From a virus: 64,000 bases of DNA. The first letter of the stretch is position 1. Each line of letters opens with the position of its first letter. The position numbers and the translations under genes were made by a program. The stretch is taken from positions 1 to 64,000 of IMG/VR virus record IMGVR_UViG_3300031159_000072; one strand, given 5' to 3'. The notes under the pieces were generated by a model that made no database searches, was not told the DNA's origin, and was given only the letters and a program-made list of their open reading frames with translations. This document shows positions 1 to 64,000 of this stretch, one piece after another.

Positions 1-1044
1 TCAGGCCATCAACTCCCACGGTCGCACCATCTTCAGCCGCGCCACGACATCGTGCAGCCGGTGCCTGACGTGCGTGTAGCGCTGCGTCATGACCAAGCTC
101 GTGTGCCCCAGCAGCTCCTGCACGTCCCTTATGTCGTTGCCCGCGTCGAGCACGTTCGTTGCGAAGGTGTGCCTCATGTCATAGGGCCGGAAGTCCTCGA
201 TGCCGGCCGCGTTGATGACCTGCCGCAGGGTCTTGTGCAGCCCCGGAAAGTTGCCGTTCGTTCCGATAGTCCACGGCTGGCCGTCCCTCCGTCGGAATAC
301 CCGCCCTTCCCGGTGTGGAAGGGACAGCAGGACGGCCAGCGCCTTCGGGTGCAGCGGCACGATGCGTCGCCGCGTCTTGCCGCCCTTGCGCGTCGTGAAG
401 AGTACCGTCTTGCGCCCCAGATCTATTTGCTCCCAGGTGCAGCGCGCCGCTTCCCCCGTTCTGGCCCCCGTATAGAGCATGAAGACGATCATGGGGACGA
501 GATGCGGCGCCCGCCGCTTGGCCGCTGCCAGCAGCCGCTCAACCTCCGGTTCCGTCAGGCGCCGGGTCCGCTCGTCGTCGACCTTCGGCATCGGGACCTT
601 CGGCGGCTTCGGAAGCCAGTCGTGCTTGTAGGCCATGTTCAGGATAGCGGCCAGTGTAACCAAGCTTCGCTTCACTGACCCCGGCTTGTGTCCGGCGTGC
701 CGCACCCGCACCCAGTGGGCAATGACCTCCGGCGTAATGTCTGTCAGCTTGCGGCCCCCGAAGTACTTGCGCAGATCTCCGACGAGCCACCGATCGTGGT
801 AGGAGACACCCTCCGGCCTCCCCAGGTACAAGTCAGCAGCATCGTCGAAAGTCTTGGCGGCGCTACTAGCGGGCGCTGAGGGCGTCACGCCAAGTGTAAG
901 CTGAGCCTCTAATTCCTTGAGCTTTTGTCTGGCTTTCTCGACTTCATGCAGCTTGCAGCCAGTGGATTTCCGTACTTTCTTCCCGTTCCAGTACCCAACG
1001 ATCTGAAGGCGTCCACCACGGGCCTTCAGCTTCAGCTCCGACAT
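1..1044 (-). CDS. int: tyrosine recombinase / phage integrase
   Basis: 347 aa; C-terminal catalytic region with ...HDMRHTFATNVLDAGNDIRDVQELLGHTSLVMTQRYTHV (R..H..R..Y signature); TGA stop at 1-3. Confidence 0.9.
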   Translation of the reverse strand: MSELKLKARGGRLQIVGYWNGKKVRKSTGCKLHEVEKARQKLKELEAQLTLGVTPSAPASSAAKTFDDAADLYLGRPEGVSYHDRWLVGDLRKYFGGRKLTDITPEVIAHWVRVRHAGHKPGSVKRSLVTLAAILNMAYKHDWLPKPPKVPMPKVDDERTRRLTEPEVERLLAAAKRRAPHLVPMIVFMLYTGARTGEAARCTWEQIDLGRKTVLFTTRKGGKTRRRIVPLHPKALAVLLSLPHREGRVFRRRDGQPWTIGTNGNFPGLHKTLRQVINAAGIEDFRPYDMRHTFATNVLDAGNDIRDVQELLGHTSLVMTQRYTHVRHRLHDVVARLKMVRPWELMA

Positions 1045-1536
1045 TTACTCCTCTTCGTTTCGGAAGATGTATGCGTCTGGTGCATCCGGGCTCCAAGTCG
1101 CGTCCCAGTCCTTGGGTACGCCGTGCGACATTTCCCGATAGGTTTCGGGCGGGATGGCCTCGTAAGCATCCCGTGTCAGTAGGATGACTTGTGCGCGTGT
1201 GTGGACGTCTGGCCCTAGCTTCTTCATGATGCCCCGAACGTACACTTTGGCGGTGCTCTCGGTGACGCCCATGCGCTCGGCGATCTCGGCATTGGACGCT
1301 CCGCGCATTAGCATCTGGTAGGCACAGTGCTGCTTGACTGTAAACGTAGCCAAGATTTTTGCTATTCGTGAATGCGCGGAAGTGTCCCGTGCCTTCTCAG
1401 GTGTTTGGGTGGGGGCGTTTGTCTTCCCCACTAGACGTTCAATAAGACGCTCATAAGCCTCTACTTGCGCCCTAAGTCGCTCGACTTCCAACTGCAACGC
1501 TTCCATTGCTTTTAAGTCCATGTTGTCTTGTGGCAT
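1045..1536 (-). CDS. LuxR/GerE-family HTH transcriptional regulator with N-terminal coiled coil
   Basis: C-terminal LMRGASNAEIAERMGVTESTAKVYVRGIMKKLG matches the LuxR-type HTH; directly abuts int. Confidence 0.6.
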   Translation of the reverse strand: MPQDNMDLKAMEALQLEVERLRAQVEAYERLIERLVGKTNAPTQTPEKARDTSAHSRIAKILATFTVKQHCAYQMLMRGASNAEIAERMGVTESTAKVYVRGIMKKLGPDVHTRAQVILLTRDAYEAIPPETYREMSHGVPKDWDATWSPDAPDAYIFRNEEE

Positions 1537-1651
1537 GTTCGCCCTTCTTTCTCCTTTATTGCGCTGTTCAGATCCCTCCTGCCCCCCTGCGGTTCTCCTT
1601 AGTTGGTTCTAATGCGTCTGCATAAACGTCTTGCGACGCAATCGCAAGTGA

Positions 1652-2197
1652 CTAGCTATAGCCCAAAGACTTAAGAGCCGCATAAATTGGCCCCCAGGGT
1701 TTACCCTGCAAGGAGGCTGGTATCTCCGGGGCGTCCCTGGGGCATTCGCTGCACGCGACGTGCTTTAGCCCATTGATCCTGGTGCTTTTCCCTGGGCCGG
1801 TCTGGAGCGCGCAGCCGTTCTTCCGCCGCGCTAGCGCATACCGCTTTTCGCCGTACTCATCCCAGCCGATCAGCACGAGTGCGTCCTCCGGCAGCGTTTC
1901 GATCTCCCGCAGGCGCAGCCACTTCCCGTCGACCGCGTAGGCGCCGGGCTTTGAGAGGTCGACCGACCCGACCGACTTCATCCAGGCCATGATGCCTGGC
2001 CCGGTGCGCCGGGGCCTGGCCGGCCCCGCCGCTACTCCGGGTCCGCTCAGTGCGAGCGCGTTCGTGGGGAAGTTGAAGGCATACCCGGACTTCGGGTCCC
2101 GCTCATTGCACAGGTCCGCGGCCAGTCGCCCGATGGTCGTCAGCTCGTCCAGGCTCATCCCCTGCATCACCGACTCAATCGTTTCGAGCGCGTTCAC
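1652..2197 (-). CDS. hypothetical protein (GTG start)
   Basis: 181-aa ORF with protein-like composition; no recognisable motif. Confidence 0.45.
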   Translation of the reverse strand: MNALETIESVMQGMSLDELTTIGRLAADLCNERDPKSGYAFNFPTNALALSGPGVAAGPARPRRTGPGIMAWMKSVGSVDLSKPGAYAVDGKWLRLREIETLPEDALVLIGWDEYGEKRYALARRKNGCALQTGPGKSTRINGLKHVACSECPRDAPEIPASLQGKPWGPIYAALKSLGYS

Positions 2198-2383
2198 GTC
2201 TCCACTCCACGATTGTCTGCAAGGTCCGCTGCAACAGCCTTGCCCGCCAGCCCTCGTTCTCGAGGGCCATGGCGCAGCCGAAGGCCAACAGCAGCGCCTC
2301 GGGGAGCGGGTCCCGCACCCTCGCCGGGTACAGGACCTCGATCCGTCCGTCCGCCCTGAAGATCAGGGCCGCTTCTCCGTCCT

Positions 2384-2983
2384 CTATTCGGATTCGCTCT
2401 TGACCACCGAGATCAGGCTGTACTGGCCGTCCCGGTGCCGATACAGGCTGTGGCTGCGCATCACCTCGCCGAGCGCCTGCCTCACCTTCTTGACGCCTTC
2501 CGTCTTCCAGATGATGCCGTGGTGCTCCAGCACCGTCCCAGACGCCCTCACGATGATGTCGATCAGGTTCTCCAGCTCCCCCTCCGTGAACTGGCCCCGC
2601 CGGTCCCCGCTGTCCGGCTCGTGGCTCACCCCCTTGCGGGTCAGCGTGCTGGCCAGGTCTCGCCGGAGGAAGTCCGGCAGCGTCAGGTCTATGTCGTCCT
2701 TGGTCCAGGGCCGGCCCTTCGGTGCCACGTCCGGGTACCAGGGCTTGGCCCTCTGCCGCATAGGGCTGACGGGGCGCGGCGACCTCCTCTGCGCCGCTGC
2801 CGTGTAGAGGTCGTCTGGGTTCCCGCGGAACAGGTCGTCGACGCGATCGTTGAGCGGGTCATCGCCCCACGTCCGGGGCTGGTAGGCGCGCCGCGGCTCC
2901 TCCTTCTTCTCCGTCTTGACCAGGTCTCCGAGCATCTTCCTGGCGACGCTCTTGGCCATGTCGTTGTTGGTGGTCATCTGCAT
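2384..2983 (-). CDS. hypothetical protein (start trimmed to MQMTTNNDMAKSV)
   Basis: The upstream 76 aa of the long ORF are Arg/His-rich GC artefact; a plausible protein sequence begins at the internal Met. Confidence 0.5.
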   Translation of the reverse strand: MQMTTNNDMAKSVARKMLGDLVKTEKKEEPRRAYQPRTWGDDPLNDRVDDLFRGNPDDLYTAAAQRRSPRPVSPMRQRAKPWYPDVAPKGRPWTKDDIDLTLPDFLRRDLASTLTRKGVSHEPDSGDRRGQFTEGELENLIDIIVRASGTVLEHHGIIWKTEGVKKVRQALGEVMRSHSLYRHRDGQYSLISVVKSESE

Positions 2984-3006
2984 TCCTTGGTGCAGGTGTG
3001 CGGATT

Positions 3007-3627
3007 TCAGTCGTCGGAGCGCTTGCGTCCGTCGTACCAGTGGTGCTCCTGAATGTGCTTCAGCACGGTTGGCAGCGTGCCCTTCACCTTCTCTTCCGTG
3101 CGGCCGTAGGTGGTCTTGGTGAGGCAGGCCGTCTCCCCGTCTGGCGAAACCAGGAGGGTGTACATGCCGTACTCCGATAGCGTGTGCTCGAACACGCCGT
3201 AACGCACCCACCCGTCGGCGTGCGGCTTGTAGTACTTGATTGTCTTCCGGATACCATCGAGCGTGCGCTCAAAGCTTTTCGGGTCGCCATAGGTCAGCGC
3301 GACCCTAAGCACCGGTTGGCGTGTTTCGCTCCAGATGCAGCCTGTCGTAAAACCCAGCTCGCGCATAACGCGCTCGCGCTCTCGGTAGACCTCCATGCTG
3401 ACGTCGACGCTCTCCGGCGACAGCAGGTAGGCGAGGCGATCATCCGGGCTCAGCGCTTCCAGCATCGCCCTGCCCAAGTCATCCATGAGCCTTTTCCGCT
3501 TGCCATCCAGACGGCGCAGCTTCCGGTCGATCGGCTCCCTCTCCTTGAGCAGCACCGCCACCTGATTATCCACGTCCGCGATCTTCGCTATCAGTTCCTC
3601 GATTGTCGTCGTGGTCACTGCCAGCAC
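3007..3627 (-). CDS. hypothetical phage protein
   Basis: 206-aa ORF, coiled-coil N-terminus, balanced composition. Confidence 0.55.
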   Translation of the reverse strand: MLAVTTTTIEELIAKIADVDNQVAVLLKEREPIDRKLRRLDGKRKRLMDDLGRAMLEALSPDDRLAYLLSPESVDVSMEVYRERERVMRELGFTTGCIWSETRQPVLRVALTYGDPKSFERTLDGIRKTIKYYKPHADGWVRYGVFEHTLSEYGMYTLLVSPDGETACLTKTTYGRTEEKVKGTLPTVLKHIQEHHWYDGRKRSDD

Positions 3628-3857
3628 TCGAATACGTTGTCTTGCTTCAGCTTCTGCTCCGGCACGTCGTCTGGCGGCAGGAGGGTGAACTCATCGGACG
3701 GGTCGTCTACGTACCTGCCATTGCTGTGGTGGAGGTAGCGCGAGCCACCAGCCACACTCTCGACAATCACAAAACCGTCCTTTGCGTGGATGATCTTGTG
3801 CTCAACACCCCGCCCATCCTTCACGATCGTGCCAGGCGGCAGCTTGGTGAAGTCCAT
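3615..3857 (-). CDS. small protein, FDEWE-tail family member A (ends ...NVFECWQ)
   Basis: 80 aa; N-terminal DFTKLPPGTIVKDGRGV... β-barrel-like signature; C-terminal Φ-F-E-C-W-Q; TGATG-coupled to the next member. Confidence 0.6.
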   Translation of the reverse strand: MDFTKLPPGTIVKDGRGVEHKIIHAKDGFVIVESVAGGSRYLHHSNGRYVDDPSDEFTLLPPDDVPEQKLKQDNVFECWQ

Positions 3858-4189
3858 CACTGCCACTCCTCGAACACGCTTCGCGCCGCGCCCGCCTCTC
3901 TCGCCGGCTCGTCCTGCGGCAGCCTGATGGTGTTCGGGTCGAGGTCCCTCGCCGAGGCGCCCTTGAAGCGGGGCTTCGGCGCCTCGTGGTCCACCTGCAT
4001 TTTGGGGCCACAGTAGCGCCCGCTCCGGGTCCACATCCACTGCCTCGAGCCGAGCGGGTCTGCGGCCCTCTGCGCCGCCACCCATTTTCCGGGCTCCACG
4101 TCAACGATCCGCACGGGTATTCTCCCGACACCCTTGAGCCGCACCATCGTGCCTATGGGCAGCTTGGTGAAGTCCACCGCCCGTCTCAT
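3857..4189 (-). CDS. small protein, FDEWE-tail family member B (ends ...SVFEEWQ)
   Basis: 110 aa; MRRAVDFTKLPIGTMVRLKG...; ATGA overlap with member C. Confidence 0.6.
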   Translation of the reverse strand: MRRAVDFTKLPIGTMVRLKGVGRIPVRIVDVEPGKWVAAQRAADPLGSRQWMWTRSGRYCGPKMQVDHEAPKPRFKGASARDLDPNTIRLPQDEPAREAGAARSVFEEWQ

Positions 4190-4515
4190 TGCCACTCCTC
4201 GAACACGCTGGCTCGCTTCTCGTCTTGCCGCCCCCCGTTGGCTGTAGCCCACTGCGGCACGCTGTCGGGGTCTAGGTTTACGCAGACCCCATGTTCACTG
4301 GTGGTCCGACTTTCGATCGGCGGCGGCTCCGATAGGCCCAATGAGTACCTGACGATCCTGCCGTCGGCTGCAGACCAGTATGTGTCCCCGCTCCTTTCTG
4401 CCCTTATCCGGACGCACCCGTCTCGCACGTCAATGATCTCGACGTTTCTTCCGCAGTAGTCCTTCACCACAGTGCCGATCGGAAGCGTGGTGAAGTCTGG
4501 CCGCTTCATTGACAT
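4186..4515 (-). CDS. small protein, FDEWE-tail family member C (ends ...SVFEEWQ)
   Basis: 109 aa; MSMKRPDFTTLPIGTVVKDYCGRNVEIIDVRDG... Confidence 0.6.
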   Translation of the reverse strand: MSMKRPDFTTLPIGTVVKDYCGRNVEIIDVRDGCVRIRAERSGDTYWSAADGRIVRYSLGLSEPPPIESRTTSEHGVCVNLDPDSVPQWATANGGRQDEKRASVFEEWQ

Positions 4516-4676
4516 TCCTCGATCACCGTCTTGATCCGTTCGTGATCCTTGTGTCTGATCCGCTTCCGCCGCACCGCCTTGGCCACCCGCAGCCAGAACC
4601 GCATGTCTCTGGTTTCGTGCAGGGCGAGCCAAGCGAGCGCGACCGTGTATCGACGGCGGCGCTTATTCCCACTCAT
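4506..4676 (-). CDS. small basic protein (56 aa) ending ...VIEECQ, overlapping neighbours
   Basis: MSGNKRRRRYTV...RHKDHERIKTVIEECQ; its ATG lies inside the FDEWE codons of member D and its stop overlaps the ATG of member C; tail resembles the family motif. Confidence 0.3.
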   Translation of the reverse strand: MSGNKRRRRYTVALAWLALHETRDMRFWLRVAKAVRRKRIRHKDHERIKTVIEECQ

Positions 4677-4920
4677 CGAAGACGGCGGTTTTTGGTGTGC
4701 GCTCGGCCTTAAGTTCGACCACACGAGCGCGCAGATGACAGGGGTAGTCCGGGTTATCCTCCTCGCCGACGAACAGTCCGTTCCATCTGTAGAAGAAGGT
4801 CTGTCTACCGTCGTGGATGGTGTAGTCACCGTCCTTATCGGGGCCACCCGTGAGCGTCACCATGCGGCCATCTATCGTCACGAACTGGTCGCCTTTTTCG
4901 GCTTTGCTCAGGTCGATCAT
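4663..4920 (-). CDS. small protein, FDEWE-tail family member D (ends ...AVFDEWE)
   Basis: 85 aa; EKGDQFVTIDGRMVTLTGGPDKDGDYTI (GDxV...GGP...MTV-like small β-barrel signature). Confidence 0.65.
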   Translation of the reverse strand: MIDLSKAEKGDQFVTIDGRMVTLTGGPDKDGDYTIHDGRQTFFYRWNGLFVGEEDNPDYPCHLRARVVELKAERTPKTAVFDEWE

Positions 4921-4923
4921 GGG

Positions 4924-5187
4924 TTACTCCCACTCATCGAAAAGTACGCGCTTCTCCAAGGGCTTCTCGTCATCCCCGACCTTCGCCGCCACGACGCGCC
5001 AATCTTCCGTTGTCCCGTACTTTTCCGGCAGGGCCGAGCAGATCCTCCCATCTGCCCCGTACCAGGCTGTTCCGGCTCCAGGGAGGAAGATGCAGAACGG
5101 GATATTGCTCTGGTCGACGTACGTTATCGTGCCGATCACCCCGTTCTTGCAGCGGACACGATCGCCAACCACGCATCCTTCGAGCAT
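4924..5187 (-). CDS. small protein, FDEWE-tail family member E (ends ...VLFDEWE)
   Basis: 87 aa; 3-nt spacer from neighbours; VVGDRVRCKNGVIGTITYVD...WYGADG. Confidence 0.65.
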   Translation of the reverse strand: MLEGCVVGDRVRCKNGVIGTITYVDQSNIPFCIFLPGAGTAWYGADGRICSALPEKYGTTEDWRVVAAKVGDDEKPLEKRVLFDEWE

Positions 5188-5190
5188 CGG

Positions 5191-5436
5191 TCACTCCCAC
5201 TCATCGAACACCTTGGACAGGCGGGTTAGCGTCATGGCAGATGCGTCGTCGACCAGCGCGTAGCCATCATGGTCGGAGCAGCAGTGAGGATCGCCATCGT
5301 AATGGAGCCAAAGCTCCTGGCCGTCGTCGAACTTGACCTTGTACGGTATCTCCAGGTCATCAACGTCGACGTCGATGACGATTCCCCTCACGCCGTTCTT
5401 GGCCATTACGCGCTCTCCTTTCTCGAGTATTCGCAT
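5191..5436 (-). CDS. small protein, FDEWE-tail family member F (ends ...KVFDEWE)
   Basis: 81 aa; EKGERVMAKNGVRGIVIDVD... Confidence 0.65.
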   Translation of the reverse strand: MRILEKGERVMAKNGVRGIVIDVDVDDLEIPYKVKFDDGQELWLHYDGDPHCCSDHDGYALVDDASAMTLTRLSKVFDEWE

Positions 5437-5439
5437 CGC

Positions 5440-5717
5440 TCACTCCCACTCGTCGAAGAGTGCCGGCCTTGCGGCCGGCGTCTCCTGCTCCTTCGGGTAG
5501 GGAAACTCCACGATGTTGAGGGGATGTTGCGTGCCTGGGTCGACACCGCCATAGGTCCCGTCGGCCCAGTACCATGTTGCGCCCCAGTTCCCGAAGGAGA
5601 TGGCGACGGGGACTCGGCCTGAGTACGGGTCGACCGCGGTGATCTCGCCAATCTGACCGTCTCTAGTGCGGACCTTGTCGCCGATCCGGCCCCCCCCCCC
5701 TCGAAGATGTTGAGCAT
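5440..5717 (-). pseudogene. FDEWE-tail family member G, frame-disrupted at a poly-G(10-11) tract (5690-5700); possible slippage site
   Basis: ATG at 5717 reads MLNIFEGGG, then the frame changes inside the homopolymer; the other frame continues GRIGDKVRTRDGQIGEITAVDP...WYWADG...ALFDEWE*. A run length of 9 or 12 would give one 92-aa member. Confidence 0.5.
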
Positions 5718-5720
5718 GCC

Positions 5721-7766
5721 TCACCGCCTGCCCAGCGCCTTCGACACCGCCCGGTCCGCCGAGAGCAGGTCCTTGTTGTCGACCCGGAAGCGCTCGCCGA
5801 GCAGCATGCGGGCGATGTTGTCGAGCACGCCTTTGGGCAGCTCGGCGAGGCTGTTCAGCACCTGGTAGCGCGGATAGAACTGGCTGACCGCATCGCTCAT
5901 GATGCCGATGCCAATCAGCTTCACGCCCGTCAGCTCGACATAGTCGACGACGTTGCGCAGCCAGTTGTAGATGTGCTGCCTGCCGAAGCTGCTCATGTGG
6001 GCGGGGTATCCATCCGACATGACCAGCAGGATCTTCCTGGCTTCGCGCCGCTTCATGAGGCGGCGGTGCGCCACGAGGACGGCGTCGCCGTCGGAGTTGT
6101 TGCCGCCGGCGCAGGCGGTGATGTGGCCCATCGCCCGTCTGGCTTCCCGCAGGCTCTCGTTGAAGTCCTTGAACACGTAGATGTCCAGCGGCTCCCAACG
6201 GCTGTACTTCTTGCCGTCGTTGATATCCCTCTGGTACTGCTTGGCACTGGCCTCGTCGAGGAAGCCGGACGAGTTGTTGAAGCCGAGGACCTCGAAGGGC
6301 ACGTTGACCTTCTCAAGAACCTCGGCCAGACAGATCGTCGCCTGCATGGCCAGGTACGCCGGCGAGCCGGACATCGAGCCAGACAGGTCGATCAGGATCG
6401 ACAGCGCCGTGTCGAGCGCCGGCGCCTCCTCCTTCATGCGGTAGACGTTCGACTCGCCGTTGTAGGCGGGGACCAGACGCTTCGTGTCGAGCCGGCCGTA
6501 TTCGTGGCCGCCCCGCCAGTCGGCCCGGAGCTTGGCCATGAGCGCCCGCTCCAGCTTGCGGCGCATCTGGTTCGTGCTGCCCTGCGCGTTCTCGAGGGCG
6601 CGCCGGTACATGCTGTCGCCAGACGGCCGGCTCAGGCGGTGGCCATACGAGAAGTTGTTCGAGTAGTCCGGCCGCCCTCTCTTGTCGACGCCGACGTACT
6701 TGCCGGGGCCGTCGTGGCGCGTGTGGATCTTGTCGTGCGACGTTGACCACGGCCTGTAGCCGGCTTCGATCGAAGTCGACGCATCGCCGAAAACGCGCTT
6801 GATGTTGAGTTCGGTGCCGATCGGCGTTGGCGGCGCTTCCCTGTCCGGATCGTAGACCCGGTCCACCTTCTCGGGGCCGGCGCCCACGCCGCCGGTGCTG
6901 CTGGTCGTATCCGGCGCCTTTGTCATCGTGCCGTCTGGCGCTTCGACCGTGTAGGTGTCGGGGCGCTCGCGCTTACCGGCCTCCGCGCCGTCGCTCCCGC
7001 TCTTGCCTCCGCCTTCGCCTCCGCCGCCGCCGCTGCGCTTCTCCCTCTCGTGCTCATGAACCTCCTTGCACAGACGCTCGGCCAGGTCGATCACGTCCTT
7101 CGTGTTGCGGCAGCCTTCGAGGGCGTCGATCCACAGCTCGACCTTGCGCTGGAGGTCGGCCGGCAGCTTGGCCTTGCACTCGGCGTGGCTGCGGGGCGTG
7201 TAGCCGTCGAGCGTGAATTCGTCGTAACCCGCCCGTTGGAAGCCCTCCCAGGTGATGGCGGCCGGGGCGATTATGCGCCAGTCCTCGACGGCCTCGGGCT
7301 GCTTGGGCAGGTGCTCCGTCAGGAACTCGTGGTTCACGGCGTGGTGGACCGCCGCCAGGTTCTCACGCGAGCCGACGTAGTCGGCGATGATGCGCTTCTC
7401 GATGCGCACGTCCTCAAGCGCGTTCAGGATGTGCGGGAAGAGCTTGTCGCCACGCTCCTCCGCGGCCCTCACCGCCGCCTTGTAGGCGGGCATGTCGGTG
7501 TGCCTGTTGTGTCCCGCTTCGTGGTCACAGTAGCCACGGCCGATCATCACTTGCGCCTTGGTCAGCGTCTTCGTCTGGTCGAGCGCCGGCAGGTAGATCG
7601 TGTCGCCGTCGGTGGCCGCTACCTCGCCCTGGAAGACGACGCGCAGCTTGCCGTCCCGGCTGAAGGTGCGGGCCGCCGCCGACGTCGCATCCATGAAGGT
7701 TCCGGCCGGCATGTAGCCTTCGGCCATCGCCTTGGCGACGGCGTTGTCTGAGCCTTTCTTGGCCAT
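5721..7766 (-). CDS. von Willebrand factor A (vWA) domain protein, CobT-like
   Basis: 681 aa from MAKKGSDNAV...; C-terminal vWA with LSILIDLSGSMSG (MIDAS D-x-S-x-S) ... LLVMSDGYPA; N-terminal YCDHEAGHNRHTD region resembles CobT; upstream 144 codons are GC artefact. Confidence 0.7.
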   Translation of the reverse strand: MAKKGSDNAVAKAMAEGYMPAGTFMDATSAAARTFSRDGKLRVVFQGEVAATDGDTIYLPALDQTKTLTKAQVMIGRGYCDHEAGHNRHTDMPAYKAAVRAAEERGDKLFPHILNALEDVRIEKRIIADYVGSRENLAAVHHAVNHEFLTEHLPKQPEAVEDWRIIAPAAITWEGFQRAGYDEFTLDGYTPRSHAECKAKLPADLQRKVELWIDALEGCRNTKDVIDLAERLCKEVHEHEREKRSGGGGGEGGGKSGSDGAEAGKRERPDTYTVEAPDGTMTKAPDTTSSTGGVGAGPEKVDRVYDPDREAPPTPIGTELNIKRVFGDASTSIEAGYRPWSTSHDKIHTRHDGPGKYVGVDKRGRPDYSNNFSYGHRLSRPSGDSMYRRALENAQGSTNQMRRKLERALMAKLRADWRGGHEYGRLDTKRLVPAYNGESNVYRMKEEAPALDTALSILIDLSGSMSGSPAYLAMQATICLAEVLEKVNVPFEVLGFNNSSGFLDEASAKQYQRDINDGKKYSRWEPLDIYVFKDFNESLREARRAMGHITACAGGNNSDGDAVLVAHRRLMKRREARKILLVMSDGYPAHMSSFGRQHIYNWLRNVVDYVELTGVKLIGIGIMSDAVSQFYPRYQVLNSLAELPKGVLDNIARMLLGERFRVDNKDLLSADRAVSKALGRR

Positions 7767-8062
7767 CAGTGCCTCGTGTCGGTTGTCGGTGCGTTCTGTC
7801 TGGACCAGATGGACGGGTTGCCCATCAGGTCGGTGGTCGGCGTGAAGCCGAGCTGGTGCATGGCCGTGTCCGCCGCCATCGCCCGTTGCTGGGCGAGGGC
7901 GACCTGCTTCTGGAGCCGGTGGTAGGCGACCTCGATGTCGGTGCCCAGGAGACCGCACTGCACCCAGCCGAGGCTGAGGCGCAGGCCACGCCTGCTCCAG
8001 CTTATCTTGAAGCCGTGGAACCGTGTCGTGAACACGACGTAGGCAGTAAAGGCGCGGCTCAT
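7766..8062 (-). CDS. hypothetical small protein (98 aa)
   Basis: Starts MSRAFTAYVVFTTRFHGF...; its stop overlaps the vWA start (TGATG). Confidence 0.45.
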   Translation of the reverse strand: MSRAFTAYVVFTTRFHGFKISWSRRGLRLSLGWVQCGLLGTDIEVAYHRLQKQVALAQQRAMAADTAMHQLGFTPTTDLMGNPSIWSRQNAPTTDTRH

Positions 8063-8250
8063 GGCCTCCTTCCCGCTTGCGCTCGCTGCCTTTCGTAATC
8101 CGGGTGCTCCCTGCTGTTGCACCCCATCCGCACAGACCACTGGCTGAACGGGTTGTGCAGGGCGACCAGGCCGCAGTGCTTGCAGACAGACCGCCCAATG
8201 CGCTTGTTCAGCTCCATGTTGTGCGGCTCGATCTTGAAGGCGCGGCTCAT
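8059..8250 (-). CDS. hypothetical small protein (63 aa), possible Zn-binding (CKHC)
   Basis: MSRAFKIEPHNMELNKRIGRSVCKHCG...; shares the ggcgcggctcATG start context with the downstream gene. Confidence 0.4.
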   Translation of the reverse strand: MSRAFKIEPHNMELNKRIGRSVCKHCGLVALHNPFSQWSVRMGCNSREHPDYERQRAQAGRRP

Positions 8251-8286
8251 GCCGCGCCTCCCTCGTGCATCTTACGCACCCCTGCC

Positions 8287-10281
8287 TCACTTGAACGTCC
8301 GGTTCACGTACTCGTTGATGCGCGCCCGGTCCTGCTTCGTGGCCTTGGATAGGATCGTCATGTCGAGGGCGAACTCGACGGCGTCCTTCGGCTTCGGCGT
8401 CAGGGGCAGGAAGTGGACAACCGCCTCGGCCAGGGCGGCCAGGCCACGGGGGCTGACCGTCTGGCAGGTGTCACCCTGGATGAAGCCCTGGCGGACCTCG
8501 GTGGCGAAGTTGGTGATCTGCTCCGCCATGTCGGCGCTGAGCGCCGGCACCAGCTCCTGGAGCAGCTTCGCCTCTTCCTCCTTCTTGAGGTACTCGACCT
8601 CGATCCAGGTGGTGAAGCGGTCGAGCAGCGCCTGGCTCTGCGGGCGGGCGCCCTGGTAGGCGCCGAACTCGTCGCCCTGCCCCTGCGTGTTGGCCGTGGC
8701 CACGACCCGGAACATCGGGTTCGGCACGATCAGACGGCCGCCGTCCTCGGCCAGCAGCAGCCCCTTGTCCTCGAGCATGCGCTGGAAGACGTAGGCCACG
8801 TCTGGCCGGATGAAGTCGATCTCGTCGCAGAGCAAGAGGCAGGGCTGCTGCATGGCCTGCACGACGATGCCCTCGACGAACTCGGACTTGGTGACGCCGC
8901 TCTCGTTCTTGAGGACGTCACGGCCGAGCAGGTCCATCCGGGTGATCTCGCTGTCGAAGTTGATGCGGACCATCGGATAGGAAAGCCGGGCGCAGACCTG
9001 CTCGACGAGCGTCGACTTGCCGGTGCCGGTGTGGCCGTGCATCCAGACCTTCTTGTTGCGGGCGATGGCCCACAGCAGGGAGGCCAGCTTGCCGGGCTTG
9101 AACTTGTAGTTCTCGTCCTTGATCGGCACGAGCGGATGCGGGCCGTCCCACTCGAAGGTTGGCACGTCGAAGTCGAGCAGCTTCTGCTTCTTGCCGGTCG
9201 GCGCCGGGAAGACCTCGTTGGCGTTGCGCCAGACGACCTTGCCCGACGGGTAGGCGCCAGACGCGCTGGCCGTCACGGTCGTCGGCGTGGTTGGCACGGA
9301 CGCCAGCTTCCGGCGCAGCTCGTTGACCTCACGCTCCTTGACCGTGATGATCTCGCCCGACTTGGCCAGCGCATCGAAGAGCTGGTTGATGTCCGTCCAC
9401 TTGCCGGACGTGGCCTGCCCCAGCATGGCGTTGATGCCGACGGCGAAGCCCTTGTCGATCGTGATCCTTTCGGCGCTCGGAGCGGGGGCTTCGGTGGCGG
9501 TGGCGGCGTCGGCCATCTTGTAGGCTTCTCCGTAGGTCTCGGTGACGTACTTCATGATCCGCTGGGCGATCTCGCCAGACGGCTCTTCTGCGTCCTCCAG
9601 GTAGTCCGGGTCCTTGCCGCCCTCCTCACGCAGCTTCACGATGCCGGCAACGCTCTTGGTGTCGTCGCCCCAGGCGTTCCGGAACTGGTCGAGGACGGCC
9701 GCCTTGGCGGCCTTGATGTCGTCGGCGTCGATCTTCCCTTCGTGCCCTTCGGCGATACGCTGGCTCATGATGCTGCGCAGCATCTTGCGCACGAGGGCGT
9801 CGAAGCAGTCGGTGGCTTCCCCGGCGGAGGCGTCAGAGAGGTTGGGCTTCTCGATCATTGGTTCTGTTGTTGTGTGCGAGTTGATGTCGTCTACGATGCG
9901 GGCGACGCTTCCTGGCCCGAGCCTGTCGGGCCAACCAAAGGCGAAGCCGGACTTGCTTGATGCGTCGACGCGGCTAAATGCGGCCGGCGCTTTAATGGCC
10001 TTCAGGACATCGCCCCAGTTCACATGCTCAACGAGCAGTGCGAGCAGAACCTCCCAGGCCAGGGAGTCCCGCACGCCCGAGAACGTCGGCCGGACGTTGT
10101 GCTGGTTCGGGCCTGTGCCGCAGATGGGGCTCGCTTCCACGGCGGCCTTGATGTCGGCGGCGATGTTACGCTTGTTTGTCTTGAACTTCTCCGTCACCTG
10201 GCTCCTGAGCCAGGCGCGCTTCTCTTCCAGGCGGGACGAGAGCGCCCGCTTGGCTTCGGCGTAGTCGAGTTTGTAGGTCAT
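8287..10281 (-). CDS. AAA+ ATPase, CobS/MoxR-like (AAA_5), with a ~330-aa N-terminal extension
   Basis: Walker A HGHTGTGKST, Walker B LLLCDEIDF, sensor/arginine region ...VVATANTQG; partner of the downstream vWA gene. Confidence 0.75.
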   Translation of the reverse strand: MTYKLDYAEAKRALSSRLEEKRAWLRSQVTEKFKTNKRNIAADIKAAVEASPICGTGPNQHNVRPTFSGVRDSLAWEVLLALLVEHVNWGDVLKAIKAPAAFSRVDASSKSGFAFGWPDRLGPGSVARIVDDINSHTTTEPMIEKPNLSDASAGEATDCFDALVRKMLRSIMSQRIAEGHEGKIDADDIKAAKAAVLDQFRNAWGDDTKSVAGIVKLREEGGKDPDYLEDAEEPSGEIAQRIMKYVTETYGEAYKMADAATATEAPAPSAERITIDKGFAVGINAMLGQATSGKWTDINQLFDALAKSGEIITVKEREVNELRRKLASVPTTPTTVTASASGAYPSGKVVWRNANEVFPAPTGKKQKLLDFDVPTFEWDGPHPLVPIKDENYKFKPGKLASLLWAIARNKKVWMHGHTGTGKSTLVEQVCARLSYPMVRINFDSEITRMDLLGRDVLKNESGVTKSEFVEGIVVQAMQQPCLLLCDEIDFIRPDVAYVFQRMLEDKGLLLAEDGGRLIVPNPMFRVVATANTQGQGDEFGAYQGARPQSQALLDRFTTWIEVEYLKKEEEAKLLQELVPALSADMAEQITNFATEVRQGFIQGDTCQTVSPRGLAALAEAVVHFLPLTPKPKDAVEFALDMTILSKATKQDRARINEYVNRTFK

Positions 10282-10334
10282 TCGCCTCTCGTGGTGGTTG
10301 GGATGGGGCCGGGATTGGCCCGGCCCGAACCCCC

Positions 10335-10351
10335 AACCCCCTTCGGGGGTT
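10335..10351. repeat. GC tetraloop hairpin repeat AACCCCC-TTCG-GGGGGTT (copy 1), preceded by a second hairpin GGGCCGGG-ATTG-GCCCGGCCC
   Basis: Direct read; the motif recurs at 15913, 19478 and 19566. Confidence 0.6.
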
Positions 10352-10471
10352 ACTGCCTCCGCGCCTCAGAGAGTCGGCGCTGAATGCGTTGCCCGGTGGG
10401 AGACCTCCAGAAGGTCCGGCGCTGCCGGCGGTAGCGACGGATCTGCTTGTGCCGCGCTCGCTTGTTGGCCA

Positions 10472-10750
10472 TTACGCAACGTCTTTGTCCTTCCCGAAAG
10501 GCAGCACGTCCGGCTCTTCGGCCTCTTCCTTCGCCCCCTTCAGACTGTCCGGGTCGATGGCGATGGTGCGCACGCCGGGTATCCGGTTGAGCAGCGGCAT
10601 GAGCATCAGGAGGTTGTGGTTCAACTGGTTGTTCCAGTACCTCAAGGTGTTCGTGCGCCGCACCATCATGTGGTTGACGACGGCGAGCCAGACGGCGAGG
10701 CCGAGGATCAGGCCAAGGATGATGAAGTCGATGATGTTGAGGGTGTTCAT
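10472..10750 (-). CDS. small membrane protein
   Basis: 92 aa; N-terminal TM IIDFIILGLILGLAVWLAVV. Confidence 0.5.
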   Translation of the reverse strand: MNTLNIIDFIILGLILGLAVWLAVVNHMMVRRTNTLRYWNNQLNHNLLMLMPLLNRIPGVRTIAIDPDSLKGAKEEAEEPDVLPFGKDKDVA

Positions 10751-10765
10751 GGGTCGCCTCGTGGA

Positions 10766-11020
10766 TCAGGCTGCGTCTTTCTGGTTGTCTGGGCCGAAGT
10801 GCTTCCCGCCGATGACACGAAGAGCCGGCAGACCGTTGACCTCGGTCTCGACGACGCGCCCGCCGTCCATCTTGACGACGATGCGCAGGAGGTTGAGGAG
10901 CTTGGCCTCCTGATAGGCACAGGCTCTATTGATGAAGTCGATTTTCCTCTGCTGCCTGGCGAGCCAGACGAGCAGCACGATCAGTGCGATCGTCTGGATG
11001 ACCTCGATGTCGATATTCAT
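10766..11020 (-). CDS. small membrane protein
   Basis: 84 aa; TM IQTIALIVLLVWLA; same architecture as the upstream neighbour. Confidence 0.5.
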   Translation of the reverse strand: MNIDIEVIQTIALIVLLVWLARQQRKIDFINRACAYQEAKLLNLLRIVVKMDGGRVVETEVNGLPALRVIGGKHFGPDNQKDAA

Positions 11021-11074
11021 GCCGTCACCCCCGGCAAGGGTGGCCGGCAGGCGCCGGCCACCCGGTTGCGTGCG

Positions 11075-11920
11075 TCAGCGAATGTTCACGAAGGGCGTGG
11101 CGGAGCCAGGCAGCATGGTCGTCGGCAGCACGCCGTTCCAGCGCTCGGCAGCGATGAGCTGCACGAGGTCGGGGTTATCCCGCAGCGCCCTGCCGCGGGC
11201 GGCGATGGCTGCCGCCTCGGCTTCGCCCCGTGCCCTCGTGGCGTAGGCTTCAGCGTCGGCCGCCATCTTGGTGGCCGTGGCCCTGGCCTCCGCCTCGGCG
11301 ACCTGGCGCTGGGCGTTGACCTTCACCTGCTCCAGCTCCTGGCGGGCGCGTTTCACGTCCGCCTCGGCCTTGGCCGCCGCCTCGACGGCCGCTTCGTAGG
11401 CTTCGGAGAAGTCTATGTTCTCGATCTGGATCGACTCGATCCGGACCCAGTCGTTTGACATGCCGGAGCGCACGGCCTCGAGCACGTCGGTGCCGAGCTG
11501 CTCACGCTTGGCCACCACGTCTGCGGCGGTGTAGTCGCCGAAGACTTCCTTGACCCTCTTGTAGACGACGGGGATCACGAGCTTCTCGGCGTAGTCGACG
11601 CCGACCGTGCTGTAGACGTCGAGCACATGAGCCGGGTTGAGCGAATAGTTCACCGTGATCCGGCTCGTCGCCTGCTGGATGTCCCTCGAATAGGAGACCA
11701 CATCGGGGAACTCTGCCTTCTGCGTCTGGATGCTCATGTCCCGGACGCTGTCGATGATCGGCAGTTTGAAGCCGAGGCCAGGCTCGGCGATACCGATGAC
11801 GGCGCCGTTGCGGGTGATGACGCCTCGATGCCCCTCCGGCACCGTGTACCAGGAGCCGAAGAGAATGGAGAGGCCGAGCAGGCCGGCGATGCCGGCGACG
11901 ATGAGAGATACGATACGCAT
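11075..11920 (-). CDS. SPFH/band-7 (prohibitin/HflK-C-like) membrane protein
   Basis: N-terminal TM; PHB domain (GHRGVITRNGAV..., IENIDFSEAYEAAVEAAAKAE...) with an Ala/Glu-rich coiled-coil tail. Confidence 0.8.
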   Translation of the reverse strand: MRIVSLIVAGIAGLLGLSILFGSWYTVPEGHRGVITRNGAVIGIAEPGLGFKLPIIDSVRDMSIQTQKAEFPDVVSYSRDIQQATSRITVNYSLNPAHVLDVYSTVGVDYAEKLVIPVVYKRVKEVFGDYTAADVVAKREQLGTDVLEAVRSGMSNDWVRIESIQIENIDFSEAYEAAVEAAAKAEADVKRARQELEQVKVNAQRQVAEAEARATATKMAADAEAYATRARGEAEAAAIAARGRALRDNPDLVQLIAAERWNGVLPTTMLPGSATPFVNIR

Positions 11921-11923
11921 GGG

Positions 11924-12052
11924 TCAGTTGCCCTTGTTACGTCGAGTGCTTCTGGTGCGGTCGGCCCCGTCGATCCACATCAGGATCTTGTAGAGGCCGA
12001 ACGCCAAGACGGCGGCGACAACGAGACCGCCGATGATTGCGAGCGCGATCAT
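11924..12052 (-). CDS. small single-TM protein (may extend to 12205)
   Basis: MIALAIIGGLVVAAVLAFGLYKILMW...; immediately upstream of the SPFH gene (NfeD-like position). Confidence 0.35.
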   Translation of the reverse strand: MIALAIIGGLVVAAVLAFGLYKILMWIDGADRTRSTRRNKGN

Positions 12053-12113
12053 GCTTGGCTTGTGCGTTGGCTGCGTGGCTTCCGCCTGTACGAGCCCTTG
12101 CCCTTGCGCGGCT

Positions 12114-12416
12114 TCACGCGCTTGGGCTTGAGGGCTCGGAGGGCTTTGGCGATGGGGTTTCGTGGTTTCCGCATTCGACGGGTTCGCATATGATCCTCCC
12201 GTCACGATCCAGACGTGGCGTCAGGCCACTGAATGCGTCGGCCCGGACGTAGTGAACGCCGGTGCGCCGATCGACGTAGAGCAGTAGACCGGAGCGTTTT
12301 TTGGGGCCGTCTGTATCGTCCCTTCCGAATAACCCGCACTCACTGCTGGCTGTGGCAATGATCCGGCACAGCAGGTAGCCGGTCACGATGCCGAGCGCGA
12401 TTGTCATTGCACTCAT
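12114..12416 (-). CDS. hypothetical membrane-anchored protein
   Basis: 100 aa; N-terminal hydrophobic segment IALGIVTGYLLCRIIATASS. Confidence 0.4.
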   Translation of the reverse strand: MSAMTIALGIVTGYLLCRIIATASSECGLFGRDDTDGPKKRSGLLLYVDRRTGVHYVRADAFSGLTPRLDRDGRIICEPVECGNHETPSPKPSEPSSPSA

Positions 12417-12469
12417 GACTCGTCTTCCGTAGGGCGGGGCCGCAGCCCCGCCCGGTCAACGTGCTTCCG

Positions 12470-14167
12470 TTACGCCGCCAGGTCCTCTTGGAACTGCTTG
12501 GCGACGAGCACCGTCCGCTCAATGTGGCTGGCGTCGACGGGCTTGCCCTCGGACTTGGCGAGCGACTGAGCCAGACGGACGGTCGTCTTGATCTGCCGGC
12601 CGTTGATCTCGAAGCGGGCCAGCGCCTTCGGGTCGAGGCCGGTTACGCCGGCGGCGCTGAGCAGGTTGCGCCAGACGGCTTCCCGGTGGGACTCATCGAG
12701 CGGCGGGTACTTGAGGGCGATCGAGATGCGGCTGTGGAACGCCTGGTCGAAGTTCCTGACCCGGTTCGTGGTCAGGAACATGACGCCCTGGTGGTATTCC
12801 AGCAGACGCAGGAAGACGCCGACCATGGCGTTGCGCGTGATGTCGTGCTCGTCACGGGCCTCCAGGAAGATGTCGGCTTCGTCGAGGAGGACCACGGCGT
12901 TCCAGATCTGCGCCATGTCGAGGATCTGGCGCAGGCGATCCTCGAGTTCGTCGGGGCGTGTGCCCAGCTCGCCAACCGACACGCTGTAGAGTGGGCGGTG
13001 CAGCATCTCGGCGACGGCCTCGGCGGTCAGCGTCTTGCCGGTGCCGGGCGTGCCGTGCAGCAGGAAGATGCAGCCGCCGCCCTTGCCCTCGATGACGTCG
13101 GTGAAGGTGCGGCCGGCGTTCTGCACGAGGGCAAGGATCAGGCTCTTCTTGTCGGGGTCGAGGACGAGCGTGTCGAAGGCAGCGTCGTTGAACTCGATGG
13201 GCCGCAGGTGCTCGACGCGCATCTCACCCCACTTCTTGCAGGCGAAGCTGAAACCGTGGACGAACGGCCACGTCCGCCAGAGCTGGCTGTCCGGCAGCTC
13301 CTCAAAGGGGTCGCCAGACGAGTCGTCGTCGTCGAAGTACGAGCGGTCCCGGAAGTACTGGTCGTCGATCCGCTTCATGCTGTTGAGGTCGACCATGACC
13401 CGGCCCTCGGCGCGGAATGTCTGCGTCGACCACCAGTTCTTGCGGATCAGGTGCCCCGAGTAGTGGAGGTAGTTGGCGCCGATGGCGACGTCTCGGAAGA
13501 TGCGCCCGCGCTTGGTGAGGGTCTCACGATCGGCGTCGCTGAGCGGCCGGACGGGCAGCTCGTCGAACCTCACGGTGCCCTTGAACCAACTGATGCGGAA
13601 GTCGTGCTTCCGGTGGATGAACTTTGAGCCGTTCGTGTCGACGACGGTGATGATGATGTTGAAGTAGCGTCCGAACCACGAAGTGCCGTACTCTGCGATC
13701 TCGACCTCGCCGCCGACCAGGGTGTCCCGGTGTGGCCCAACGATCTTTTGCCCCTTCTGGAAGACGTACCAGAGGAAGTCGAAGGTGATAGCACCGTCGG
13801 CGATCATGGCGTCGATGGTGGCCTGTGTATCGGCGAAGCGCTTTTCCAGCTCGGCGAGGAGGCGGCGGAGGCTGTCGAAGTCGCGGTCGCGTTTCGTTGT
13901 CTCAGCGTACTGACGCATGGAGACGATGTGCCGGAAAAGGCTTTGCACCGGCGCCCGAGGGGCGTCTTGATACCAAACCCCATCCCGGTCCGCGTTCCTC
14001 AGCCATGATCTGGTGTAGACGTCGGTCACGACGACGTACTCGATCGTGTCGATGACCTTGCCGTCCCTGTCCTTCAGCTCCTCGGTCTCGAAGCGGAAGC
14101 CCATCTTCTTCGCGGCGTCATTCGTGGCCGTGGCGACGGTCCCGTCTGCGAGCTGCGCAACGTTCAT
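12470..14167 (-). CDS. AAA ATPase (classical clade) with an unrecognised ~330-aa N-terminal domain
   Basis: C-terminal half has Walker A LLHGTPGTGKT, Walker B VVLLDEADIF, sensor-1 FLTTNR, SRH arginine FDQAFHSR. Confidence 0.75.
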   Translation of the reverse strand: MNVAQLADGTVATATNDAAKKMGFRFETEELKDRDGKVIDTIEYVVVTDVYTRSWLRNADRDGVWYQDAPRAPVQSLFRHIVSMRQYAETTKRDRDFDSLRRLLAELEKRFADTQATIDAMIADGAITFDFLWYVFQKGQKIVGPHRDTLVGGEVEIAEYGTSWFGRYFNIIITVVDTNGSKFIHRKHDFRISWFKGTVRFDELPVRPLSDADRETLTKRGRIFRDVAIGANYLHYSGHLIRKNWWSTQTFRAEGRVMVDLNSMKRIDDQYFRDRSYFDDDDSSGDPFEELPDSQLWRTWPFVHGFSFACKKWGEMRVEHLRPIEFNDAAFDTLVLDPDKKSLILALVQNAGRTFTDVIEGKGGGCIFLLHGTPGTGKTLTAEAVAEMLHRPLYSVSVGELGTRPDELEDRLRQILDMAQIWNAVVLLDEADIFLEARDEHDITRNAMVGVFLRLLEYHQGVMFLTTNRVRNFDQAFHSRISIALKYPPLDESHREAVWRNLLSAAGVTGLDPKALARFEINGRQIKTTVRLAQSLAKSEGKPVDASHIERTVLVAKQFQEDLAA

Positions 14168-14187
14168 GTTCTGCTGTCCTCGTCTGG

Positions 14188-14721
14188 TTACATGCGGATG
14201 GTCTGGGCCGGCACGTCGACGACGGCGCTGGCCGACCCGTAGGCGTTAAGGCTGTCGAGGGCCTCCTGGATCTGGTCGATCGCGTCTGTCAGGGTGAGGT
14301 CCGAGAACCCGTCATGTTCGAGCTTGAACTCCGCCGTGATCGTGCAGCGGACCATGTTGGGGTCGGAGCGCTTCTCTTTGGGCGCGGTCTCCGTGGCGGA
14401 AGCGCCCTGTGCGAAGTCACGCTCGAAAGCCGATCGAAGGTTGACGGCGACCTCGTAGTGGGGGCCGCCCTTGGGGTAATAGCTGCAAGCCAGGCTGCAA
14501 GCGTGCAGCAGAACCTCTCGTTCGATTTGGCTGAACGCGCGCGTTACCTCGACGAGCCCAGGCTTGAGAGCCTGCTCTTTCATTTTCCGCTCCGCGTCGT
14601 ACTTTGCCCGTTGCTTAGCGGCGTGCTCCATCACGTCCGCCGGAGACGGCTTCTCCTCGCCCCTCAGCGCCTTGCTGGCAGTCTTGGCCAGCGGGTCGGC
14701 GGTCTTTTTCTGTCGTGCCAT
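14188..14721 (-). CDS. hypothetical protein (177 aa)
   Basis: Lys/Ala-rich N-terminus; co-directional with, and 20 nt upstream of, the AAA gene. Confidence 0.5.
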   Translation of the reverse strand: MARQKKTADPLAKTASKALRGEEKPSPADVMEHAAKQRAKYDAERKMKEQALKPGLVEVTRAFSQIEREVLLHACSLACSYYPKGGPHYEVAVNLRSAFERDFAQGASATETAPKEKRSDPNMVRCTITAEFKLEHDGFSDLTLTDAIDQIQEALDSLNAYGSASAVVDVPAQTIRM

Positions 14722-14733
14722 GTGCGGTCTCCG

Positions 14734-14940
14734 TCAGTCCTTCGCTGCGATCCACGCCGCCATGCCCAGCAGGGCGCCAAGGACGATGCACATGGTCGCC
14801 ATCGGGCCGATCACGTCCGCCATCAGGATGGTGACGGTCGGCGCCAGAGCGGCGGCGGCGGTGAAGGCGATGCGTCGCAGCAGCTTGTTGCTGGTGCCGT
14901 AGATGCCTAATGCTCGGGACATCCAGTTCGGCAGTTTCAT
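14734..14940 (-). CDS. small two-TM membrane protein
   Basis: 68 aa, two hydrophobic helices. Confidence 0.45.
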   Translation of the reverse strand: MKLPNWMSRALGIYGTSNKLLRRIAFTAAAALAPTVTILMADVIGPMATMCIVLGALLGMAAWIAAKD

Positions 14941-14967
14941 GTGCGGTCTCCGTCTGGTCGGGCGAGA

Positions 14968-15858
14968 TCAGGCGGCTTTCGCTGGGATGGCAACGCCACG
15001 GGCCTTCATGTTGGCCTCGATGAGATTGCGGACGTCTTCGGTCAGGGTCGAAGGCAGCATCACCGGCGCAACCGACTCCGGGAAAAGCTGTCGCTCGACA
15101 TCCTTGGCTTCCGGCCACATTTCGCACAGCTCCTCATAGGAGGTGGCGTTGCGGATCATGGTCAGAACGCCCTGCACCATGAGCATCTTCTTGTGCCAAC
15201 GGTCATGGCCGACGCGGTACATCTGCTCGACCAATTGCTGCGTCTTGGCCTTGAAGATGCTCGCTTCGTCGGCGAGGCGATCGACCGTGTAAGTCGTCTT
15301 GTCTGGACGCTGCCGCTTGACCCCTTCGGTGTGGAGCCAGACGGCCTCCGGATTGTCGGCGCCGCTGCTAAGGTGATACAGCGTCCTGCACAGGCAGGCC
15401 GGAGTTGCGGTGGCCGGAATGGCCAGAGCGCCCCTCTGGTAAGGGGCGACGCTTGACCGAAACAACCCACGCTCCCGCAGGTGCTGGCAGTTCATGCGCG
15501 TGATGGTCTGCTGGTTGCCGTCCCAGTTGCGGGCGCCGCCCCGATCCTCGATTGGCGTGACTTCGGGCTTGGTCAACGTGGCAGGTAGGCGGGCCACGAT
15601 GACGCGATCTTCAGTCCGGTCGTAGATCCGGAACTCGCTAGGCATAAAGAGGTACGTTGCCTCTTTGGCCAGTCCGAAGCGTTTGAGCGCCTTGATCTCG
15701 GAGGCGGGGATGGCGGTCAGGTCAGCAACGATCGCCTGAACGGCGGCGTCGATGGCTGGCTGCTCCTTTGCTGCCAAAGCCGCATCATCGAACCGCTCGG
15801 CCGCAAGGTTGGCGAGAATGGCGCGATGCGCGTTGTTCAGCTTTCGGATCTTGGTCAT
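14968..15858 (-). CDS. hypothetical phage protein (296 aa)
   Basis: Long ORF with balanced composition. Confidence 0.55.
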   Translation of the reverse strand: MTKIRKLNNAHRAILANLAAERFDDAALAAKEQPAIDAAVQAIVADLTAIPASEIKALKRFGLAKEATYLFMPSEFRIYDRTEDRVIVARLPATLTKPEVTPIEDRGGARNWDGNQQTITRMNCQHLRERGLFRSSVAPYQRGALAIPATATPACLCRTLYHLSSGADNPEAVWLHTEGVKRQRPDKTTYTVDRLADEASIFKAKTQQLVEQMYRVGHDRWHKKMLMVQGVLTMIRNATSYEELCEMWPEAKDVERQLFPESVAPVMLPSTLTEDVRNLIEANMKARGVAIPAKAA

Positions 15859-15912
15859 GCACGTTCCTTTCTCGTCTGGTCGGGGCCGGGGTTGGCCCTT
15901 CGGCCAAACCCC

Positions 15913-15929
15913 AAACCCCTTCGGGGTTT
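15913..15929. repeat. tetraloop hairpin repeat AAACCCC-TTCG-GGGGTTT (copy 2), adjacent to TGGCC-CTTCG-GCCA
   Basis: Direct read in the intergenic region 15859-15950. Confidence 0.6.
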
Positions 15930-15950
15930 ATTGCGTCTGTGCGTCTGGCC

Positions 15951-16355
15951 TCAGTTCCAGGGTGCCTCGCCGGCGTTCTCTCCCAGACGCTCGGCGGCGA
16001 TCTTGCAGAGCGCCATGCCGGCGAGCTGGTTGGAGAAGGGCGTCCAGGTGGCGTCCGAACCCCAGGCTTCATGGGTGGCCGCGGCGACGGCCCGCCACGA
16101 GTAGCCTTCGTCGACGCGCAGCCGGCGGATTTCGACGGCACGCTCGTCGGTCATTCGGGGTGCGATCTCTTCGCTGAAGTGGCGGTATGTCTCCTGCGCG
16201 GCCATGGCGAGGGCCATGAGCTGCTCGGCGCTGGTGATGGTCACGGTCGAAGACGGGTCCGGGTTGAGCACGGCCTCGTCGGTCTCGGTGACGACGCTTC
16301 CTTCGATGCGCTTGAGGGCGGCATCGCAAGTGATGACGGTTGGCTTTTCGGTCAT
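15951..16355 (-). CDS. hypothetical protein (134 aa, from MTEKPTVITCD...)
   Basis: Upstream part of the long ORF is Arg-rich artefact; ATGA-coupled to the next gene. Confidence 0.5.
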   Translation of the reverse strand: MTEKPTVITCDAALKRIEGSVVTETDEAVLNPDPSSTVTITSAEQLMALAMAAQETYRHFSEEIAPRMTDERAVEIRRLRVDEGYSWRAVAAATHEAWGSDATWTPFSNQLAGMALCKIAAERLGENAGEAPWN

Positions 16356-16798
16356 AGCCCCAGCACCTTGTGCGCGAGCCAGAGCGTGGGCTCGAAGAGG
16401 CCGACCCAATGCCAGAGGTCGAGGACGTTCTCCGCGTCGAAGATGCCGAAGGAGATCGCAAAGACGGTGAAACCGCCGAGCAGCCAAAAGAGGCCCATGA
16501 AGAGCGCGGCGGGGACTTTGTCTTCGGCGTCCGCGATTACCTTGTCCTCGATCATGCCCCGCCACACCGTGCGGGTCAGACGGACCCCAAGTTTGATGGC
16601 GGTGATGAGGATCAGCATGCCGATGGCGCCTCTGACCAGGCCGCCGGCCGCTTCGACGCGCGCCACGGCCAACACCGCATCTGCCACGTCTGGCCCGTAC
16701 TCCCTCGCCGCTTCCGCCATCTTGTCCGCCAGCGCCAGCAGGCGCTCGTTCCAGGCAGAGAGGATTTCCGAGGTCGTCTGCTGAACCTGCTCACTCAT
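16352..16798 (-). CDS. membrane protein (148 aa, 3 TM)
   Basis: Hydrophobic segments GMLILITAIKLGV and LFMGLFWLLGGFTVFAISFGIF. Confidence 0.5.
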   Translation of the reverse strand: MSEQVQQTTSEILSAWNERLLALADKMAEAAREYGPDVADAVLAVARVEAAGGLVRGAIGMLILITAIKLGVRLTRTVWRGMIEDKVIADAEDKVPAALFMGLFWLLGGFTVFAISFGIFDAENVLDLWHWVGLFEPTLWLAHKVLGL

Positions 16799-17091
16799 GC
16801 GACTTCTCCGAAACGGTCCGCACGTTTCAGGGCGGTGAGGGTGGTGCCGAGAATGCGGCGCCTCTCCGCCGGGGATTGCTTCAGCTCAGGCACGGTGACG
16901 CCCGCCTTCTTGAGGACGAGTGGCGACAGCGCCTGAAGCGCGTCGAGGGCGCACCGATCCCATGGGAACCGGCGCAGGTGGCGCGCCAGCTTGCGCGCCT
17001 TGTTGATCTCCCGCTGGCCGCGGAGCCGGTAGGCTTCGCACCACTTGCTGTTGCGGCCCTGCTTCTTGGACTTGCCCTTGCCACCTGCCAT
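16795..17091 (-). CDS. small basic protein (98 aa)
   Basis: MAGGKGKSKKQGRNSKW..., Lys/Arg-rich; ATGA-coupled. Confidence 0.45.
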   Translation of the reverse strand: MAGGKGKSKKQGRNSKWCEAYRLRGQREINKARKLARHLRRFPWDRCALDALQALSPLVLKKAGVTVPELKQSPAERRRILGTTLTALKRADRFGEVA

Positions 17092-17222
17092 CAGGCTTCT
17101 CCTTCATACGGCTCGTCTCTGTTGCACATCGGGCATGGGACGACCGGCCCGTTGTTCGGCATCTCGATCCAGCCGGGCTCGGGTTCGTCTTCACAGTAGG
17201 CGCACGGCTTTCTGTCGCTCAT
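17091..17222 (-). CDS. 43-aa zinc-ribbon protein (not in the supplied ORF track)
   Basis: MSDRKPCAYCEDEPEPGWIEMPNNGPVVPCPMCNRDEPYEGEA; CxxC...CxxC; overlaps both neighbours by ATGA/TGATG. Confidence 0.4.
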   Translation of the reverse strand: MSDRKPCAYCEDEPEPGWIEMPNNGPVVPCPMCNRDEPYEGEA

Positions 17223-17422
17223 GACGCCTTCATGGAGTATTCGGCGATGCGCTTCCCGGTCCGCGTCTTGATTGTCCGAGTCTGGACGGCGTAGCCCTGC
17301 TCGCGCAGCTCGTGGATGCGCGCGGCAAGCCGCGTGCAGCCGAAGCGCGAGATGGCGTCGAGCTGGGTCAGTCGCTCGCCGCCCCGGAGGGCGGCGAGGA
17401 TCACTTCGGTCTGGCTGGTCAT
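17219..17422 (-). CDS. small winged-HTH-like DNA-binding protein (67 aa)
   Basis: MTSQTEVILAALRGGERLTQLDAISRFGCTRLAARIHELREQGYAVQT...; the rest of the long ORF is Ser/Arg/Pro artefact. Confidence 0.5.
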   Translation of the reverse strand: MTSQTEVILAALRGGERLTQLDAISRFGCTRLAARIHELREQGYAVQTRTIKTRTGKRIAEYSMKAS

Positions 17423-17528
17423 CGAAGCGCGCTCCTTGGTTCCGACGCAGCCATGTGAACGGCGAGGTAATGCACGTTCGGCAGCGTCGAGCGTTGACGA
17501 CGACGGAAGAGGGAGAGGAGTCGGCGGA

Positions 17529-17801
17529 TCACGCCGCCACCCCCAGCTCTGCGTCGAGGTGCGCCAGCTCGGGCTTCGGCGGCAGCCGCGTGGCGTCCGC
17601 GAAGACCTTGGCCTTGGCCTCGCCGAGGTTCGCGTAGGAGGCGACGCATTGATACGTGTGCAGCTCCCAATCACGTACCCACAGCCGCAGGCGGCCGTCC
17701 ACGGGCGAGCGGCGCAGGTCGGCGGTGCGGTTGATGCCGAACACGCCCCACTCGCCCTGCTTGGTCGGATGAGGCACAATGCGCAGGTTTGGATGGTTCA
17801 T
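17529..17801 (-). CDS. hypothetical protein (90 aa)
   Basis: MNHPNLRIVPHPTKQGEWGVFGINRTADL...; protein-like. Confidence 0.4.
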   Translation of the reverse strand: MNHPNLRIVPHPTKQGEWGVFGINRTADLRRSPVDGRLRLWVRDWELHTYQCVASYANLGEAKAKVFADATRLPPKPELAHLDAELGVAA

Positions 17802-17939
17802 GGTTCGTCTCCTGTCTCGTTTATGCGACGGTGACAACTTTAGACGTCTACGTCAAGCCGATAGACGTCTTTCGACGCATAAAAATGCCGACTGTGGCGC
17901 GAATGCCACAGTCGGCGCACGTCTGGGGACGTATGCGGA

Positions 17940-18188
17940 TCAGTCGGCCAGCTTGAGTTCGCTTTCGAGCCACTCGCCGCCGTCTTCATCGACGAAGACG
18001 CGCTGGCCGTTGCGCTCGACCGTGCGCTGGTTGTCCCAGTCCATGTCGGTCTCGCCGGAGTGCTGGAAGCTGAAGGTGCCGTCCGCGTTCTGCGTGGCGG
18101 TGCCCTCTTCGATGACCGCGACGCCGGGCACGGTCTCCTTCGTGCCCCAGATCGGCTTGCCGTTGGGGGCGATGAGGTTCTTGCCCAT
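17940..18188 (-). CDS. hypothetical protein (82 aa)
   Basis: MGKNLIAPNGKPIWGTKETVPGVAVIEEGTATQNADGTFSF... Confidence 0.45.
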   Translation of the reverse strand: MGKNLIAPNGKPIWGTKETVPGVAVIEEGTATQNADGTFSFQHSGETDMDWDNQRTVERNGQRVFVDEDGGEWLESELKLAD

Positions 18189-18198
18189 CCCTCCTCCG

Positions 18199-18489
18199 TC
18201 AGTGGGCGTGATAGACGCGCCGCAGGAACGTGTGCGGCACGGCGCGGAACGGGTTCCTGGCCGTGGCCACGAGCACCGTCCGCATCGGCGGCTCGTGGTT
18301 CGTCGGCGCCGGCTTGGCCGGCAGCTCGACCTCGATCGGCACGCGCCGCTCGGCGCGGGCCGACATGCGCTTCCAGAACGCCCGCGTCTTGGGGCGGACG
18401 CGCACCAGGCAGCGTCGGCAGGACTTCGTGGTCCGGCAGACGCCGAGGTTGCGGTTCGCCACTGACGCGGCGTTCGTCGTGAACTGCAT
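18199..18489 (-). CDS. small basic protein (96 aa)
   Basis: MQFTTNAASVANRNLGVCRTTKSCRRC...; Arg-rich, possibly nucleic-acid-binding. Confidence 0.35.
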   Translation of the reverse strand: MQFTTNAASVANRNLGVCRTTKSCRRCLVRVRPKTRAFWKRMSARAERRVPIEVELPAKPAPTNHEPPMRTVLVATARNPFRAVPHTFLRRVYHAH

Positions 18490-18578
18490 CGTGGTTCGCC
18501 TCCATCGCTGTTGGGGACGTGATGCGCGGGTGCGCATCGCAAGCCGTCGCCTACCTGGCGGCGGCTCACGATGAGCGC

Positions 18579-18782
18579 CTAGCGAGCGAACGGGTTGCGG
18601 CGGTGGCGCGGCGGAGTCGGTTCGTCGGCCTCGTCGGACCAGCTGCCCCTCGCGTGGTCATACGTGACGAGCCCGTGGCTGGCGGCGACGGCGCGTTCGG
18701 CGACGCGGTTCGCCGAGTAGAGCGCGGCGGTGCTGCGCAGGGGCAGGTAGGGCTTGGTCCAGTCGAAGCGCGGTCGGGACAT
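18579..18782 (-). CDS. hypothetical protein (67 aa)
   Basis: MSRPRFDWTKPYLPLRSTAALYSANRVAERAV...; GGAGG RBS 7 nt upstream. Confidence 0.5.
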   Translation of the reverse strand: MSRPRFDWTKPYLPLRSTAALYSANRVAERAVAASHGLVTYDHARGSWSDEADEPTPPRHRRNPFAR

Positions 18783-18813
18783 GGCGTGTCCTCCGTGTGT
18801 GCGTGTTGCGGAA

Positions 18814-18843
18814 CGCAAAAAGCCCGCCCCGAAGGGCGGGCTC
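18814..18843 (-). terminator. rho-independent terminator
   Basis: On the minus strand GCCCGCCC-TTCG-GGGCGGGC is followed by TTTTTGCG; lies downstream of gene 18869..19411. Confidence 0.7.
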
Positions 18844-18868
18844 TTGCGCGGTTGCGTGAGGGCGGCGC

Positions 18869-19411
18869 TTAGCGCGAGAGCGCCTGGATGAGCGAGATCA
18901 GATCGACGCCGCTGGCCTTGAGCGCGGTCGCGAGCGTCTCCACGTCGGGCGCGACCTCGGCCTTGGCGGCCTTCGCCGCCTTCGGCGGCGTGACCAGGTT
19001 CGCCTTCGCGGTCGCGAGCGCCTTCTCGGCCTTCGCGATGCGCGTAGCGTCGCCCGACGCCTTCGCGGTCGCGAGCGCCCTGGTCAGCATCGCCACCGTC
19101 GCGGCGCGCTGTGCTGGCGTGCGCTCCGCGGCGGGCGCGGCCGCCTTGGCCTCGGCCTTCGTGGCCATGCCGATGTCGGCCATCTTCGCGGCCCGGCACT
19201 CGGCCTCCGCGAAGCGAGGACCGTCGAGCTTGCAGATGGCGACCATGCCGCCTTCGGCGGGCTGGACGGGCAGGACGTGGCCCTTGCGCACCACGCCGAA
19301 GCCCGCGCCCTTGGGCAGCACGCGCAGCGGCCGAAGAGCTTCGCTCTTCACGCGGCCGTCGAGGCCGATGAAACGCACCATCGGCGAGATCGTCGAAAAC
19401 TTCGCAGTCAT
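18869..19411 (-). CDS. hypothetical protein with an Ala/Lys-rich repetitive C-terminus (180 aa)
   Basis: MTAKFSTISPMVRFIGLDGRVKSE...KAEAKAAAPAAER...AKAEKALATAKANL; the first gene of the minus-strand arm. Confidence 0.55.
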   Translation of the reverse strand: MTAKFSTISPMVRFIGLDGRVKSEALRPLRVLPKGAGFGVVRKGHVLPVQPAEGGMVAICKLDGPRFAEAECRAAKMADIGMATKAEAKAAAPAAERTPAQRAATVAMLTRALATAKASGDATRIAKAEKALATAKANLVTPPKAAKAAKAEVAPDVETLATALKASGVDLISLIQALSR

Positions 19412-19638
19412 GTCGCACCTCCGTTCGTGCGGGTTGGACCGTGGCGGACCGGCTGGCCCCGCCACGCCGCAACCCCCAACCCCTTCGGGGTTTCGCGTCT
19501 GAGGCGTTGCGGCAAGCCGTCTGGCGGCCCGATCGGCCGGCCCGGCGGCTCGCCCCGAGAGCCCCAACCCCTTCGGGGTTTCGCGCCTTCGCGCGGAGGG
19601 GGACGACAGGATCACGGCAATTCGCCAGCTTCGCTGAA
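19412..19638. promoter_or_regulatory. divergent intergenic control region between the minus-strand arm and the plus-strand packaging operon; holds two tetraloop-hairpin repeats (19478-19493, 19566-19581)
   Basis: Strand switch; no ORF; repeats CCCAACCCC-TTCG-GGGTTTCGCG x2 inside the inverted flanks GCCGCAAC...GTTGCGGC. Confidence 0.5.
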
Positions 19639-20181
19639 ATGACTACCCGAACGCTCAGAAACGCATCGGTCGTGGCCACGTTCTCGCCCGCGCAAATCGC
19701 GCATTTGCGAAGCCACGTCCTGGGCATCGTCGTGCGGACGCTCCCCTACGCGGAGGAGGTCGTCGAAGGGAAGCGGAAGTGGACGAGCGTCCAGGCGCAG
19801 GTCTGGCGCACGCTCGTGAGCAAGGTCATGCCCGACCTGAACCTGAGCTACGCTCAGGTTGACGTTACCCACAAGAACCTGACCGAACTCAGCAGAGCTG
19901 AGTTGGAGCAGATCGCCGCCGGGCTCCACGAAGTGGAGGCTGCGGCCCTTATCGAGGCAAGCGCCACCGCCGCCAAAGGCGCGGAATCCCAAGGCTCCGA
20001 GCAGCCCTCAGCCGAAACTGTGCCCGAACTGTGCCTGCCAGACGTGCCTTTGGCGCCTCCGAAGAGGCGCGTGGTTGCGCCGCATATGCGCGACCGGGGG
20101 GGCAGGGGGGAGGGCCGCCGCCGGAGTCCCGTTGTCGCCGCGCTACCTCCCCGGTCGCCCGACAATTCGGAGCAATCCTGA
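19639..20181 (+). CDS. hypothetical protein, candidate terminase small subunit (position only)
   Basis: First plus-strand gene, two genes upstream of TerL; start trimmed to MTTRTLRNAS... Confidence 0.35.
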   Translation: MTTRTLRNASVVATFSPAQIAHLRSHVLGIVVRTLPYAEEVVEGKRKWTSVQAQVWRTLVSKVMPDLNLSYAQVDVTHKNLTELSRAELEQIAAGLHEVEAAALIEASATAAKGAESQGSEQPSAETVPELCLPDVPLAPPKRRVVAPHMRDRGGRGEGRRRSPVVAALPPRSPDNSEQS

Positions 20182-20206
20182 AAACCCTGTCTCGCAGGAG
20201 AGACAC

Positions 20207-20443
20207 ATGTCCGAGATGCCCAGCAAGCTGACCCTCCAGGAGTTCGCCAAGGCGATGAGCCAGCTCGACCTGTCGAGCGTCCCCGAGGAAAAGCGCCAGT
20301 CCGCGGTCGTCGACCACTTCTGGAAGATCATGTGCGAGGCCGTGGCTACCCCAGAGAACCGCGCGGAAATCCTGCGCGAGCGGCTGCGCCGCCGCTACGC
20401 GGCGCGCACGCGGACGAAGTCCGGTCTCATTCTCCCAAGCTAA
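20207..20443 (+). CDS. hypothetical protein (78 aa)
   Basis: MSEMPSKLTLQEFAKAMSQLDLSS...; good start context. Confidence 0.5.
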   Translation: MSEMPSKLTLQEFAKAMSQLDLSSVPEEKRQSAVVDHFWKIMCEAVATPENRAEILRERLRRRYAARTRTKSGLILPS

Positions 20444-20676
20444 TGATGACCGCCATCGGATACCCCTACACCGTCGCTTCGCCGAACACGGAAGGCATCA
20501 CCTACGGCTCACCGATTCCAACGCACATCCCGCCCCACGGGCCGCTTGAGATCGCGCCGCCGCTCGTCGGCCCCTTCCCGCCCCAGCCCCAGTTCGGCTG
20601 GCTCTGCCCCGTCTGCAAGCGCGGCATCGCGCCGGACGTGAAGCACTGCGACCATGGCCATGCCCCGCCCAAATGA
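20443..20676 (+). CDS. Pro-rich small protein with C-terminal CxxC...CxH (77 aa)
   Basis: ...GWLCPVCKRGIAPDVKHCDHGH; ATGA-coupled to TerL. Confidence 0.45.
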   Translation: MMTAIGYPYTVASPNTEGITYGSPIPTHIPPHGPLEIAPPLVGPFPPQPQFGWLCPVCKRGIAPDVKHCDHGHAPPK

Positions 20677-22307
20677 CCAAGCTCTCGCGCGCCGAAGCGG
20701 CGCGCCACCTTCTGAAGGTCCGTGACGCCCAGGAATCCTTCCTCGGCTACGTCAAGCTGATGCGGCCGGACTGGGAGCACCTGCCCGACTTTCAGCTCCA
20801 GCTCATCGACGCCCTCGACAAGCTCGAGAAGGGCACCCTCAAGAACGAGAAGGGCGAGACCATCCGGCGCGTGCTCATCAACATGCCGCCGCGTCACTCC
20901 AAGTCCTCGATCGCCACCGAGCTGTTCCCGGCCTACTACATGGGCCGCAACGCCCGCCGAAAGGTGATGTCCTGCTCGTACAACGGCGAGCTGGCCGCCG
21001 ACTTCGGCGGCAAGGTCCGCGACTACGTCTGCCACCCCTTCCACTCCCAGGCGTTCCCGGACTTCACCCTGGACGACGCCAACCGCGCCCGCGACTTCTG
21101 GCGGACCAGGGAGGGCGGCCAGTACGCGGGCGTCGGTATCGGCGGCACGACGACGGGCCGCCCCGCGAACCTCCTTATTCTCGACGACCCCGTCAAATCC
21201 CGCGAGGAAGCCGAGTCCGCCACTTACCGCAACAAGACCTGGAACTACTACGTCTCCGGCCTGCTCACCCGTAAGGAGCCGCTCGGCCACGAGCGCCCCA
21301 TCGAGATCGTCATCCTGACCCGCTGGCACCCCGACGACGTCGCCGGCCGCATCATGGCCACCGACGACTGGAAGGAAGGCGCCTGGCTCCACATCAACCT
21401 GAAGGCCATCACGACCCGCCAGACGGGCGTCCAGGTCATCCGCACTCACCTGCCCGAAGACCACCCGATGTGGCTGCCCAAGGGCGCCCTCTCCAAGATC
21501 GCCCCGGCCAAGCGCTTCGTCTGGCAGGAAGAGGAGGTCGCCCTCTGGCCCGAGCGCTTCCCGCTCGAAGAACTCAAGAAGATCCAGCGCCGCGACCCGC
21601 GCGAGTTCGCCGCCCTCTACCAGCAGTCGCCTTACATCGAGGGCGGCAACATCATCAAGACGGACTGGTGGCGCTACTACAAGCCCGAGAACGCGCCGCA
21701 GTCCTTCTCCTCGATCGTCATCGCCGCCGACACCGCCTTCAAGAAGACCGAGACCGCGGACTACTCCGTGCTGCTCGTGGCCGGCCTGGCCTACGACGGC
21801 GACATGTACGTTCTCGACGTCGTCCGCGAACGCCTCGACTTCCCCGAACTCAAGCGGCGCGCGATCCTCCTCAACAACATCTGGCGCGGCAAGGGCCTGC
21901 GCGGCGTCTACATCGAAGATAAAGCCTCCGGCCAGTCCCTCATCCAAGAGCTGAAGGCGCTCTCCGGAATCTCGGTCATCCCCTACAAGGTCGTCAGCGA
22001 CAAGGTCGCGCGCATCAACTCCGTCACCCCGCTCATCGAGGGCGGCCGCGTCCTCCTGCCGGAGGACGCCCCCTGGCTCGACGCCTTCGTTCAGGAGGCC
22101 GTCGAGTTTCCGTCTGGTGCCCACGACGACCAGTGCGATGCCCTCTCGATCGCGCTCGACGTCCTGTCGCGCCAGTCCCTCTACACGCCGGACATGCTCA
22201 ACGTCCCGATCGAGGTCGGCCGCTCGCTCAACCAGACGGTCCGCAACACCCAGTCCAGCCTGCGCGCCGCCTTCAACCAGCACGCCTTTCGGGGCTGGGG
22301 GGAATAG
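20673..22307 (+). CDS. terL: terminase large subunit
   Basis: 544 aa; N-terminal ATPase region (...RVLINMPPRHSKSSIATELFPAYY..., ILDDPVK) and C-terminal RNase-H-like nuclease (VIAADTAFKKTE...YSVLLVAG..., DD...D); followed by the portal. Confidence 0.85.
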   Translation: MTKLSRAEAARHLLKVRDAQESFLGYVKLMRPDWEHLPDFQLQLIDALDKLEKGTLKNEKGETIRRVLINMPPRHSKSSIATELFPAYYMGRNARRKVMSCSYNGELAADFGGKVRDYVCHPFHSQAFPDFTLDDANRARDFWRTREGGQYAGVGIGGTTTGRPANLLILDDPVKSREEAESATYRNKTWNYYVSGLLTRKEPLGHERPIEIVILTRWHPDDVAGRIMATDDWKEGAWLHINLKAITTRQTGVQVIRTHLPEDHPMWLPKGALSKIAPAKRFVWQEEEVALWPERFPLEELKKIQRRDPREFAALYQQSPYIEGGNIIKTDWWRYYKPENAPQSFSSIVIAADTAFKKTETADYSVLLVAGLAYDGDMYVLDVVRERLDFPELKRRAILLNNIWRGKGLRGVYIEDKASGQSLIQELKALSGISVIPYKVVSDKVARINSVTPLIEGGRVLLPEDAPWLDAFVQEAVEFPSGAHDDQCDALSIALDVLSRQSLYTPDMLNVPIEVGRSLNQTVRNTQSSLRAAFNQHAFRGWGE

Positions 22308-22348
22308 CCAGGACGACCCAGGTGCCGTGTCGCCCCTAGAAAGCCCTC

Positions 22349-24262
22349 ATGCTCACCGCCTCCTCTCACTACCGCGCGCTGCCGATCCCCCTCCCAATGG
22401 AGGGCATCGTCGTCGACCTGTCCGAACACGTCGACAGGCTGCTGCGCTACGAGGACATCTCGCACCTCCTCGACGAGACCCAGGAGACGCGCATCGTCGA
22501 GTACGTGCGGGCCATGCTCAAGATGTCTTACGACCGCATCTCGAAGCGGTATGACCACTGGCGCGAGGCCGATCGCGCCCACGACGTCTACGTGCCGCCC
22601 GAGGCCACGCGCTTCCGCGAGAAGGCGGTCATCGCCGACACCCGCGCCATCGCCGACACCGTCCTGACCTACCTCATGGCGGCCTTGGCCGGCCGCAATC
22701 CGATGTTCATGTTGGAGGGGCTCAACCGCCGCTCGCGGCGCGTCGCCGCCGTCCTTGAGCGCCTGCTCCACCAGCACATGCGCCGCACCGCCGGTGAGGC
22801 GCGCCTGGCCCAGCTCCTCCTCGACTCCGTGCGCTACGGCTTTGCCCCGACCAAGATCGTCTGGGACGCCAAGTCCAACACCAACCAGATCGTGAACTTC
22901 GACCCGCGCCGGGTCTTCCCGGACCCCCGCGTCTCCTGGGGCAACTGGGACGCGATGCAATTCATCGTCTTCACCTCCTTCGCCTCCTTCGAGTCGCTGG
23001 TCCAGACGGGGCTCTACCCGAAGCTCGAGATGTACCCCGGCCTCAAGTACGTCCACGCCCCGCTCACTAGCGGCTGGGAGGCCCACCGCTGGCTGCGCGA
23101 GGAGGGCCGCGGTCTGGCCATCGACCCGGCCAAGCCCAACGAAATTCAGGCCGGCGCTCAGTACTTCTCGCTCGGTTCGGCGCGCGTCGTCGACGAAGCC
23201 TGGGTCCGCCTGTCCGGCGCTGAGATCGGCGTGCCACAGCTCCACACCGTCTGGCTCCTCGTGGCCATCATGGACGAGTCCGTCTGCATCCGGCTCCAGC
23301 TCAACCCCTACGGCCAGCAATTCCCCGTGGTCATCGGCTCGCTCTACCACGACGCCCACAAGACCTACGGCCAGTCGCTCTACGACATCCTGCTGCCGAT
23401 GCACGACCTGGCCACCTGGCTCCTGCGCTCGCGCGTCGACAACGTTCAGGCCGCCCTGAACAACCTCATCTTCGCCGACCCCACCGTGGTCTCGCTCCCG
23501 GACCTGATCGACCGCAATCCGTGGGGCATCGTGCGCACCCTGCCCGGCACCAAGGCCGGCGAGGGCTTCTTCGTGGCCCAGATCCCGGACGTCACCCGCA
23601 CGCACTGGGACGACATCGCTTCGCTCGGCGAACTCAAGCAGCGCGTCTCGGCCGCCTCGGACGCGCAGCAGGGCGTGCCGACCGCCGACGTCCGCACGGC
23701 CACCGAGATCGCCCGGCTGACCCAGCTCGGCTCGCAGCGTCTGGGCGTCCTCAGCCGCATCCTCTCGGCCACCACCATCCGCCCGATGGTGCGCATGATG
23801 GTCAGCAACATTCAGGACACCCTGGCCTACGAGGGCTCGATTCGCGTCGACCCCTACAACACGCCGGGCCTGCTCGCCTCGATGGTCGAGGACGACTACA
23901 TCGACTTCACCGTGCAAGATCTGCAAGGCGACGTCGACTACCTCGTCGTCGACGGGACACTCCCCATCGAACCCACGCGCAATGCAGAGACCTGGCTCAA
24001 CATGCTCCAGATCCTGAACAACACGGGTCTCAATATGGAGTACAAGGCCGGGCGCATCGCCGAGGAGGCGATTCGCGCCATGGGCGTCTCCGACCTTGGC
24101 CAGTTCCGCATCAGCGCCGAAGAGCGCAAGCAGGGCCTGACCCCGAGCCAGCAGATCTCGCTCCTCGAAAAGATGCGGGGCGCCTCCGTCCGCCCCGAGG
24201 ACGAGGTTCGCGCCCAGGTCGAGGCCGGAAACCTGATCCCTCTCTCCCAGGCCGGCCTCTGA
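22349..24262 (+). CDS. portal protein
   Basis: 637 aa immediately after TerL; size and position typical of a podovirus-type portal. Confidence 0.65.
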   Translation: MLTASSHYRALPIPLPMEGIVVDLSEHVDRLLRYEDISHLLDETQETRIVEYVRAMLKMSYDRISKRYDHWREADRAHDVYVPPEATRFREKAVIADTRAIADTVLTYLMAALAGRNPMFMLEGLNRRSRRVAAVLERLLHQHMRRTAGEARLAQLLLDSVRYGFAPTKIVWDAKSNTNQIVNFDPRRVFPDPRVSWGNWDAMQFIVFTSFASFESLVQTGLYPKLEMYPGLKYVHAPLTSGWEAHRWLREEGRGLAIDPAKPNEIQAGAQYFSLGSARVVDEAWVRLSGAEIGVPQLHTVWLLVAIMDESVCIRLQLNPYGQQFPVVIGSLYHDAHKTYGQSLYDILLPMHDLATWLLRSRVDNVQAALNNLIFADPTVVSLPDLIDRNPWGIVRTLPGTKAGEGFFVAQIPDVTRTHWDDIASLGELKQRVSAASDAQQGVPTADVRTATEIARLTQLGSQRLGVLSRILSATTIRPMVRMMVSNIQDTLAYEGSIRVDPYNTPGLLASMVEDDYIDFTVQDLQGDVDYLVVDGTLPIEPTRNAETWLNMLQILNNTGLNMEYKAGRIAEEAIRAMGVSDLGQFRISAEERKQGLTPSQQISLLEKMRGASVRPEDEVRAQVEAGNLIPLSQAGL

Positions 24263-24561
24263 TGCGCACGACTCCAGAACCGAGCCAGCTCGCGCGCAAC
24301 GTCGACCCAGCCGTGCGCGAATACGTCGAGGCCATCGTAGCTCAGGCCCAACAGCGCCACGCCCAGAAGATCGACCAGGTCCTCCGCGCGCTCCAGCGTC
24401 TGGAGGAGCGCCTCGTCAGGGCTGAGGCGATGGCCGACCCCCGCCGCAATGGCACGGAAGCCCTCATCAAGCAGTTCCGCAAAGACTTCGGCGACGCCAA
24501 AACGCTGGCCACCAAGGCGGCCATCCTGCGTGCGGCGCGCGCCGCCAAGCTCCTGGAGTAG
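24262..24561 (+). CDS. hypothetical coiled-coil protein (99 aa)
   Basis: TGATG-coupled to the portal; helical, Ala/Arg-rich. Confidence 0.5.
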   Translation: MRTTPEPSQLARNVDPAVREYVEAIVAQAQQRHAQKIDQVLRALQRLEERLVRAEAMADPRRNGTEALIKQFRKDFGDAKTLATKAAILRAARAAKLLE

Positions 24562-24567
24562 CAGCCC

Positions 24568-26682
24568 ATGGCCGTCACCCGTCCCACCGGAGAACAGCTC
24601 GTCTTCCACAGCTCCCTCACCGGCGATCACATCCTCGATGACTACCTCGAGGCGTGCGAGATCGGCGGCCGCCCGCTATACGAGCTGCTCAACGACATCT
24701 TCGACGGTTCCGGCAACATTGACGCGGAGAACTTCGACTTCCGTGTCGATCCCATAACCGGCGCCATCCAGTTCCGCGTCGGCGTCTACGCCGACCCCGC
24801 TGACGGCTGGCGCGACACCGGCGACTACTTCCTGCGCGTGCGCGGCGGCTGGGCGCCCAACACGGACTACGCGCGCACCGACGCCGTTACCCACAACAAC
24901 ACCTTCTGGATCGCCAAGGTCGAACACCGCAGCGGCGGCATTTTCGACGAGTCCAAGTGGGTGATGGTCCTCGACGAAAGTCCGCTGTTTCAGGCCGTCG
25001 ATGACGCACAGCAAGCCGCGGTCGATGCCCAAAGCGCCGTTCTTGCCGTTACTGGCGCCGTCAACATCCCGGCCCAATCCTGGATCGCCGACGGCGTCGA
25101 AACCACTTTCACGCCGGCCCTGCCGCCCAGCTCGGCGGCCGCCTGCCTGGTCACGGTCGACAACGTCGTCCAGGAGCCGGATGTCGCCTACACGCTCCAG
25201 AACGGCTCGATCGTCTTCGCCACGCCGCCGCTTGCCGGCCAGAAGATCACGCACCGCTTCCTTGGCGGCGCCTCCCCGACGCTGGCCGGTCTCGACGACG
25301 TCGAGATCACGAACCCGGCCGGCGGCCAAGCTCTGGTCTACAACGCCGTCACCGGCAAATGGGAAAACTCCTCGACGGGTGGCGGCGGCGGCAACGCCTT
25401 CGGTGTCATTCGCGTCACAGGCCAGTCCGACGTCAATGCCGACGGCCCGACGGACATTCTGACGCTTAGGGCAGTCGGCGGCATCTCCATCACCACCAAC
25501 CCGGAGAACGACGAGATCACGTTCGCCGTTTCCGGCACAGTGGCCAGCGTCTTCGGTCGCAGCGGCATCGTCACCGCGCAAGCGGGCGACTACAACGCCT
25601 CCCAGATCAGCGTCGCGCCCGCCGGCAACATCGCCGCCACGAACGTCCAGGCCGCGCTCGAAGAGCTGGACGCCGAGAAGCCGAATACCGCCGACGTCGC
25701 CCCGATCTCCCACGTCGGCGCCGGTGGCGCCGCGCACGCGGAGGCCACGCCGGCCACCGCCGGCTTCATGTCGGCCGCAGACAAGGCCAAGCTCGACGGC
25801 ATCCCCTCGGACGCCGAGGCCAACCAGAACGCCTTCACCACCGTCGCCGTCCCCGGCCAGTCGCCCGTCGTGGCCGACGCCAAGACGGACACGCTCACCC
25901 TGGCCGCCGGCGAGAACGTCACGATCACCACGGACCCGGCCACCGACACCATCACGATCTCCGCGGCGGGCGGTCCGGGAGGCGGTGGCGCGTCTTCGCT
26001 CGACGACCTCACGGACGTCGCGGTTGACTCGCCGGCGACCGGCCAGACGCTGCGCTACAACGGCACCCAGTTCGTCAACGCCCGCCTCCTGGTCAACGAC
26101 CTTTCGGACGCCGCCGTCGTCACGGGCAACGAAGGCGACATGTTCGCGGTTGTTGGCGGCGCCGTCGTCAACCGCACCCCGGCCCAGGTTCGCGCCCTGC
26201 TCGCCGTCGAGCCGGGCACCAACGTGGCCCCGCAATCCCATGTCGGTGCGGGCGGCGCGGCCCACGCGCTGGCCAGCACAAACTCCGCCGGCTTCATGTC
26301 GCCTGCCGACAAGACCAAGCTCGACAGCCTGGCCTCTGGCAGCCCGTTCGACATTGCGATCCAGGTGGGCGGCGCCCCTGCCGCTGACAGCGCCATCCTG
26401 ACCTTCATCTACCCGCGATCCGTCAACTATGCGGACGACTTCGCCGGCAGCTTTGGTAAGGCGCGCGTTGCGGCCACCGGGCTCACCCAATTCGCCATCC
26501 GCAAGAATGGCGTAGCTGTCGGGATCATGCAGTTCGCCGCCAGCTCTACGGAGGCCACCTTCTCCACCACCGGAGGGGCGGTGAGCTTTTCTGCCGGAGA
26601 CACGATCGAGATCGTCGCGCCGGCCACGCCAGACGACACGCTGGCGGACATCTACCTGACCCTGGCTGGAGCGCGCGCCTGA
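24568..26682 (+). CDS. tail-fibre-like structural protein with an internally duplicated motif
   Basis: 704 aa, Gly/Ala/Thr-rich; the motif ...ISHVGAGGAAHA..AGFMS.ADK.KLD... occurs twice (~aa 376 and ~aa 556). Confidence 0.55.
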   Translation: MAVTRPTGEQLVFHSSLTGDHILDDYLEACEIGGRPLYELLNDIFDGSGNIDAENFDFRVDPITGAIQFRVGVYADPADGWRDTGDYFLRVRGGWAPNTDYARTDAVTHNNTFWIAKVEHRSGGIFDESKWVMVLDESPLFQAVDDAQQAAVDAQSAVLAVTGAVNIPAQSWIADGVETTFTPALPPSSAAACLVTVDNVVQEPDVAYTLQNGSIVFATPPLAGQKITHRFLGGASPTLAGLDDVEITNPAGGQALVYNAVTGKWENSSTGGGGGNAFGVIRVTGQSDVNADGPTDILTLRAVGGISITTNPENDEITFAVSGTVASVFGRSGIVTAQAGDYNASQISVAPAGNIAATNVQAALEELDAEKPNTADVAPISHVGAGGAAHAEATPATAGFMSAADKAKLDGIPSDAEANQNAFTTVAVPGQSPVVADAKTDTLTLAAGENVTITTDPATDTITISAAGGPGGGGASSLDDLTDVAVDSPATGQTLRYNGTQFVNARLLVNDLSDAAVVTGNEGDMFAVVGGAVVNRTPAQVRALLAVEPGTNVAPQSHVGAGGAAHALASTNSAGFMSPADKTKLDSLASGSPFDIAIQVGGAPAADSAILTFIYPRSVNYADDFAGSFGKARVAATGLTQFAIRKNGVAVGIMQFAASSTEATFSTTGGAVSFSAGDTIEIVAPATPDDTLADIYLTLAGARA

Positions 26683-27437
26683 TGGCCACGCCTGTCCCTC
26701 AGTTCAAGAACCAGGGCAACCTTGTTCCTGGCGGCCCGACGGCCACCCTTCCGTTCACCGTGCCCGCCGACCTTTCGGACACGATGCTGCTCGTGCAGCT
26801 CTCGTCGCTCGCCACCAACGCCCTCAACCAGTCGAACGACTATGGATCGGTCATCTGGAATGGCATGCAGCCTCTGACCCGGATCTGCCGAATCGAGATT
26901 CTGAGAGGAGCTGGAGGATCTAGCCCGGACAGCACGACCGTCGAGTTGTGGGGCCTTCTCAACCCAACGCCCGGAACCGGAAACGTCGTCGCCACGACAG
27001 TCGATGAGACTTCCATCAGCCGAGTCATCATGCAGGCGACCGTCTTGTCTGGCGTGAACCAGACGACCGGCTGGCGCGGACTTGTCCCGAACCAAGGTCA
27101 ATCCTCCAGCGCCAGCGTCACCGTTACGACGATCGGACACGACAGCCTGATCTGGGCGGCGTACTCCCAGTGGAACGGCACTGGCACAATGGAAGCCGGC
27201 GTCGGGATTACAGAGCATCTCATGATGGGTGGCCTTGGCGGCACCGACATCACCGGCTGGGCCGGGAGCAAGCCGGCTCCGTCGCCCGGCGGTTACATCA
27301 TGGATGTTTCCGGCGGCGCCAACGGCGCCGAGTGGGTCATGGCCGGCATCGAGATCCTGTCTTCCGATGGGCAAGAGCCGCCGCCCCAGCCGTCCGCTGG
27401 CATTTCGTCCACGTCCATCATCGTCATCAGCAGCTAA
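26682..27437 (+). CDS. hypothetical structural protein (251 aa)
   Basis: TGATG-coupled; Ser/Thr/Gly-rich β-type composition. Confidence 0.5.
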   Translation: MATPVPQFKNQGNLVPGGPTATLPFTVPADLSDTMLLVQLSSLATNALNQSNDYGSVIWNGMQPLTRICRIEILRGAGGSSPDSTTVELWGLLNPTPGTGNVVATTVDETSISRVIMQATVLSGVNQTTGWRGLVPNQGQSSSASVTVTTIGHDSLIWAAYSQWNGTGTMEAGVGITEHLMMGGLGGTDITGWAGSKPAPSPGGYIMDVSGGANGAEWVMAGIEILSSDGQEPPPQPSAGISSTSIIVISS

Positions 27438-27440
27438 CCC

Positions 27441-29858
27441 ATGGCCCAGATCGTCGTCTCCGGCTCCGGCATCGCTTCGCGCGGCAGAGGCATTATCATC
27501 CCCGGCGAAGCCCCACCGCTTCCTGGCAGCGCCATCTTTGTGACGACGCAGCCGATCGCGAACGATAGCGCGTCCCTCCAGACGAACCAGCCCATCGTCT
27601 TTGGCCTCGGCTTCGCTCAGGGCGCCGTGCAGGCGGGCTGGCGTCTGAGACTCGAAATGCCAGACGAGACGCCGATCGTCACGCAGGTTGACGATCGCAC
27701 GCGCTGGCCGGACGGCAGCCTTAAGCACTGCCGCGTCAGTTGCTTCGTGCCTTCGATTGACGGCTTGTCCACGATGGACCTCCGAGTCGTGCGCGAGCAG
27801 GCCGCCTTCAACAACGCGGGCTCGGGCACCATTGGCGACATCCTGGCCAACCCGGACAACGACCTGAACGTCCGGCTCACCAACCTGGTGGCGTCGGCCG
27901 GTCTTGTCTCCACCGGCTCCGGCACTTGGCAGGGCGATCTGTTCGACGCGCTCACCACCGGCCGCGTCAAGAAGATTGGCAGCGGCCCAGTCTGCGATGA
28001 GTGGGAGGCGGTTGCTCCCTTCAAAGACGTCGTCAACGGAACCGCTCACGAAACCCTAGAGCACCGCTGGTACGTTCGCCTATGGGCCTCCGGCGCCCTC
28101 CAGTACGTCTGTCTCGTCGAGCAGACGAAGATGTTCACGCCCAACGACAAAATGACCTACGACGCCGTCCTGCGCGTCGGCTCCACGATCATTCACGACT
28201 ACGGCACCGTCGATGCCCACTACGAACATTCCGGCTGGTTTACCGTGGACGAGGCCGGCGAAATGCGCTGGCGCGGCATCTCGAAGCCGCCGCTTCGGAT
28301 GCTTGTCAACCGGGAGTACTGGCGCGTCACTGGCCTGATCCCGTCTTTCGACCTCAGCGTTACTCCAAATCCGGCCGACGATGCGTCTGTTCTGTCCTAT
28401 ACGCCGATGTGGCGGCATGACTTGCGAAGGGCGTTTGACACGGCAGGCGCCAGCGACTTCCAGATCGGCCTCTGCACCGGCTGGTTCAGCCATGCCTTCC
28501 TGTCAAACGGCAAGAACTATTGGCGCCGCTCGCGCATCAACAGCCTGAGCTACGCACACATGCCGTGTTCGTGGCGCAACGACGCTGTCAACATGGAAGT
28601 GCCCCACTTCCTCCCCTACACCAGCAGCGCTGAGGGCGACTGGTCGGTCCTTGGGGCCGGGCTCATCAACACCTATGCCGGCTCCGGCTACAACAGCTCT
28701 TACGATCGCTCCAGCGACATCAAGATCCACAACAAGGATTTGTCCCCGGCTTGGGAACCCCAGTTCGACAGCTCTCACTTCCCCAGCCTCCCGTACTGGC
28801 ACTACCTGTTCGAGGGGCATCGCTATTGGCTCGATCTGCTGCACCTGTCTGGCACCTGGCACACTCTTCAGTACCGGCAGCGCCGGGTGAGCGTCGGCGG
28901 CACCACATACGACGGCATACTCAGCCTCATGATCCAGTCGCGCGAGTCGGCTTGGGCGCTCCGCGAGATCCTGCTGGCCGCCGCCATCACGCCAACTGAG
29001 GTCGTCGATACAGCCAACGATGCCGTGCCTGCGATCGGCGCCTACTTCCGCGCGCTTCGTGAGGAAAACATGGCGTTTGCGGCCGCCCGCATTGCCGACG
29101 AGTTCGCCGGCATCGAGCACATGGGCCTGTGGAATGACTCCAAGACCGGCACCTACGTGCTTGTGAGTTGGCAGCACGATTTCATCATTCAGGCCATTGC
29201 CCAGGGTTATCTCGCGAGCGGCCACCAGGGGCTGAAGGACTTCCTGTACCACATCATCAAATGGCGCATCGGGCTCTTCGACGAAACGAAGGGGCACCCT
29301 TACTTCGCCTCCGCTTACAAGCACAGTTGCAGGCTGCACTTCGAGACGACCGAATGGGTCGACGACTTCTCCAAGGTCATGTGCGCGGAACTGGTCTCCA
29401 GCATCTCCTTCAACCCCGCGACCAGCGAGGTGACGATCGTCCACGGCTTTTCGGACCTTCTCACGGAAGGCACCCCTGTTCAGTTCTCCAAGAACAGTGG
29501 GAGCGCCGTGATGCCGACCGGCCTAACCTATGCCGCGACCTATTACATCCGCGACCTGGTAATTGGCTCCGGCACGGCGACTTTCCGCCTGTCAACGACC
29601 CCCGACGGCAGCAACCTTGCGACCTTCTCCGACACCGGGTCCGGCTCAAAATACATGAGCGTTCATTTTGAGAGAGGCCGAAGCGGTTTCGTGGGAGACT
29701 ACGATCACGGCTACGCGGCGATCGCGCGCGGCGCCTGCGTCTTGGCCGCCAATGCCGGGGTTGCGGAGGCCCGGACCGTTTTCGATTACATCGAAGCCAA
29801 TCGCGGGCCAGACTGGAACTTCCCAAAACAGACTCGTTTTGCCTGGGTCCCGCTCTGA
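27441..29858 (+). CDS. large structural protein (805 aa), possible tail-associated enzyme
   Basis: Trp/His/Tyr-rich central region (YWLDLLHLSGTWHTLQYRQ...) like polysaccharide-lyase-type tailspikes; inference only. Confidence 0.4.
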   Translation: MAQIVVSGSGIASRGRGIIIPGEAPPLPGSAIFVTTQPIANDSASLQTNQPIVFGLGFAQGAVQAGWRLRLEMPDETPIVTQVDDRTRWPDGSLKHCRVSCFVPSIDGLSTMDLRVVREQAAFNNAGSGTIGDILANPDNDLNVRLTNLVASAGLVSTGSGTWQGDLFDALTTGRVKKIGSGPVCDEWEAVAPFKDVVNGTAHETLEHRWYVRLWASGALQYVCLVEQTKMFTPNDKMTYDAVLRVGSTIIHDYGTVDAHYEHSGWFTVDEAGEMRWRGISKPPLRMLVNREYWRVTGLIPSFDLSVTPNPADDASVLSYTPMWRHDLRRAFDTAGASDFQIGLCTGWFSHAFLSNGKNYWRRSRINSLSYAHMPCSWRNDAVNMEVPHFLPYTSSAEGDWSVLGAGLINTYAGSGYNSSYDRSSDIKIHNKDLSPAWEPQFDSSHFPSLPYWHYLFEGHRYWLDLLHLSGTWHTLQYRQRRVSVGGTTYDGILSLMIQSRESAWALREILLAAAITPTEVVDTANDAVPAIGAYFRALREENMAFAAARIADEFAGIEHMGLWNDSKTGTYVLVSWQHDFIIQAIAQGYLASGHQGLKDFLYHIIKWRIGLFDETKGHPYFASAYKHSCRLHFETTEWVDDFSKVMCAELVSSISFNPATSEVTIVHGFSDLLTEGTPVQFSKNSGSAVMPTGLTYAATYYIRDLVIGSGTATFRLSTTPDGSNLATFSDTGSGSKYMSVHFERGRSGFVGDYDHGYAAIARGACVLAANAGVAEARTVFDYIEANRGPDWNFPKQTRFAWVPL

Positions 29859-29896
29859 CGGACGACGCCTGATCCGGCCGATGCCATAACCCCAGC

Positions 29897-30967
29897 ATGG
29901 CCATCTCGATCATCTCGTCCGACGGCGTTGAGCACGGCGTCAACCCCTTCGACATCGTCCGCCTGGACGAGTCTGGGCGTCTGCCGCCCGTCGACGGCTC
30001 GCAGCTCACGAACCTCGTCCAGGCTTCCACGAGCCAGCCCGGCCTCGTCGAGTTGGCCACTGACGCCGAGGCGCGCGCCGGAACCGCCTCGAACCTCGCT
30101 GTCACCCCGGCCAACCTGGCCGCGACCCGCGGCCAGACGCCCTACCGCGAGTCAGGCGTCAGCATCAACCAGACGCTCGCCGACCGCGGCGGCATGGTGG
30201 CCTTCACCGCCGGCGGCGTAACCTTCAGCCTGCTCGCCGGCGCCACCGCCGGCGCCGGCTTCGTGACTCGCGTGAAGCACGCCGGCACGAGCGGTACGGT
30301 CACGATTGACCCCAACGGCTCCGAGACGATCGACGGTGCGTCCACCATGACCCTCTACGCCGGTCAGTGGGCAGACATCGTCTGGACAGGCTCCCAGTGG
30401 AGCACGTCTGCCTTCGCCGGCTTCCTGGCGGGCGACATCAAGATGACCGCGCACGCCACAACCCAGGTCGGCTGGATTCCCTGCGACGGCCGCGCCCTCA
30501 GCCGCACGGACTACCCCGCGCTCTTCGCAGCCATCGGCACCACTTGGGGTGCCGGTGACGGCAGCACCACTTTCAACGTTCCGGACGCGCGGGGCCGCGG
30601 CCCGATCGGTCAGGGCGATGGTGGCCCCAGTCTCACCAACCGCGTCGTCGGCCAGACGGGGGGCGAAGAGGCCCACACGCTCACCACGCAGGAAATGCCG
30701 CCGCACAGTCACGGCGCCGGGTCCTTGGCGACAAACACCGCGGGCGCCCACACGCACACCCTCGACATCAACAAAGAAGGCGGCGGCTCCCTGTTCTCCC
30801 AGTACCTCGACATTGGCGGCACGAACGGGAAAACCTCGGTTATCACGGCGAGATCCGCGGGGAACCACTCGCACGACGTGACGGGCTCAACCTCCTCCGC
30901 CGGCGGCAGCCAGCCGCACAACAACATGCAGCCCTTCTTCGTCGTGGGTTTTGCCATCAAGACGTGA
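29897..30967 (+). CDS. tail fibre protein with a C-terminal phage tail-collar domain
   Basis: GWIPCDGRALSRTDYPALFAAIGTTWGAGDGSTTFNVPDARGRGPIGQG...GEEAHTLT..EMPPHSH is the canonical tail-collar signature. Confidence 0.8.
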   Translation: MAISIISSDGVEHGVNPFDIVRLDESGRLPPVDGSQLTNLVQASTSQPGLVELATDAEARAGTASNLAVTPANLAATRGQTPYRESGVSINQTLADRGGMVAFTAGGVTFSLLAGATAGAGFVTRVKHAGTSGTVTIDPNGSETIDGASTMTLYAGQWADIVWTGSQWSTSAFAGFLAGDIKMTAHATTQVGWIPCDGRALSRTDYPALFAAIGTTWGAGDGSTTFNVPDARGRGPIGQGDGGPSLTNRVVGQTGGEEAHTLTTQEMPPHSHGAGSLATNTAGAHTHTLDINKEGGGSLFSQYLDIGGTNGKTSVITARSAGNHSHDVTGSTSSAGGSQPHNNMQPFFVVGFAIKT

Positions 30968-30971
30968 CGCC

Positions 30972-31235
30972 ATGGCCGACCCGACCCAGACCTCGACCGA
31001 CATCCTGCTGGCCATCGGGCGCCTCGAGGGCAAGATGGACGCGCTGGTCACGTCTGTTTCCGCGTTGCACGCGAGCCAGACGGCGCTCGACCAGAAGTAC
31101 GACTACGAGACCAAGCAGCTCCACAAGCGCGTCAACGATCTCGAGCGCGGCCAAGCCTACCGCGCGGGAGCTTGGGCGACCCTGGCGACCCTCGCTTCGG
31201 TGGTCATTAACTACGTCGTCAGAAAGTTCTCGTGA
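30972..31235 (+). CDS. small coiled-coil protein with a C-terminal TM helix (87 aa)
   Basis: MADPTQTSTDILLAIGRLEG...AWATLATLASVVINYVV; possible fibre-assembly or holin-like protein. Confidence 0.4.
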   Translation: MADPTQTSTDILLAIGRLEGKMDALVTSVSALHASQTALDQKYDYETKQLHKRVNDLERGQAYRAGAWATLATLASVVINYVVRKFS

Positions 31236-31516
31236 CCCCAAAAGAAGCGCATCGCGCCGTCAGTGAACTCATCGCCTCGCCAGGCTGGTCCTACCTCCGC
31301 TCGATCATGCGCGAGGAAGCCTATATCGCCGCCCTCAACATCGCCGATCCCCGCCCCATGGACCGCACGCAGATCGACTTCCAGCGCGGCGCCATCTGGG
31401 CGGCCAAGCAGCTCCTGGCCATGCCAGAGCGCGTCCTCCAGAAGCTGGAGGGCGACATTCTCCTGGAAGAAAGCCTCAACAAGGCGGACGACGCCCGCAA
31501 ACAAGACGCCTCATAA
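31232..31516 (+). CDS. hypothetical protein (94 aa)
   Basis: ATGA-coupled; balanced composition. Confidence 0.45.
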   Translation: MTPKEAHRAVSELIASPGWSYLRSIMREEAYIAALNIADPRPMDRTQIDFQRGAIWAAKQLLAMPERVLQKLEGDILLEESLNKADDARKQDAS

Positions 31517-31558
31517 GTGTCTCAATCCCGCTACGGCCGGATCACTTAGGAGTTCTTC

Positions 31559-32563
31559 ATGCCCCCCATCGACGATCGTGAGTTTATCGACCGCATCGCT
31601 TCCGCCGCGCTTGGCGTGCCGGCACAGGCCGCGGCTCCGCAAGAGGCCGCAGCCCAGGTCGCGGAAGCCGCTAAGAAGGCGGCCGAGGAAACCGTCGAGG
31701 CCGCTGCGCCCGAGACCGAGGCCGACAACCAGGCCGAGCCCGCCGTTGTCTACGAGGTCGACTTCGACGGTCAGAAACGCAAGTTTACGCCCGAGCAGAT
31801 CAAGGGCACCATCAGCCGCTACGCCGCGCTCAACCAGCGTCACGCCACCCTCAAGCCGGTCATCCAGGTCGCTGAGGAACTCATGGAGAAGTCCGGCCGC
31901 AGCTCCACGGACGTGGCCCGCTTCATCATCCAGGCGCTCAAGGCGGCCACCAAGAACCCGACGATGGGCGGCAAGGACAACAAGGTCGAGAAGCCGGCCG
32001 AGCCGGCGGCCGACATCGAGGACGCCCTCACCGCTTGGGAGCAGGAGAACGCGGCGTCCCTGCCGCCCGGCTACCGCGAGATGAGCAAGACGATGCAGCA
32101 GCTCGCGGAGGGGCAGCGCGCGCTCCAGCAGATGATCCAGTCTGTCCTGGCCACGGCGCGCGGCACCGCCGACGCGGCCGGCGCCATCAACGCCGATAGC
32201 CGGGCGCGCCAGATCCAAGCGGCCCGCCAGACGATCTCCAACAACCTCACCCGCGCGCAGCAGCAGCTCCAGCTCCCGGACGAAGCCGTCAACGACTTCA
32301 TCACGTTCGCCACCGAGCGCGGCTACACCATGGAGGACTTCCTCGATCCCGATCTGACGCTCAGGGTCGTGACCGACTTCAAGAACGCCATGAACTCCCC
32401 GGAGATGATGCGCCTGCGGGCCATCGCCGAGAAGCGCCAAGCCTACACGGGCTCGCTCGGCTCGACGCCCGCGACGCAGGGCTCCGCCCCGGTGACCGCG
32501 AAGGAGCCGACGCCGCTCGAACGCCTCACCACCATCGCCATGCAGCGACGCGGGATCGGTTAA
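31559..32563 (+). CDS. putative scaffolding protein
   Basis: 334 aa, highly helical, Ala/Glu/Gln-rich, directly upstream of the major capsid gene. Confidence 0.55.
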   Translation: MPPIDDREFIDRIASAALGVPAQAAAPQEAAAQVAEAAKKAAEETVEAAAPETEADNQAEPAVVYEVDFDGQKRKFTPEQIKGTISRYAALNQRHATLKPVIQVAEELMEKSGRSSTDVARFIIQALKAATKNPTMGGKDNKVEKPAEPAADIEDALTAWEQENAASLPPGYREMSKTMQQLAEGQRALQQMIQSVLATARGTADAAGAINADSRARQIQAARQTISNNLTRAQQQLQLPDEAVNDFITFATERGYTMEDFLDPDLTLRVVTDFKNAMNSPEMMRLRAIAEKRQAYTGSLGSTPATQGSAPVTAKEPTPLERLTTIAMQRRGIG

Positions 32564-32606
32564 GGCTTGCACTGGAGACGTCCGAGACGTACAACCTAGA
32601 CGTTGC

Positions 32607-32681
32607 TGCGGCGGCGTAGGCGCCTTGCAAGGCGTAGCCGGAACGCGCCTACGCCCCCCCCGAAACATCCGGTCCGCAGCA
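32607..32681 (+). other. compound GC hairpin (outer GCTGCGG/CCGCAGC, inner GCGTAGGCGC/GCGCCTACGC) followed by a C8 run
   Basis: Direct read between the scaffold stop and the tRNA-like elements. Confidence 0.5.
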
Positions 32682-32750
32682 GCCTTGTGGCGGGGAGCCT
32701 TGGAGGCCGGCGGGCCTCATAAGCCCGTCCTCGGTGGTTCGATTCCACCC
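32679..32750 (+). ncRNA. tRNA-like element 1 (CAT anticodon loop, canonical T-arm, 3' CCA; degenerate D-arm)
   Basis: Anticodon stem-loop CGGGC-CTCATAA-GCCCG, T-arm GGTGG-TTCGATT-CCACC, acceptor GGCGGGG/CTCCGCT with two G·U pairs, then A-CCA; the D-region is only ~13 nt. Confidence 0.4.
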
Positions 32751-32752
32751 TC

Positions 32753-32828
32753 CGCTACCAATGCGGCGTTGGTCACTCTGGTGAGGGCCTCGGCCTTCCA
32801 AGCCATTGAGGCGAGTTCGATTCTCGCA
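32753..32828 (+). tRNA. tRNA-like gene, 76 nt, Gly(TCC)-like anticodon loop
   Basis: Perfect 7-bp acceptor GCGGCGT/ACGCCGC, discriminator T, CCA; T-arm GCGAG-TTCGATT-CTCGC at canonical positions 49-65; anticodon loop CTTCCAA but only 3 of 5 stem pairs. Confidence 0.55.
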
Positions 32829-32841
32829 CGCCGCTCCAGAC

Positions 32842-32888
32842 GGGGGCCGCCCCGACTTAAACCGTAGGGGCGGCCCCTTCATTTTCGG
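32842..32888 (+). terminator. rho-independent terminator
   Basis: GGGGCCGCCCC-(13 nt)-GGGGCGGCCCC followed by TTCATTTTCGGG. Confidence 0.7.
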
Positions 32889-33084
32889 GACGAAAACCTC
32901 CCGAACCATTCGCTAGACACGAAGACAGCGTAAGTCCCCGCCGCCATTCAGCGTCCGCGATTCCGCCGACGCGCCACGCCGCGAAGGGACCGAAGCACCG
33001 AGCGACGGCCGAGGCCGCGATGACCATTCCGCGACCGGCGCGAGCGCTCCCGAGAGCTTTGGTTTCAATTCGTGGAGCATTCAC

Positions 33085-34272
33085 ATGCCTACCCCGATTC
33101 TGGGTCTGCGCGGGACTGGCGAGTTCAACCAGGATTTCCGCCCGACCAACTATCGCGAGCTGTTCACGCTCCTCGAGCCGAACGGCACCGCGCCCCTCAA
33201 CGCGCTTCTGGCCATGGCCACGAACGAGGCCACGGACGACCCGAAGTTCAACAACTTCCGGGACGAGCTGCCTGACCGGACGCTGACCGTTGACAACGAG
33301 ACCGGCTACAACGCCACCACCACGACCCTCCAAATGGATGCCGGCTCCGAGGTCGGTTACGTCCTGGCCGGCTCTATCGTCGTCAACTCGCGCACCGGCG
33401 AGGTGATGCACGCGACGGCCGACGGCAACACCGTGGCCAAGACGATCACCGTCACCCGCAACATTGGCGGCACGTCGCACACCATCAACGACGGCGACCA
33501 ACTCTTCGTCGCCGGCTTCGCGGCGAAGGAAGGTTCGAGCGCCCCGAACGCGATCTCCTTCGACGCCGTCGTCGACTACAACTACACCCAGATCTTCAAG
33601 ACGCCCTTCAAGGTCTCGGGCACCCTCGACAACACCCGTCTGCGGACCGGGAACAAGTACGACGAGGCCATGACGAAGGCGCTCAAGCTCCACATGAGCG
33701 ACATCGAGCGCGCCTTCTTCTGGTCCATCCGCAATGAGGTGAACGGCTCGACCTCCGAGCCGCTGCGCTTCACCGGCGGCCTGATGAACCTCCTGCAAAA
33801 CCAGACGATCGACGTGTCCACCTTCGACACGCCGAACGACATGACCGAAGATCAGTTCGACCGTCTGCTGATCGACACGATCTTCGCCTACGGCTCGGCC
33901 GAGAAGCTGGCCTTCGTCGGCGCGACCGTCGCCGGCCACCTCCAGAAGTTCGGCAAGAACCGCTGGCAGCCGACCCAGGTGCAGGGCACCTACGGCGTCA
34001 ACGTCACCCGATACCAGACCTTCGCCGGCGACCTGATGGTTCACCTGCACCCGCAGTTCCGCCAGGTGCCGGGCATGGACAGCGCGATGGTCATTCTGGA
34101 CCTGCCGCACGTCAAGTACCGCTACCTGCAAAACCGCGACACGCATCTTCAGGAGAACATCCAGGCGAACGACGAGGACGCCAAGAAGTCGCAGTACCTC
34201 ACGGAATGCGGCCTCGAGCTGACCCAGTCCAAGGTCCACGCCGTCATCAAGAACTGGAAGACCGTCTCCTAA
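33085..34272 (+). CDS. major capsid protein (HK97-fold type)
   Basis: 395 aa directly after the scaffold; GGAG RBS; composition and length typical of podovirus major capsid proteins. Confidence 0.7.
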   Translation: MPTPILGLRGTGEFNQDFRPTNYRELFTLLEPNGTAPLNALLAMATNEATDDPKFNNFRDELPDRTLTVDNETGYNATTTTLQMDAGSEVGYVLAGSIVVNSRTGEVMHATADGNTVAKTITVTRNIGGTSHTINDGDQLFVAGFAAKEGSSAPNAISFDAVVDYNYTQIFKTPFKVSGTLDNTRLRTGNKYDEAMTKALKLHMSDIERAFFWSIRNEVNGSTSEPLRFTGGLMNLLQNQTIDVSTFDTPNDMTEDQFDRLLIDTIFAYGSAEKLAFVGATVAGHLQKFGKNRWQPTQVQGTYGVNVTRYQTFAGDLMVHLHPQFRQVPGMDSAMVILDLPHVKYRYLQNRDTHLQENIQANDEDAKKSQYLTECGLELTQSKVHAVIKNWKTVS

Positions 34273-34312
34273 TCGGGACGATCCCGATAACCCTTCCGGG
34301 CACTCTTCGCGA

Positions 34313-34348
34313 GGGCCGGGCTCACAAGGCCCGGCCCTCTTTCTTTCC
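34313..34348 (+). terminator. rho-independent terminator after the capsid gene
   Basis: GGGCCGGGC-TCACAA-GGCCCGGCCC followed by TCTTTCTTTCC; a strong RBS ACAGGAGG follows. Confidence 0.7.
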
Positions 34349-34360
34349 ACAGGAGGACCC

Positions 34361-34687
34361 ATGTCAAAGGCCGTCGTCGGCACCCAGACCACAGGAACCG
34401 CCATCCCCCAGGAGGACGCGAAGGCCGTGCGCAAGGGCGCCGAGAACCGCGCCCGCGAGGTCGCCCGCGGCGAGGCCGCGAAGCGCCCGCCGCGCCGGAC
34501 CGAGACCATGTTCATCACCGCCGGCCCCGTCCCCGAGAAGTTCGACATCTACATGGGCAACATCACGATCAGGGGCTCGCGCAACGAGGGGACAGGGCAC
34601 TGCATTTTCCGCGTGCCTAACGAGCTGGTCGAGCGCTTCATGCGCCATTCCCTCGTCAAGTTCGGCCACATCATTCTCGCCGAGTGA
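34361..34687 (+). CDS. hypothetical virion protein (108 aa)
   Basis: Follows the capsid terminator, has its own RBS. Confidence 0.5.
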   Translation: MSKAVVGTQTTGTAIPQEDAKAVRKGAENRAREVARGEAAKRPPRRTETMFITAGPVPEKFDIYMGNITIRGSRNEGTGHCIFRVPNELVERFMRHSLVKFGHIILAE

Positions 34688-34690
34688 CCG

Positions 34691-35128
34691 ATGACCGGCA
34701 GCAGCCCGCACATCATCGAAGGCGCCAGCCCCCTTGAGGTCCTGGCCATGCGTGCCCTCCGGCGCTACGGCGACTTCCATCCCGGCACGGTCGACGGCGA
34801 CGTCATTCTGATGTTCATCGACTTCGCCAACGAGATCCTCCAGGACCTCCGTGGCCACCCCTACTGGAGCACGCCGATCGAGGATTACACCAGCCAAACG
34901 GAGACCCGCCCGGTCCCGGACAACATCATCGTGACTGGGCTGCTCTACAGGTACGCCATCCAGCAGATGTCCGCGAAGGCGCCCGTCTACGAGCGCCTCT
35001 ACTTCCAGACGATGAACCAGACGCTCTGGAACCTGCTGAACGGCAACACGCGGCTCCGCCTGCGCGTCGTTGACGGCACGCCTACGAACGAGACCAACGG
35101 CCTCCCCCGTGACGAGGCCGCCGAATGA
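34691..35128 (+). CDS. hypothetical structural protein (145 aa)
   Basis: Tightly linked. Confidence 0.5.
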   Translation: MTGSSPHIIEGASPLEVLAMRALRRYGDFHPGTVDGDVILMFIDFANEILQDLRGHPYWSTPIEDYTSQTETRPVPDNIIVTGLLYRYAIQQMSAKAPVYERLYFQTMNQTLWNLLNGNTRLRLRVVDGTPTNETNGLPRDEAAE

Positions 35129-36618
35129 GCAGCACGCTCTCCCCGTCTGGCGTCAAGACAAAGGCGTTCGCCTACGAGCTGTTCGAGGGGATCGACGCCC
35201 ACCGCGACGCCACCGCCCTCGACACCGGCCGGCACCAGCACCTCACCCGGCTCGAAAACGGGTACTGCGACTGGCGCGGCGTCATCACGCGCGACCCCGG
35301 CGCCATCAAGCGCGGCGCCAACAACGCCGTCATCGACCACATCGCCTTCTTCGGCCGGGACCTGGTCACATGGGCGCAGCGGGACGGCGGCGGCATCACC
35401 CTGAACAGCGACCGCGGCCATGTCGTGGAGGAAGTCTACCCCCTGACGGCCGCCGTCACCTCGACGGTGTTCAACCACCGCGTCCACTTCATGGCCCGCG
35501 GCCACACGATGTACAACTACGACGGCTTCGTCTGGCGCCAGAACGAGAGCCCCTCGAACCCCCAACCCGCCTTCGGCGTGGCCATTCAGCGCCGCCTGGC
35601 CGTCGCCGGCTTCATCGGCCGCCAGACGGCCATCGACTTCAGCCGGGTCGACGATCCGAACGTTTTCCCGGATGACGAGCAGCCGAACAACCCCAACGTC
35701 CTCAAGGCCGCCCGCCTCGACATCCGCAACGTCCTCGGGACCGCCGACGAGATCAAGGGCCTCGGCGTGTTCGAGAGCAACCGGCTGGCCATCTTCACGA
35801 GCGACCGCACGATCATCTACACGATCGAAGAGGACTACACGAGGTGGTCGATCGACGACCGGGCCAACATCCGCGTCGGCACGATCAGCCACAACACCAT
35901 CGCCCAGGCTGGCGGCGACCTCCTCTTCTGCTCGCGCGACGGCGTTCACGCCCTGCGGCGCTCCGACAACAACGGCGTCACGATCTTCACACTGCCACTC
36001 TCGCACAAGATCGACCTTCTGTATCGCCGCCTGCTCCGGTCCGTCGAAAACCCCGAGGCGATCAGCGCCGTCTACGACCAGGACAAAGGCCAGTACCACA
36101 TCTTCTTCCCGCGCCCCGGCGGGGCGCTGGCCACGCGCCTGACCGTCTCGCTGACGCCGAACGACCAGGGCGAGCCCAAGTGGTCCACTGGCACCTTCCT
36201 CAATGCACGTTGCGGCGCCCATCTCGCGGGCCAGCTCCTGTACGGCACTTCTGGGGGCATCTACGAGATCCAGAACATCGAGACTCACACTGAGGTCTCG
36301 CCCAAGATGACGATCGAGACGCCCGTGCTCTGGCAGGGCGCTCTGAACGACTACAAGGAGAGCCACTCGATCATCATCCAGGCGTCTGGGAAGGGCGTTC
36401 TGACCATCGAGGCGTTCGACGAACGCGGCCGTCTTCTGTCCTCGCAGGTCGTCGAGATCCAGGGCGACGCGGACGACAGCTTCCCAGACGTCCCGCTAAA
36501 CAGGCAGTACGAGCGGAAGTTTGAGCATCGCTACCGTGGCGTCCAATTCCGCTTCACGGTCGAGGGGTCCGGGGTCATCCGGATCACTGGCTTCGCGGTC
36601 TTGGTGAGGCGTTCTTAA
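35125..36618 (+). CDS. structural protein (497 aa; tail tubular-type position)
   Basis: ATGA-coupled; position between head and tail genes. Confidence 0.5.
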   Translation: MSSTLSPSGVKTKAFAYELFEGIDAHRDATALDTGRHQHLTRLENGYCDWRGVITRDPGAIKRGANNAVIDHIAFFGRDLVTWAQRDGGGITLNSDRGHVVEEVYPLTAAVTSTVFNHRVHFMARGHTMYNYDGFVWRQNESPSNPQPAFGVAIQRRLAVAGFIGRQTAIDFSRVDDPNVFPDDEQPNNPNVLKAARLDIRNVLGTADEIKGLGVFESNRLAIFTSDRTIIYTIEEDYTRWSIDDRANIRVGTISHNTIAQAGGDLLFCSRDGVHALRRSDNNGVTIFTLPLSHKIDLLYRRLLRSVENPEAISAVYDQDKGQYHIFFPRPGGALATRLTVSLTPNDQGEPKWSTGTFLNARCGAHLAGQLLYGTSGGIYEIQNIETHTEVSPKMTIETPVLWQGALNDYKESHSIIIQASGKGVLTIEAFDERGRLLSSQVVEIQGDADDSFPDVPLNRQYERKFEHRYRGVQFRFTVEGSGVIRITGFAVLVRRS

Positions 36619-38156
36619 TGGCCCGTCTTCGTCAGCAACACCCCCAGAACTACATCAGCTCGGGGAACATCAACACCGAGTTCGAGAGCGTCATCCGCTA
36701 TCTCAACGCAGCCGAGATCGGTAACAAGACGATCGCCGAACTTCTCAAGATCCTGTTCGATGAGAACGGCGAGTTCGCCGGCCCCGTCGAGCTTCGCCTC
36801 GACGCGGCCAATGGGCTCCAGTACCGCGTCGGTACCTACGATACGGAAGACAAGGGCTGGATAACCATTGCCTCGCTCGCCGAGATCCGCGGCCCGGCCG
36901 GCCAGAACCTCGGCGCGATCGAGGGGCCGCTCTTCTTCAACCGCCGGGACATCGTCGCGACGGAAGGCCAGACGGTCGTTCCCTACGCCTTCGACGAGTC
37001 CACGCAGACCGTCGTCGTCTACGTGAATGGCGTCCTCCAGCGGGAGGCGGCCTACACGGCCGACGCCCTCAACGGCGAGATCGTCATGGCCGAGCCGCTG
37101 AGCGACGGTCAGATCGTCACCGTCTACTCGGTCCGCACCCAGTCGGTCTCCAACTTCCGGCGCTCCGACCAAGAGGCCACGGTCAACCAAGCGGTCTTCG
37201 CCTTCGCCCACACCCCGGACGATCGGCTCCTCGTCTTCCGCAACGGCATTCTCCAGCGAGAGGGCGGCGCCAACGACTACACGGCCAACCCGGACACCGA
37301 CACCATCACCTTCGTCACGCCGCTGTCGCCGGGCGACGTCGTCACGATCATAACGGCCGAGAACCTGGCGCTCCGGCGCGTGGCCGGCCTCATGCTCGAG
37401 GAACAGTACACCGACGGCAACGGCCTGATCGACTGGTCCAAGATCGCCGTGGACGACGGCGAGATCCCGCAGGCCAAGGTCGCCGACCTGGTGGCCGCGC
37501 TCGCCTCCAAGGCCAAGATCACCGTCTCCGCGACAACGCCAATCGACGGCGCTCAGGGCGACCTGTGGCTCGACGTCTCGCAGTCGCCAATCTCGCTCAA
37601 GTACTTCGACGGGTCCGTCTGGCGCCTCACCTCGCCGGAAAGCACGCTGCCCTCGTTCGGCGAGTCGAACGCCAACCAGTACGTCCGCGTCAACGGCACC
37701 GGCACGGCGCTCGAACTTGGCAACATCGACTTCTCGGCACTGGTCCCGAAGACCTTCATGGGCGCGGCCAACGGCGTTGCCTCGCTCGACAGCTCCGGCC
37801 GCCTGCCCGTCACCCAGCTTCCAGACATCTTCAGCTCCGACACCATCAACGTCCAACAGACGGGGTCGGTCACGAACGGGACGATTCTGGCCAAGCGCAT
37901 CTACAAGCAGAGAATCCGTCTGGACGGCATCACCCGCAAGCTCGGCGCTGGGACCTGCACGGTCCAGGTTTCCGTCGATGGCGTCGCCCTCGGCTCGGAA
38001 TACGCCGTCACCACGACCCCGCAGGACAGCGACTTCGGCGCGGTTATTGAGATCGACGGTACGACCGTCTCGAAGCGCCTCGAAATCGTCATCACCAACG
38101 CTTCGAGCGCGTCCGATCTGGAGATCGGCCTCGCCGCGGCGAACCTGAGCGTCTGA
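36618..38156 (+). CDS. structural or tail protein (512 aa)
   Basis: ATGA-coupled; Thr/Ser/Gly-rich β-type C-terminal half. Confidence 0.5.
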   Translation: MARLRQQHPQNYISSGNINTEFESVIRYLNAAEIGNKTIAELLKILFDENGEFAGPVELRLDAANGLQYRVGTYDTEDKGWITIASLAEIRGPAGQNLGAIEGPLFFNRRDIVATEGQTVVPYAFDESTQTVVVYVNGVLQREAAYTADALNGEIVMAEPLSDGQIVTVYSVRTQSVSNFRRSDQEATVNQAVFAFAHTPDDRLLVFRNGILQREGGANDYTANPDTDTITFVTPLSPGDVVTIITAENLALRRVAGLMLEEQYTDGNGLIDWSKIAVDDGEIPQAKVADLVAALASKAKITVSATTPIDGAQGDLWLDVSQSPISLKYFDGSVWRLTSPESTLPSFGESNANQYVRVNGTGTALELGNIDFSALVPKTFMGAANGVASLDSSGRLPVTQLPDIFSSDTINVQQTGSVTNGTILAKRIYKQRIRLDGITRKLGAGTCTVQVSVDGVALGSEYAVTTTPQDSDFGAVIEIDGTTVSKRLEIVITNASSASDLEIGLAAANLSV

Positions 38157-38158
38157 CC

Positions 38159-39046
38159 ATGTGGGTGCTTCCGCCCGACATGACCGTCGCCGAGGTGGCC
38201 CGTCTGGGCCGCGACGGCGACACCGAGCTGGTCCACATCAACAAGTGGGAAAGAGCCATTCTCGAGGCCCTCGGTGGGCGCGGCTCGATCAACCCCGCCA
38301 CCGGCCTGCGCGAATACCCGCCGTCTGGCAACAAGGGCAATCAGGATTCCAAGACCGGCGGCTACGGCGGCGGCGGTGGCTTTGGTGGTGGCGGCGGAGG
38401 TGGCCTTGGTGGCGGCGGCGGCGGTGGCTACTCCGGCCCGAAGGGCACGGTGTCTGGCGGTCTCAACGCCGCGGCAAGGGCGGCGGCGTCCAAGAAGGCC
38501 GGCCCCTCCGACAAGACGCGCGATCCGGCCATTCATGGCGGGAGCACAAGCGGCGCCAGTGTCGGTGAAGTCGCCAGTGGGTTCGGGCAAGGGTTCACGA
38601 AGGGAAGCATTCTCGGCAGCGCCGTCGCCGGCATACCCGGAGCAATCGCCGGCGGCCTCATCGGCGGCTTTGCCGGCGCCGTCGATGCCATTGGCGGGCA
38701 AGGCGGCCTGGCCGGGAGCAATCGCGGTCTCGGCGATCCCGGCTCGCACGACAACCATCCTGGCTTTGGAGGCGGCTACGTTCAGCCCGAGCCGGAGCCT
38801 GAGCCGGAGCCGGAACCCGAGCCGGACCCAGAGCCGGAGCCCGAGCCTGAGCCCGAACCGGAGCCTGAGCCGGAGCTTCCGATTGTCGGCGTGCCCACGC
38901 AACCGCCACTCCCACCGGCCGGCGTTTCGTACCTGTTGCCCATCCAGGACCGTCTGACGGGCGGGCTGGACTATCTGTCTCTCAGCCCCTTCAGCTCGCT
39001 CCTATTCAACCGGCGCGCCGGTTGGGGCGCCATAATCGAGGTGTAA
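38159..39046 (+). CDS. Gly-rich virion protein with an (Glu-Pro)n repeat
   Basis: GGYGGGGGFGGGGGGGLGGGGGGGY...; EPEPEPEPEPEPDPEPEPEPEPEPEPEPE encoded by a (GAGCCN)n hexamer repeat at 38786-38876. Confidence 0.55.
   Translation: MWVLPPDMTVAEVARLGRDGDTELVHINKWERAILEALGGRGSINPATGLREYPPSGNKGNQDSKTGGYGGGGGFGGGGGGGLGGGGGGGYSGPKGTVSGGLNAAARAAASKKAGPSDKTRDPAIHGGSTSGASVGEVASGFGQGFTKGSILGSAVAGIPGAIAGGLIGGFAGAVDAIGGQGGLAGSNRGLGDPGSHDNHPGFGGGYVQPEPEPEPEPEPEPDPEPEPEPEPEPEPEPELPIVGVPTQPPLPPAGVSYLLPIQDRLTGGLDYLSLSPFSSLLFNRRAGWGAIIEV
38786..38876 (+). repeat. tandem hexanucleotide repeat (GAGCCN) x ~15 encoding (EP)n
   Basis: Direct read. Confidence 0.8.
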
Positions 39047-39047
39047 A

Positions 39048-39920
39048 ATGGGGTGGGGTGATTTTCTCGGTGGCATCGCCGACGACCTCTTCGACCTCGG
39101 CGGCGTCGGCAGCACGATCGGCAGCGGCATCGACATCATCGGCGGCATCGGCAGCGCGAAGAAGAAATCCAAGCAGGCGCAGAAACTCGCCGACCTCCAG
39201 ACGGACATCATCGAGCGCCAGCTCCAGCTCGCCGAGCAACAGTTCGCGCAGGACACCGCCGTGCGTGAGCGCATTCTTTCGCAGACGGATGCGCTGCGGG
39301 AAGCCTTGTCCGGCGCTCTTGAACGCATGGGTGAGATCGACCCGGACGCCTTCCGCGCCGACGTCGACCGCGAGGCGCTGCGCCGCTACTCCCAGTATCA
39401 AGACGACGTCGGCCGGGCGATCACGCTTGCCGGCTCGATCGGCGTGGCCGACCGCATGGACCGCGGCCTCGATCTCTCGACCTACGACGCCGACCAGCGC
39501 GCCGCCCTGGCCGAGGCCGGCGCAAGAGCGCTTCAGGACGCCTACACGCGCGCCTATGACGAGTCGCTCGCCTACATGACCGGCCTTCAGGACCAGATCT
39601 TGCAGAACCGCGCCAGCGCCTTGGACGAGATCGCCCTGGCCCTCGGGGCCACGCTCCCGTTCGAGACCAATCTCTACGGCGCCGGCCGCATCGGCGCCGG
39701 CCTTCTCCACAGTGGTCTCGGCGGCGCGCAGAGCCTGTATGGCATCGCCAACCAGAACGCGGCCGACGCCTACGAGAGCCTTGGTGACATGATCGAGGAG
39801 TTTCGTGAGAAATACCTGCCGAGCCTGAGCAACCTGCTCGGCGACGACGATGACGACAAGGCCAAGACGCCGTCGCTCAAGAACACCGGCCCCGGCGGTC
39901 TCGTCGGAGGCGGCGTCTGA
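39048..39920 (+). CDS. internal virion protein candidate (290 aa)
   Basis: Gly-rich N-terminus, helical centre, acidic DDDDDK C-terminus; position before the giant protein. Confidence 0.45.
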   Translation: MGWGDFLGGIADDLFDLGGVGSTIGSGIDIIGGIGSAKKKSKQAQKLADLQTDIIERQLQLAEQQFAQDTAVRERILSQTDALREALSGALERMGEIDPDAFRADVDREALRRYSQYQDDVGRAITLAGSIGVADRMDRGLDLSTYDADQRAALAEAGARALQDAYTRAYDESLAYMTGLQDQILQNRASALDEIALALGATLPFETNLYGAGRIGAGLLHSGLGGAQSLYGIANQNAADAYESLGDMIEEFREKYLPSLSNLLGDDDDDKAKTPSLKNTGPGGLVGGGV

Positions 39921-41716
39921 TGGCGATCTACGACTACCTCGGCGCCTTCCGCAGAGGGCAGCTCGCCGCGCGCGAGCGCCATGAGGCCAAGCGCGCGAAG
40001 GTCGCGGCTATGTTCGATGAGTTCCGCCAGGCGGCGCTCCAGGAGGGCCGATCGGTCTCGCCCCAAGAGTTTCACAGCTTCATTGACCAGATCACCGGCG
40101 GCGAGCAGTACCTGCGCCGCTACCTGCCGACCGACCAAATCATCGCCGGCATGTCCCGCGCGACGCAGGAGCGCGCCCGCCAGCTCCGGGAGGAGCGCGC
40201 GTTCACCGCCTTCCAGCGCAAGCAGACGATCCAGCAGACGTTCCAGAACGCCGTCGACTCGATGCTTCTCAGCGAGCCGGACGACCGCAAGATCATCCAG
40301 CGCCTGCGCGAGCAGTACGACGACCCCGCCCTTCGGGAAACGCTCGGCGAGTACATTGCCGGCCTCGGCCCAGACGGGCTGAAGCAGCGCCGCGCGCGCC
40401 TGGCCCACGACCGCGCCGCGGAGTGGATGAACAAGCTCCCACAGGAGCTGACGGCCGATCAGGTCGAGGTCTTCATGGTCGGCGAGCACCCGACGGTCGT
40501 GCAGGCCACGAAGGCGCTCGCCGCCGCCCGCGACCGGGAGCGCTACGAGGCCAAGCGCCGGGAGGCGCTCATGGCCGTCGTCAACCAGCTCCAGGACCCG
40601 TTTGTCATCAAGGCGTATGGCGACGGCAACCTGGCCAAGGTCAAGTCCGCCCTCAACGTCTACACCGCGCCGTTCGGCGTCCAGGTCGACGACGCCCTGC
40701 TCGGCCAGATCAAGCCGATGCTCGACATGAAGCTGGCTCAGATCCGCGAGGATGAGCGCATCGCCGGTGTCAACGCCTTCATGGCCGACGTCCAGAACGA
40801 CCCGGTCCTGCTCTCGGTCATCTCGAAGGCCGGCGTGACCTCCGAGGAGGCGCAGCGCGGCATGCAGTTCTACGCCAACAAGCACAACATCGCGCTGACC
40901 GACGACATCTATCGCCAAGTCATCGAGCGCGCCGAGCAGTTCGAGAACGCCGCCGAGCAGCAGCGCGTCATCGAGCTGCGCAACCTCGCTCTCAAGACGG
41001 CGACGGAGCAGGTCGACGCGCTCCTCACGCAGAACACCAACAGCCTGGCCGCCATCGCCAGCCAGTACGACAAGAACTCGCCCGAGTACGCGGCGCTCAA
41101 CCTGCTTTCGCAGTCGCACTACGTCACGAACCTCGCGCCGATCCCGGCCATCCTGGACCAGACGGGCAGCAGCGACCCGGTGGCCATCATGAACGAGATC
41201 GTCGCTGCCCTCGGAGACGCGGCGATCCCCAAAGCCGAGTTCCGCCAGGCCGCCATCAACCAGCGCGCCAGCGCCATGGCAGGCCCGCCGATGGAGCCGT
41301 TCCGGAACTTCCAGGCGCGCCAGACAGCCGTCCTGGAGAACGCGGTCAACAATTGGCAGCGCGTCGCGGCCCAGGCCACGACGCAGGAAGAGTTCTACGC
41401 GATCATCCAGATTTACCTGGACCAGATCGACGCCGCGCTCCTGGCCGCCCAGGAAGCGGCGCTCTACGAGTCGCGCTACATGGGCTACGACCACGCCGCG
41501 AACCAGCGCACGGCGAACGCCCTCAAGGAGCTGCGCGACGCGCTCGAAGCGGCCCAGCCCCCGGCCGACCTCCCGACCGCCGAGGAGCTGGCCAAGCAGC
41601 AGGCGGCGGCGCGCAACGCCGCCGCGGCGGCTGCGGCTGCGGCTCAGGTCCCGGACGTCACGCGCGAGCGCATGCAAGCGGTCATGCCGCCGGTCCCCGG
41701 CTTGGTCAGTCCCTGA
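39920..41716 (+). CDS. internal virion/ejection protein candidate (598 aa)
   Basis: Highly α-helical, Ala/Gln/Arg-rich; ATGA-coupled. Confidence 0.45.
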   Translation: MAIYDYLGAFRRGQLAARERHEAKRAKVAAMFDEFRQAALQEGRSVSPQEFHSFIDQITGGEQYLRRYLPTDQIIAGMSRATQERARQLREERAFTAFQRKQTIQQTFQNAVDSMLLSEPDDRKIIQRLREQYDDPALRETLGEYIAGLGPDGLKQRRARLAHDRAAEWMNKLPQELTADQVEVFMVGEHPTVVQATKALAAARDRERYEAKRREALMAVVNQLQDPFVIKAYGDGNLAKVKSALNVYTAPFGVQVDDALLGQIKPMLDMKLAQIREDERIAGVNAFMADVQNDPVLLSVISKAGVTSEEAQRGMQFYANKHNIALTDDIYRQVIERAEQFENAAEQQRVIELRNLALKTATEQVDALLTQNTNSLAAIASQYDKNSPEYAALNLLSQSHYVTNLAPIPAILDQTGSSDPVAIMNEIVAALGDAAIPKAEFRQAAINQRASAMAGPPMEPFRNFQARQTAVLENAVNNWQRVAAQATTQEEFYAIIQIYLDQIDAALLAAQEAALYESRYMGYDHAANQRTANALKELRDALEAAQPPADLPTAEELAKQQAAARNAAAAAAAAAQVPDVTRERMQAVMPPVPGLVSP

Positions 41717-42062
41717 TGCGCTCGAACTCGTAGTCGGTGCCGGGCTTGGGCCTCCAGCCCAGCTCGTACATGCACATTCGCTTGAGCTTCCGAACCTCGA
41801 TCATGCGCGCGCTCATGCCGAGCGTGCCCGTTGCGCCGCCGCAACCGCTCGGGCGCGCCTCGAACTGATGGGCGTAGCCGTCGCCCCACATGCTGGAAGA
41901 GCGCCCCGTGATCCTCGTGCCGCGACACGCCTCCTTCCGCTGGTCCAAGTACAACTCGACCCTGTCCGAGCAATAGTCGAGATCATCGCTCCACGGATAG
42001 GTGCCGGCCGCGGCCTGGCCCGCCACGAGCAGGAGCGTTGCCAGAATAACCATAATCCGCAT
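41706..42062 (-). CDS. secreted small protein, reverse-oriented moron (118 aa)
   Basis: Signal peptide MRIMVILATLLLVAGQAAAG; 6 Cys; opposite strand inside the structural operon. Confidence 0.55.
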   Translation of the reverse strand: MRIMVILATLLLVAGQAAAGTYPWSDDLDYCSDRVELYLDQRKEACRGTRITGRSSSMWGDGYAHQFEARPSGCGGATGTLGMSARMIEVRKLKRMCMYELGWRPKPGTDYEFERIRD

Positions 42063-42164
42063 TATCGGCTCCTTTCGGATCAAGGCCGCCAATACTGAGC
42101 CCGCCCAGAAGCTTCTTCAAGACCCAGCGAGAAGGACGACCGCTACCCCGCCGCCCCGCTAAGC

Positions 42165-45100
42165 ATGGGCCATTCACCCTTTCATGTGGATGGACATGCC
42201 CACATGGCCGTTCTGAGCACGGCGCCGCTGACGCCCGAACAGGTCCTCGCCCTCGCCCGGCAGCGCGCCCAGGCCCTTGCCGCCGGCGACTACACCGCCG
42301 TCATCAACCCCCGCACGATCACCAAGGACCCGCGCTTCCTCGCGGACCTGCGCCTGTTCTACCGCGAACGCGACGGCCAGGAGTTCGCCACCGACGAGGA
42401 GCTGCTTGACTACTTCTTCGAGGACCGCAACTGGCGGAATCTGAACACCGTCAGCATCGCCCGCGATGTCGCCGACGCCTACGGCATGTCCGAGGATCAG
42501 CGCGCCCGGATGCGCCGCATCCAGTCGGTCTTCGACGCGCTCCCCTCGTTCTGGCGTGAGGGCGGCCGCGGCGTCGCGGCTCTCCCGGACATCGCCGGGG
42601 CCGTCCTCGCCGACCCGCTCAACCTCATCCCCGGCACGGCCGGCGCGAAGGTCGGCATCCAGGCCGCCAGGGCCGGCGCGCCGGTGGCCAGCGCCGCACT
42701 CCGCGGCGGGGCCAGAGCCGCCCTACTCGAAGGCGCCGCGTCCGGCGCGATCGAAGCCGGCGCAGACATCGGGCTCCAGGCGCGCGACATCCAGATCGGT
42801 CTGCAAGACGAGTTCAGCCCCGGCCAGACGGCCGCCTCCGCGGCGTCTGGCGCGCTCCTCACCGCCCCCATCTCCGGCGCGATCGGTGCCGGCTCCGCGA
42901 TCGCCGGCTTCCGCCGGGAGGCCGCACGTCTCGGTCAGCAGGCGGCCGAAGAAGCCGCGGCCCAGGAACGGGCGGCCAACGCACCCATCCAGGCGGCGCA
43001 GGCGCGCGGCCTGCTCATGCCGCTGCCCGAGGCCACCGACCCGCAGGCGGCCGCCCGCGAAGCTCAGCTCCGCGCCATGGAGCGCCCGGCCGGCCCGTCG
43101 CCCAACATCCAGCAGCGTCTGCGCGACGTCGAGGACATCATCCGCCAGGCGCTGGCCGACGGAAATCCGCAGCCCGAGGAGCTGGCCACCCTCCAGCGGG
43201 AGCACGCCCTGCTCCTCCGCATGGCCAACTTCGAGCGAACCAAGCCGGCCCGCGTCGCCGAGATCGAGCAGCTCACCGAGCAGGGCAAGTACGAAGAAGC
43301 CTCCAAGAAGCGCATCGCCCTCATGCAGGACGAGGCGCTGTTCGCGCGGCTGTCCGCCGATCCCCAGCAGCTCGACTTCCTCGACGAGCTGGCCGCGCCC
43401 CAGGAACCGACGGCAACCGCCGCCGCGCCGGCGCCAGACGCTCCGCCGACGTCTGGCGCGCCAGAACAGCAGCCGGCAACTGTACAGTCTGAACAAAGCG
43501 CACAAAGCGCTGCACAAGCCGCGCAAAGCCCAGAACAAACACTCGATGACGACGCCATTGTCGAGCAACTCATTTCGCTTCTCGAGATGCTCGGCCCGCA
43601 GGGTGCGCGTCGTGAAGTCTTCGAGGCGGCCGTAGACGCCGACCCTGCGCTCGCGCCGGCGCGCGAGCGCCTGCTCCAGACCTATGACTCGCTGATGGAG
43701 CAGTACGCCGACAGCGCGTCCGCGGCCCTGACTCCGCAGCAGCAGCAGTTCGTTGAGAACGAGGTCGCCCTCTACCGCCTGAAGCTGGCCAAGGAGGAGC
43801 CCGACCTCACGCCGGTGCAGGTCGAGGCGCGGGTGGCCACGCTGCGCCTCATGATTACCCGCCGCCTGCTCCAGGGCGCGGCACCCGAACAGGCCGTCCC
43901 GTCGCCCGCGGAGCGCGGCCCGACGCCGTCTCGCCTGGGCAAGCCCGACTTCAACATCGTCAAGCCGGATCGCCTGCCGTCCTGGATGCGCAAAGGCGAC
44001 TTCATCGGCCGCGCCCCGTCCGTGGGCCAGTTCTCGATGGAGGCGGCCCGTGCGCGCGCCAGGGAGATGGCCGGCGCTCGCGGCAACGTGAGGGATGTCG
44101 CGCCGTTCCGGTTCGTCTGGGACGGCAAGGCCACGCGCACCGCCGACGGCCAGCGCATCAAGAGCGGCGACGAGGTCTTCTACGACCCGCGAACCGACAA
44201 GCTCTGGGCCAAGGACACCAACATCCCCGGCCAGGAGAAGAAGCCCGCAGCGCGTCCTGAGCAGCCGGCCCCGGAAGAAGCCACTCCCGCCGATCCCGGC
44301 GCCGCGGCCGTCCGGGCCGCCGCCGAGGAACTCGCGCGCACCGGCGACATGGCCGCCTTCCGTGCCCGCCTTGCAGAGATCTTGGGCGAGGGCAAGGTCG
44401 CGTCTCCAGAAACGTCCAAAGCACGTCCAGATACGTCCAAAGTACGTCCAGATGCGGGCGCAGGTGGGACACAGCAGGGCACGTCTGGCGAGCCCCAGAC
44501 GTCTGGCGAGAATAGAATAGGTTCCGATTCCGAACCTAATCTATTCATCCCGGAGGGCCGGGTCCTCGCCGTTCAGCGCCGGTCCAATCCGAACGACATC
44601 CGCGTCGCCAGCCCGAACCAGGTCGCTTCCGGCGCCGGACCGGAGGCGCTCATCGGCCGCGGCAACCCGGACGACTGGGTCGTCGGCCACGTTCCCGCCG
44701 GCTCGCGCAGCGGCAAGGTCGCGCCCGACGCCTTCACGCCGGCCGACGCCACCGCGGCCAGGGTGCCCGAGCGCGCGCCCGAGCCGACCGCCGAGGGCAA
44801 GCTGCCGCCCGACTGGACGGAGCTAGCCAACATCAAGGTTCCGTGGGGCGGCGGCGAGATCACGGCGCAAGAGCTGCTCAGGAACGTGCGCGCCATGGAA
44901 AACGCGCCGTGGCCGCGCACCACCCTTGGCGTCCTCGATACCATCCAATACCTGCGCGACGCCTACCGGGTGCTGCCGGACTTCCGCCAGCCGGTCGCCT
45001 CTCGAGAAGAGGCCGTCCAGCAGATCACGAAGATCTTCGAGGACCGCGATCCGGCCACGATCGTCGCGGCCCGCGACTTCATCCGCCGTCTGGGCGGTGA

Positions 45101-48100
45101 TCCGAACGTCGCGCCGATCATCGACACCGACGTCGTGCCGAACGCCTTCGGCAGCTTCACGCACCTGCCCACGAACCCCGATCGGTTCAACCGGGTCCAT
45201 ATCGGCGTCCTCCCCGAGAACGACCCGACCCGCTACAAGCCGGAGATATCGACCTTCTATCACGAGGTCGCGCACTGGGCTTACCACAACATCCTGACCC
45301 CGACGGACCGTCTGGCGTTCTGGGAGAGCATCCTCGAACAGTACAAGGCGGGTGGTCCCAAGGACCTCAGAGGTCTTCCGAGAAGCGTCAGCCGGCGCGT
45401 CGCGCGCAACCTGCCGCACGTTGAGGGCAACGCGCTCGAAAGCCCGCAGGAGTACTTCGCCAACCAGTTCGAGCAGTGGATGGCGTCCGGCGGCCGCACG
45501 CCCGGCAACCAGACGCTGTGGCGCCGCGTCGCCGAGATCATCGAGAACCTCATCCGCCGGTTCTTCGACAAGGGCCTGATCGACCCGGCGCTTGAGCCGC
45601 TGTTCGCCAAGATCCTGCCCGACGACGTCGCGCGGGCGCGCGTCGAGACGCCGACCGTCGAACCGAAGACGCAGGCCGGTCGCGACATCCGCGCCGCCAT
45701 GGGCACGGCCGACCAAGAGCGCATCGACCTGGAGCGCCGGCTCAACACGCTCGATCCGCAGCCGATGGCCGCCGCCATCTTCAACGCGAGCCGCGGCTTG
45801 GCGCGCCTCATGTCGTCCGAGACGCTCCCCATCGACGTCCGGGAGCGATTCCAGGAGCGCGTCGGGGCCATCCACGAGAAGATGAACGAGGCCGCCGGGC
45901 GGTCGCTCTCGTCCGACGAGCAGGTCCTCGCCCTCGCCAACATCGGCAACGACATCGTCGACCTGCACCACGACCTCCAGCGCGAGCTGGCAGCGGCCTT
46001 CAAGGCGGCCGAGGGCGGCGAGCCGCGCCTGCCGGGCAACCCGCACGAGGCCAAGCGCGAGCCGCAGACGCCGCTCGGCCGCGTGGCGCTGCGCAACCTG
46101 GCGCTGATCGAAGACGCCCGTGCCGCCATGCAGCAGGCGCTGCTGACCGAGAGCGCCTCGATTCCCGACGTCATGCGCGACACGGCCAAGCAGCTCCAGA
46201 GCGTGGCCACGCTCGGCTCCATGCGCCGGCTGCGCGGCCAGTTCAACGAGCTGGCGCGCCAGATCTACGCGCTCACCGGCAGCGACGGCACCGACCCCGA
46301 CTTCCCCGGCGTCACGACCAGCCTGTCGGACGACACCGTCTCGCAGCTCTTCAACCTGGCGGCCGAGGTCGACGACGCCTTCAACCGCGCCTCCGACACG
46401 CTCAAGCGCGTCTTCAAGCGCGTCGAGAAGTACGACCCGGACACCGGCCGCGCCTGGCGGCGCAGCGCGCTCGGCGCCAAGTACGCGGCCCGCGCCAAGA
46501 TCCGCAAGCAAATCGCCAAGCGGGCCGAGCGCCAGCAGGCCCAGACGAACGCCGCCGTCAACAAGGTCGTGACCACGCCGAAGGCCAGGCGCCAGACGGC
46601 ACCGACGCCCGCCGAAGAACAGGCCGGCGCGCCCAGCCTGCTCAAGATGTCCGACGAGGACCTCACCGCGGAGCTGAACCGGGTCGGTATCGGCACCGCG
46701 CGTGGCCAGCAGATCGCCTTCGAGATCGCCCGCCGTGCCGCGGCCAAGCCCGTCGAAGTCGACCCAAACACCAGGGTCCCGCTCGACATCTTCCGCATGC
46801 GCGGCGCCGAGCTGCGGGCCGCCCTCGACGAAGCGCTCCAGGCCGGCGACCGCGAGCGCGTCACCCAGATCCGCGCCGAGATCCAGCGCCGCGCCGACAA
46901 GCGCGCCATGCGCCCGCGCAACAGCGCGGTTCAGCGCGCCATCGCCCGCGAAGTCGAGGCCAACGCCGGCGTTCCGACCGACGACGGTATCCCCTTCTAC
47001 GCCGACGAGCACGCGAAGGAGATCCTGCGCCGGATCACCCATCGCGACCCGCAGGCCCAGTACGCGGCGCGCGTCATGACCTACCGCATGCTGAACCTGC
47101 TCGGCCGGACGGCACGTGAGGGCCTGGCCCAGACGAACATCATGTCCGTTGGCGACCTCTACCGCCTGGCCGGCAGCCCGCTGCCGGAGGGCGTCGACCC
47201 GGAGGGCGCCTTCTTCGACTTCTCGGACCCCGCCTTCGCGAAGCTGCGCGCCGACCTGCGCCGCATGGCCATCGGCCTCAAGGAGGGCCAGGCCACGCCG
47301 ATGACCGTGATGCACGAGATCGGCCACATGGTGCTGCGCACCAACCTCTTCAGCCCGGAGGAGCGCGCGTCCATCGTCGAGGCGTTCCAGAAGGCCGACG
47401 ACGAGGTGGCGCAGGCCATCCGCAACAACCCCGCCTACGGCGAAGAGCCCCTGGAGACCAGGGCCGAGGAGTGGTTCGTCGAGCGCTGGGCGAACTACGC
47501 GGCCGAGCGCGTGGCCAAGGGCGACGTCTGGCGCGCCCGCCTGGAGGGTCCGGACGCCGAGGCCAACCTCCGCCTCAAGAGCCGTCTGGAGGTCATCCTC
47601 GACCGCCTCGTCGAGGCGGTGGCCTACGTCGTCAACGGCCTGATCGGCCGCAACGACATCAAGCAGATGTTCCGCCGCATGACCTTCTACGGGGACATGC
47701 TCGGCGGCAGCCGCGTTGAGGGCGCCACGCAGGTCGCCCTGCCGCCCGAGCTGGCGCGCGCCTACTCCGAGAAGGCCATGAGGGCCGCGGGCATGTCGCG
47801 CAAGCAGCGCATGGAGGCGTTCGTCGCCAACGGCGTCGGCCGCGGCCCGAACGGCGAGGTCCGCATCTTCTTCCACGGCACGCCGAGCGGCGCCGCCTTC
47901 AACCGCCGCCGCAACCCGGACGTGGTCCTGGAGCCGTCGAGCAACGGCCTATGGGGTCCCGGCGTCTACGCGACCGACAACGAGGCCGTCGCCACCGAGG
48001 TCTACGCCGCCGACGCCACGCCCACCGCGGTCCGCCGCATGGCCGAGGAGAAGGGACTCGACCCCGAGGCCGTCCGCTTCGTCGAGGAGTCGGCCGAGAT

Positions 48101-51100
48101 GCGCGCGAACCTCGTGTCGGCTCGCAAGGCCGCGCAGCGCGAGATGGAGCGCACGAGACGCAACGGCTCCGCCATGCTCGGCGTGGACACGGACGACCGT
48201 CTGGCGCAGTTGCAGAACGAGATCAGCCAGTACGACGCCCTCATCGCCGACATCGACCGCGACCTCGCCGACCTGGGCATCCAGCCGCAGCCGCTGGTCC
48301 TGCCGCTCGTCGTGCGCATGCTGCGGCCGTTCGACCTGCGGATCGACACGCGCTACCGCCGCACGGACCCGGCCATCGCCGAGATCGAGGACGTCCTCAG
48401 CACCTCGGACGTCGTCAACCCGATCATCGTCCAGCAGGTCTTCAACGACATCCCCGAGAGCGGCGTCAACGGCGTCGAGCTGTACCAGGCCATTCTGCTC
48501 CGGGCTTTCACCGACGACGGCCGCACCGAGAGCGAGGCCAAGACGGAGATCGCCGCGCTGCTGCAAGACCTCGGCTACGACGGCCTGCGCACCACGCACG
48601 AGAACGCGCTGAGGAGCGGTGCCGTCGTCGAGCACGAGGGCCTGGTCGTCTTCGACCCGGCCAACGTCAAGCACGTCAACGCCCGCTGGTTCGACTGGAA
48701 CAACGAGGGGCTCTACCGCAGCGAGATCCAGACGCCGATCGCGCCGTCGGCGTCGATCGTCGAGGCGGCCCTCGAGACGGACGCGCCGTTCAACACGCGC
48801 AACCCGGCGCCCATGCTCAGCGCCTTCCAGGCGGCCGGCGTCGGCCCGGCCCTGACGGGCCTGGCCCGCAAGGTTCTGCGCCGCGAGGCCCCGACCCCGA
48901 CCGATATGGAAACGGCCCGCAAGTTCTCCTGGCCGCTCCAGCTCCGCTCGAACAGCCGCCGCCTGCGTGAGATCAGCAATGCGCACTATGTGGCCGACTG
49001 GATCGCGCCGGAGAACGGCCCCGGCATCGCCGAGCGTCACAACCAGGAGCTGGCCGCCAAGGTCGTTCCCGTCTTCGAGATGCTCAACAAGCTGCCCGGC
49101 GCCGGCGCCGTCAACCGCTGGCGGCACAGCCTGAAGTTCTGGGGGCAGGTCAGCCAGCCGGAGAGCTTCACCCGCATCGTCAAGGCCATGCGGCGCGGCG
49201 ACCCGAGCAACCTTAGCGCCGACGAGCGCCGCATCTACGATCGCATCTCCACCCTCTTCCGCGAGGAGCTGGGGCGTCTGCGCGACGCCGGCGTCGAGAT
49301 CGGGAACATCCTGAACTACTTCCCGCAGGTCTGGGACGTCGAGGCGATCCGCCGCAACACCGACGAGTTCCGCGCCAAGCTGGCCGACTACTTCCAGCGC
49401 GAGTCCCGCCTCGACCCGGCCCGCAGCCCGATCGGCCGCGAGGACGCGCTCGGCCGCGCCGACCGCGTCCTCCAGAGGCTGCTCGACGACGAGGGCGTCT
49501 ACATCCCGCCAAAGGCCGAGACGGCCTCGCCGACGAGCGACCACGTCGACTACAACCGCATGATAAAGCTCCACCTTCCGGACTTCCGGGAGGACCTGGA
49601 CGCCCTTGAGCCGTTCCTGGTCAGCGACCTCCAGGGGCTTCTGGCGAAGTACTTCGACGGCAGCACCAGACGCATCCAGTTCAACCAGCAGTGGGGCGTC
49701 AACAACCATGCCTTCCACGACTACAAGGCGGTGGCCGCCTACGGCCTGCCGGCGGTGCGCGAGCTGCTGTCCACGCGCAAGATCCTCAACGTCGATCGCC
49801 GCGTCGTGACCGACGAGGGCGTCGAGGTCGTCTCGCTGCGCAAGAACCTGATGGTGCCGCTCGACTTCAACGTCGTGGGCGAGGCGGCCCAGACGGCCCT
49901 CGACATGGTTCAGGCCGGCGACAAGGCGGGGGCCAAGCGCTACCTGATGTCGCTTCAGCCCTACCAGACGCCGACCTACGAGCGCCGCGTCGACGCCATC
50001 GTGAACGCGCTCGCCGACTTCGGCGGCCGCCCGCGCGGCATGGCCAATCAAGAGCTGAAGTTCATGGACGGTCTGTTCCGCACGCTCCAGCGCAAGCCGA
50101 TCGACACCGGACCGTTCTTCGAGGGCTCGCTCAAGGCCAGCAAGTTCCTGCGCAACTTCAACAGCGTGACGCTGCTCGGCTTCACCACGCTCACCAGCGT
50201 GCCAGACGTGGCCCTGCCACTGATCCGCAGCGGCAACATGAAGGCGTGGCTCTCCGGCCTGCGAAAGTGGGGGACGGACCCGGACTACCGGGCGGCCATC
50301 CGCAACGTCGGCGTCGGCGTCGAGAACATCGTCCACCAGCAGCTCGCCACCCTCTACGGCAACGCTGGCGGGCGGTTCTCCAACGCCTTCTTCAACGCGA
50401 CGATGCTGGCCGGCTGGACCCAGACGCAGCGCGAGATCGCCGGCCTGGTCGCCTTCGAGGCGTTCAAGACCGAAGCCCGTCGCATGCTCCAGAACCAGCC
50501 GCGCATCGTCAACGGCGTGCCCGTGGCCAACCGCGCCCATCGAATGGCCAGACGCTTCCTCGAACGGTACGGTCTCGAGCACTACGGCCGGCCCGGCGCG
50601 CCCAACCTCGACGACATCAACGTCCTGCGCAACGACCCGAAGGTTCGCGCGGCGATCATCAAGTTCGCCAACGAGACCATCTTCGCGCCGAACCCGAACG
50701 ACATCCCGCTCTGGGCGCAGACGCCCTGGGGCTCGGTCGCGTTCCAGCTCAAGAGCTTCCCGCTCATGATGGGGCGCCTGGCCAAGGACGTGCTGAAAGA
50801 AGCCGGGCGCGGCAACGTCGCGCCGCTGCTCTACATGGCGTCGATCGGCGCCGGCCTCGGCGCGGCGCAGATGGCCATCAAGGACGTCGTGCAGGCCCGC
50901 GGCGGCGAGGACGAGCGCTCGTTCGACCTGCGCGAGCGCAGCCTGAGCCAGATCGCCGAGGCCATGGGCTACGACGTCCGTCTGCACGGCGACGTCGACA
51001 CGTTCCTCGGCTGGTACGTCGAGAGCTTCATGGCCCTGGGCGGCCTCGGCATGGTGGCCGAGCTGCTCTACAACACGGCCTCCATGCTCGACAACGGCAG

Positions 51101-51398
51101 CTTCGGCTTCCAGCGGACGATGGGCTACCTGTTCGGCCCGACCGTCGGCACCGCCGCAAGCGCCTTCAACGTGGCCGCCGGCGTCACCTCCCTGATCCGC
51201 GACGAAGACAGCAACGCCAAGCTGCGCACGGCCGTGCGCGAGACGGCACTGCGCGTGCCCGTCGCCGGTGGCATCCGCGCCTTCCGTGAGGGCGCCACGG
51301 ACCTTATCGCCGGAGAGGCGCAGCGAGGCGGCGGTGGTGGCGGGTTCGGAAGAGGCTTTGAGGGCGGTTTCGACAGTGGCTTAGGAGGGGGCTTCTGA
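42165..51398 (+). CDS. giant internal-virion 'polyvalent' protein (3077 aa) with two HExxH zincin-like motifs
   Basis: Single uninterrupted ORF; HEVAH at nt 45261-45275 and HEIGH at nt 47313-47327; sits between internal-virion genes and the lysis cassette. Confidence 0.75.
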   Translation: MGHSPFHVDGHAHMAVLSTAPLTPEQVLALARQRAQALAAGDYTAVINPRTITKDPRFLADLRLFYRERDGQEFATDEELLDYFFEDRNWRNLNTVSIARDVADAYGMSEDQRARMRRIQSVFDALPSFWREGGRGVAALPDIAGAVLADPLNLIPGTAGAKVGIQAARAGAPVASAALRGGARAALLEGAASGAIEAGADIGLQARDIQIGLQDEFSPGQTAASAASGALLTAPISGAIGAGSAIAGFRREAARLGQQAAEEAAAQERAANAPIQAAQARGLLMPLPEATDPQAAAREAQLRAMERPAGPSPNIQQRLRDVEDIIRQALADGNPQPEELATLQREHALLLRMANFERTKPARVAEIEQLTEQGKYEEASKKRIALMQDEALFARLSADPQQLDFLDELAAPQEPTATAAAPAPDAPPTSGAPEQQPATVQSEQSAQSAAQAAQSPEQTLDDDAIVEQLISLLEMLGPQGARREVFEAAVDADPALAPARERLLQTYDSLMEQYADSASAALTPQQQQFVENEVALYRLKLAKEEPDLTPVQVEARVATLRLMITRRLLQGAAPEQAVPSPAERGPTPSRLGKPDFNIVKPDRLPSWMRKGDFIGRAPSVGQFSMEAARARAREMAGARGNVRDVAPFRFVWDGKATRTADGQRIKSGDEVFYDPRTDKLWAKDTNIPGQEKKPAARPEQPAPEEATPADPGAAAVRAAAEELARTGDMAAFRARLAEILGEGKVASPETSKARPDTSKVRPDAGAGGTQQGTSGEPQTSGENRIGSDSEPNLFIPEGRVLAVQRRSNPNDIRVASPNQVASGAGPEALIGRGNPDDWVVGHVPAGSRSGKVAPDAFTPADATAARVPERAPEPTAEGKLPPDWTELANIKVPWGGGEITAQELLRNVRAMENAPWPRTTLGVLDTIQYLRDAYRVLPDFRQPVASREEAVQQITKIFEDRDPATIVAARDFIRRLGGDPNVAPIIDTDVVPNAFGSFTHLPTNPDRFNRVHIGVLPENDPTRYKPEISTFYHEVAHWAYHNILTPTDRLAFWESILEQYKAGGPKDLRGLPRSVSRRVARNLPHVEGNALESPQEYFANQFEQWMASGGRTPGNQTLWRRVAEIIENLIRRFFDKGLIDPALEPLFAKILPDDVARARVETPTVEPKTQAGRDIRAAMGTADQERIDLERRLNTLDPQPMAAAIFNASRGLARLMSSETLPIDVRERFQERVGAIHEKMNEAAGRSLSSDEQVLALANIGNDIVDLHHDLQRELAAAFKAAEGGEPRLPGNPHEAKREPQTPLGRVALRNLALIEDARAAMQQALLTESASIPDVMRDTAKQLQSVATLGSMRRLRGQFNELARQIYALTGSDGTDPDFPGVTTSLSDDTVSQLFNLAAEVDDAFNRASDTLKRVFKRVEKYDPDTGRAWRRSALGAKYAARAKIRKQIAKRAERQQAQTNAAVNKVVTTPKARRQTAPTPAEEQAGAPSLLKMSDEDLTAELNRVGIGTARGQQIAFEIARRAAAKPVEVDPNTRVPLDIFRMRGAELRAALDEALQAGDRERVTQIRAEIQRRADKRAMRPRNSAVQRAIAREVEANAGVPTDDGIPFYADEHAKEILRRITHRDPQAQYAARVMTYRMLNLLGRTAREGLAQTNIMSVGDLYRLAGSPLPEGVDPEGAFFDFSDPAFAKLRADLRRMAIGLKEGQATPMTVMHEIGHMVLRTNLFSPEERASIVEAFQKADDEVAQAIRNNPAYGEEPLETRAEEWFVERWANYAAERVAKGDVWRARLEGPDAEANLRLKSRLEVILDRLVEAVAYVVNGLIGRNDIKQMFRRMTFYGDMLGGSRVEGATQVALPPELARAYSEKAMRAAGMSRKQRMEAFVANGVGRGPNGEVRIFFHGTPSGAAFNRRRNPDVVLEPSSNGLWGPGVYATDNEAVATEVYAADATPTAVRRMAEEKGLDPEAVRFVEESAEMRANLVSARKAAQREMERTRRNGSAMLGVDTDDRLAQLQNEISQYDALIADIDRDLADLGIQPQPLVLPLVVRMLRPFDLRIDTRYRRTDPAIAEIEDVLSTSDVVNPIIVQQVFNDIPESGVNGVELYQAILLRAFTDDGRTESEAKTEIAALLQDLGYDGLRTTHENALRSGAVVEHEGLVVFDPANVKHVNARWFDWNNEGLYRSEIQTPIAPSASIVEAALETDAPFNTRNPAPMLSAFQAAGVGPALTGLARKVLRREAPTPTDMETARKFSWPLQLRSNSRRLREISNAHYVADWIAPENGPGIAERHNQELAAKVVPVFEMLNKLPGAGAVNRWRHSLKFWGQVSQPESFTRIVKAMRRGDPSNLSADERRIYDRISTLFREELGRLRDAGVEIGNILNYFPQVWDVEAIRRNTDEFRAKLADYFQRESRLDPARSPIGREDALGRADRVLQRLLDDEGVYIPPKAETASPTSDHVDYNRMIKLHLPDFREDLDALEPFLVSDLQGLLAKYFDGSTRRIQFNQQWGVNNHAFHDYKAVAAYGLPAVRELLSTRKILNVDRRVVTDEGVEVVSLRKNLMVPLDFNVVGEAAQTALDMVQAGDKAGAKRYLMSLQPYQTPTYERRVDAIVNALADFGGRPRGMANQELKFMDGLFRTLQRKPIDTGPFFEGSLKASKFLRNFNSVTLLGFTTLTSVPDVALPLIRSGNMKAWLSGLRKWGTDPDYRAAIRNVGVGVENIVHQQLATLYGNAGGRFSNAFFNATMLAGWTQTQREIAGLVAFEAFKTEARRMLQNQPRIVNGVPVANRAHRMARRFLERYGLEHYGRPGAPNLDDINVLRNDPKVRAAIIKFANETIFAPNPNDIPLWAQTPWGSVAFQLKSFPLMMGRLAKDVLKEAGRGNVAPLLYMASIGAGLGAAQMAIKDVVQARGGEDERSFDLRERSLSQIAEAMGYDVRLHGDVDTFLGWYVESFMALGGLGMVAELLYNTASMLDNGSFGFQRTMGYLFGPTVGTAASAFNVAAGVTSLIRDEDSNAKLRTAVRETALRVPVAGGIRAFREGATDLIAGEAQRGGGGGGFGRGFEGGFDSGLGGGF

Positions 51399-52063
51399 TG
51401 ACGCGCGGCATTAGGAACAACAACCCCGGCAACATTGAGAATGTGCCGGGTGTCATCTGGCAGGGCACCGACGAGACGCGGAGCGACCCGCGCTTCGTCG
51501 TGTTCAAGGAGCCGAAGTGGGGAATCCGGGCCATCGCCCGCGTCCTCATCACCTACCAGGACAAGCGGCGGGCCAAAGACGGATCGCGCATCGACACGAT
51601 TCAAGAGATCATCGAGCGCTGGGCGCCGGCCCCGGAGAACGACACCGCGTCCTACGTGTCGCACGTCTCGAAGCTTCTGGAGATCGGGTCGACAGACACG
51701 ATCGACGTCTACGACTACGAGACGATGAAGCGTCTGGTAAAGGCGATCATCCTGCACGAGAACGGCCAGCAGCCCTACACCGACGCGCAGATCGACGCCG
51801 GCCTCGTCCTCGCCGGCATCGAGCCGCCGGTCCGCGACCTCGGCAAGACGCGCACGGTGCGCGGCGGCAAGATCGGCATCGGCGCCACGGGCGCGGTCGT
51901 GGCCGCCGAAGTCCTCGAAGACCTTCGGGTCGTCCAGGATCAGCTCGTTCAGATCATGCCGTACCTGGAGATCGCCAAGTACGCCTTCCTCGCCGTCACG
52001 CTCATCGGCTTCGGCGTCATGCTGTGGGCGCGTCTGGACGACCGCCGGAAGGGTCTGCGATGA
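51398..52063 (+). CDS. putative peptidoglycan hydrolase/endolysin-like protein with a C-terminal TM anchor
   Basis: N-terminal MTRGIRNNNPGNIE motif; C-terminal helix IAKYAFLAVTLIGFGVMLWA; immediately upstream of the spanins. Confidence 0.45.
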   Translation: MTRGIRNNNPGNIENVPGVIWQGTDETRSDPRFVVFKEPKWGIRAIARVLITYQDKRRAKDGSRIDTIQEIIERWAPAPENDTASYVSHVSKLLEIGSTDTIDVYDYETMKRLVKAIILHENGQQPYTDAQIDAGLVLAGIEPPVRDLGKTRTVRGGKIGIGATGAVVAAEVLEDLRVVQDQLVQIMPYLEIAKYAFLAVTLIGFGVMLWARLDDRRKGLR

Positions 52064-52305
52064 CGTTCCTCTGGAGCCTCGCCCAGAGATTCGGGCTCAC
52101 CGCCCTGAAGTGGGCGGCCGTCGCGCTCGCCGTCTTGCTCGTCCTGCTCGGCGCCCGGTCGGCGGGGCGCAACGCGGAGCGCGTCGACCGCCTGGAGCAG
52201 ACCCTCAAGAACGTGAGAAAGCGCGATGAAGTGGAGAACGCTGTGCGCCGCGCCCCTGATGGCGCTGCTGCTAAGCTCCTGCTCGAACGCTGGTCCCGCG
52301 ACTAG
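52060..52305 (+). CDS. i-spanin (Rz-like)
   Basis: 81 aa; N-terminal TM LTALKWAAVALAVLLVLLGA, then charged coiled coil RVDRLEQTLKNVRKRDEVENAVRR; contains the o-spanin gene in the +1 frame. Confidence 0.7.
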   Translation: MTFLWSLAQRFGLTALKWAAVALAVLLVLLGARSAGRNAERVDRLEQTLKNVRKRDEVENAVRRAPDGAAAKLLLERWSRD

Positions 52306-52420
52306 CGAGTACTGCGCCCTCGCCAAACCGATCTACGTGAGCCGAGCGGACGTCCTCACCGACGAGACGGCGAGGCAGATCTACGCCCACAACGAGACTT
52401 GGCGGGAGATCTGCCGCTAA
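52226..52420 (+). CDS. o-spanin (Rz1-like lipoprotein), embedded in the i-spanin gene
   Basis: 64 aa; lipobox LLLSSC; classic embedded Rz/Rz1 architecture. Confidence 0.7.
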   Translation: MKWRTLCAAPLMALLLSSCSNAGPATSEYCALAKPIYVSRADVLTDETARQIYAHNETWREICR

Positions 52421-52423
52421 CAC

Positions 52424-52918
52424 TCAGGCCACCTTCGTCGTCTTACCGATGGGGCGGTCGTCTTCCATGATCCCGCGCTCGGCGCAGTCGATGAGAATGC
52501 CGGCGCAAGCGCGAATGTGGGCCAGGTGCGGCTGGCCGCTTTCCGGGTCGATGTCTTCGCCCGTGTACCAGGCGAACAGATGGCGCAGGATGGCGTCGTA
52601 GTAGACGCTGGCCACCACGCCCGCCACACCCCAGTTATACCCGCCGTACTTGTCTGCGCCGTGCGCCATCACCCGACCCTCGTAGGCCAGGGCAATGGGT
52701 GGAATGTGCCGGAACGGCTGCTTCCTCCGCCCGCAGTCGTGCTTGGGATTGAGTTTGGGGTCAAGGTGCGGGTCGGAAGCCAGGCGCTTCAGCTCGTCCA
52801 GCGGCCCGACCGGCGGCGCGAACTCCCACGGCGACTGCGCGCCGATGCGGTTGTCCGGCTCCGCGCCGACTCTCTCCGGCGCAATGTTTTCGAGCGGCTT
52901 GCTGGGGTCGTTCACCAC
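52424..52918 (-). CDS. dATP/dGTP diphosphohydrolase-like (DUF5664-type) protein, GTG start
   Basis: NDPSKP...ALAYEGRVMAHGADKYGGYNW...ILRHLFAWYTGEDIDPESGQPHLAHI; GTG overlaps the upstream stop (GTGGTGA) with GAGG 5 nt upstream. Confidence 0.55.
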   Translation of the reverse strand: MVNDPSKPLENIAPERVGAEPDNRIGAQSPWEFAPPVGPLDELKRLASDPHLDPKLNPKHDCGRRKQPFRHIPPIALAYEGRVMAHGADKYGGYNWGVAGVVASVYYDAILRHLFAWYTGEDIDPESGQPHLAHIRACAGILIDCAERGIMEDDRPIGKTTKVA

Positions 52919-53232
52919 GGCCTCGCATCGACAATGACTTCGTGGTTTTCCGCCATGGCCACCTGGTAGCGCAGGCGCGCGGACATGATGCGCGCGTCCA
53001 GATTTTCGATCTGGTGCCACAGCTCTGCGGACTCTCCCTTGAGGTGCCGGATCTTGGCGAGCGCGCTCTTGCGCTCGCCGTCTCCGACACCCGGCTCACT
53101 GAGCCGTTCGCGGATGCTCGCGATTTCGTCGGCCTTCAACTGATGCTGGTGCGCGGCCTTGTTGCGCTCCAGCGACAGACGCTCGATCTCCTCGATGAGG
53201 GCGCGTGGCGTCTCACTGACTGCTTTGCTCAT
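52912..53232 (-). CDS. hypothetical coiled-coil protein (106 aa)
   Basis: Charged helical sequence. Confidence 0.45.
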   Translation of the reverse strand: MSKAVSETPRALIEEIERLSLERNKAAHQHQLKADEIASIRERLSEPGVGDGERKSALAKIRHLKGESAELWHQIENLDARIMSARLRYQVAMAENHEVIVDARPW

Positions 53233-53455
53233 CGTACTTCCTGACTATCTCACGGGCCATCGCAATGATCTCGCCCCGCCTGGCCTCGACACGCTTGGCC
53301 AGCTCAACCTTGCGGCTGCTGAAGCGCATCATGGCCACGCGCTCGGCCTCCTTCGCCAGCTTCAGCCAGCGCTCGAACAGCCAGCGCGGAGCCCGAAAAA
53401 CCTCCGTCGGCGGCTGTCCCAGCCATCCGAACGACCTCCTCTCCCTCTCGTCCAT
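53213..53455 (-). CDS. hypothetical protein (start uncertain; overlaps 53304..53678)
   Basis: MDERERRSFGWLGQPPTEVF...; alternative start MMRFSS at 53332. Confidence 0.3.
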   Translation of the reverse strand: MDERERRSFGWLGQPPTEVFRAPRWLFERWLKLAKEAERVAMMRFSSRKVELAKRVEARRGEIIAMAREIVRKYDEQSSQ

Positions 53456-53678
53456 CACGCAACCTTTTGCCCTTGTCGGTGATGACGTAGACCGTTTCCC
53501 GCCGCCAGACGCCGTTGCGGAGAACTTCCAGAAAACTCCGCTTGATCGCGCCCGCCCGCTCGCACGCCCGGATCGTCGACGCATAGACGCACCGCCCGTC
53601 TGGGCGGTGCATCGGCAGGCGGCCGTCGACATCGGCCATGGCAAGCCAAGCTACCTGTGCCCCGGTCAGAGTTTGCAT
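53304..53678 (-). CDS. hypothetical protein (124 aa)
   Basis: MQTLTGAQVAWLAMADVDGRLPMHRPDGRCVYASTIRACERAG... Confidence 0.4.
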   Translation of the reverse strand: MQTLTGAQVAWLAMADVDGRLPMHRPDGRCVYASTIRACERAGAIKRSFLEVLRNGVWRRETVYVITDKGKRLRDGREGEEVVRMAGTAADGGFSGSALAVRALAEAGEGGRARGHDALQQPQG

Positions 53679-53682
53679 GGCG

Positions 53683-54126
53683 TCACCCAAGGATCTTCCG
53701 AACCACATGAATGGCCGATTCGAGATCCCCCACCACCCATCCGGACAGCTCGCGCACGAACGGATGGTCATGCACGTTGCCCGGCTCCATGATCGTGACG
53801 ATCGGAATGCGTCTGGCGTCGGCCCAGCCGAACTCGATCATCGAGCCGATCGAGCGGCGATCGGCGCCCAGCAGGTTGGCCACCATCAGGTCGCAGCGCA
53901 TCGTGTCGTAGCGGTCGCGCTCCACGATCGCGCGCTGGTTGCTCATGAGCGTGTCGGCCGTGAACGGCATCGTCGGCAAGTCGGCCAGGTACTCCTTGCC
54001 CCTCATTGGGGACAGGCAGGGGATGTGGGGCGGCATCGCTCGCGCGAACTCTTTCCGCCACGCGACGGCGCCTTCATACGTCCGCCCCTCGATGGGGCCG
54101 CACAGGTAGATCGTCTTCGTTTGCAT
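53683..54126 (-). CDS. nucleoside 2-deoxyribosyltransferase-like protein
   Basis: MQTKTIYLCGPIEGR... (YLxGPI signature), 147 aa; upstream of the ORF is GC artefact. Confidence 0.55.
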   Translation of the reverse strand: MQTKTIYLCGPIEGRTYEGAVAWRKEFARAMPPHIPCLSPMRGKEYLADLPTMPFTADTLMSNQRAIVERDRYDTMRCDLMVANLLGADRRSIGSMIEFGWADARRIPIVTIMEPGNVHDHPFVRELSGWVVGDLESAIHVVRKILG

Positions 54127-54929
54127 CACTCTCTTGGTAGGGGTCTGTAGACTTCGTACTCTCCGCACACCGCGGTCGCTTCGCGGTTGTGCTTGCCGCA
54201 GTGCCATCCACCGCTCAGGTTCGGGACGGCGTGCGCACAGTTGTGGCAGGCCGGCTCGGGGAGCCGGCCGCCCCAGCAGACGTCGCGCTTGGAGCACTCC
54301 TTGCAGCGCCAGTCCGCCTCGCTCGTCGCCACCTTGCGGGCGCGGTTGCCGAGGACCGTCTCGATCTTCACGTTCGCCGCCGCATAGTCGAAGGCGTCGA
54401 ACTTGACGATCTCCGAGTGGTAGCTGCTCGTGTCCTTGTTGTAGGCCACCAGCAGCAGCTCGTGGATGCAGGCCAGCCCCATCTCAAGCTGCGCCTGCCA
54501 GTAGTAGCGTGGGTGCGACACCCTCACGCCGAACTTGGCGAACTTGCTCCAGTTCGCGTTGTTCATCGACTTGATCTCGAGCAGGCGCGTCTTGCCGTCC
54601 CGCATCTCGATCAGGCCGTCGGCCTTCGCCTTGACGTGCCCGCCATAGGCCAGGTACGTGAACTGCTTCCCGGTGAGCCCGTCCTTGTCCCAAACGTTGT
54701 AGCCGGCCTTGCGCAGGTCCTCGATGACAAGACGCTCGATGACGTGACCGACCTTGAAGACCCGCTTGACGCGCGGCGGGACCGGAACCTCCGGGAAGCT
54801 GCGCAGCGTGTAGGCCAGGAACGCTTCGCAGGGATGGCCGATCACGCCGGCGCTGATCGTCCTGCTCAGCCAGTCCGGCGGATCGGCCTCGTAGGCCCTG
54901 TCGATCTCGATGGCGGGAACGTCGAGCAC
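54126..54929 (-). CDS. PD-(D/E)xK nuclease, Cas4/RecB-like, with a C-terminal Cys cluster
   Basis: ...GLIEMRDGKTRLLEIKSMN (D...E-x-K) and CKECSKRDVC...CHNCAH...HCGKH. Confidence 0.65.
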   Translation of the reverse strand: MLDVPAIEIDRAYEADPPDWLSRTISAGVIGHPCEAFLAYTLRSFPEVPVPPRVKRVFKVGHVIERLVIEDLRKAGYNVWDKDGLTGKQFTYLAYGGHVKAKADGLIEMRDGKTRLLEIKSMNNANWSKFAKFGVRVSHPRYYWQAQLEMGLACIHELLLVAYNKDTSSYHSEIVKFDAFDYAAANVKIETVLGNRARKVATSEADWRCKECSKRDVCWGGRLPEPACHNCAHAVPNLSGGWHCGKHNREATAVCGEYEVYRPLPRE

Positions 54930-54935
54930 GAGGGC

Positions 54936-55448
54936 TCAGAACGGGATCGAGTCGTCGATCTCGTCCTCGCCGTCATACGAGTAGGACGGCGCGGCCTCGC
55001 GCTTGTAGCCAAGCTCGGCCGGATCGAAGTACGCGGCGCCGCGCTTGACCGGGCGGCCGCCGCCCTTGCGCATGACGCCGTCCTTCTCGTAGTCCTCGCT
55101 CTGCTCGACGTTGACGCCGACGATCAGGCCGTCGAGCGTCTTGATGTCACCCGGCTCGTCCGGGTTCGGATGGCCTCCGAATACGAGGAGCGACTTCAGG
55201 CGCTCGCGCCCAATGCGCTGGGCCGTCTGGGCGTTCTCCGTGTTGCCCGGCACGTAGACGCTGATGAAATCGCGCACGGAGCCGGAGCCGTTGATGTCGG
55301 TCAGGCGAACCTCGACCTGCCTGCCGCCGTTGCGCGTCTCCTTGATCTTCGGGTCGCTCACGCGGCAGACGTACCGCCCCGGCTTGAGGCTGCCGCCCGT
55401 CTGGACTTCGACTCCGGTCAGATTGAGGTCGCGAAAGGACCAGCTCAT
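54936..55448 (-). CDS. ssb: single-stranded DNA-binding protein
   Basis: 170 aa; N-terminal OB-like region; acidic tail ...YDGEDEIDDSIPF matches the SSB D-I-P-F terminus. Confidence 0.7.
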   Translation of the reverse strand: MSWSFRDLNLTGVEVQTGGSLKPGRYVCRVSDPKIKETRNGGRQVEVRLTDINGSGSVRDFISVYVPGNTENAQTAQRIGRERLKSLLVFGGHPNPDEPGDIKTLDGLIVGVNVEQSEDYEKDGVMRKGGGRPVKRGAAYFDPAELGYKREAAPSYSYDGEDEIDDSIPF

Positions 55449-55461
55449 TGGACACTCCTAA

Positions 55462-56286
55462 TCAAGCTGCTGAGGTTTTCGTGGCGGCGGCAGCCGCTTG
55501 GATGGCCTTCAAGTACTTCTCGTGCTCGCTGTCCGGCATGGACATGCGCTCGAACAGCTCGGTGATGTCGACGTGATCGCCGAACCGCTCGACCGGCTTG
55601 AGGCGCCGGCGAGGATCGCGAACCTTGCCGTGCCAGCCGCGGACCTCGTCGGTGATGACGTAGCGGTCGACCTTCGGCGTCGTGCGATCGCCTGACGTCA
55701 CGCGAACGCCGCACAGAACGTTGTCGAAGATGCCGGGAAGCTGCTTGCCGACGGCGTTGCCCTTGACCATGGGCCAGTAGTCCGTGCCGCCGTTGTCGTC
55801 GTTCTCTTCCTTGGCCAGCGCCGTGACGAGAACGTGGTAGGGCAGGTCGCGCACCCACTTGCAGGCGCCGAGCATCTGGCTCGCGTACTCCTGCCACAAC
55901 TGGAAGCCGTTCTTGGAGCCGCGGTGCTTCTCCTCCAGCTCTTCGAGAAGCCGGTCGGACGCCTCGGTGAGGCTGTCCAGCATGATCCACTTGTAGCCGG
56001 CGTGCCTGAACTCGGGGCCGTTGATGATTTGGCAGATGCCCTTGAACGAGTAGATGCCGTTGGCCGGGTCGTGCGGCCCATCCCACGAGCTGAACGGCAG
56101 GTAGTCGATCTTCTCGTGCATGATGGAGCGCAGGCCCGCCTCGCCAGAGATTACGAAGCCGGGGCCATAGCGGCGCTTGTAGTGGACGGCCTGCGTGGTC
56201 TTGCCGAACCCGTGGTGCGCGTAGAGGAGGGTTTTGATAGGGCCGTCGGCCTCCAGGTCGGCGGTGGACATGGGCTTGAACGTCAT
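55462..56286 (-). CDS. Sak4-like RecA-fold ATPase (AAA_24)
   Basis: Walker A LLYAHHGFGKTT; 274 aa; flanked by SSB and a Gp157-like gene, the usual phage recombination-module arrangement. Confidence 0.65.
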   Translation of the reverse strand: MTFKPMSTADLEADGPIKTLLYAHHGFGKTTQAVHYKRRYGPGFVISGEAGLRSIMHEKIDYLPFSSWDGPHDPANGIYSFKGICQIINGPEFRHAGYKWIMLDSLTEASDRLLEELEEKHRGSKNGFQLWQEYASQMLGACKWVRDLPYHVLVTALAKEENDDNGGTDYWPMVKGNAVGKQLPGIFDNVLCGVRVTSGDRTTPKVDRYVITDEVRGWHGKVRDPRRRLKPVERFGDHVDITELFERMSMPDSEHEKYLKAIQAAAAATKTSAA

Positions 56287-56696
56287 GCCACCTCCACCAC
56301 GCTGATGCGAGGCGCGCTAGGCGAGCGGGTGAGCGCCTTGTTCAGCTCCGCTTGCACGTCCGCGTCCAGACGGTCGTAGTCCTTGCGGGCCACGGACAGC
56401 TTGCGCTTCACGTACTCGGGCAGCGCGCGTCCGCCGTACAGCGCCTCAAGCGCCTCGCTGTCCCAGGTCCACTTCTCGGACCGCTTGACGACAATCACCT
56501 TCTTGCCGGCGCGCAAGCTGAACTCGCCGGGCTCCTCGGGCGTGTGCGAGGCGATCTCGGCGGAAACGACGTCCAGCTTTGTCTTGATGATCTCCGCCTG
56601 CTCTTTGAGGCGGAGGTAGTCTTTGGCGAGTTCTTCCAGTCGGCTCGACTTCTCGGGCGGCGCCTCTGCCGCCTCCCATTCATCGAACTTGCTCAT
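56283..56696 (-). CDS. Gp157-like coiled-coil protein beginning MSKFDEWE
   Basis: 137 aa, first gene of the minus-strand early operon; N-terminus carries the FDEWE peptide that forms the C-termini of the array at 3.6-5.7 kb. Confidence 0.5.
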   Translation of the reverse strand: MSKFDEWEAAEAPPEKSSRLEELAKDYLRLKEQAEIIKTKLDVVSAEIASHTPEEPGEFSLRAGKKVIVVKRSEKWTWDSEALEALYGGRALPEYVKRKLSVARKDYDRLDADVQAELNKALTRSPSAPRISVVEVA

Positions 56697-56887
56697 GACT
56701 CTCCTGCGATGGTGTCGGCCTCGATCGGCCCGACTTCCGAAAACATCGAACGTTGTATTGCCGACGAGACTCGGAAACAACCCCGCCGCACCGCCGCATT
56801 CGGCCGATTGAGGCCGATTCCTTGGAAAAGCAAGGCCCTCGGCCGTATAACATACGAGACAACCCTTCAACCGGCAGGGGAGCCAGC
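56697..56887. promoter_or_regulatory. divergent early-promoter/operator region (genetic switch)
   Basis: No ORF; flanked by divergent genes; direct repeat GGCCGATT x2 spaced 10 bp (56802-56819); AACGTT-centred palindrome ~56738. Confidence 0.5.
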
Positions 56888-57088
56888 ATGCAACGAAAGT
56901 TGAATGTGCGACGCCTCATTGAGGACGTCGGGGGCGCCAAGGCCGCCTCTGACGCCACCGGGGCGCCACGGACGGCGCCCTACCGCTGGATCAAGACCGG
57001 ACGCTTCAGCGTCGGGGTGCTGGAGCGGCTTAAGGCCGCGGCCCCGCACCTGGATCTGGACGACTACTTCGAGGAAGTCGTGTCCTAA
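56888..57088 (+). CDS. Cro/CI-type small HTH regulator (66 aa)
   Basis: ...IEDVGGAKAASDATGAPRTAPYRWIKTGRF... HTH; GGGGAG RBS; first gene of the rightward operon. Confidence 0.55.
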   Translation: MQRKLNVRRLIEDVGGAKAASDATGAPRTAPYRWIKTGRFSVGVLERLKAAAPHLDLDDYFEEVVS

Positions 57089-57106
57089 CCCACAAGACAA
57101 GGACAA

Positions 57107-59083
57107 ATGACAGCGACGTCACCGCAAGAACAACACGACCGCGAACTCTACAACGCGGCCATCGAGTACATCGAGCGGGGCTGGTCGGTCATTCCGATCA
57201 GCCCCATCACGAAGAAGCCCCTGATCGACTGGAAGGTCTATCAAAGCAGATTGCCAACACACGAAGAGGTCGACGCCTGGTTCGCCGCCTGGTCCGGCTT
57301 CAACCTCGCCGTCGCCACCGGCGCCCTCAGCGGCGTCGTCGTCGTCGATGCCGACACGCCGGAGGCCGTGGCCTGGTGCGAGGCCAACGGCTTGACCAGC
57401 CCGTTCTCGGTTCGCACGCGGCGCGGCCGGCACTACTACTTCGCTCACCCGCGCAACGGCGAGCGCTTCAAGAACGTGGCGCACAACGCCGTCCGAGGAT
57501 ACGGGCTATACGAAATCCCGCACCTCGACTTCCGCGGCGACGGCGGGTACGTCATCATTCCGCCCTCAATCTCGCGCAACGCCGAGAAGGGCGACCACAA
57601 GTACGAGTGGGAGCCGACTTACCTGGACTGGGACGACTGCCCCGTCTGGCGCGGCAAGCCCAGTCTCAAGGACGTCACGGACATCCCCGCCGGAGAGTTC
57701 AGTTTCGAGTCGCTGGATCTCTCGGGCGTTGGCCTGCCGAACCCAGACGACTTCCTCCCCGTCTGGGACCGGATGGCCAAGCGCGTCGAGCGTCTGGGCA
57801 GGAAGTTCAACGACGGCGACGGGCGCAACAACGCGCTCACGCAGTACCTGGGCGAGCTGGTCCGCCAGGGAGTCGACGATCAGGAAGAGCTTCTGATCGC
57901 TGCCGACGCCTTCCAGGAAGCGTTCTTCGCCGAGCCCCTGGAGCAGAGCGAGATCGAGGCCACGGCCCGCTCCGTCCTGACCATGGACCGGGCCAACCAT
58001 CCCGACGACTACGAGGCCGACGGCTCTCGCAAGAAGCCGAAGGTCGAGACCCAGCCCGCACCGGCGCCCGAAAGCGCCGGCGTCTTGCGTCCGGTCTACC
58101 CCTCGGACGTCGAGATCATCGAGGCGGCTCTGCGCTCGCGCTGCTTCCTGATCGACCCGTGGATGACGCGCGGCTCGATCACGATGGTCTACGGCTGGAC
58201 CGGCGGCGGCAAGAGCCTGTTCCTCCAGAACGTGCTCTGGCACGCCGCCCTGGGCCGTAGCTTCGCCAACATCTACGAGATCACGCGCCCCTGGAAGGTC
58301 CTGTACTTCGACTTCGAGAACGGCGCGGCCACGATCGCCTCGCGCGTCAAGACGCTGACCGAAGCCTACGGCGACCCCGGCCAGAACTTCGCGATCTGGG
58401 CGCCGTCGCTCATCGCCCCGGAGAACGGCGGCGACATCAACCTCAACACCGACGAAGGCAAGCAGCGCCTGGCGGCGTGGATCGCCGCCGTGCAGCCGGA
58501 CATCGTCGTCATCGACACGATCCGCACCGCCTTCATGGGCCTCGAGGAGAACGACGCCGCCGCCTGGGCGCCGGTCAACCGCCTTTTGCTCGACCTGCGC
58601 AACGCCGGCATCAGCGTCGTCGTGGTCCACCACGCGAACAAGCCGAACGAGCACGGACTCGGCCGCGAGGCCGGCAGCTCGAACCAGCTCTCGAACGTCG
58701 AGACGCAGATGCGCGTGACGCAGCTCTTCGACAACGAGGCCATGGCCGAGGAAAGAAGGGGGAAGTGCGACGTCGAGACGGTGGCCAAGCTCCGAGCGCT
58801 GGCCGAGGCGAAGGCGAGCAGGACCGGCTCGACGGCCCGCCTGCTGACGGCGTGGGAAGTCCCCTACGGCAAGCTGCGGAGCCAGACGGAGAACCACGTC
58901 ACGGCCAAGATCGGCATCGCCGAAGACGACGACGGCCGCCAGTTCGTGGTGTCGAACCCGTCGCCGCGGAACGGCGCGCGCGGCATGTGGGCCGCTGGCC
59001 GCACGGTCCTGGAGATCGCGAACGAGTGGAAGGTGCCGAGCCGCACGATCCGCGCGTGGCTCGGGATCGGGGAGGCGTCATGA
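57107..59083 (+). CDS. bifunctional primase-polymerase (Prim-Pol) / RepA-like helicase (AAA_25) replication protein
   Basis: N-terminal WSVIPI...VVVDAD...YYFAHP...LDFRGDGGYVIIPPS; C-terminal Walker A GWTGGGKS and ...IVVIDTIRTAF...VVVVHHANK. Confidence 0.8.
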   Translation: MTATSPQEQHDRELYNAAIEYIERGWSVIPISPITKKPLIDWKVYQSRLPTHEEVDAWFAAWSGFNLAVATGALSGVVVVDADTPEAVAWCEANGLTSPFSVRTRRGRHYYFAHPRNGERFKNVAHNAVRGYGLYEIPHLDFRGDGGYVIIPPSISRNAEKGDHKYEWEPTYLDWDDCPVWRGKPSLKDVTDIPAGEFSFESLDLSGVGLPNPDDFLPVWDRMAKRVERLGRKFNDGDGRNNALTQYLGELVRQGVDDQEELLIAADAFQEAFFAEPLEQSEIEATARSVLTMDRANHPDDYEADGSRKKPKVETQPAPAPESAGVLRPVYPSDVEIIEAALRSRCFLIDPWMTRGSITMVYGWTGGGKSLFLQNVLWHAALGRSFANIYEITRPWKVLYFDFENGAATIASRVKTLTEAYGDPGQNFAIWAPSLIAPENGGDINLNTDEGKQRLAAWIAAVQPDIVVIDTIRTAFMGLEENDAAAWAPVNRLLLDLRNAGISVVVVHHANKPNEHGLGREAGSSNQLSNVETQMRVTQLFDNEAMAEERRGKCDVETVAKLRALAEAKASRTGSTARLLTAWEVPYGKLRSQTENHVTAKIGIAEDDDGRQFVVSNPSPRNGARGMWAAGRTVLEIANEWKVPSRTIRAWLGIGEAS

Positions 59084-59430
59084 GCCCGAAGGCCAAGCGG
59101 CGCCTCACCGCGGAACTCGTCAAGGCGCAGGGTGGCGTCTGCTTCTACTGCGGGCGCTCGTTCGGCAAGTGCGGCCGCACGCCGACGCTCGACCACAAGC
59201 TGCCGCAATGGCTCGGCGGCACCTGGGACCGCCGCAATCTCGTGGCCGCCTGCCGCAAGTGCAACTTCGACAAGGGGCCGCTCGACGCCGAGACCTACAT
59301 GCGCGTCCGAGACGACGAGAAGATCCTCAAGCTGGAAGTGCGCAAGGCCCACGCGATGGCGCGGGAAGCGATGAAGTGGGGAGTGGGAAGGCGCCAGCTC
59401 GATTGGGCGGCGCTGGGAGGCGCCGCATGA
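59080..59430 (+). CDS. HNH endonuclease
   Basis: CFYCGR...LDHKLPQWLGG...NLVAACRKCN; ATGA-coupled to the primase. Confidence 0.7.
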   Translation: MSPKAKRRLTAELVKAQGGVCFYCGRSFGKCGRTPTLDHKLPQWLGGTWDRRNLVAACRKCNFDKGPLDAETYMRVRDDEKILKLEVRKAHAMAREAMKWGVGRRQLDWAALGGAA

Positions 59431-59673
59431 CACGCGCGCCTTATATGTTCAACTGTTCAAAACTTCATGATCTTCAGCGAGCCCCCCAACAGAGGGGGGC
59501 GAGCGATCAACTTCATGAACTTCATGAAGTTCTAAGGGGGGTTATAGGGGGGAGCGGCCGGAAGGCTGTCAACCCCTTCGTGAAGGATTGGCCACATCCG
59601 GCCAATCAAGGCCCGGCCTTCGGCCTTGAGGGCCTCGGCCGGGCGGAGCGTCTTCTCCACAAGCGAGTGCCTC
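59431..59673. promoter_or_regulatory. AT-richer intergenic region with iteron-like repeats (AACTTCATGA x3, palindrome CTTCATGAACTTCATGAAG) and C6/G6 hairpins; candidate ori or late promoter
   Basis: Direct read; lowest GC in the window; directly downstream of the replication gene. Confidence 0.4.
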
Positions 59674-59988
59674 ATGCCGAAACGCATCCGCGTTTCGCCG
59701 GAGGACCTCGACTGGCTGCGCAACGCTATCGCCGAGAAGCGCCCGCTGCCCGAGATGGCCGCCCGCTTGGGCTGCTGCCTCGACACCCTGAAACGAATCC
59801 TGATGCGCCACGGCCTGGCCGACTTCCCTGGCGCAAAGTACCAGCTCCGGCGCGACGCCAACGTTCAGAAGTGGAACCGCCCCTGCATGGGCTGCGGCTC
59901 CACGGAAACCAGACCAAAGTGGTGGTACTTCTGTACCGCCTGCCGCCGCAAGCGAGGCTTCCATGAAGCGTCCGAAGACGAGTGGTAG
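59674..59988 (+). CDS. HTH + C-terminal zinc-ribbon protein (104 aa), candidate transcription regulator
   Basis: MPKRIRVSPEDLDWLRNAIAEKRPLPEMAARLG... then CMGCGS...CTAC. Confidence 0.45.
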   Translation: MPKRIRVSPEDLDWLRNAIAEKRPLPEMAARLGCCLDTLKRILMRHGLADFPGAKYQLRRDANVQKWNRPCMGCGSTETRPKWWYFCTACRRKRGFHEASEDEW

Positions 59989-60202
59989 ATGGCGCAGCGA
60001 AATCCGCTGGGCCATCGTCGGCAGGCATGGCCTCTACACCGGCCAGTCCCTGACCAGACGTGGTGCCATCCAGAACCACGTCCGCTACTTCTGGCCAGGC
60101 TTCCCCAAGACCCCGCCAGACGACATCACCCGCAAGCTCTGGGCCACCTGCCGCAAGCGCGGCGACCGCGCCGTGAAGGTGGCCGTGACGTGGGAGGAGT
60201 AA
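59963..60202 (+). CDS. hypothetical basic protein (79 aa)
   Basis: ORF overlapping the end of the previous gene. Confidence 0.3.
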   Translation: MKRPKTSGRWRSEIRWAIVGRHGLYTGQSLTRRGAIQNHVRYFWPGFPKTPPDDITRKLWATCRKRGDRAVKVAVTWEE

Positions 60203-60207
60203 CGCGC

Positions 60208-60450
60208 GTGCTCGAATGGTTCCTCGACCGACTCCTCGACCGGCTCAGCAGACGCAGTCGGCACAATCCTATCGACCGCCTCATCGACCGGCTCATCGAG
60301 CGCCACCGAGATGGCCTCATCGAGCGATGGGCGGCAAGGGCGCCGTGCCCCGGCTCCGGAAACCAATTTGGCAGCCTTCGGTTCCAGCTCGCCATCGCGT
60401 GCCTGAAGCGCCGAGGCGAGCCGACCTGGCCCTATTACCCGGACTACTGA
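60208..60450 (+). CDS. hypothetical protein with DRL(L/I)DRL repeats (GTG start, uncertain)
   Basis: LEWFLDRLLDRLSRR...IDRLIDRLIERHRDGLIERW; GGAG upstream. Confidence 0.3.
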   Translation: MLEWFLDRLLDRLSRRSRHNPIDRLIDRLIERHRDGLIERWAARAPCPGSGNQFGSLRFQLAIACLKRRGEPTWPYYPDY

Positions 60451-60451
60451 C

Positions 60452-60673
60452 ATGCAGGAAGACATGACCGAACGCGAAGCCTACCTGCGCGACCTGTACC
60501 GCGGAATGACGATCATGTGTCTCTTCTACGCCGTGCCCATCTCACTCGCGCTCAAGGCCGGCATGTGGCTGCCCGCGCTCGGCTGGTGGCTCGCGGCCGA
60601 AGTCTCGTTCCGCCTGTGCTCCGTGGAGCCGACCGAGGCGTGGCGCAGAAGCAGGAAGTCGCGCCGTGACTAA
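60452..60673 (+). CDS. small membrane protein (73 aa, 2 TM)
   Basis: MTIMCLFYAVPISLALKAGMWLPALGWWLAAEVSF. Confidence 0.45.
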   Translation: MQEDMTEREAYLRDLYRGMTIMCLFYAVPISLALKAGMWLPALGWWLAAEVSFRLCSVEPTEAWRRSRKSRRD

Positions 60674-60920
60674 CGACAACGCGATCGCGTTCCTCGTCCG
60701 CCTCATAGCGCTCCTCTCGGCGCTGGCGGCCGGGATCATCCTCGTGGCCCTGTTCCGCAGTGGCTGGGCAGAGGCGGCCAAACTGCTGGGCGTCTTCCTT
60801 CTGTGCGCGGCCGCGGGCGCCGCGCCGGGTCTGCTCACGCTGGCGGCCCGACCGGGACGACCCGCCGTCTCAAGACGCGGAGGATCAAACAGTCCCCACC
60901 CGCCAAGGAGAACCCCATGA
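60666..60920 (+). CDS. small membrane protein (84 aa, GTG start)
   Basis: AFLVRLIALLSALAAGIILVALF...LGVFLLCAAAGAAPGLLTLAA. Confidence 0.45.
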   Translation: MTNDNAIAFLVRLIALLSALAAGIILVALFRSGWAEAAKLLGVFLLCAAAGAAPGLLTLAARPGRPAVSRRGGSNSPHPPRRTP

Positions 60921-61309
60921 AGGCGTATGTCCGGTCCCTCTGGAACCGCTACAAGGAGCGCCCCGTCACCTACATCGTGCTGGCCTTCGTAGTCTCGGCC
61001 ATCGCCCTCATGATCGCCTCGGCCGTCTCGGCCCAGGAGCCGCCCGGCGTCGAGTTCCGCACGGTCGAGGCCGTCTGCTTCCCGGCCGCCGGTGTGGCCT
61101 CCTCGCTGGCCAACGAGTTCGGGGAGCGTCCCGTCATCCGCGGCGTCACCAACGTCGGCAACCTTCTCGTCGTCACCGCGAACCCGTCCACCGGCTCCTG
61201 GACCGCCCTCCTCATCCCCGACCGCCAGACGGCCTGCATCGTTGTCGCCGGCGTTGGCTTGCAAATGGCCAACGCGCCTCCGGGGCCAACTCGGGAAGCG
61301 ACAGAGTAA
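60917..61309 (+). CDS. membrane-anchored/exported protein (130 aa)
   Basis: Signal-anchor VTYIVLAFVVSAIALMIASAVSAQ; ATGA-coupled. Confidence 0.45.
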   Translation: MKAYVRSLWNRYKERPVTYIVLAFVVSAIALMIASAVSAQEPPGVEFRTVEAVCFPAAGVASSLANEFGERPVIRGVTNVGNLLVVTANPSTGSWTALLIPDRQTACIVVAGVGLQMANAPPGPTREATE

Positions 61310-61314
61310 GTCAC

Positions 61315-61515
61315 ATGACCATCACCATCGAGTGGCAGTGCCCGCGCTGCCAGACGCAGGTCATCCTCGAATACGTCCACGGCCACTACCAATGCCCGCG
61401 CTGCAAGTCGGTCATCGTCGACTGCTGCCAGGGGGAAACGGCTCAGGAAACCGGCCGCCCGGCCTTGGGGCCGGCGGCCGGCAATCGAAATCAGGAAGAT
61501 CAGTGCCACGCCTGA
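61315..61515 (+). CDS. zinc-ribbon protein (66 aa)
   Basis: CPRC...(17 aa)...CPRC. Confidence 0.5.
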   Translation: MTITIEWQCPRCQTQVILEYVHGHYQCPRCKSVIVDCCQGETAQETGRPALGPAAGNRNQEDQCHA

Positions 61516-61910
61516 AATCCCCGAAGTCCAAGGGCGACTCCTACGAGCGCGCCCTGGCCGACTACCTCAACCAGACGCTCTTCGACGGGTGCGAGCGCGT
61601 GCGCCGCGCGCCCCTCTCAGGCGGCGGCCGCACCTTCTCGGGCGGTGGCTCCGCCGACCTCATTGGCCTGCCCGGCGTCTGGGTCGAAGCCAAGCGCACC
61701 GAGCGCTTCCGCCCCTACGAGGCCCTCGAGCAGGCCGAGCGCGGGAGGACCGGCACCGGCTCGCCAGACGTGCCTGTCGTCGTGACCCGCCGCAACCGCA
61801 TGCCGGTCGAGGACTCCCTCGTCGTGATGCGCCTCTCGAACTTTGTCGAACTTCTGCGCACTCGCCTAGCCATCCTCGGCGAGCTGCCCCAACGCAAGGA
61901 CGCCGCATGA
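61503..61910 (+). CDS. putative PD-(D/E)xK nuclease / Holliday-junction-resolvase-like protein (GTG start)
   Basis: ...GSADLIGLPGVWVEAKRTE (D...E-x-K); start overlaps the previous stop. Confidence 0.4.
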   Translation: MPRLKSPKSKGDSYERALADYLNQTLFDGCERVRRAPLSGGGRTFSGGGSADLIGLPGVWVEAKRTERFRPYEALEQAERGRTGTGSPDVPVVVTRRNRMPVEDSLVVMRLSNFVELLRTRLAILGELPQRKDAA

Positions 61911-62176
61911 ACAAGCTCAAACGCAAGCGCGTCACGAACATACGTGAGGTGCAACCGTGCCCCTCCAAGGAAGTCATTGACGGTGCCAAGCACCTGCTGC
62001 GCCGCGCAAAGAGCGGAGACGTCACCGGCTTCGCGGCCGTGGCCATCTCCCAGGGCGGCATTCGCACCTGGATCAACGGCAGCATCCGCGACGACGTCTT
62101 CCGCGGTATGGGCGCCCTCGAGTTCCTCTCGGAAGCCTATCGCCACGAATGCGTTCGAGGAAAACTCGAAGACTGA
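61907..62176 (+). CDS. hypothetical protein (89 aa)
   Basis: ATGA-coupled. Confidence 0.45.
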   Translation: MNKLKRKRVTNIREVQPCPSKEVIDGAKHLLRRAKSGDVTGFAAVAISQGGIRTWINGSIRDDVFRGMGALEFLSEAYRHECVRGKLED

Positions 62177-62179
62177 CGC

Positions 62180-62965
62180 ATGCCAGACGGACAGCGACGC
62201 TGTCCGGCCTGCAAACGACTTCGACCTCTAACTGACTTCAACGTCCGCAAGGGACGCGACGCCGAACGAAAAGGACTGGCCGGCCTCCCCTACGGATACT
62301 GCAAACCCTGCAAGGCGCGCCACTCGGCGCGCCGCATGAACTCACTCCCGAACTACCTTCGCAGCCTTGCCCGCGCGATGGCCCGCAGGGCCGCCAGGAA
62401 GGCGCAGGACGCGCGATGGCCCGCCGACCTGCCCCTTCCTACCCCCGATGATCTTGCGCGCCTGTGGGACTCTCAAAACGGCTTGTGCGCCCTCAGCGGC
62501 GTGCCCATGACACACCGCCACGGCGAGGGCTGGGTCCCCACCAACGCCTCGGTCGACCGCATCGACAGCAGCCGCCCCTACGAACTCTCGAACATCCGTC
62601 TGGTCTGCGCCGCCGTCAACATCATGCGCCACACCCTGACCGACGACCAGCTCCGCTGGTGGTGCGCCCGCATCCTCACTCCGCCGCCTCCCGCAGCAGC
62701 GACTTCGGCGCTGGCCCAATCCACACCTTCTCCGAGCCGCACGCCAGACAGGACCACTTGTACGTCGCCTGCCCGGACTTCCCCAGGATCGACTTCGGGT
62801 CGAAGTCCATCGTGCTGTCCGTCTCCAGATGCGGACAGCCCTCCTTCTCCATCTGCGGCGCTTCCGTCGGATACTTCCACAGCCGCCCCGGCACGCCGCA
62901 CCGGCACAAGACCCCCGTTAACACTTCCTCCAGATCGTCCTCTTGCCTCGACGCCGCCATGCTGA
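62180..62965 (+). CDS. endonuclease VII-like / HNH-type Zn nuclease; domain ends ~62675, ORF continues as a P/S/T-rich tail
   Basis: N-terminal CPACKR...CKPCKARH; ...QNGLCALSGVPM...VDRIDSSRPYELSNIRLVCAAVN...; the GC3 periodicity in the tail belongs to the opposite-strand frame. Confidence 0.5.
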   Translation: MPDGQRRCPACKRLRPLTDFNVRKGRDAERKGLAGLPYGYCKPCKARHSARRMNSLPNYLRSLARAMARRAARKAQDARWPADLPLPTPDDLARLWDSQNGLCALSGVPMTHRHGEGWVPTNASVDRIDSSRPYELSNIRLVCAAVNIMRHTLTDDQLRWWCARILTPPPPAAATSALAQSTPSPSRTPDRTTCTSPARTSPGSTSGRSPSCCPSPDADSPPSPSAALPSDTSTAAPARRTGTRPPLTLPPDRPLASTPPC

Positions 62966-63095
62966 TCCCTCGCACCCGCAACGCCTCTATTATCATCTTG
63001 GCCAAGAGCTTCGCCCTGTCCCCGCGCGCCTTCGGCGTGTCTGGGGTAAGAAGATACAAGATGAGCCGCAGCCCCTCGTATATACGCCCAAGCAT
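62676..63095 (-). CDS. Cys-rich hypothetical protein, convergent (start uncertain)
   Basis: Strong GC3 periodicity in this frame; ...CRCGVPGRLWKYPTEAPQMEKEGCPHLE...YKWSCLACGSEKVWIGP. Confidence 0.4.
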   Translation of the reverse strand: MLGRIYEGLRLILYLLTPDTPKARGDRAKLLAKMIIEALRVRGISMAASRQEDDLEEVLTGVLCRCGVPGRLWKYPTEAPQMEKEGCPHLETDSTMDFDPKSILGKSGQATYKWSCLACGSEKVWIGPAPKSLLREAAE

Positions 63096-63170
63096 TAACC
63101 TTTCCCTCCAGTCCCCGTCTGCTTGAGAATAAAACCGAACGACTTGCCTGCCACATATATGCCACAGTAC

Positions 63171-63203
63171 CCAAAGAAAACGGGGCGCCGCAAGGGCGCC
63201 CCG
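63171..63203 (-). terminator. rho-independent terminator (minus strand)
   Basis: Minus strand: CGGGGCGCCC-TTGC-GGCGCCCCG followed by TTTTCTTTGG. Confidence 0.65.
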
Positions 63204-63226
63204 TCTGTGCCAGGCTGTCTGGTTTC

Positions 63227-63706
63227 TTACCTTGACTTTATCTCGCACCCCGCCGCGTCGATCGCGGAGAGGATGGCGTCGGCCTGCTCCAAATAGCCCC
63301 AGCCCTCATCCAGCGGGTCTATACTGTGAACTATGCTGCTCTCGGGCATGTCCGCGCGGTCAAATTCCCACAGCACCCGCGCCAGTCTCTCGCGCCAGTC
63401 CATCACAGCACCGCCGCCAGAAGCATCAGCGCCGCGAGAAGCAATGCGGCCCAAACCATCACGTCGCGAAAGCTCTCCACTGCTACACCCCTCCGCGCGG
63501 CTCCTCTCTGACCTGCACCGCAAGCACTCGTCATTTTGATGCCACGTCTGACTCGGGGCGCAGACCGGACAGGTCTGTACGATCACCTCCCCATCCAGTC
63601 TATTGACGCATTCAGCCGGCGGGTCGCAGAACATGGCGCACTGGTCTGGCGGGCAGTTGCATGGCTCGTTCTGGATGTTCAAATCGCCTGGCATCACACG
63701 CTCCAC
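63227..63706 (-). CDS. Cys-rich hypothetical protein (159 aa)
   Basis: N-terminal CNCPPDQCAMFCDPPAECV...CPVCAPS...CLRCRSE; protein-like C-terminal half. Confidence 0.45.
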   Translation of the reverse strand: MERVMPGDLNIQNEPCNCPPDQCAMFCDPPAECVNRLDGEVIVQTCPVCAPSQTWHQNDECLRCRSERSRAEGCSSGELSRRDGLGRIASRGADASGGGAVMDWRERLARVLWEFDRADMPESSIVHSIDPLDEGWGYLEQADAILSAIDAAGCEIKSR

Positions 63707-63990
63707 TTCTTGGGGTTCGCACCCCTGTGCTTCGCTTCCACTTCGTCGCGGCCTAGCTTCGGCCGCTCGCTGCGGGGCGGCTTCTCCTTGCTCACGACCT
63801 TGCGTATCGTCTCTTCGACCTTTGGCCCGACGATCATCATGCGCTCCCGCGCCCTCATGGACTCCATGAAATCCCTGAAAAGGCGCTGTTTCAGCTCTTC
63901 CACTTCCTTTTGCCGTCGATACGCTTCGGCCTTGGCCTTGAGCGCGTCGACGACCGTCACGTCTGGCGATGTCATGTGGTCGGCGGCCAC
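63694..63990 (-). CDS. hypothetical charged/helical protein (98 aa)
   Basis: Lys/Glu/Arg-rich helical ORF at the window edge. Confidence 0.45.
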   Translation of the reverse strand: MAADHMTSPDVTVVDALKAKAEAYRRQKEVEELKQRLFRDFMESMRARERMMIVGPKVEETIRKVVSKEKPPRSERPKLGRDEVEAKHRGANPKKWSV

Positions 63991-64000
63991 GATCTCGGCG

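What the first reader, a model, noticed from the sequence alone, without database searches (positions are those of the whole stretch)
32600..32900. Two tandem tRNA-like elements (CAT and TCC loops) plus a compound hairpin and terminator between the scaffold and capsid genes
Element 2 (32753-32828) is exactly 76 nt with a perfect 7-bp acceptor stem, a canonical T-arm (GCGAG-TTCGATT-CTCGC), discriminator+CCA and a Gly(TCC)-type loop CTTCCAA, but a weak 3-bp anticodon stem. Element 1 (32679-32750) has a CAT loop, a canonical T-arm and CCA, but a miniature D-arm.

Upstream is a nested GC hairpin ending in C8, and downstream is a strong terminator at 32842-32888. This could be a functional phage tRNA pair, tRNA-derived processing or integration relics, or structured RNA that tunes capsid expression.
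Basis: seen in the sequence. Interest (0 to 1): 0.55.

Follow-up and report, generated by a model that had tools for sequence, protein, structure and literature searches.

The report
Two prophage tRNA genes before capsid
The two "tRNA-like elements" are a tandem pair of phage-encoded tRNA genes (an initiator-type tRNA-Met and a tRNA-Gly) at the end of a late operon of an integrated phage, which is ordinary for phages although both have unusual arms.

Summary
ARAGORN calls tRNA-Met(CAU) at 32689-32760 and tRNA-Gly(UCC) at 32763-32838. Both pass the Rfam tRNA gathering score, though weakly (31.6 and 36.1 bits; cut-off 29).

The window is a ~66-kb integrated podovirus-like prophage with an SU10-type capsid and portal. 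The pair sits between the putative scaffold gene and an intrinsic terminator. That terminator is present in six of the seven relatives' spacers I read; the tRNAs are an insertion upstream of it.

The Met gene belongs to a phage-enriched class of initiator-type CAU tRNAs. These have A8, a compact D arm and a weak or mismatched 1:72 pair. A model built without the window scores it 74.4 bits.

The closest relative (L061) keeps a homologous CAU element at the same site but has no Gly gene.

The Gly gene keeps all the bacterial GlyRS identity elements I recall. Its anticodon stem has only 3 of 5 pairs, which suggests relaxed selection.

No tRNA lies at either prophage junction, so the attB/relic idea fails.

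The parts
31559..32563 (+). Putative scaffold gene (334 aa), the last ORF of the upstream late operon. The tRNA cassette lies in its 3' untranslated tail.
   Evidence: High-GC3 ORF (0.90). No Pfam or PHROG hit. An ORF of similar size (335-350 aa) sits directly upstream of the capsid gene in relatives L059, L062 and L064; L061's upstream ORF is shorter, at 259 aa.
32602..32683 (+). Compound (three-way) GC-rich hairpin ending 5 nt before tRNA-Met. It has a 10-bp outer stem, an 11-bp inner stem (GGCGTAGGCGC/GCGCCTACGCC) followed by C8, and a small 3-bp hairpin. Its function is unknown. My inference is that it acts as a 5' leader and as a 3'-end protecting structure for the scaffold mRNA after RNase P cleavage.
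   Evidence: Fold energy -47.4 kcal/mol, z = -2.87. It is unique in the window. No meaningful Rfam hit: only an rsmX match at 13.1 bits (gathering 56, E = 6.8) overlaps it. It is absent from L061, where the CAU element abuts the stop codon.
32689..32760 (+). tRNA-Met(CAU) gene of initiator type, 72 nt with encoded CCA. Features: G1-U72 wobble, G2:C71, C3:G70, A73, A8, a compact D arm (3-4 bp stem, loop UGG/UUGGA), an anticodon stem CGGGC/GCCCG that can extend to 7 bp, and a canonical T arm.
   Evidence: ARAGORN. RF00005 at 31.6 bits. The minimum-free-energy fold is a cloverleaf. Family model R1, built without this sequence, scores it 74.4 bits, E = 6e-12. The family cloverleaf is supported by covariation.
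32763..32838 (+). tRNA-Gly(UCC) gene, 76 nt with encoded CCA. Features: G1:C72, C2:G71, G3:C70, U73, a long irregular D stem with a 4-nt loop (tRNA-Sec-like), and an anticodon stem with only 3 of 5 pairs.
   Evidence: ARAGORN. RF00005 at 36.1 bits. The tRNA-Sec model scores 38.3 bits, below its gathering score. The nearest relative is L160 Gly(tcc), 62/76 identical, with the same 5' anticodon-stem strand but a perfect stem. Having 3 of 5 pairs puts it in the lowest 1.2% of 1185 phage-array tRNAs.
32839..32885 (+). Intrinsic terminator (a 12-13-bp GC stem, then UUCAUUUU) that ends the scaffold/tRNA transcript. It is ancestral to this phage group.
   Evidence: Fold energy -33.9 kcal/mol, z = -4.0. 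Found by the terminator scan. An equivalent GC hairpin plus T-run follows the scaffold stop in L001, L002, L059, L061, L062 and L064.
32886..33084 (+). Long 5' leader of the capsid gene, beginning with the conserved motif CGGGACGAAAAC. It may mark the start of the capsid transcript or a 5' hairpin.
   Evidence: A GGGACGA or GGACGA motif lies just after the terminator T-run in L059, L061, L062 and L064, and further downstream in L001 as CACTATAGGGACG. This was not investigated further.
33085..34272 (+). Major capsid protein gene (395 aa), SU10 type.
   Evidence: PF17236 SU10_MCP, E = 7e-44. phrog_1328 major head protein. 64% identical to the major capsid protein of Roseobacter phage CRP-810.

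Best explanation
These are two genuine phage-encoded tRNA genes, carried as a small cassette in the 3' untranslated tail of the late operon that ends with the putative scaffold gene.

Proposed mechanism (inferred, except where marked as shown):
1. Late transcription runs about 125 nt past the scaffold stop codon, through the leader hairpin and both tRNAs. It stops at the intrinsic terminator at 32839-32885. The terminator is shown; the read-through is inferred.
2. RNase P cuts 5' of G32689 and G32763. The AU spacer and the terminator trailer are trimmed back to the genome-encoded CCA ends.
3. The cut leaves the scaffold mRNA ending in the stable compound hairpin, which could protect it from 3' exonucleases.

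The first product is an initiator-type tRNA-Met.
- Its CAU anticodon and A73 would allow charging by MetRS.
- Its weak G1-U72 pair, with G2:C71, C3:G70 and G4:C69, would allow formylation.
- It belongs to a phage-enriched structural class with A8 and a compact D arm.

The second product is tRNA-Gly(UCC), which reads GGA and GGG. It carries the bacterial GlyRS identity set that I recall.

The cassette was most likely acquired from the tRNA array of another GC-rich phage. It supplements or replaces host tRNAs during late protein synthesis. The initiator is the selected component, because it is retained in the closest relative. The Gly gene appears to be under relaxed selection: its anticodon stem is weakened here, and it is absent from that relative (L061).
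For: Detection:
- ARAGORN calls both elements; they are the only two calls in 64 kb, on the same strand, 2 nt apart.
- Rfam tRNA scores both above its gathering score.
- The Met element folds into a cloverleaf as its minimum-free-energy structure.

Family membership of the Met element:
- A pattern from the Met element hits at least 119 IMG/VR contigs, giving 78 distinct sequences. Most lie inside phage tRNA arrays, with a median of 11 tRNAs per locus.
- Across 80 sequences the cloverleaf has 89.5% of cells paired, against 35-50% when the partners are slid. There are 347 cells with changes on both sides of a pair.
- The 1:72 pair is never G:C or C:G.
- In the four checked arrays (L081, L083, L093, L115) with two or three CAU tRNAs, the non-family CAU tRNAs have a strong 1:72 pair (G1:C72 or C1:G72), and those in the three-CAU arrays also have a canonical U8 and D arm. 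The family is therefore the initiator.
- Model R1, built without the window or L061, scores the window element 74.4 bits and L061 63.5 bits. It finds nothing in the 60 other capsid relatives searched.

Comparison with L061:
- L061 (capsid 73% identical) has its CAU element in the same spacer.
- Five of the 7 anticodon-stem pairs are changed on both sides, while the loop is identical.

Origin from phage arrays:
- A Met followed directly by Gly(tcc) also occurs in arrays L079 and L090. In L160 the order is Met-Phe-Gly(tcc).

Identity elements of the Gly gene:
- G1:C72, C2:G71, G3:C70, U73, C35 and C36 are read directly from the sequence.
- The rule set itself comes from my own knowledge.

Context:
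- A terminator downstream of the scaffold stop is shared by six of the seven relatives' spacers read.
- Temperate prophages of alphaproteobacteria commonly carry a single tRNA-Met or tRNA-fMet gene (PMC12429752).
Against: - The general-model scores are low: 31.6 and 36.1 bits, against 30-69 bits for tRNAs in two phage arrays.
- The Gly anticodon stem has only 3 of 5 pairs. That is the bottom 1.2% of 1185 phage-array tRNAs, and none of 34 distinct Gly(tcc) genes is as weak. Its minimum-free-energy fold is not a cloverleaf.
- The Met element has A8 instead of U8, and a G-U wobble rather than a true mismatch at 1:72. Its 31:39 pair is C-G rather than the G-C of the canonical three-GC initiator motif.
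- Codon supplementation is a weak rationale. GGA is 4% of Gly codons in the late genes and is absent from the capsid and scaffold genes.
- The other 62 capsid-relative loci scanned have no tRNA in this spacer; model R1 searched 60 of them and also found nothing. The cassette is therefore dispensable for this phage type.
- Expression, processing and charging are all untested.
Confidence: 0.78

Rival explanations
1. Decaying passengers. The cassette was captured from another phage's tRNA array and is now non-functional or nearly so. It survives only because it sits in a neutral spacer upstream of the terminator.
For: - Rfam scores are low.
- The Gly anticodon stem has two mismatches relative to its closest homologue, L160.
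- The Gly gene is missing in L061. There the CAU element's ACCA is followed by CTCCAGAC, which is also the junction sequence after the window's Gly gene.
- GGA codons are rare in the phage.
- The other 62 capsid-relative loci scanned lack the cassette; R1 confirmed this in the 60 it searched.
Against: - The acceptor and T stems are perfectly paired, the CCA ends are kept, and every synthetase and formylase identity element I recall is intact in both genes.
- The CAU element is retained in both the window and L061, with compensatory stem changes and an invariant loop.
- The window's Met element scores 74.4 bits on the family model, as high as a typical member.
Confidence: 0.15
2. A cis-acting tRNA-like processing module. 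The cloverleaves would serve mainly as RNase P/RNase Z cleavage signals. These would separate, stabilise or time the scaffold and capsid messages, rather than supply tRNAs for translation.
For: - The cassette lies exactly between the scaffold and capsid genes.
- A stable hairpin ends 5 nt before the predicted RNase P site.
- In L061 the CAU element starts immediately after the stop codon, and its T loop is not of the T-Psi-C type (GGCAGUA).
- RNase P cleavage of tRNA-like structures within mRNAs is an established phenomenon (my own knowledge).
Against: - Six of the seven relatives' spacers read already have a strong terminator, five with a conserved downstream motif, and only L061 has any tRNA-like element. 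The terminator alone already separates the two messages.
- Conservation of the anticodon loop, the discriminator and the acceptor identity pairs is not required for a mere cleavage signal.
- The family mostly sits in large tRNA arrays, where a translational role is the simple reading.
Confidence: 0.05
3. Integration-related. The elements would be attP/attB relics, or tRNAs that compensate for a host tRNA gene destroyed by prophage insertion (tRNA-dependent lysogeny).
For: - The phage is temperate: a tyrosine integrase lies at 1-1044 on the minus strand.
- Phage-encoded tRNAs that rescue a disrupted host tRNA gene are documented. Guerrero-Bustamante and Hatfull (2024) is cited for this in PMC12429752.
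Against: - The elements are complete genes 31 kb from the integrase.
- The integrase-side junction (L186) is followed by genes with ordinary bacterial domains (DUF1491, DUF2934, GlgE-type), taken here as host. ARAGORN finds no tRNA in 16.9 kb there.
- The far junction (L258) lies next to an SMR-type (Multi_Drug_Res) gene and an epimerase gene, again taken as host, and also has no tRNA.
- No other T-arm-like fragment occurs in the window above chance expectation.
Confidence: 0.02

Closest known systems
Phage-encoded tRNA genes, including annotated tRNA-Met genes of Gordonia phage Boopy (MK894436) and Pseudomonas phage UAVern (MZ605293)
   Same: They are CAU tRNAs with a weak U1-A72 pair, an initiator-like acceptor stem (UGCGGAG / UGCGAGG ... 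GCAA) and the same anticodon arm type (xGU/C-CUCAUAA-GCx). Family model R1 scores them 54.5 and 48.1 bits.
   Different: They have U8 or G8 and a full-size D arm (76-79 nt), and they lie in large tRNA arrays of lytic phages of about 100 kb. The window's gene is 72 nt, has A8 and a 3-4-bp D stem, and stands with a single partner in a temperate podovirus-like prophage.
Single tRNA-Met / tRNA-fMet genes of temperate alphaproteobacterial prophages (Sinorhizobium meliloti phiLM21-like prophages, PMC12429752)
   Same: These are GC-rich temperate prophages of 50-55 kb carrying one or two CAU tRNA genes that are unrelated to their integration site.
   Different: I could not compare sequences. Those prophages integrate into tRNA genes, whereas this one does not. 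The capsid lineage also differs: no phiLM21 hit appeared.
Bacterial initiator tRNA(fMet), e.g. E. coli metZWV/metY (from my own knowledge)
   Same: CAU anticodon, loop CUCAUAA, acceptor stem xGCGGGG/CCCCGCx, A73, G2:C71, C3:G70, and no strong 1:72 pair.
   Different: The canonical form has a C1xA72 mismatch, U8, a standard D arm with A11:U24, and G29-G30-G31 paired with C39-C40-C41. The window has G1-U72, A8, a compact D arm, and G29:C41, G30:C40, C31:G39.
tRNA-Sec-type D arm (Rfam RF01852) and compact-arm tRNAs of organelles
   Same: The Gly gene and its relative in L160 align better to the tRNA-Sec model than to the general model. The reason is a 6-7-bp D stem with a 4-nt loop.
   Different: The anticodon is UCC, not UCA. 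There is no long variable arm, the acceptor stem is 7 bp, and the score is below the tRNA-Sec gathering score (38.3 bits against 47). It is not a tRNA-Sec.

Membership tests
tRNA (Rfam RF00005) | Covariance-model score at or above the gathering score of 29 bits | tested here: met
   The Gly element scores 36.1 bits in the whole-window scan. The Met element scores 31.6 bits in the 601-nt scan, but was lost to the speed filters in the whole-window scan.
tRNA (Rfam RF00005) | Cloverleaf with a 7-bp acceptor stem, 5-bp anticodon stem with 7-nt loop, and 5-bp T stem with 7-nt loop | tested here: met
   The Met element has 7/7, 5/5 and 5/5 pairs (two G-U pairs in the acceptor stem). The Gly element has 7/7, 3/5 and 5/5 pairs.
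tRNA (Rfam RF00005) | Canonical core nucleotides: U8, A14, G18-G19, T54-Psi55-C56 | tested here: inconclusive
   Both have the T loop TTCGATT and a GG in the D loop. The Met element has A8. The Gly element has U8 but C at the position equivalent to 14.
Bacterial initiator tRNA(fMet) | CAU anticodon with A73, G2:C71 and C3:G70 (MetRS and formyltransferase determinants; from my own knowledge) | tested here: met
   Read directly from 32689-32760.
Bacterial initiator tRNA(fMet) | No Watson-Crick pair at 1:72 | tested here: inconclusive
   The window has a G1-U72 wobble. It is weak but is still a pair. Across the 80-sequence family, 51 have no pair at 1:72 and none has G:C or C:G.
Bacterial initiator tRNA(fMet) | Three consecutive G:C pairs at 29:41, 30:40 and 31:39 | tested here: not met
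   The window has G:C, G:C and C:G. The family mostly has A:U or G:C, then G:C, then U-G.
Bacterial initiator tRNA(fMet) | Purine 11 : pyrimidine 24 pair in the D stem | tested here: inconclusive
   The compact D arm cannot be numbered unambiguously. The likely 11:24 equivalent is C:G.
Phage compact-D-arm initiator-type CAU tRNAs (defined here; model R1) | Match to a covariance model built from 78 IMG/VR members, excluding the window | tested here: met
   74.4 bits, E = 6e-12, full length.
Phage compact-D-arm initiator-type CAU tRNAs (defined here; model R1) | xGCGGGG-A8-G9, a D region of 13-19 nt, and an encoded A73-CCA | tested here: met
   GGCGGGG-AG, a 15-nt D region, and CTCCGCT-A-CCA. 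Caveat: these features were also the search pattern, so the family boundary is set by that pattern.
Bacterial tRNA-Gly (GlyRS identity set; from my own knowledge) | G1:C72, C2:G71, G3:C70, U73, C35 and C36 | tested here: met
   GCGGCGU...ACGCCGC-U-CCA with anticodon UCC. The same set occurs in 25 of 44 phage Gly(tcc) genes.
attP / tRNA-gene integration relic | A partial tRNA (3' part) next to the integrase, or repeated at the prophage ends | tested here: not met
   The genes are complete and lie 31 kb from the integrase. No tRNA is found at either junction.
tmRNA | A tRNA-like domain plus a tag reading frame | tested here: not met
   ARAGORN calls no tmRNA in the window. Rfam gives no tmRNA hit in 32500-33100.

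The most novel reading that the evidence does not exclude
The CAU element may represent a distinct, phage-specific class of initiator tRNA.

Features of the class:
- A8.
- A 4-bp D stem that starts at position 9, with a 3-6-nt loop.
- A U31-G39 or C31-G39 pair in place of the third G:C pair.
- In some members, a T loop like that of alphaproteobacterial tmRNA (GGCAGUA).

Standard tRNA finders miss about half of the class. It is far commoner in viral contigs than in cellular genomes.

It is retained in this prophage and in L061, while the Gly partner shows signs of loss. That pattern would fit a role that the host initiator cannot fill. One example is an initiator that escapes host nucleases that cleave tRNA(fMet), such as VapC-type toxins, and so keeps late phage translation going.
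Probability: 0.25. Interest if true: 0.6.

Novelty: new member of a known kind. Interest (0 to 1): 0.3.

Why it matters
For this window the result mainly corrects the annotation. It places two tRNA genes, a terminator and a capsid leader in a prophage that has no close sequenced relative.

The wider point is modest. The Met gene belongs to a large class of initiator-type tRNAs that is enriched in phages. ARAGORN missed 63 of 119 pattern hits, and Rfam's tRNA model at its default filters missed the members in two arrays. Surveys of phage tRNA content may therefore undercount initiators.

If these compact initiators prove resistant to host nucleases that target tRNA, they would extend the idea that phage tRNAs act as counter-defence to the initiation step of translation.

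Tried and rejected
- Near-identity search of 30000-36000 against the 50,697 phage records gave no match.
- An exact 29-nt pattern from the Gly T arm and acceptor stem gave 0 hits in IMG/VR.
- Looking up the capsid protein returned only a 1.5-kb contig for the window's own phage. No relative closer than 73% exists among 5.8 billion proteins. Covariation within the immediate lineage therefore rests on a single relative, L061.
- Codon-compensation check: GGA is rare in the phage's own genes, so this gives no support.
- Complementarity between the tRNA region and the capsid leader was examined (inverted repeats I3, I4, I6 and I7). The segments are in parallel rather than antiparallel order, and the DNA is 65% GC, so I judged it chance.
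- The compound hairpin was tested as a third, degenerate tRNA. It has no tRNA or other meaningful Rfam hit (only rsmX at 13.1 bits, E = 6.8) and no second copy in the window. Its 79-nt three-way junction lacks an anticodon-type loop. I rejected the idea, and its function remains unexplained.
- Five literature searches found no paper describing the compact A8 initiator class. The absence applies only to the library that was searched.
- The attB and tRNA-dependent-lysogeny readings were tested by fetching both prophage junctions, and rejected.
Full report
**1. Observation**

I read 32400-33100 directly.
- ARAGORN finds exactly two tRNA genes in the 64-kb window. They are tRNA-Met(CAU) at 32689-32760 (72 nt) and tRNA-Gly(UCC) at 32763-32838 (76 nt), on the same strand and 2 nt apart.
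- Rfam's tRNA model (RF00005, gathering score 29 bits) scores the Gly gene 36.1 bits in the whole-window scan. It scores the Met gene 31.6 bits in a 601-nt scan. The whole-window scan lost the Met gene to its speed filters.
- The upstream compound hairpin (32602-32683; -47 kcal/mol, z = -2.9) and the downstream hairpin plus U-tract (32839-32885; -34 kcal/mol, z = -4.0) are also real.

**2. Context**

- The window lies entirely inside an integrated phage.
- Its genes include a tyrosine integrase (1-1044, minus strand), a terminase (20673-22307), an SU10-type portal (22349-24262), a tail-collar fibre, an SU10-type major capsid protein (33085-34272), a 3077-aa ORF and a primase-polymerase.
- The nearest annotated phage is Roseobacter phage CRP-810, whose capsid protein is 64% identical.
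- The nearest protein among 5.8 billion is 73% identical. This phage therefore has no close sequenced relative.
- The 334-aa ORF upstream (31559-32563) has no family hit. An ORF of 335-350 aa sits directly upstream of the capsid gene in L059, L062 and L064 (259 aa in L061). 'Scaffold' is a reasonable but unproven label.

**3. The spacer in relatives**

- I fetched 58 IMG/VR loci and five further relative loci that encode relatives of the capsid protein. ARAGORN finds no tRNA in the scaffold-capsid spacer of any of them. Its only call in these loci is one on the opposite strand inside the L001 capsid gene.
- I read seven of these spacers. Six begin with a strong intrinsic terminator shortly after the scaffold stop codon. 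In five of the seven a GGGACGA-like motif follows, and then a leader of about 200 nt.
- The terminator is therefore ancestral. The window's hairpin and two tRNAs are an insertion upstream of it.
- The exception is L061, the closest relative. Directly after its stop codon lies a 74-nt cloverleaf-like element, which ARAGORN and Rfam's tRNA model both miss:
  UGCGGGG-AG...ACGCCGC-CUCAUAA-GCGGCGU...CCGGG-GGCAGUA-CCCGG-CCCCGCA-ACCA.

**4. The Met element belongs to a large phage family**

- I searched with a pattern shared by the window and L061: GCGGGGAG, 15-22 nt, CTCATAA, 25-34 nt, CCGCNACCA.
- Most hits lie in phage tRNA arrays, with a median of 11 tRNAs per locus. ARAGORN calls only 56 of the 119.
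- On an 80-sequence alignment the cloverleaf has 89.5% of cells paired, against 35-50% when the 3' partners are slid. There are 347 cells with changes on both sides of a pair, and the covariation score is 0.51 against 0.05-0.15.
- The 1:72 position is unpaired in 51 of 80 sequences and is never G:C or C:G. Positions 2-5 are invariant GCGG, paired with CCGC, and the discriminator is always A. Part of this follows from the search pattern itself.
- In the four checked arrays (L081, L083, L093, L115) with two or three CAU tRNAs, the non-family CAU tRNAs have a strong 1:72 pair (G1:C72 or C1:G72). Those in the three-CAU arrays also have U8 and a normal D arm. By elimination, and by its acceptor stem, the family is the initiator type.
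- A covariance model built from the 78 sequences, excluding the window and L061, scores the window element 74.4 bits (E = 6e-12) and L061 63.5 bits. It finds nothing in the 60 other capsid relatives searched.
- Annotated tRNA-Met genes of Gordonia phage Boopy and Pseudomonas phage UAVern score 54.5 and 48.1 bits. The kind is therefore already annotated in GenBank, but as plain tRNA-Met.
- The same pattern hits only 70 loci in one genome from each of 185,579 species. Most of these are one conserved 73-nt sequence in small tRNA arrays of Verrucomicrobiota genomes.

**5. Window versus L061**

- The two CAU elements occupy the same spacer.
- Five of the 7 pairs of the extended anticodon stem are changed on both sides, while the loop CUCAUAA is identical.
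- L061 has a non-canonical T loop, GGCAGUA. This loop recurs in other family members. The L061 T arm matches the T arm of the alphaproteobacterial tmRNA model.
- In L061 the element's ACCA is followed by CTCCAGAC. That is the same sequence as the junction after the window's Gly gene (GC-TCCA-GAC).
- I infer that the ancestor carried both genes and that L061 later lost the Gly gene. This rests on an 8-nt match and is only suggestive.

**6. The Gly gene**

- It carries G1:C72, C2:G71, G3:C70, U73, C35 and C36. These are the bacterial GlyRS identity elements as I know them. I did not test the rule set here.
- Its closest relative among 44 phage-array Gly(tcc) genes is in L160, a GC-rich array ordered Met-Phe-Gly(tcc). 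It is 62/76 identical.
- L160 has the same 5' anticodon-stem strand (UCGGC) but a perfect stem, with GCCGA where the window has GCCAU.
- Only 14 of 1185 distinct phage-array tRNAs have as few as 3 anticodon-stem pairs, and none of the 34 distinct Gly(tcc) genes does.
- Both the window gene and the L160 gene have a long D stem with a 4-nt loop. That is why both align better to the tRNA-Sec model than to the general model.
- A Met followed directly by Gly(tcc), with a 1-nt gap, also occurs in arrays L079 and L090.
- The cassette was probably acquired from such an array.

**7. Why carry them?**

- Codon compensation is weak. GGA is 4% and GGG 9% of Gly codons in the late genes, and GGA is absent from the capsid and scaffold genes.
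- The integration hypotheses fail. I fetched both prophage junctions. The integrase side is followed by genes with DUF1491, DUF2934 and GlgE-type domains. The far side, about 1.5-2 kb beyond the window, lies next to an SMR-type (Multi_Drug_Res) gene and an epimerase gene. I take both sets as host genes. No tRNA is present at either end.
- Both junction regions contain AGACGTCTAA, which is a candidate att core.
- What remains is general support of late translation, or replacement of host tRNAs that become limiting or are attacked. This is consistent with the published hypothesis that phage tRNAs evade tRNA-targeting defences (PMC10264068). It is also consistent with single tRNA-Met or tRNA-fMet genes being common in temperate alphaproteobacterial prophages (PMC12429752).
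- I did not find the compact A8 initiator class described in five full-text searches.

**8. Mechanism (inferred, except where marked)**

- Late transcripts read through the scaffold stop codon and end at the terminator. The terminator is shown; the read-through is inferred.
- RNase P and 3' trimming release the two tRNAs, whose CCA ends are encoded in the genome.
- The compound hairpin ends 5 nt before the RNase P site. It would then form the 3' end of the scaffold mRNA and could protect it from exonucleases.
- The CAU tRNA would be charged by MetRS and formylated. The UCC tRNA would be charged by GlyRS, possibly working poorly because of its weak anticodon stem.

**9. Verdict**

- Three unusual points remain: the compact D arm and A8 of the initiator-type gene, the tRNA-Sec-like D arm and weakened anticodon stem of the Gly gene, and the unexplained leader hairpin.
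- Novelty: a new member of a known kind.
- Interest: 0.3. The more interesting lead is the phage-enriched, under-detected class of initiator tRNA, which I rate at probability 0.25 of being a functionally distinct class and interest 0.6 if true.

Noticed in passing
IMG/VR loci L065-L183; GTDB loci L188-L257: A class of initiator-type CAU tRNAs of 70-78 nt, with A8 and a compact D arm, occurs in at least 119 viral contigs. It occurs in only 70 loci across 185,579 species genomes. ARAGORN misses 63 of the 119. The cellular hits are mostly one conserved 73-nt sequence in small tRNA arrays of Verrucomicrobiota genomes. There is also a 76-nt sequence in Acetobacteraceae that no tRNA finder called.
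   Followed up: partly
L061:1668-1684, and family members such as L113, L137, L074, L077, L068: Several members replace the T-Psi-C loop with GGCAGUA, GGCAGUU, GCCAGCA or AGCAUGA. The L061 T arm (CCGGGGGCAGUACCCGG) matches the T arm of the alphaproteobacterial tmRNA model RF01849 almost exactly (positions 92-108, 16.4 bits, E = 0.006).
   Followed up: no
window:32886-33084, and the equivalent spacers of L001, L059, L061, L062, L064: The capsid gene has a leader of about 200 nt. It begins with a conserved GGGACGA motif just after the terminator T-run. In L001 the motif reads CACTATAGGGACG, which resembles a T7-type promoter core. Shared blocks such as GCACCGAG and CCGCGAC lie further on. The region may be a phage promoter or a structured leader.
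   Followed up: no
window:32602-32683: A three-way GC-rich hairpin with a C8 run lies directly upstream of the tRNA-Met gene. It is unique in the window, has no meaningful Rfam hit (only rsmX at 13.1 bits, E = 6.8), and is absent from L061. Its function is unexplained.
   Followed up: partly
L186:11045-11152 and L258:18560-18880 (just outside both ends of the window): These are the prophage-host junctions. The prophage is about 66 kb. It lies between a DUF1491 gene and an SMR-type (Multi_Drug_Res) gene, both taken as host. Both junction regions contain AGACGTCTAA, a candidate att core. The window starts exactly at the integrase stop codon.
   Followed up: partly
window:42165-51398: A single 3077-aa ORF with GC3 of 0.91 lies in the structural module. 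I did not scan it against the protein-family libraries. It may be a giant internal virion or ejection protein.
   Followed up: no
window:5721-10281 (minus strand): The early region encodes a CobT/VWA-domain protein (825 aa) next to an AAA_5 (MoxR/dynein-like) ATPase (664 aa). A further AAA plus DUF7025 protein lies at 12470-14167. This pairing is unusual for a phage.
   Followed up: no
L061:1700-1815: In L061, an AT-rich stretch of about 110 nt lies between the CAU element and the terminator. It differs in composition from the rest of the locus and looks like a foreign insertion or the scar of a deletion.
   Followed up: no
L065, L073, L075, L076, L089, L099, L111, L124: Several of the phage tRNA arrays that carry the compact initiator also encode a tmRNA, and the family element often lies within a few hundred nt of it. 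Examples are L065, L073 and L099, whose tmRNA has the tag ANVELSTMTFEDAMAWMNSFDYAVAA.
   Followed up: no

What the first reader, a model, noticed from the sequence alone, without database searches (positions are those of the whole stretch)
42165..51398. 3077-aa giant ORF with two separated HExxH zincin motifs: a polyvalent injected protein?
A single uninterrupted 9.2-kb reading frame (≈14% of the phage) follows the internal-virion genes. It contains HEVAH (aa ~1033) and HEIGH (aa ~1717), each in a context resembling minimal zincin metallopeptidases, within otherwise unassignable sequence.

Giant multi-domain 'polyvalent' proteins delivered with phage DNA to neutralise host defences are known, but their domain content is highly variable. 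The rest of this protein may hold undescribed effector domains. I saw no T7-like RNAP motifs that would make it an N4-type virion RNA polymerase.
Basis: partly seen in the sequence, partly recalled or inferred. Interest (0 to 1): 0.65.

Follow-up and report, generated by a model that had tools for sequence, protein, structure and literature searches.

The report
Giant phage ejection protein carrying enzymes
This 3077-residue prophage gene most likely encodes a protein packed into the virus particle and shot into the host with the DNA, carrying two zinc-protease-like domains and an ADP-ribosyltransferase; it represents a large, undescribed marine phage family of an already known general kind.

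Summary
A 3077-aa ORF lies at 42165-51398 (+), with HEVAH at aa 1033 and HEIGH at aa 1717; about 0.03 HExxH are expected by chance.

The gene is real. A profile of the first HExxH domain finds 304 clusters (50% identity), almost all 3000-4000-aa proteins with the same domain order.

- **Second HExxH domain:** a paralogue of the first, catalytically intact in only about half the family.
an ART-PolyVal-type ADP-ribosyltransferase at aa ~1885-2165.
- **N-terminal module:** homologous to the N-terminus of the gp16-position "internal virion protein D" of T7-like pelagiphages.
- **C-terminal ~850 aa:** an all-helical module shared with the last ejection-cluster protein of coliphage TL-2011b.

No RNA-polymerase module was detected. 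The protein and almost all relatives lack cysteine, as does N4's ejected giant gp50.

Best reading: a virion-packaged, gp16-class ejection protein that doubles as a "polyvalent" effector carrier. Packaging, ejection and catalysis are inferred, not shown. I rate it a new variant of a known kind.

The parts
42165..51398 (+). Whole giant gene, 3077 aa plus stop. There are no cysteines. The start could be M1, V8 or M14.
42297..42929 (+). N-terminal module (aa ~45-255). A conserved globular part is followed by Gly/Ala-rich, moderately hydrophobic segments (aa 137-155 and 223-249). It is homologous to the N-terminus of pelagiphage 'internal virion protein D', the gene in the T7 gp16 position.
   Evidence: tblastn hits 17 pelagiphage records at E down to 6e-15. 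The deep family HMM hits HTVC019P gp37 aa 36-257 at E 5.9e-53. Present in 115/130 full-length relatives. No PDB sequence match.
42930..44546 (+). Long, poorly conserved low-complexity linker (aa ~256-794), rich in Ala, Pro and Glu.
   Evidence: Conservation profile; composition.
44547..44864 (+). Small conserved region of unknown role (aa ~795-900).
   Evidence: Present in 89/130 relatives; conservation.
44862..45644 (+). First zincin-like metallopeptidase domain (aa 900-1160). HEVAH is at aa 1033-1037 (nt 45261-45275). The predicted third ligand, E1096 (nt 45450-45452), lies in the conserved SPQEFFANQF helix.
45645..46961 (+). Poorly conserved Ala/Arg-rich region between the two zincin domains (aa ~1161-1599). 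It is probably a helical linker.
46962..47714 (+). Second zincin-like domain (aa 1600-1850), a paralogue of the first. HEIGH is at aa 1717-1721 (nt 47313-47327), followed by a downstream AEEWFVE helix. It is intact here but degenerate or missing in about half of the family.
   Evidence: hhalign of first versus second domain: 95.1%, E 3.1e-8, 107 columns (the shallow version gave 80.6%). HExxH is kept in 45/88 hits. The N-terminal sub-region is present in 120/130 relatives. Alignment.
47817..48659 (+). ADP-ribosyltransferase domain of the ART-PolyVal type (aa ~1885-2165) with a ~170-aa helical insert. Candidate catalytic residues are H1904 (FFHGT), Y1935 (GPGVYAT) and an acidic residue, E2158 or D2164.
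   Evidence: Pfam PF18760 hits 5 of 9 close relatives, best E 6.8e-9. The query itself scores only E 0.062. Alignment. Across 72 family ART segments, H is kept in 57 and Y in 67.
48828..51314 (+). C-terminal module (aa ~2222-3050). It is the best-conserved part of the family, nearly all alpha-helical with one beta-hairpin, and has several moderately hydrophobic helices (aa 2669-2687, 2885-2905, 2947-2965, 2993-3011).
51315..51395 (+). Gly/Phe-rich C-terminal tail (aa 3051-3077; 54% Gly).
51398..52063 (+). Downstream 221-aa gene resembling a lytic transglycosylase or endolysin. Its ATG overlaps the giant gene's TGA (TGATG), with a GGAGG just upstream. It has no cysteines.
   Evidence: PHROG hits to endolysin and tail-injection transglycosylase families; sequence; Cys count.
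38159..41716 (+). Three upstream ORFs (295, 290 and 598 aa) with no recognisable family and no cysteines. They are candidates for partner ejection proteins by position only.
   Evidence: The synteny is conserved in the contig carrying P0008.

Best explanation
The gene encodes a virion-internal 'ejection' (pilot) protein of a temperate podovirus-like prophage of the CRP-810 type. It occupies the position and role of T7 gp16 or N4 gp50.

**Proposed sequence of events**
- A few copies are packed into the capsid as a loosely folded string of domains joined by long low-complexity linkers.
- At infection the protein is threaded through the tail.
- The conserved N-terminal and C-terminal helical modules, both with hydrophobic helices, build or anchor the envelope-spanning DNA conduit.
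- The middle of the chain reaches the cytoplasm as a ready-made enzyme cargo.

**Roles of the enzyme domains**
- The first zincin domain is universal and keeps its catalytic residues. It most likely works on the giant protein itself, cutting at linkers to release or activate parts, or serving encapsidation as proposed for the N4 vRNAP zincin region. Cleavage of host proteins is about equally possible.
- The second zincin domain and the ART-PolyVal domain are accessory payloads that come and go within the family. Both look active here. The ART would ADP-ribosylate host proteins immediately after entry, by analogy with T4 Alt.

**Shown:** domain identities, family-wide conservation, homologies, gene order and cysteine avoidance.
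**Inferred:** packaging, ejection, topology, catalysis and targets.
For: **Context**
- The gene is the last large gene of a virion module: terminase, portal, fibres, SU10-type capsid protein, unassigned ~500-aa virion genes, then three unknown ORFs. A cell-wall hydrolase follows it. The same order holds in CRP-810 and in a 63-kb metagenomic contig.
- An integrase at window 1-1044 and a 184-kb contig for the identical protein indicate a prophage.

**Chassis**
- The N-terminal module matches HTVC019P gp37 (gp16 position in an Autographiviridae genome) at E 5.9e-53.
- The C-terminal module is collinear with the last ejection-cluster protein of TL-2011b, which follows a 905-aa SLT protein.
- The same C-terminal module is fused to ddrB-ParB in P0011.

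**Cargo**
- Zincin fold for the first HExxH domain and paralogy of the second.
- ART-PolyVal in relatives.
- Core versus accessory pattern: first zincin domain 130/130; second active in 54/129; ART with H and Y in 49/129.

**Translocation-friendly features**
- No Cys here, and none in 118/129 relatives.
- N4 gp50 and gp51, HTVC019P gp36 and gp37, and the TL-2011b proteins also have none.
- The chain alternates conserved blocks with low-complexity linkers, like the beads-on-a-string model of N4 gp50 (PMC13434306).

**Literature frame**
- Zincin MPTase is the commonest domain of phage polyvalent proteins. ART-PolyVal has an H-Y-D site. N4 vRNAPs are always fused to an MPTase (PMC5512222).
Against: - No experimental data exist for any family member. 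The CRP-810 paper reports no virion proteomics for these genes and only names ORF36.
- The query's own ART match is sub-threshold (14.5 bits against a 31.2 cut-off), and the third catalytic residue is ambiguous.
- Cysteine avoidance is not universal among ejection proteins. Cyanophage A4 gp27 forms a disulfide (PMC12002296).
- The upstream 'internal virion' ORFs have no detectable homologues.
Confidence: 0.65

Rival explanations
1. Envelope-breaching reading. The protein is an ejection protein, but the HExxH domains act in the periplasm to digest peptidoglycan cross-links or envelope proteins so that the conduit can form. On this view nothing is an anti-host 'effector'.
For: - Ejection proteins often carry wall-degrading enzymes. 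T7 gp16 has a lytic transglycosylase domain (my own knowledge). Cyanophage A4 gp28 has a lytic transglycosylase plus an M23 metallopeptidase (PMC12002296). The TL-2011b neighbour carries SLT.
- The first zincin domain is universal in the family, as expected for a core entry function.
Against: - The fold matches are to protein endopeptidases (ArdC, Pro-Pro endopeptidases, lethal factor, CapP, Spartan), not to M15 or M23 muramoyl peptidases.
- A separate wall hydrolase is encoded immediately downstream, both here and in relatives.
- An ADP-ribosyltransferase needs NAD+, which by general knowledge is cytoplasmic, so at least part of the chain is built to act inside the cell.
Confidence: 0.12
2. 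N4-type virion RNA polymerase. The giant protein would be an ejected RNA polymerase that transcribes early genes.
For: - It is similar in size to N4 gp50 (3500 aa) and equally cysteine-free.
- The layout is similar: N-terminal module, low-complexity linker, HExxH domain, large helical C-terminus (PMC13434306).
- The first zincin domain aligns weakly but collinearly with the N4 CTD-C1 domain (66.6%, E 5.4e-5).
Against: - No Pfam model hits the giant protein, whereas several N4-type vRNAP relatives carry PF21769, PF21894, PF21624 and PF21867.
- tblastn against 50,697 phage records finds no N4-like phage.
- No PDB sequence hit, although N4 mini-vRNAP structures are deposited.
- hhalign of the C-terminal module against the N4 CTD gives 0.7%.
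- The only unmodelled stretch of any size (aa 1161-1599) is the least conserved part of the protein.
- The phage is temperate, with an integrase.
Confidence: 0.03
3. Not delivered at all. The protein would be a late cytoplasmic or structural protein, such as a tail or fibre component, a scaffold, or a toxin used against competitors or superinfecting phages, and is not ejected with the DNA.
For: - There is no proteomic evidence for packaging.
- The gene lies next to the lysis genes.
- ART and zincin toxin domains also occur in polymorphic toxins (PMC5512222).
Against: - The N-terminal module is homologous to a gp16-position internal virion protein, and the C-terminal module to an ejection-cluster protein.
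- Family-wide cysteine avoidance is shared with N4 gp50 and gp51.
- There are no fibre, collar or tape-measure family hits.
- No immunity gene is evident, although I did not search for one systematically.
Confidence: 0.1
4. Packaging-handle reading of the zincin domains. They would be catalytically irrelevant relics kept as structural or encapsidation modules, so only the ART is an enzyme.
For: - In N4 the region containing the zincin domain is required for encapsidation, yet vRNAP is packaged unprocessed (PMC5512222).
- The second zincin domain has lost HExxH in many relatives while the domain persists.
Against: - H1033, E1034, H1037 and E1096 are invariant or nearly so across a family that otherwise averages about 30% identity. 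That pattern is hard to explain without metal binding or catalysis.
Confidence: 0.1

Closest known systems
Phage-type polyvalent proteins (Iyer, Burroughs, Anand, de Souza & Aravind 2017, PMC5512222)
   Same: - One very large polypeptide encoded among late virion genes.
- It combines zincin-like MPTase domains, more than one copy here, with an ART of the PolyVal (H-Y-acidic) type.
- It is predicted to travel with the DNA.
   Different: - No Pfam polyvalent-protein model other than a sub-threshold ART-PolyVal match hits the query; there is no MPTase-PolyVal, MuF or LPD hit.
- The enzyme domains are embedded between two conserved modules shared with podovirus ejection proteins. That paper does not mention gp16 or ejection proteins.
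- One zincin domain is a fixed core feature rather than a shuffled payload.
Coliphage N4 gp50, the giant ejected virion RNA polymerase (Bellis et al. 2026, PMC13434306)
   Same: - About 3000-3500 aa and cysteine-free.
- A hydrophobic N-terminal module, a long low-complexity linker, an HExxH zincin-like domain and a large all-helical C-terminal region with no structural relatives.
- Encoded next to smaller candidate ejection proteins.
   Different: - No RNA-polymerase module.
- Two zincin domains plus an ART instead.
- The C-terminal module is not detectably homologous to the N4 CTD (hhalign 0.7%).
- The phage is temperate and unrelated to Schitoviridae.
T7 gp16 / 'internal virion protein D' and PhiM1 gp48 (podovirus ejectosome proteins)
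   Same: - Last and largest gene of the ejection cluster.
- N-terminal ~210 aa homologous to the gp16-position protein of pelagiphage HTVC019P (E 5.9e-53).
   Different: - Two to three times longer.
- No transglycosylase domain in the protein; a separate hydrolase gene lies downstream.
- About 1900 aa of enzyme domains and linkers are inserted.
ArdC (R388/pSa) metalloprotease domain
   Same: - ArdC is itself a protein transferred with DNA into a new host (PMC5512222).
   Different: - Only 14% identity over 109 aligned residues.
- No ArdC-N ssDNA-binding domain.
- The HExxHW...SPQEFFANQF signature is specific to this family.
T4 Alt (packaged, injected ADP-ribosyltransferase)
   Same: It is the functional model for a virion-delivered ART that modifies host proteins at the moment of infection.
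   Different: - Alt belongs to the R-S-E clade and is a small separate head protein.
- Here the ART is of the H-Y-acidic PolyVal type and is part of a giant chain.

Membership tests
Polyvalent proteins (Iyer et al. 2017) | Two or more distinct conflict-type enzymatic domains in one polypeptide | tested here: met
   Two zincin-like domains plus an ART-PolyVal-type domain.
Polyvalent proteins (Iyer et al. 2017) | Encoded in a (pro)phage late or virion gene neighbourhood | tested here: met
   Terminase, portal, fibres and capsid protein lie upstream and a wall hydrolase downstream. The same synteny holds in CRP-810 and in the P0008 contig.
Polyvalent proteins (Iyer et al. 2017) | Transferred into the host together with the DNA | not testable with these tools
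   Needs virion proteomics and infection assays. The only support here is indirect: homology of the termini to ejection-cluster proteins and cysteine avoidance.
Zincin-like metallopeptidase (MPTase) superfamily | HExxH on a helix preceded by a three-stranded sheet, with a downstream helix carrying the third ligand (Glu) | tested here: met
   The AlphaFold2 model of aa 900-1160 has strands at model residues 86-89, 97-99 and 111-114. The helix at 128-143 carries H134/E135/H138, and the helix at 195-211 carries E197, which is E1096. These residues are invariant or nearly so.
Zincin-like metallopeptidase (MPTase) superfamily | Fold similarity to solved zincins | tested here: met
   [not shown]
Zincin-like metallopeptidase (MPTase) superfamily | Significant match to a curated peptidase sequence model | tested here: not met
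   No Pfam or NCBIfam hit on the query. Domain segments of relatives give only weak hits: Peptidase_M91 in 5/36 (best E 0.0025), plus ATLF, Tox-MPTase3 and M48. The PDB profile search gives Ste24p at E 0.64.
Zincin-like metallopeptidase (MPTase) superfamily | Zinc-dependent peptidase activity | not testable with these tools
   A biochemical assay is required.
ART-PolyVal (Pfam PF18760; Tox-ART-HYD2 clade) | Match to the family model | tested here: inconclusive
   The query scores E 0.062, 14.5 bits against a 31.2-bit cut-off, and only over the first 50 model positions. Five of nine collinear relatives match, best E 6.8e-9, and P0005 carries the precomputed annotation.
ART-PolyVal (Pfam PF18760; Tox-ART-HYD2 clade) | H (strand 1), Y (strand 2) and D (strand 5) active site | tested here: inconclusive
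   H1904 and Y1935 are present and conserved (57/72 and 67/72). The acidic residue could be E2158 or D2164, and the alignment does not decide between them. No structure model was made of this domain.
N4-like virion RNA polymerase | Single-subunit T7-like RNA polymerase module of ~1100 aa | tested here: not met
   [not shown]
N4-like virion RNA polymerase | C-terminal domain: HExxH sub-domain C1 plus large helical C2 | tested here: inconclusive
   The first zincin domain against the N4-like CTD gives 66.6%, E 5.4e-5, collinear over N4 aa ~2137-2369. The C-terminal module against the N4 CTD gives no similarity (0.7%). I could not confirm that the full-length N4 CTD structures (9PNR and related) are in the structure libraries searched; none appeared among the hits.
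T7 gp16-type internal virion protein D | Last, largest gene of the ejection-protein cluster downstream of the tail genes | tested here: met
   Gene order in the window, CRP-810, the P0008 contig, HTVC019P and TL-2011b.
T7 gp16-type internal virion protein D | Sequence homology to a gp16-position protein | tested here: met
   This holds for the N-terminal ~210 aa only: HTVC019P gp37 aa 36-257 at E 5.9e-53, plus 17 pelagiphage records by tblastn. The rest of gp37 does not match.
T7 gp16-type internal virion protein D | N-terminal lytic transglycosylase domain (a feature of T7 gp16 itself) | tested here: not met
   No SLT or lysozyme hit in the protein. A transglycosylase-like gene is separate, at 51398-52063.
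T7 gp16-type internal virion protein D | Fold similarity to solved gp16-class proteins | tested here: inconclusive
   [not shown]

The most novel reading that the evidence does not exclude
This family and N4 gp50 may be two versions of one general device: a giant, cysteine-free, beads-on-a-string pilot protein. Its invariant zincin domain would be part of the delivery or processing machinery, and its middle would be a swappable cargo slot, holding an RNA polymerase in N4-like phages, an ART and a second peptidase here, and ddrB-ParB in P0011. If so, a widespread group of marine temperate phages injects an active ADP-ribosyltransferase and protease ahead of their genome. The conserved zincin would then be the long-unexplained functional core of such giant ejected proteins.
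Probability: 0.25. Interest if true: 0.7.

Novelty: new variant of a known kind. Interest (0 to 1): 0.5.

Why it matters
**Unannotated but abundant.** Giant proteins ejected with phage DNA are known from very few experimental systems (N4 gp50, T7 gp16, P1 Dar proteins, T4 Alt). This family has 304 clusters at 50% identity. It occurs in CRP-810-type roseophages, in prophages of Endozoicomonas, Kistimonas and Poseidonocella, and in many marine metagenomes. It is unannotated in Pfam and NCBIfam, and in PHROGs it matches only function-unknown families.

**Links two separate literatures.** The family joins the podovirus ejectosome (gp16-class chassis) to the 'polyvalent protein' effector concept.

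**A built-in comparison.** One zincin domain is fixed in every member, while a second zincin and an ART are gained, inactivated or lost. That gives a concrete, testable handle on what the conserved HExxH domain of giant ejected proteins, including N4 vRNAP, actually does. It would also show whether marine phages pre-load host-modifying enzymes.

The general idea is already in the literature, so this is an extension rather than a new principle.

Tried and rejected
**Searches on the whole protein that found nothing**
- Pfam on the whole protein and on eight segments gave nothing significant; only a sub-threshold ART-PolyVal match appeared.
- NCBIfam gave nothing.
- PHROGs matched only two function-unknown families on the C-terminus.
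- phmmer of the whole protein against PDB sequences found nothing.
- Megablast against phage genomes found nothing.

**Profile searches against PDB sequences**
- The first zincin domain, the C-terminal sub-domain and the N-terminal module gave nothing usable.

**Searches with limited return**
- The word-indexed search with the C-terminal 928 aa returned only two proteins, probably because the Gly-rich tail swamped the candidate list.
- Looking up the contig of the identical protein P0001 found nothing on record.

**Structure and profile comparisons**
- Foldseek of the C-terminal model against PDB gave only non-significant membrane-transporter hits, which I do not interpret.
- vRNAP hypothesis: family HMMs against N4 gp50, and hhalign of the C-terminal module against an N4-like CTD alignment, gave no similarity.

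**Neighbouring ORF**
- The upstream 598-aa ORF has no match in PDB sequences or in the phage collection.

**Ideas rejected**
- A tape-measure or tail-fibre identity was rejected: no such family hits, and a podovirus-type gene order.
- Pfam scans of three relatives that lack the ART found no alternative effector domain, only a small E3_binding-like motif in the linker.

**Technical note**
- The alignment used for the second structure job misplaced the first ~70 residues of the query segment. Those residues are the low-confidence start of the model, and I did not interpret them.

**Not done**
Full report
**1. Observation**

The window carries one uninterrupted ORF at 42165..51398 on the + strand, 3077 aa with an ATG start. 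It contains exactly two HExxH motifs: HEVAH at aa 1033 and HEIGH at aa 1717. With 35 His and 218 Glu, composition predicts 0.028 such motifs.

The DNA is about 70% G+C, and long spurious ORFs do occur on other frames. This ORF is nevertheless a real gene:
- An identical protein (P0001, called from M14) and eight 29-43%-identical giants are in public data.
- A profile of the first HExxH domain finds 304 representatives of 50%-identity clusters, 140 of them at E<=1e-30. Nearly all are 3000-4000 aa.

The start codon is uncertain: M1, V8 or M14, with no clear ribosome-binding site.

**2. Surroundings**

The window is a temperate phage or prophage.
- An integrase lies at 1-1044 (-), with CobT/VWA and AAA+ genes nearby.
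- The + strand then runs through terminase, portal, fibre genes, an SU10-type major capsid protein, two ~500-aa unassigned virion genes and three ORFs with no recognisable family (38159-41716). The giant gene follows, then a transglycosylase/endolysin-like gene and a primase-polymerase.
- The downstream gene's ATG overlaps the giant gene's stop (TGATG), with a GGAGG just upstream.

The same gene order is found in Roseobacter phage CRP-810, the only cultured relative in the phage collection (36.6% identity). It is also found in a 63-kb metagenomic contig carrying P0008. The CRP-810 paper names only ORF36 'internal virion protein D' and does not discuss the giant (PMC11288001). Relatives occur in Endozoicomonas, Kistimonas and Poseidonocella genomes and in marine MAGs.

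**3. Anatomy of the protein**

I built sub-profiles from the nine-sequence alignment (A1) and scanned 130 full-length representatives. The domain order is fixed:

| Part | Residues | Present in family |
|---|---|---|
| N-terminal module | ~45-255 | 115/130 |
| Low-complexity Ala/Pro/Glu linker | ~256-794 | not scored |
| Small conserved block | ~795-900 | 89/130 |
| First zincin domain | 900-1160 | 130/130 |
| Poorly conserved Ala/Arg region | ~1161-1599 | not scored |
| Second zincin domain | 1600-1850 | N-terminal half 120/130, catalytic half 89/130 |
| ADP-ribosyltransferase | ~1885-2165 | 81/130 |
| C-terminal module | ~2222-3050 | 129-130/130 |
| Gly/Phe tail | 3051-3077 | not scored |

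The termini are the best-conserved parts.

**4. The HExxH domains**

*First domain.*
- H1033, E1034, H1037, W1038 and E1096 are invariant in the close alignment. The motif is kept in 131/134 domain hits.
- An AlphaFold2 model of aa 900-1160 with a 36-sequence alignment is confident (pLDDT 82.2, pTM 0.83). It shows four N-terminal helices, three strands, the HExxH helix and a later helix carrying E1096. This is the zincin core as described for polyvalent-protein MPTases (PMC5512222).
- Sequence models give only weak hits: Peptidase_M91 in 5/36 segments, ATLF, Tox-MPTase3 and M48, and Ste24p at E 0.64.

*Second domain.*
- It is a paralogue of the first. hhalign of deep alignments gives 95.1%, E 3.1e-8, over 107 columns from the HExxH helix to the end of the domain (the shallow version is).
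- Two relatives (P0012, P0013) carry a second copy that scores as the first-domain type.
- Its HExxH is intact in the query but degenerate (IDLIQ, GDLMH) or deleted in other members. Overall 54 of 129 proteins have two HExxH motifs.

*Link to N4.* The first domain also aligns weakly but collinearly with the HExxH sub-domain of N4-like vRNAP C-terminal regions: 66.6%, E 5.4e-5, N4 aa ~2137-2369.

**5.

Residues ~1885-2165 form an ART.
- Five of nine relatives hit Pfam ART-PolyVal (best E 6.8e-9).
- The query itself scores only E 0.062, but it is collinear with those relatives and keeps FFHGT (H1904) and GPGVYAT (Y1935).
- Across 72 family ART segments, H is kept in 57 and Y in 67. The acidic third residue is E2158 or D2164.
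- ART-PolyVal is described as an H-Y-D enzyme typical of phage and conjugative polyvalent proteins (PMC5512222).

**6. The terminal modules**

*N-terminal module.*
- It matches 'internal virion protein D' of 17 pelagiphage records.
- In HTVC019P (Autographiviridae) this is gp37, in the canonical gp16 position. The deep family HMM matches gp37 aa 36-257 at E 5.9e-53.

*C-terminal module.*
- It matches, collinearly, the 1004-aa last protein of the ejection-type cluster of coliphage TL-2011b, which follows a 905-aa SLT protein.
- It also matches the C-terminus of P0011, a 1621-aa protein with a ddrB-ParB domain.
- The AlphaFold2 model (aa 2150-3077; pLDDT 71.5, pTM 0.73) is almost all helical.
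- Foldseek against the PDB finds nothing significant, and profile searches against PDB sequences are empty.

Both modules contain moderately hydrophobic Gly/Ala-rich helices.

**7. Cysteine avoidance**

- The protein has no Cys. About 11 are expected from the other virion genes.
- 118 of 129 relatives also have none, and the maximum is 2.
- The three upstream ORFs and the downstream hydrolase are Cys-free too.
- So are HTVC019P gp36 and gp37 and the two TL-2011b proteins, and N4 gp50 (3500 aa) and gp51.

This fits proteins that must be threaded, loosely folded, through a narrow channel. It is not universal, however: cyanophage A4 gp27 forms a disulfide (PMC12002296).

**8. Interpretation**

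The most economical reading is a gp16-class ejection protein that also serves as a polyvalent effector carrier.
- The alternation of conserved blocks and long low-complexity linkers resembles the beads-on-a-string model proposed for N4 gp50. That protein likewise has a membrane-associating N-terminal domain, an HExxH sub-domain and a large helical C-terminal part with no structural relatives (PMC13434306).
- The first zincin domain is universal, while the second zincin and the ART are variable. I therefore think the first zincin belongs to the protein's own life cycle (processing at linkers after ejection, or encapsidation). The second zincin and the ART are accessory payloads aimed at the host.
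- Domain identities, conservation, homologies and synteny are shown. Packaging, ejection, topology, catalysis and targets are inferred.

**9. Rivals**

- *N4-type vRNAP:* essentially excluded.
- *Periplasmic wall or envelope-degrading role for the zincins:* possible, but disfavoured by the fold matches, by the separate hydrolase gene and by the NAD+-dependent ART.
- *Non-delivered late protein:* disfavoured by the terminal homologies and the cysteine pattern.
- *Purely structural role for the zincins:* disfavoured by the invariance of the metal-binding and catalytic residues.

**10. Novelty**

The kind is known: giant phage polyvalent proteins combining MPTase and ART domains were described computationally in 2017, and giant ejected proteins are known from N4. 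The new elements are:
- A large, unannotated family.
- The embedding of polyvalent enzyme domains between modules shared with podovirus ejection proteins.
- An RNAP-less protein with an N4-gp50-like layout.
- A clear split between core and accessory catalytic domains.

I rate it a new variant of a known kind, of moderate interest.

Noticed in passing
window 38159-52063; also N4 gp50 and gp51 (L013), HTVC019P gp36 and gp37 (L004), TL-2011b proteins (L002): A contiguous block of five genes (three unknown ORFs, the giant gene and the downstream hydrolase) contains no cysteine at all. Other virion genes in the window average 0.37% Cys. In the giant-protein family, 118/129 relatives have none, and N4 gp50 (3500 aa) and the other ejection-cluster proteins I checked also have none.
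   Followed up: partly
L001 (Roseobacter phage CRP-810) 14941-24581: The CRP-810 homologue is annotated as three overlapping CDS: gp36 is the N-terminal module, gp35 holds both zincins plus the ART, and gp34 is the C-terminal module. Each is shifted by +1 frame, and both breaks fall in linkers. I could not tell whether this reflects sequencing errors, real separate genes or programmed frameshifts.
   Followed up: partly
window 51396-51400: The giant gene's TGA overlaps the ATG of the next gene (TGATG), with a GGAGG inside the giant gene's last codons. This suggests translational coupling to a wall hydrolase. The P0008 contig has the same 1-nt overlap, there with a Peptidase_M15_3 gene.
   Followed up: partly
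window 32689-32838: Two adjacent tRNA genes, tRNA-Met (CAT) and tRNA-Gly (TCC), lie just upstream of the major capsid gene.
   Followed up: no
window 1-1044 (-), 5721-8198 (-), 8287-10281 (-), 12470-14167 (-): A tyrosine integrase sits at the left edge, followed by a CobT/VWA protein, an AAA_5 (MoxR/CobS-like) ATPase and another AAA+ protein. The element is therefore a temperate phage or prophage carrying a CobST-like pair.
   Followed up: no
window 41717-42164: A 448-nt gap precedes the giant gene. It contains one sigma-70-like promoter match (42038-42065, 9/12) and no terminator-like site. The giant gene may have its own promoter.
   Followed up: no
P0011 (1621 aa, Rhodobacteraceae MAG): A shorter protein combines a ddrB-ParB domain (E 1.1e-35) with a region similar to the giant's C-terminal module. 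The C-terminal module may therefore carry other polyvalent-protein cargoes.
   Followed up: partly
P0018, P0023 and P0057 at aa ~506-619; query aa ~1955-1970 (weak): Several relatives have a 36-aa E3_binding (peripheral-subunit-binding) motif inside the Ala/Pro-rich N-terminal linker (E 2e-6 to 5e-8). This recalls the linker architecture of 2-oxoacid dehydrogenase E2 chains. The query has only a weak hit elsewhere (E 0.012).
   Followed up: no
window 44823-47876 (-) and 47949-50987 (-): Two antisense ORFs of ~1000 aa lie inside the giant gene. They are most likely by-products of the 70% G+C content and not genes.
   Followed up: no
window 38159-39046: The first upstream ORF has a Pro/Glu-rich acidic repeat that hits the low-complexity Trypan_PARP model (E 2e-9, far below its cut-off). 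This is compositional similarity only.
   Followed up: no
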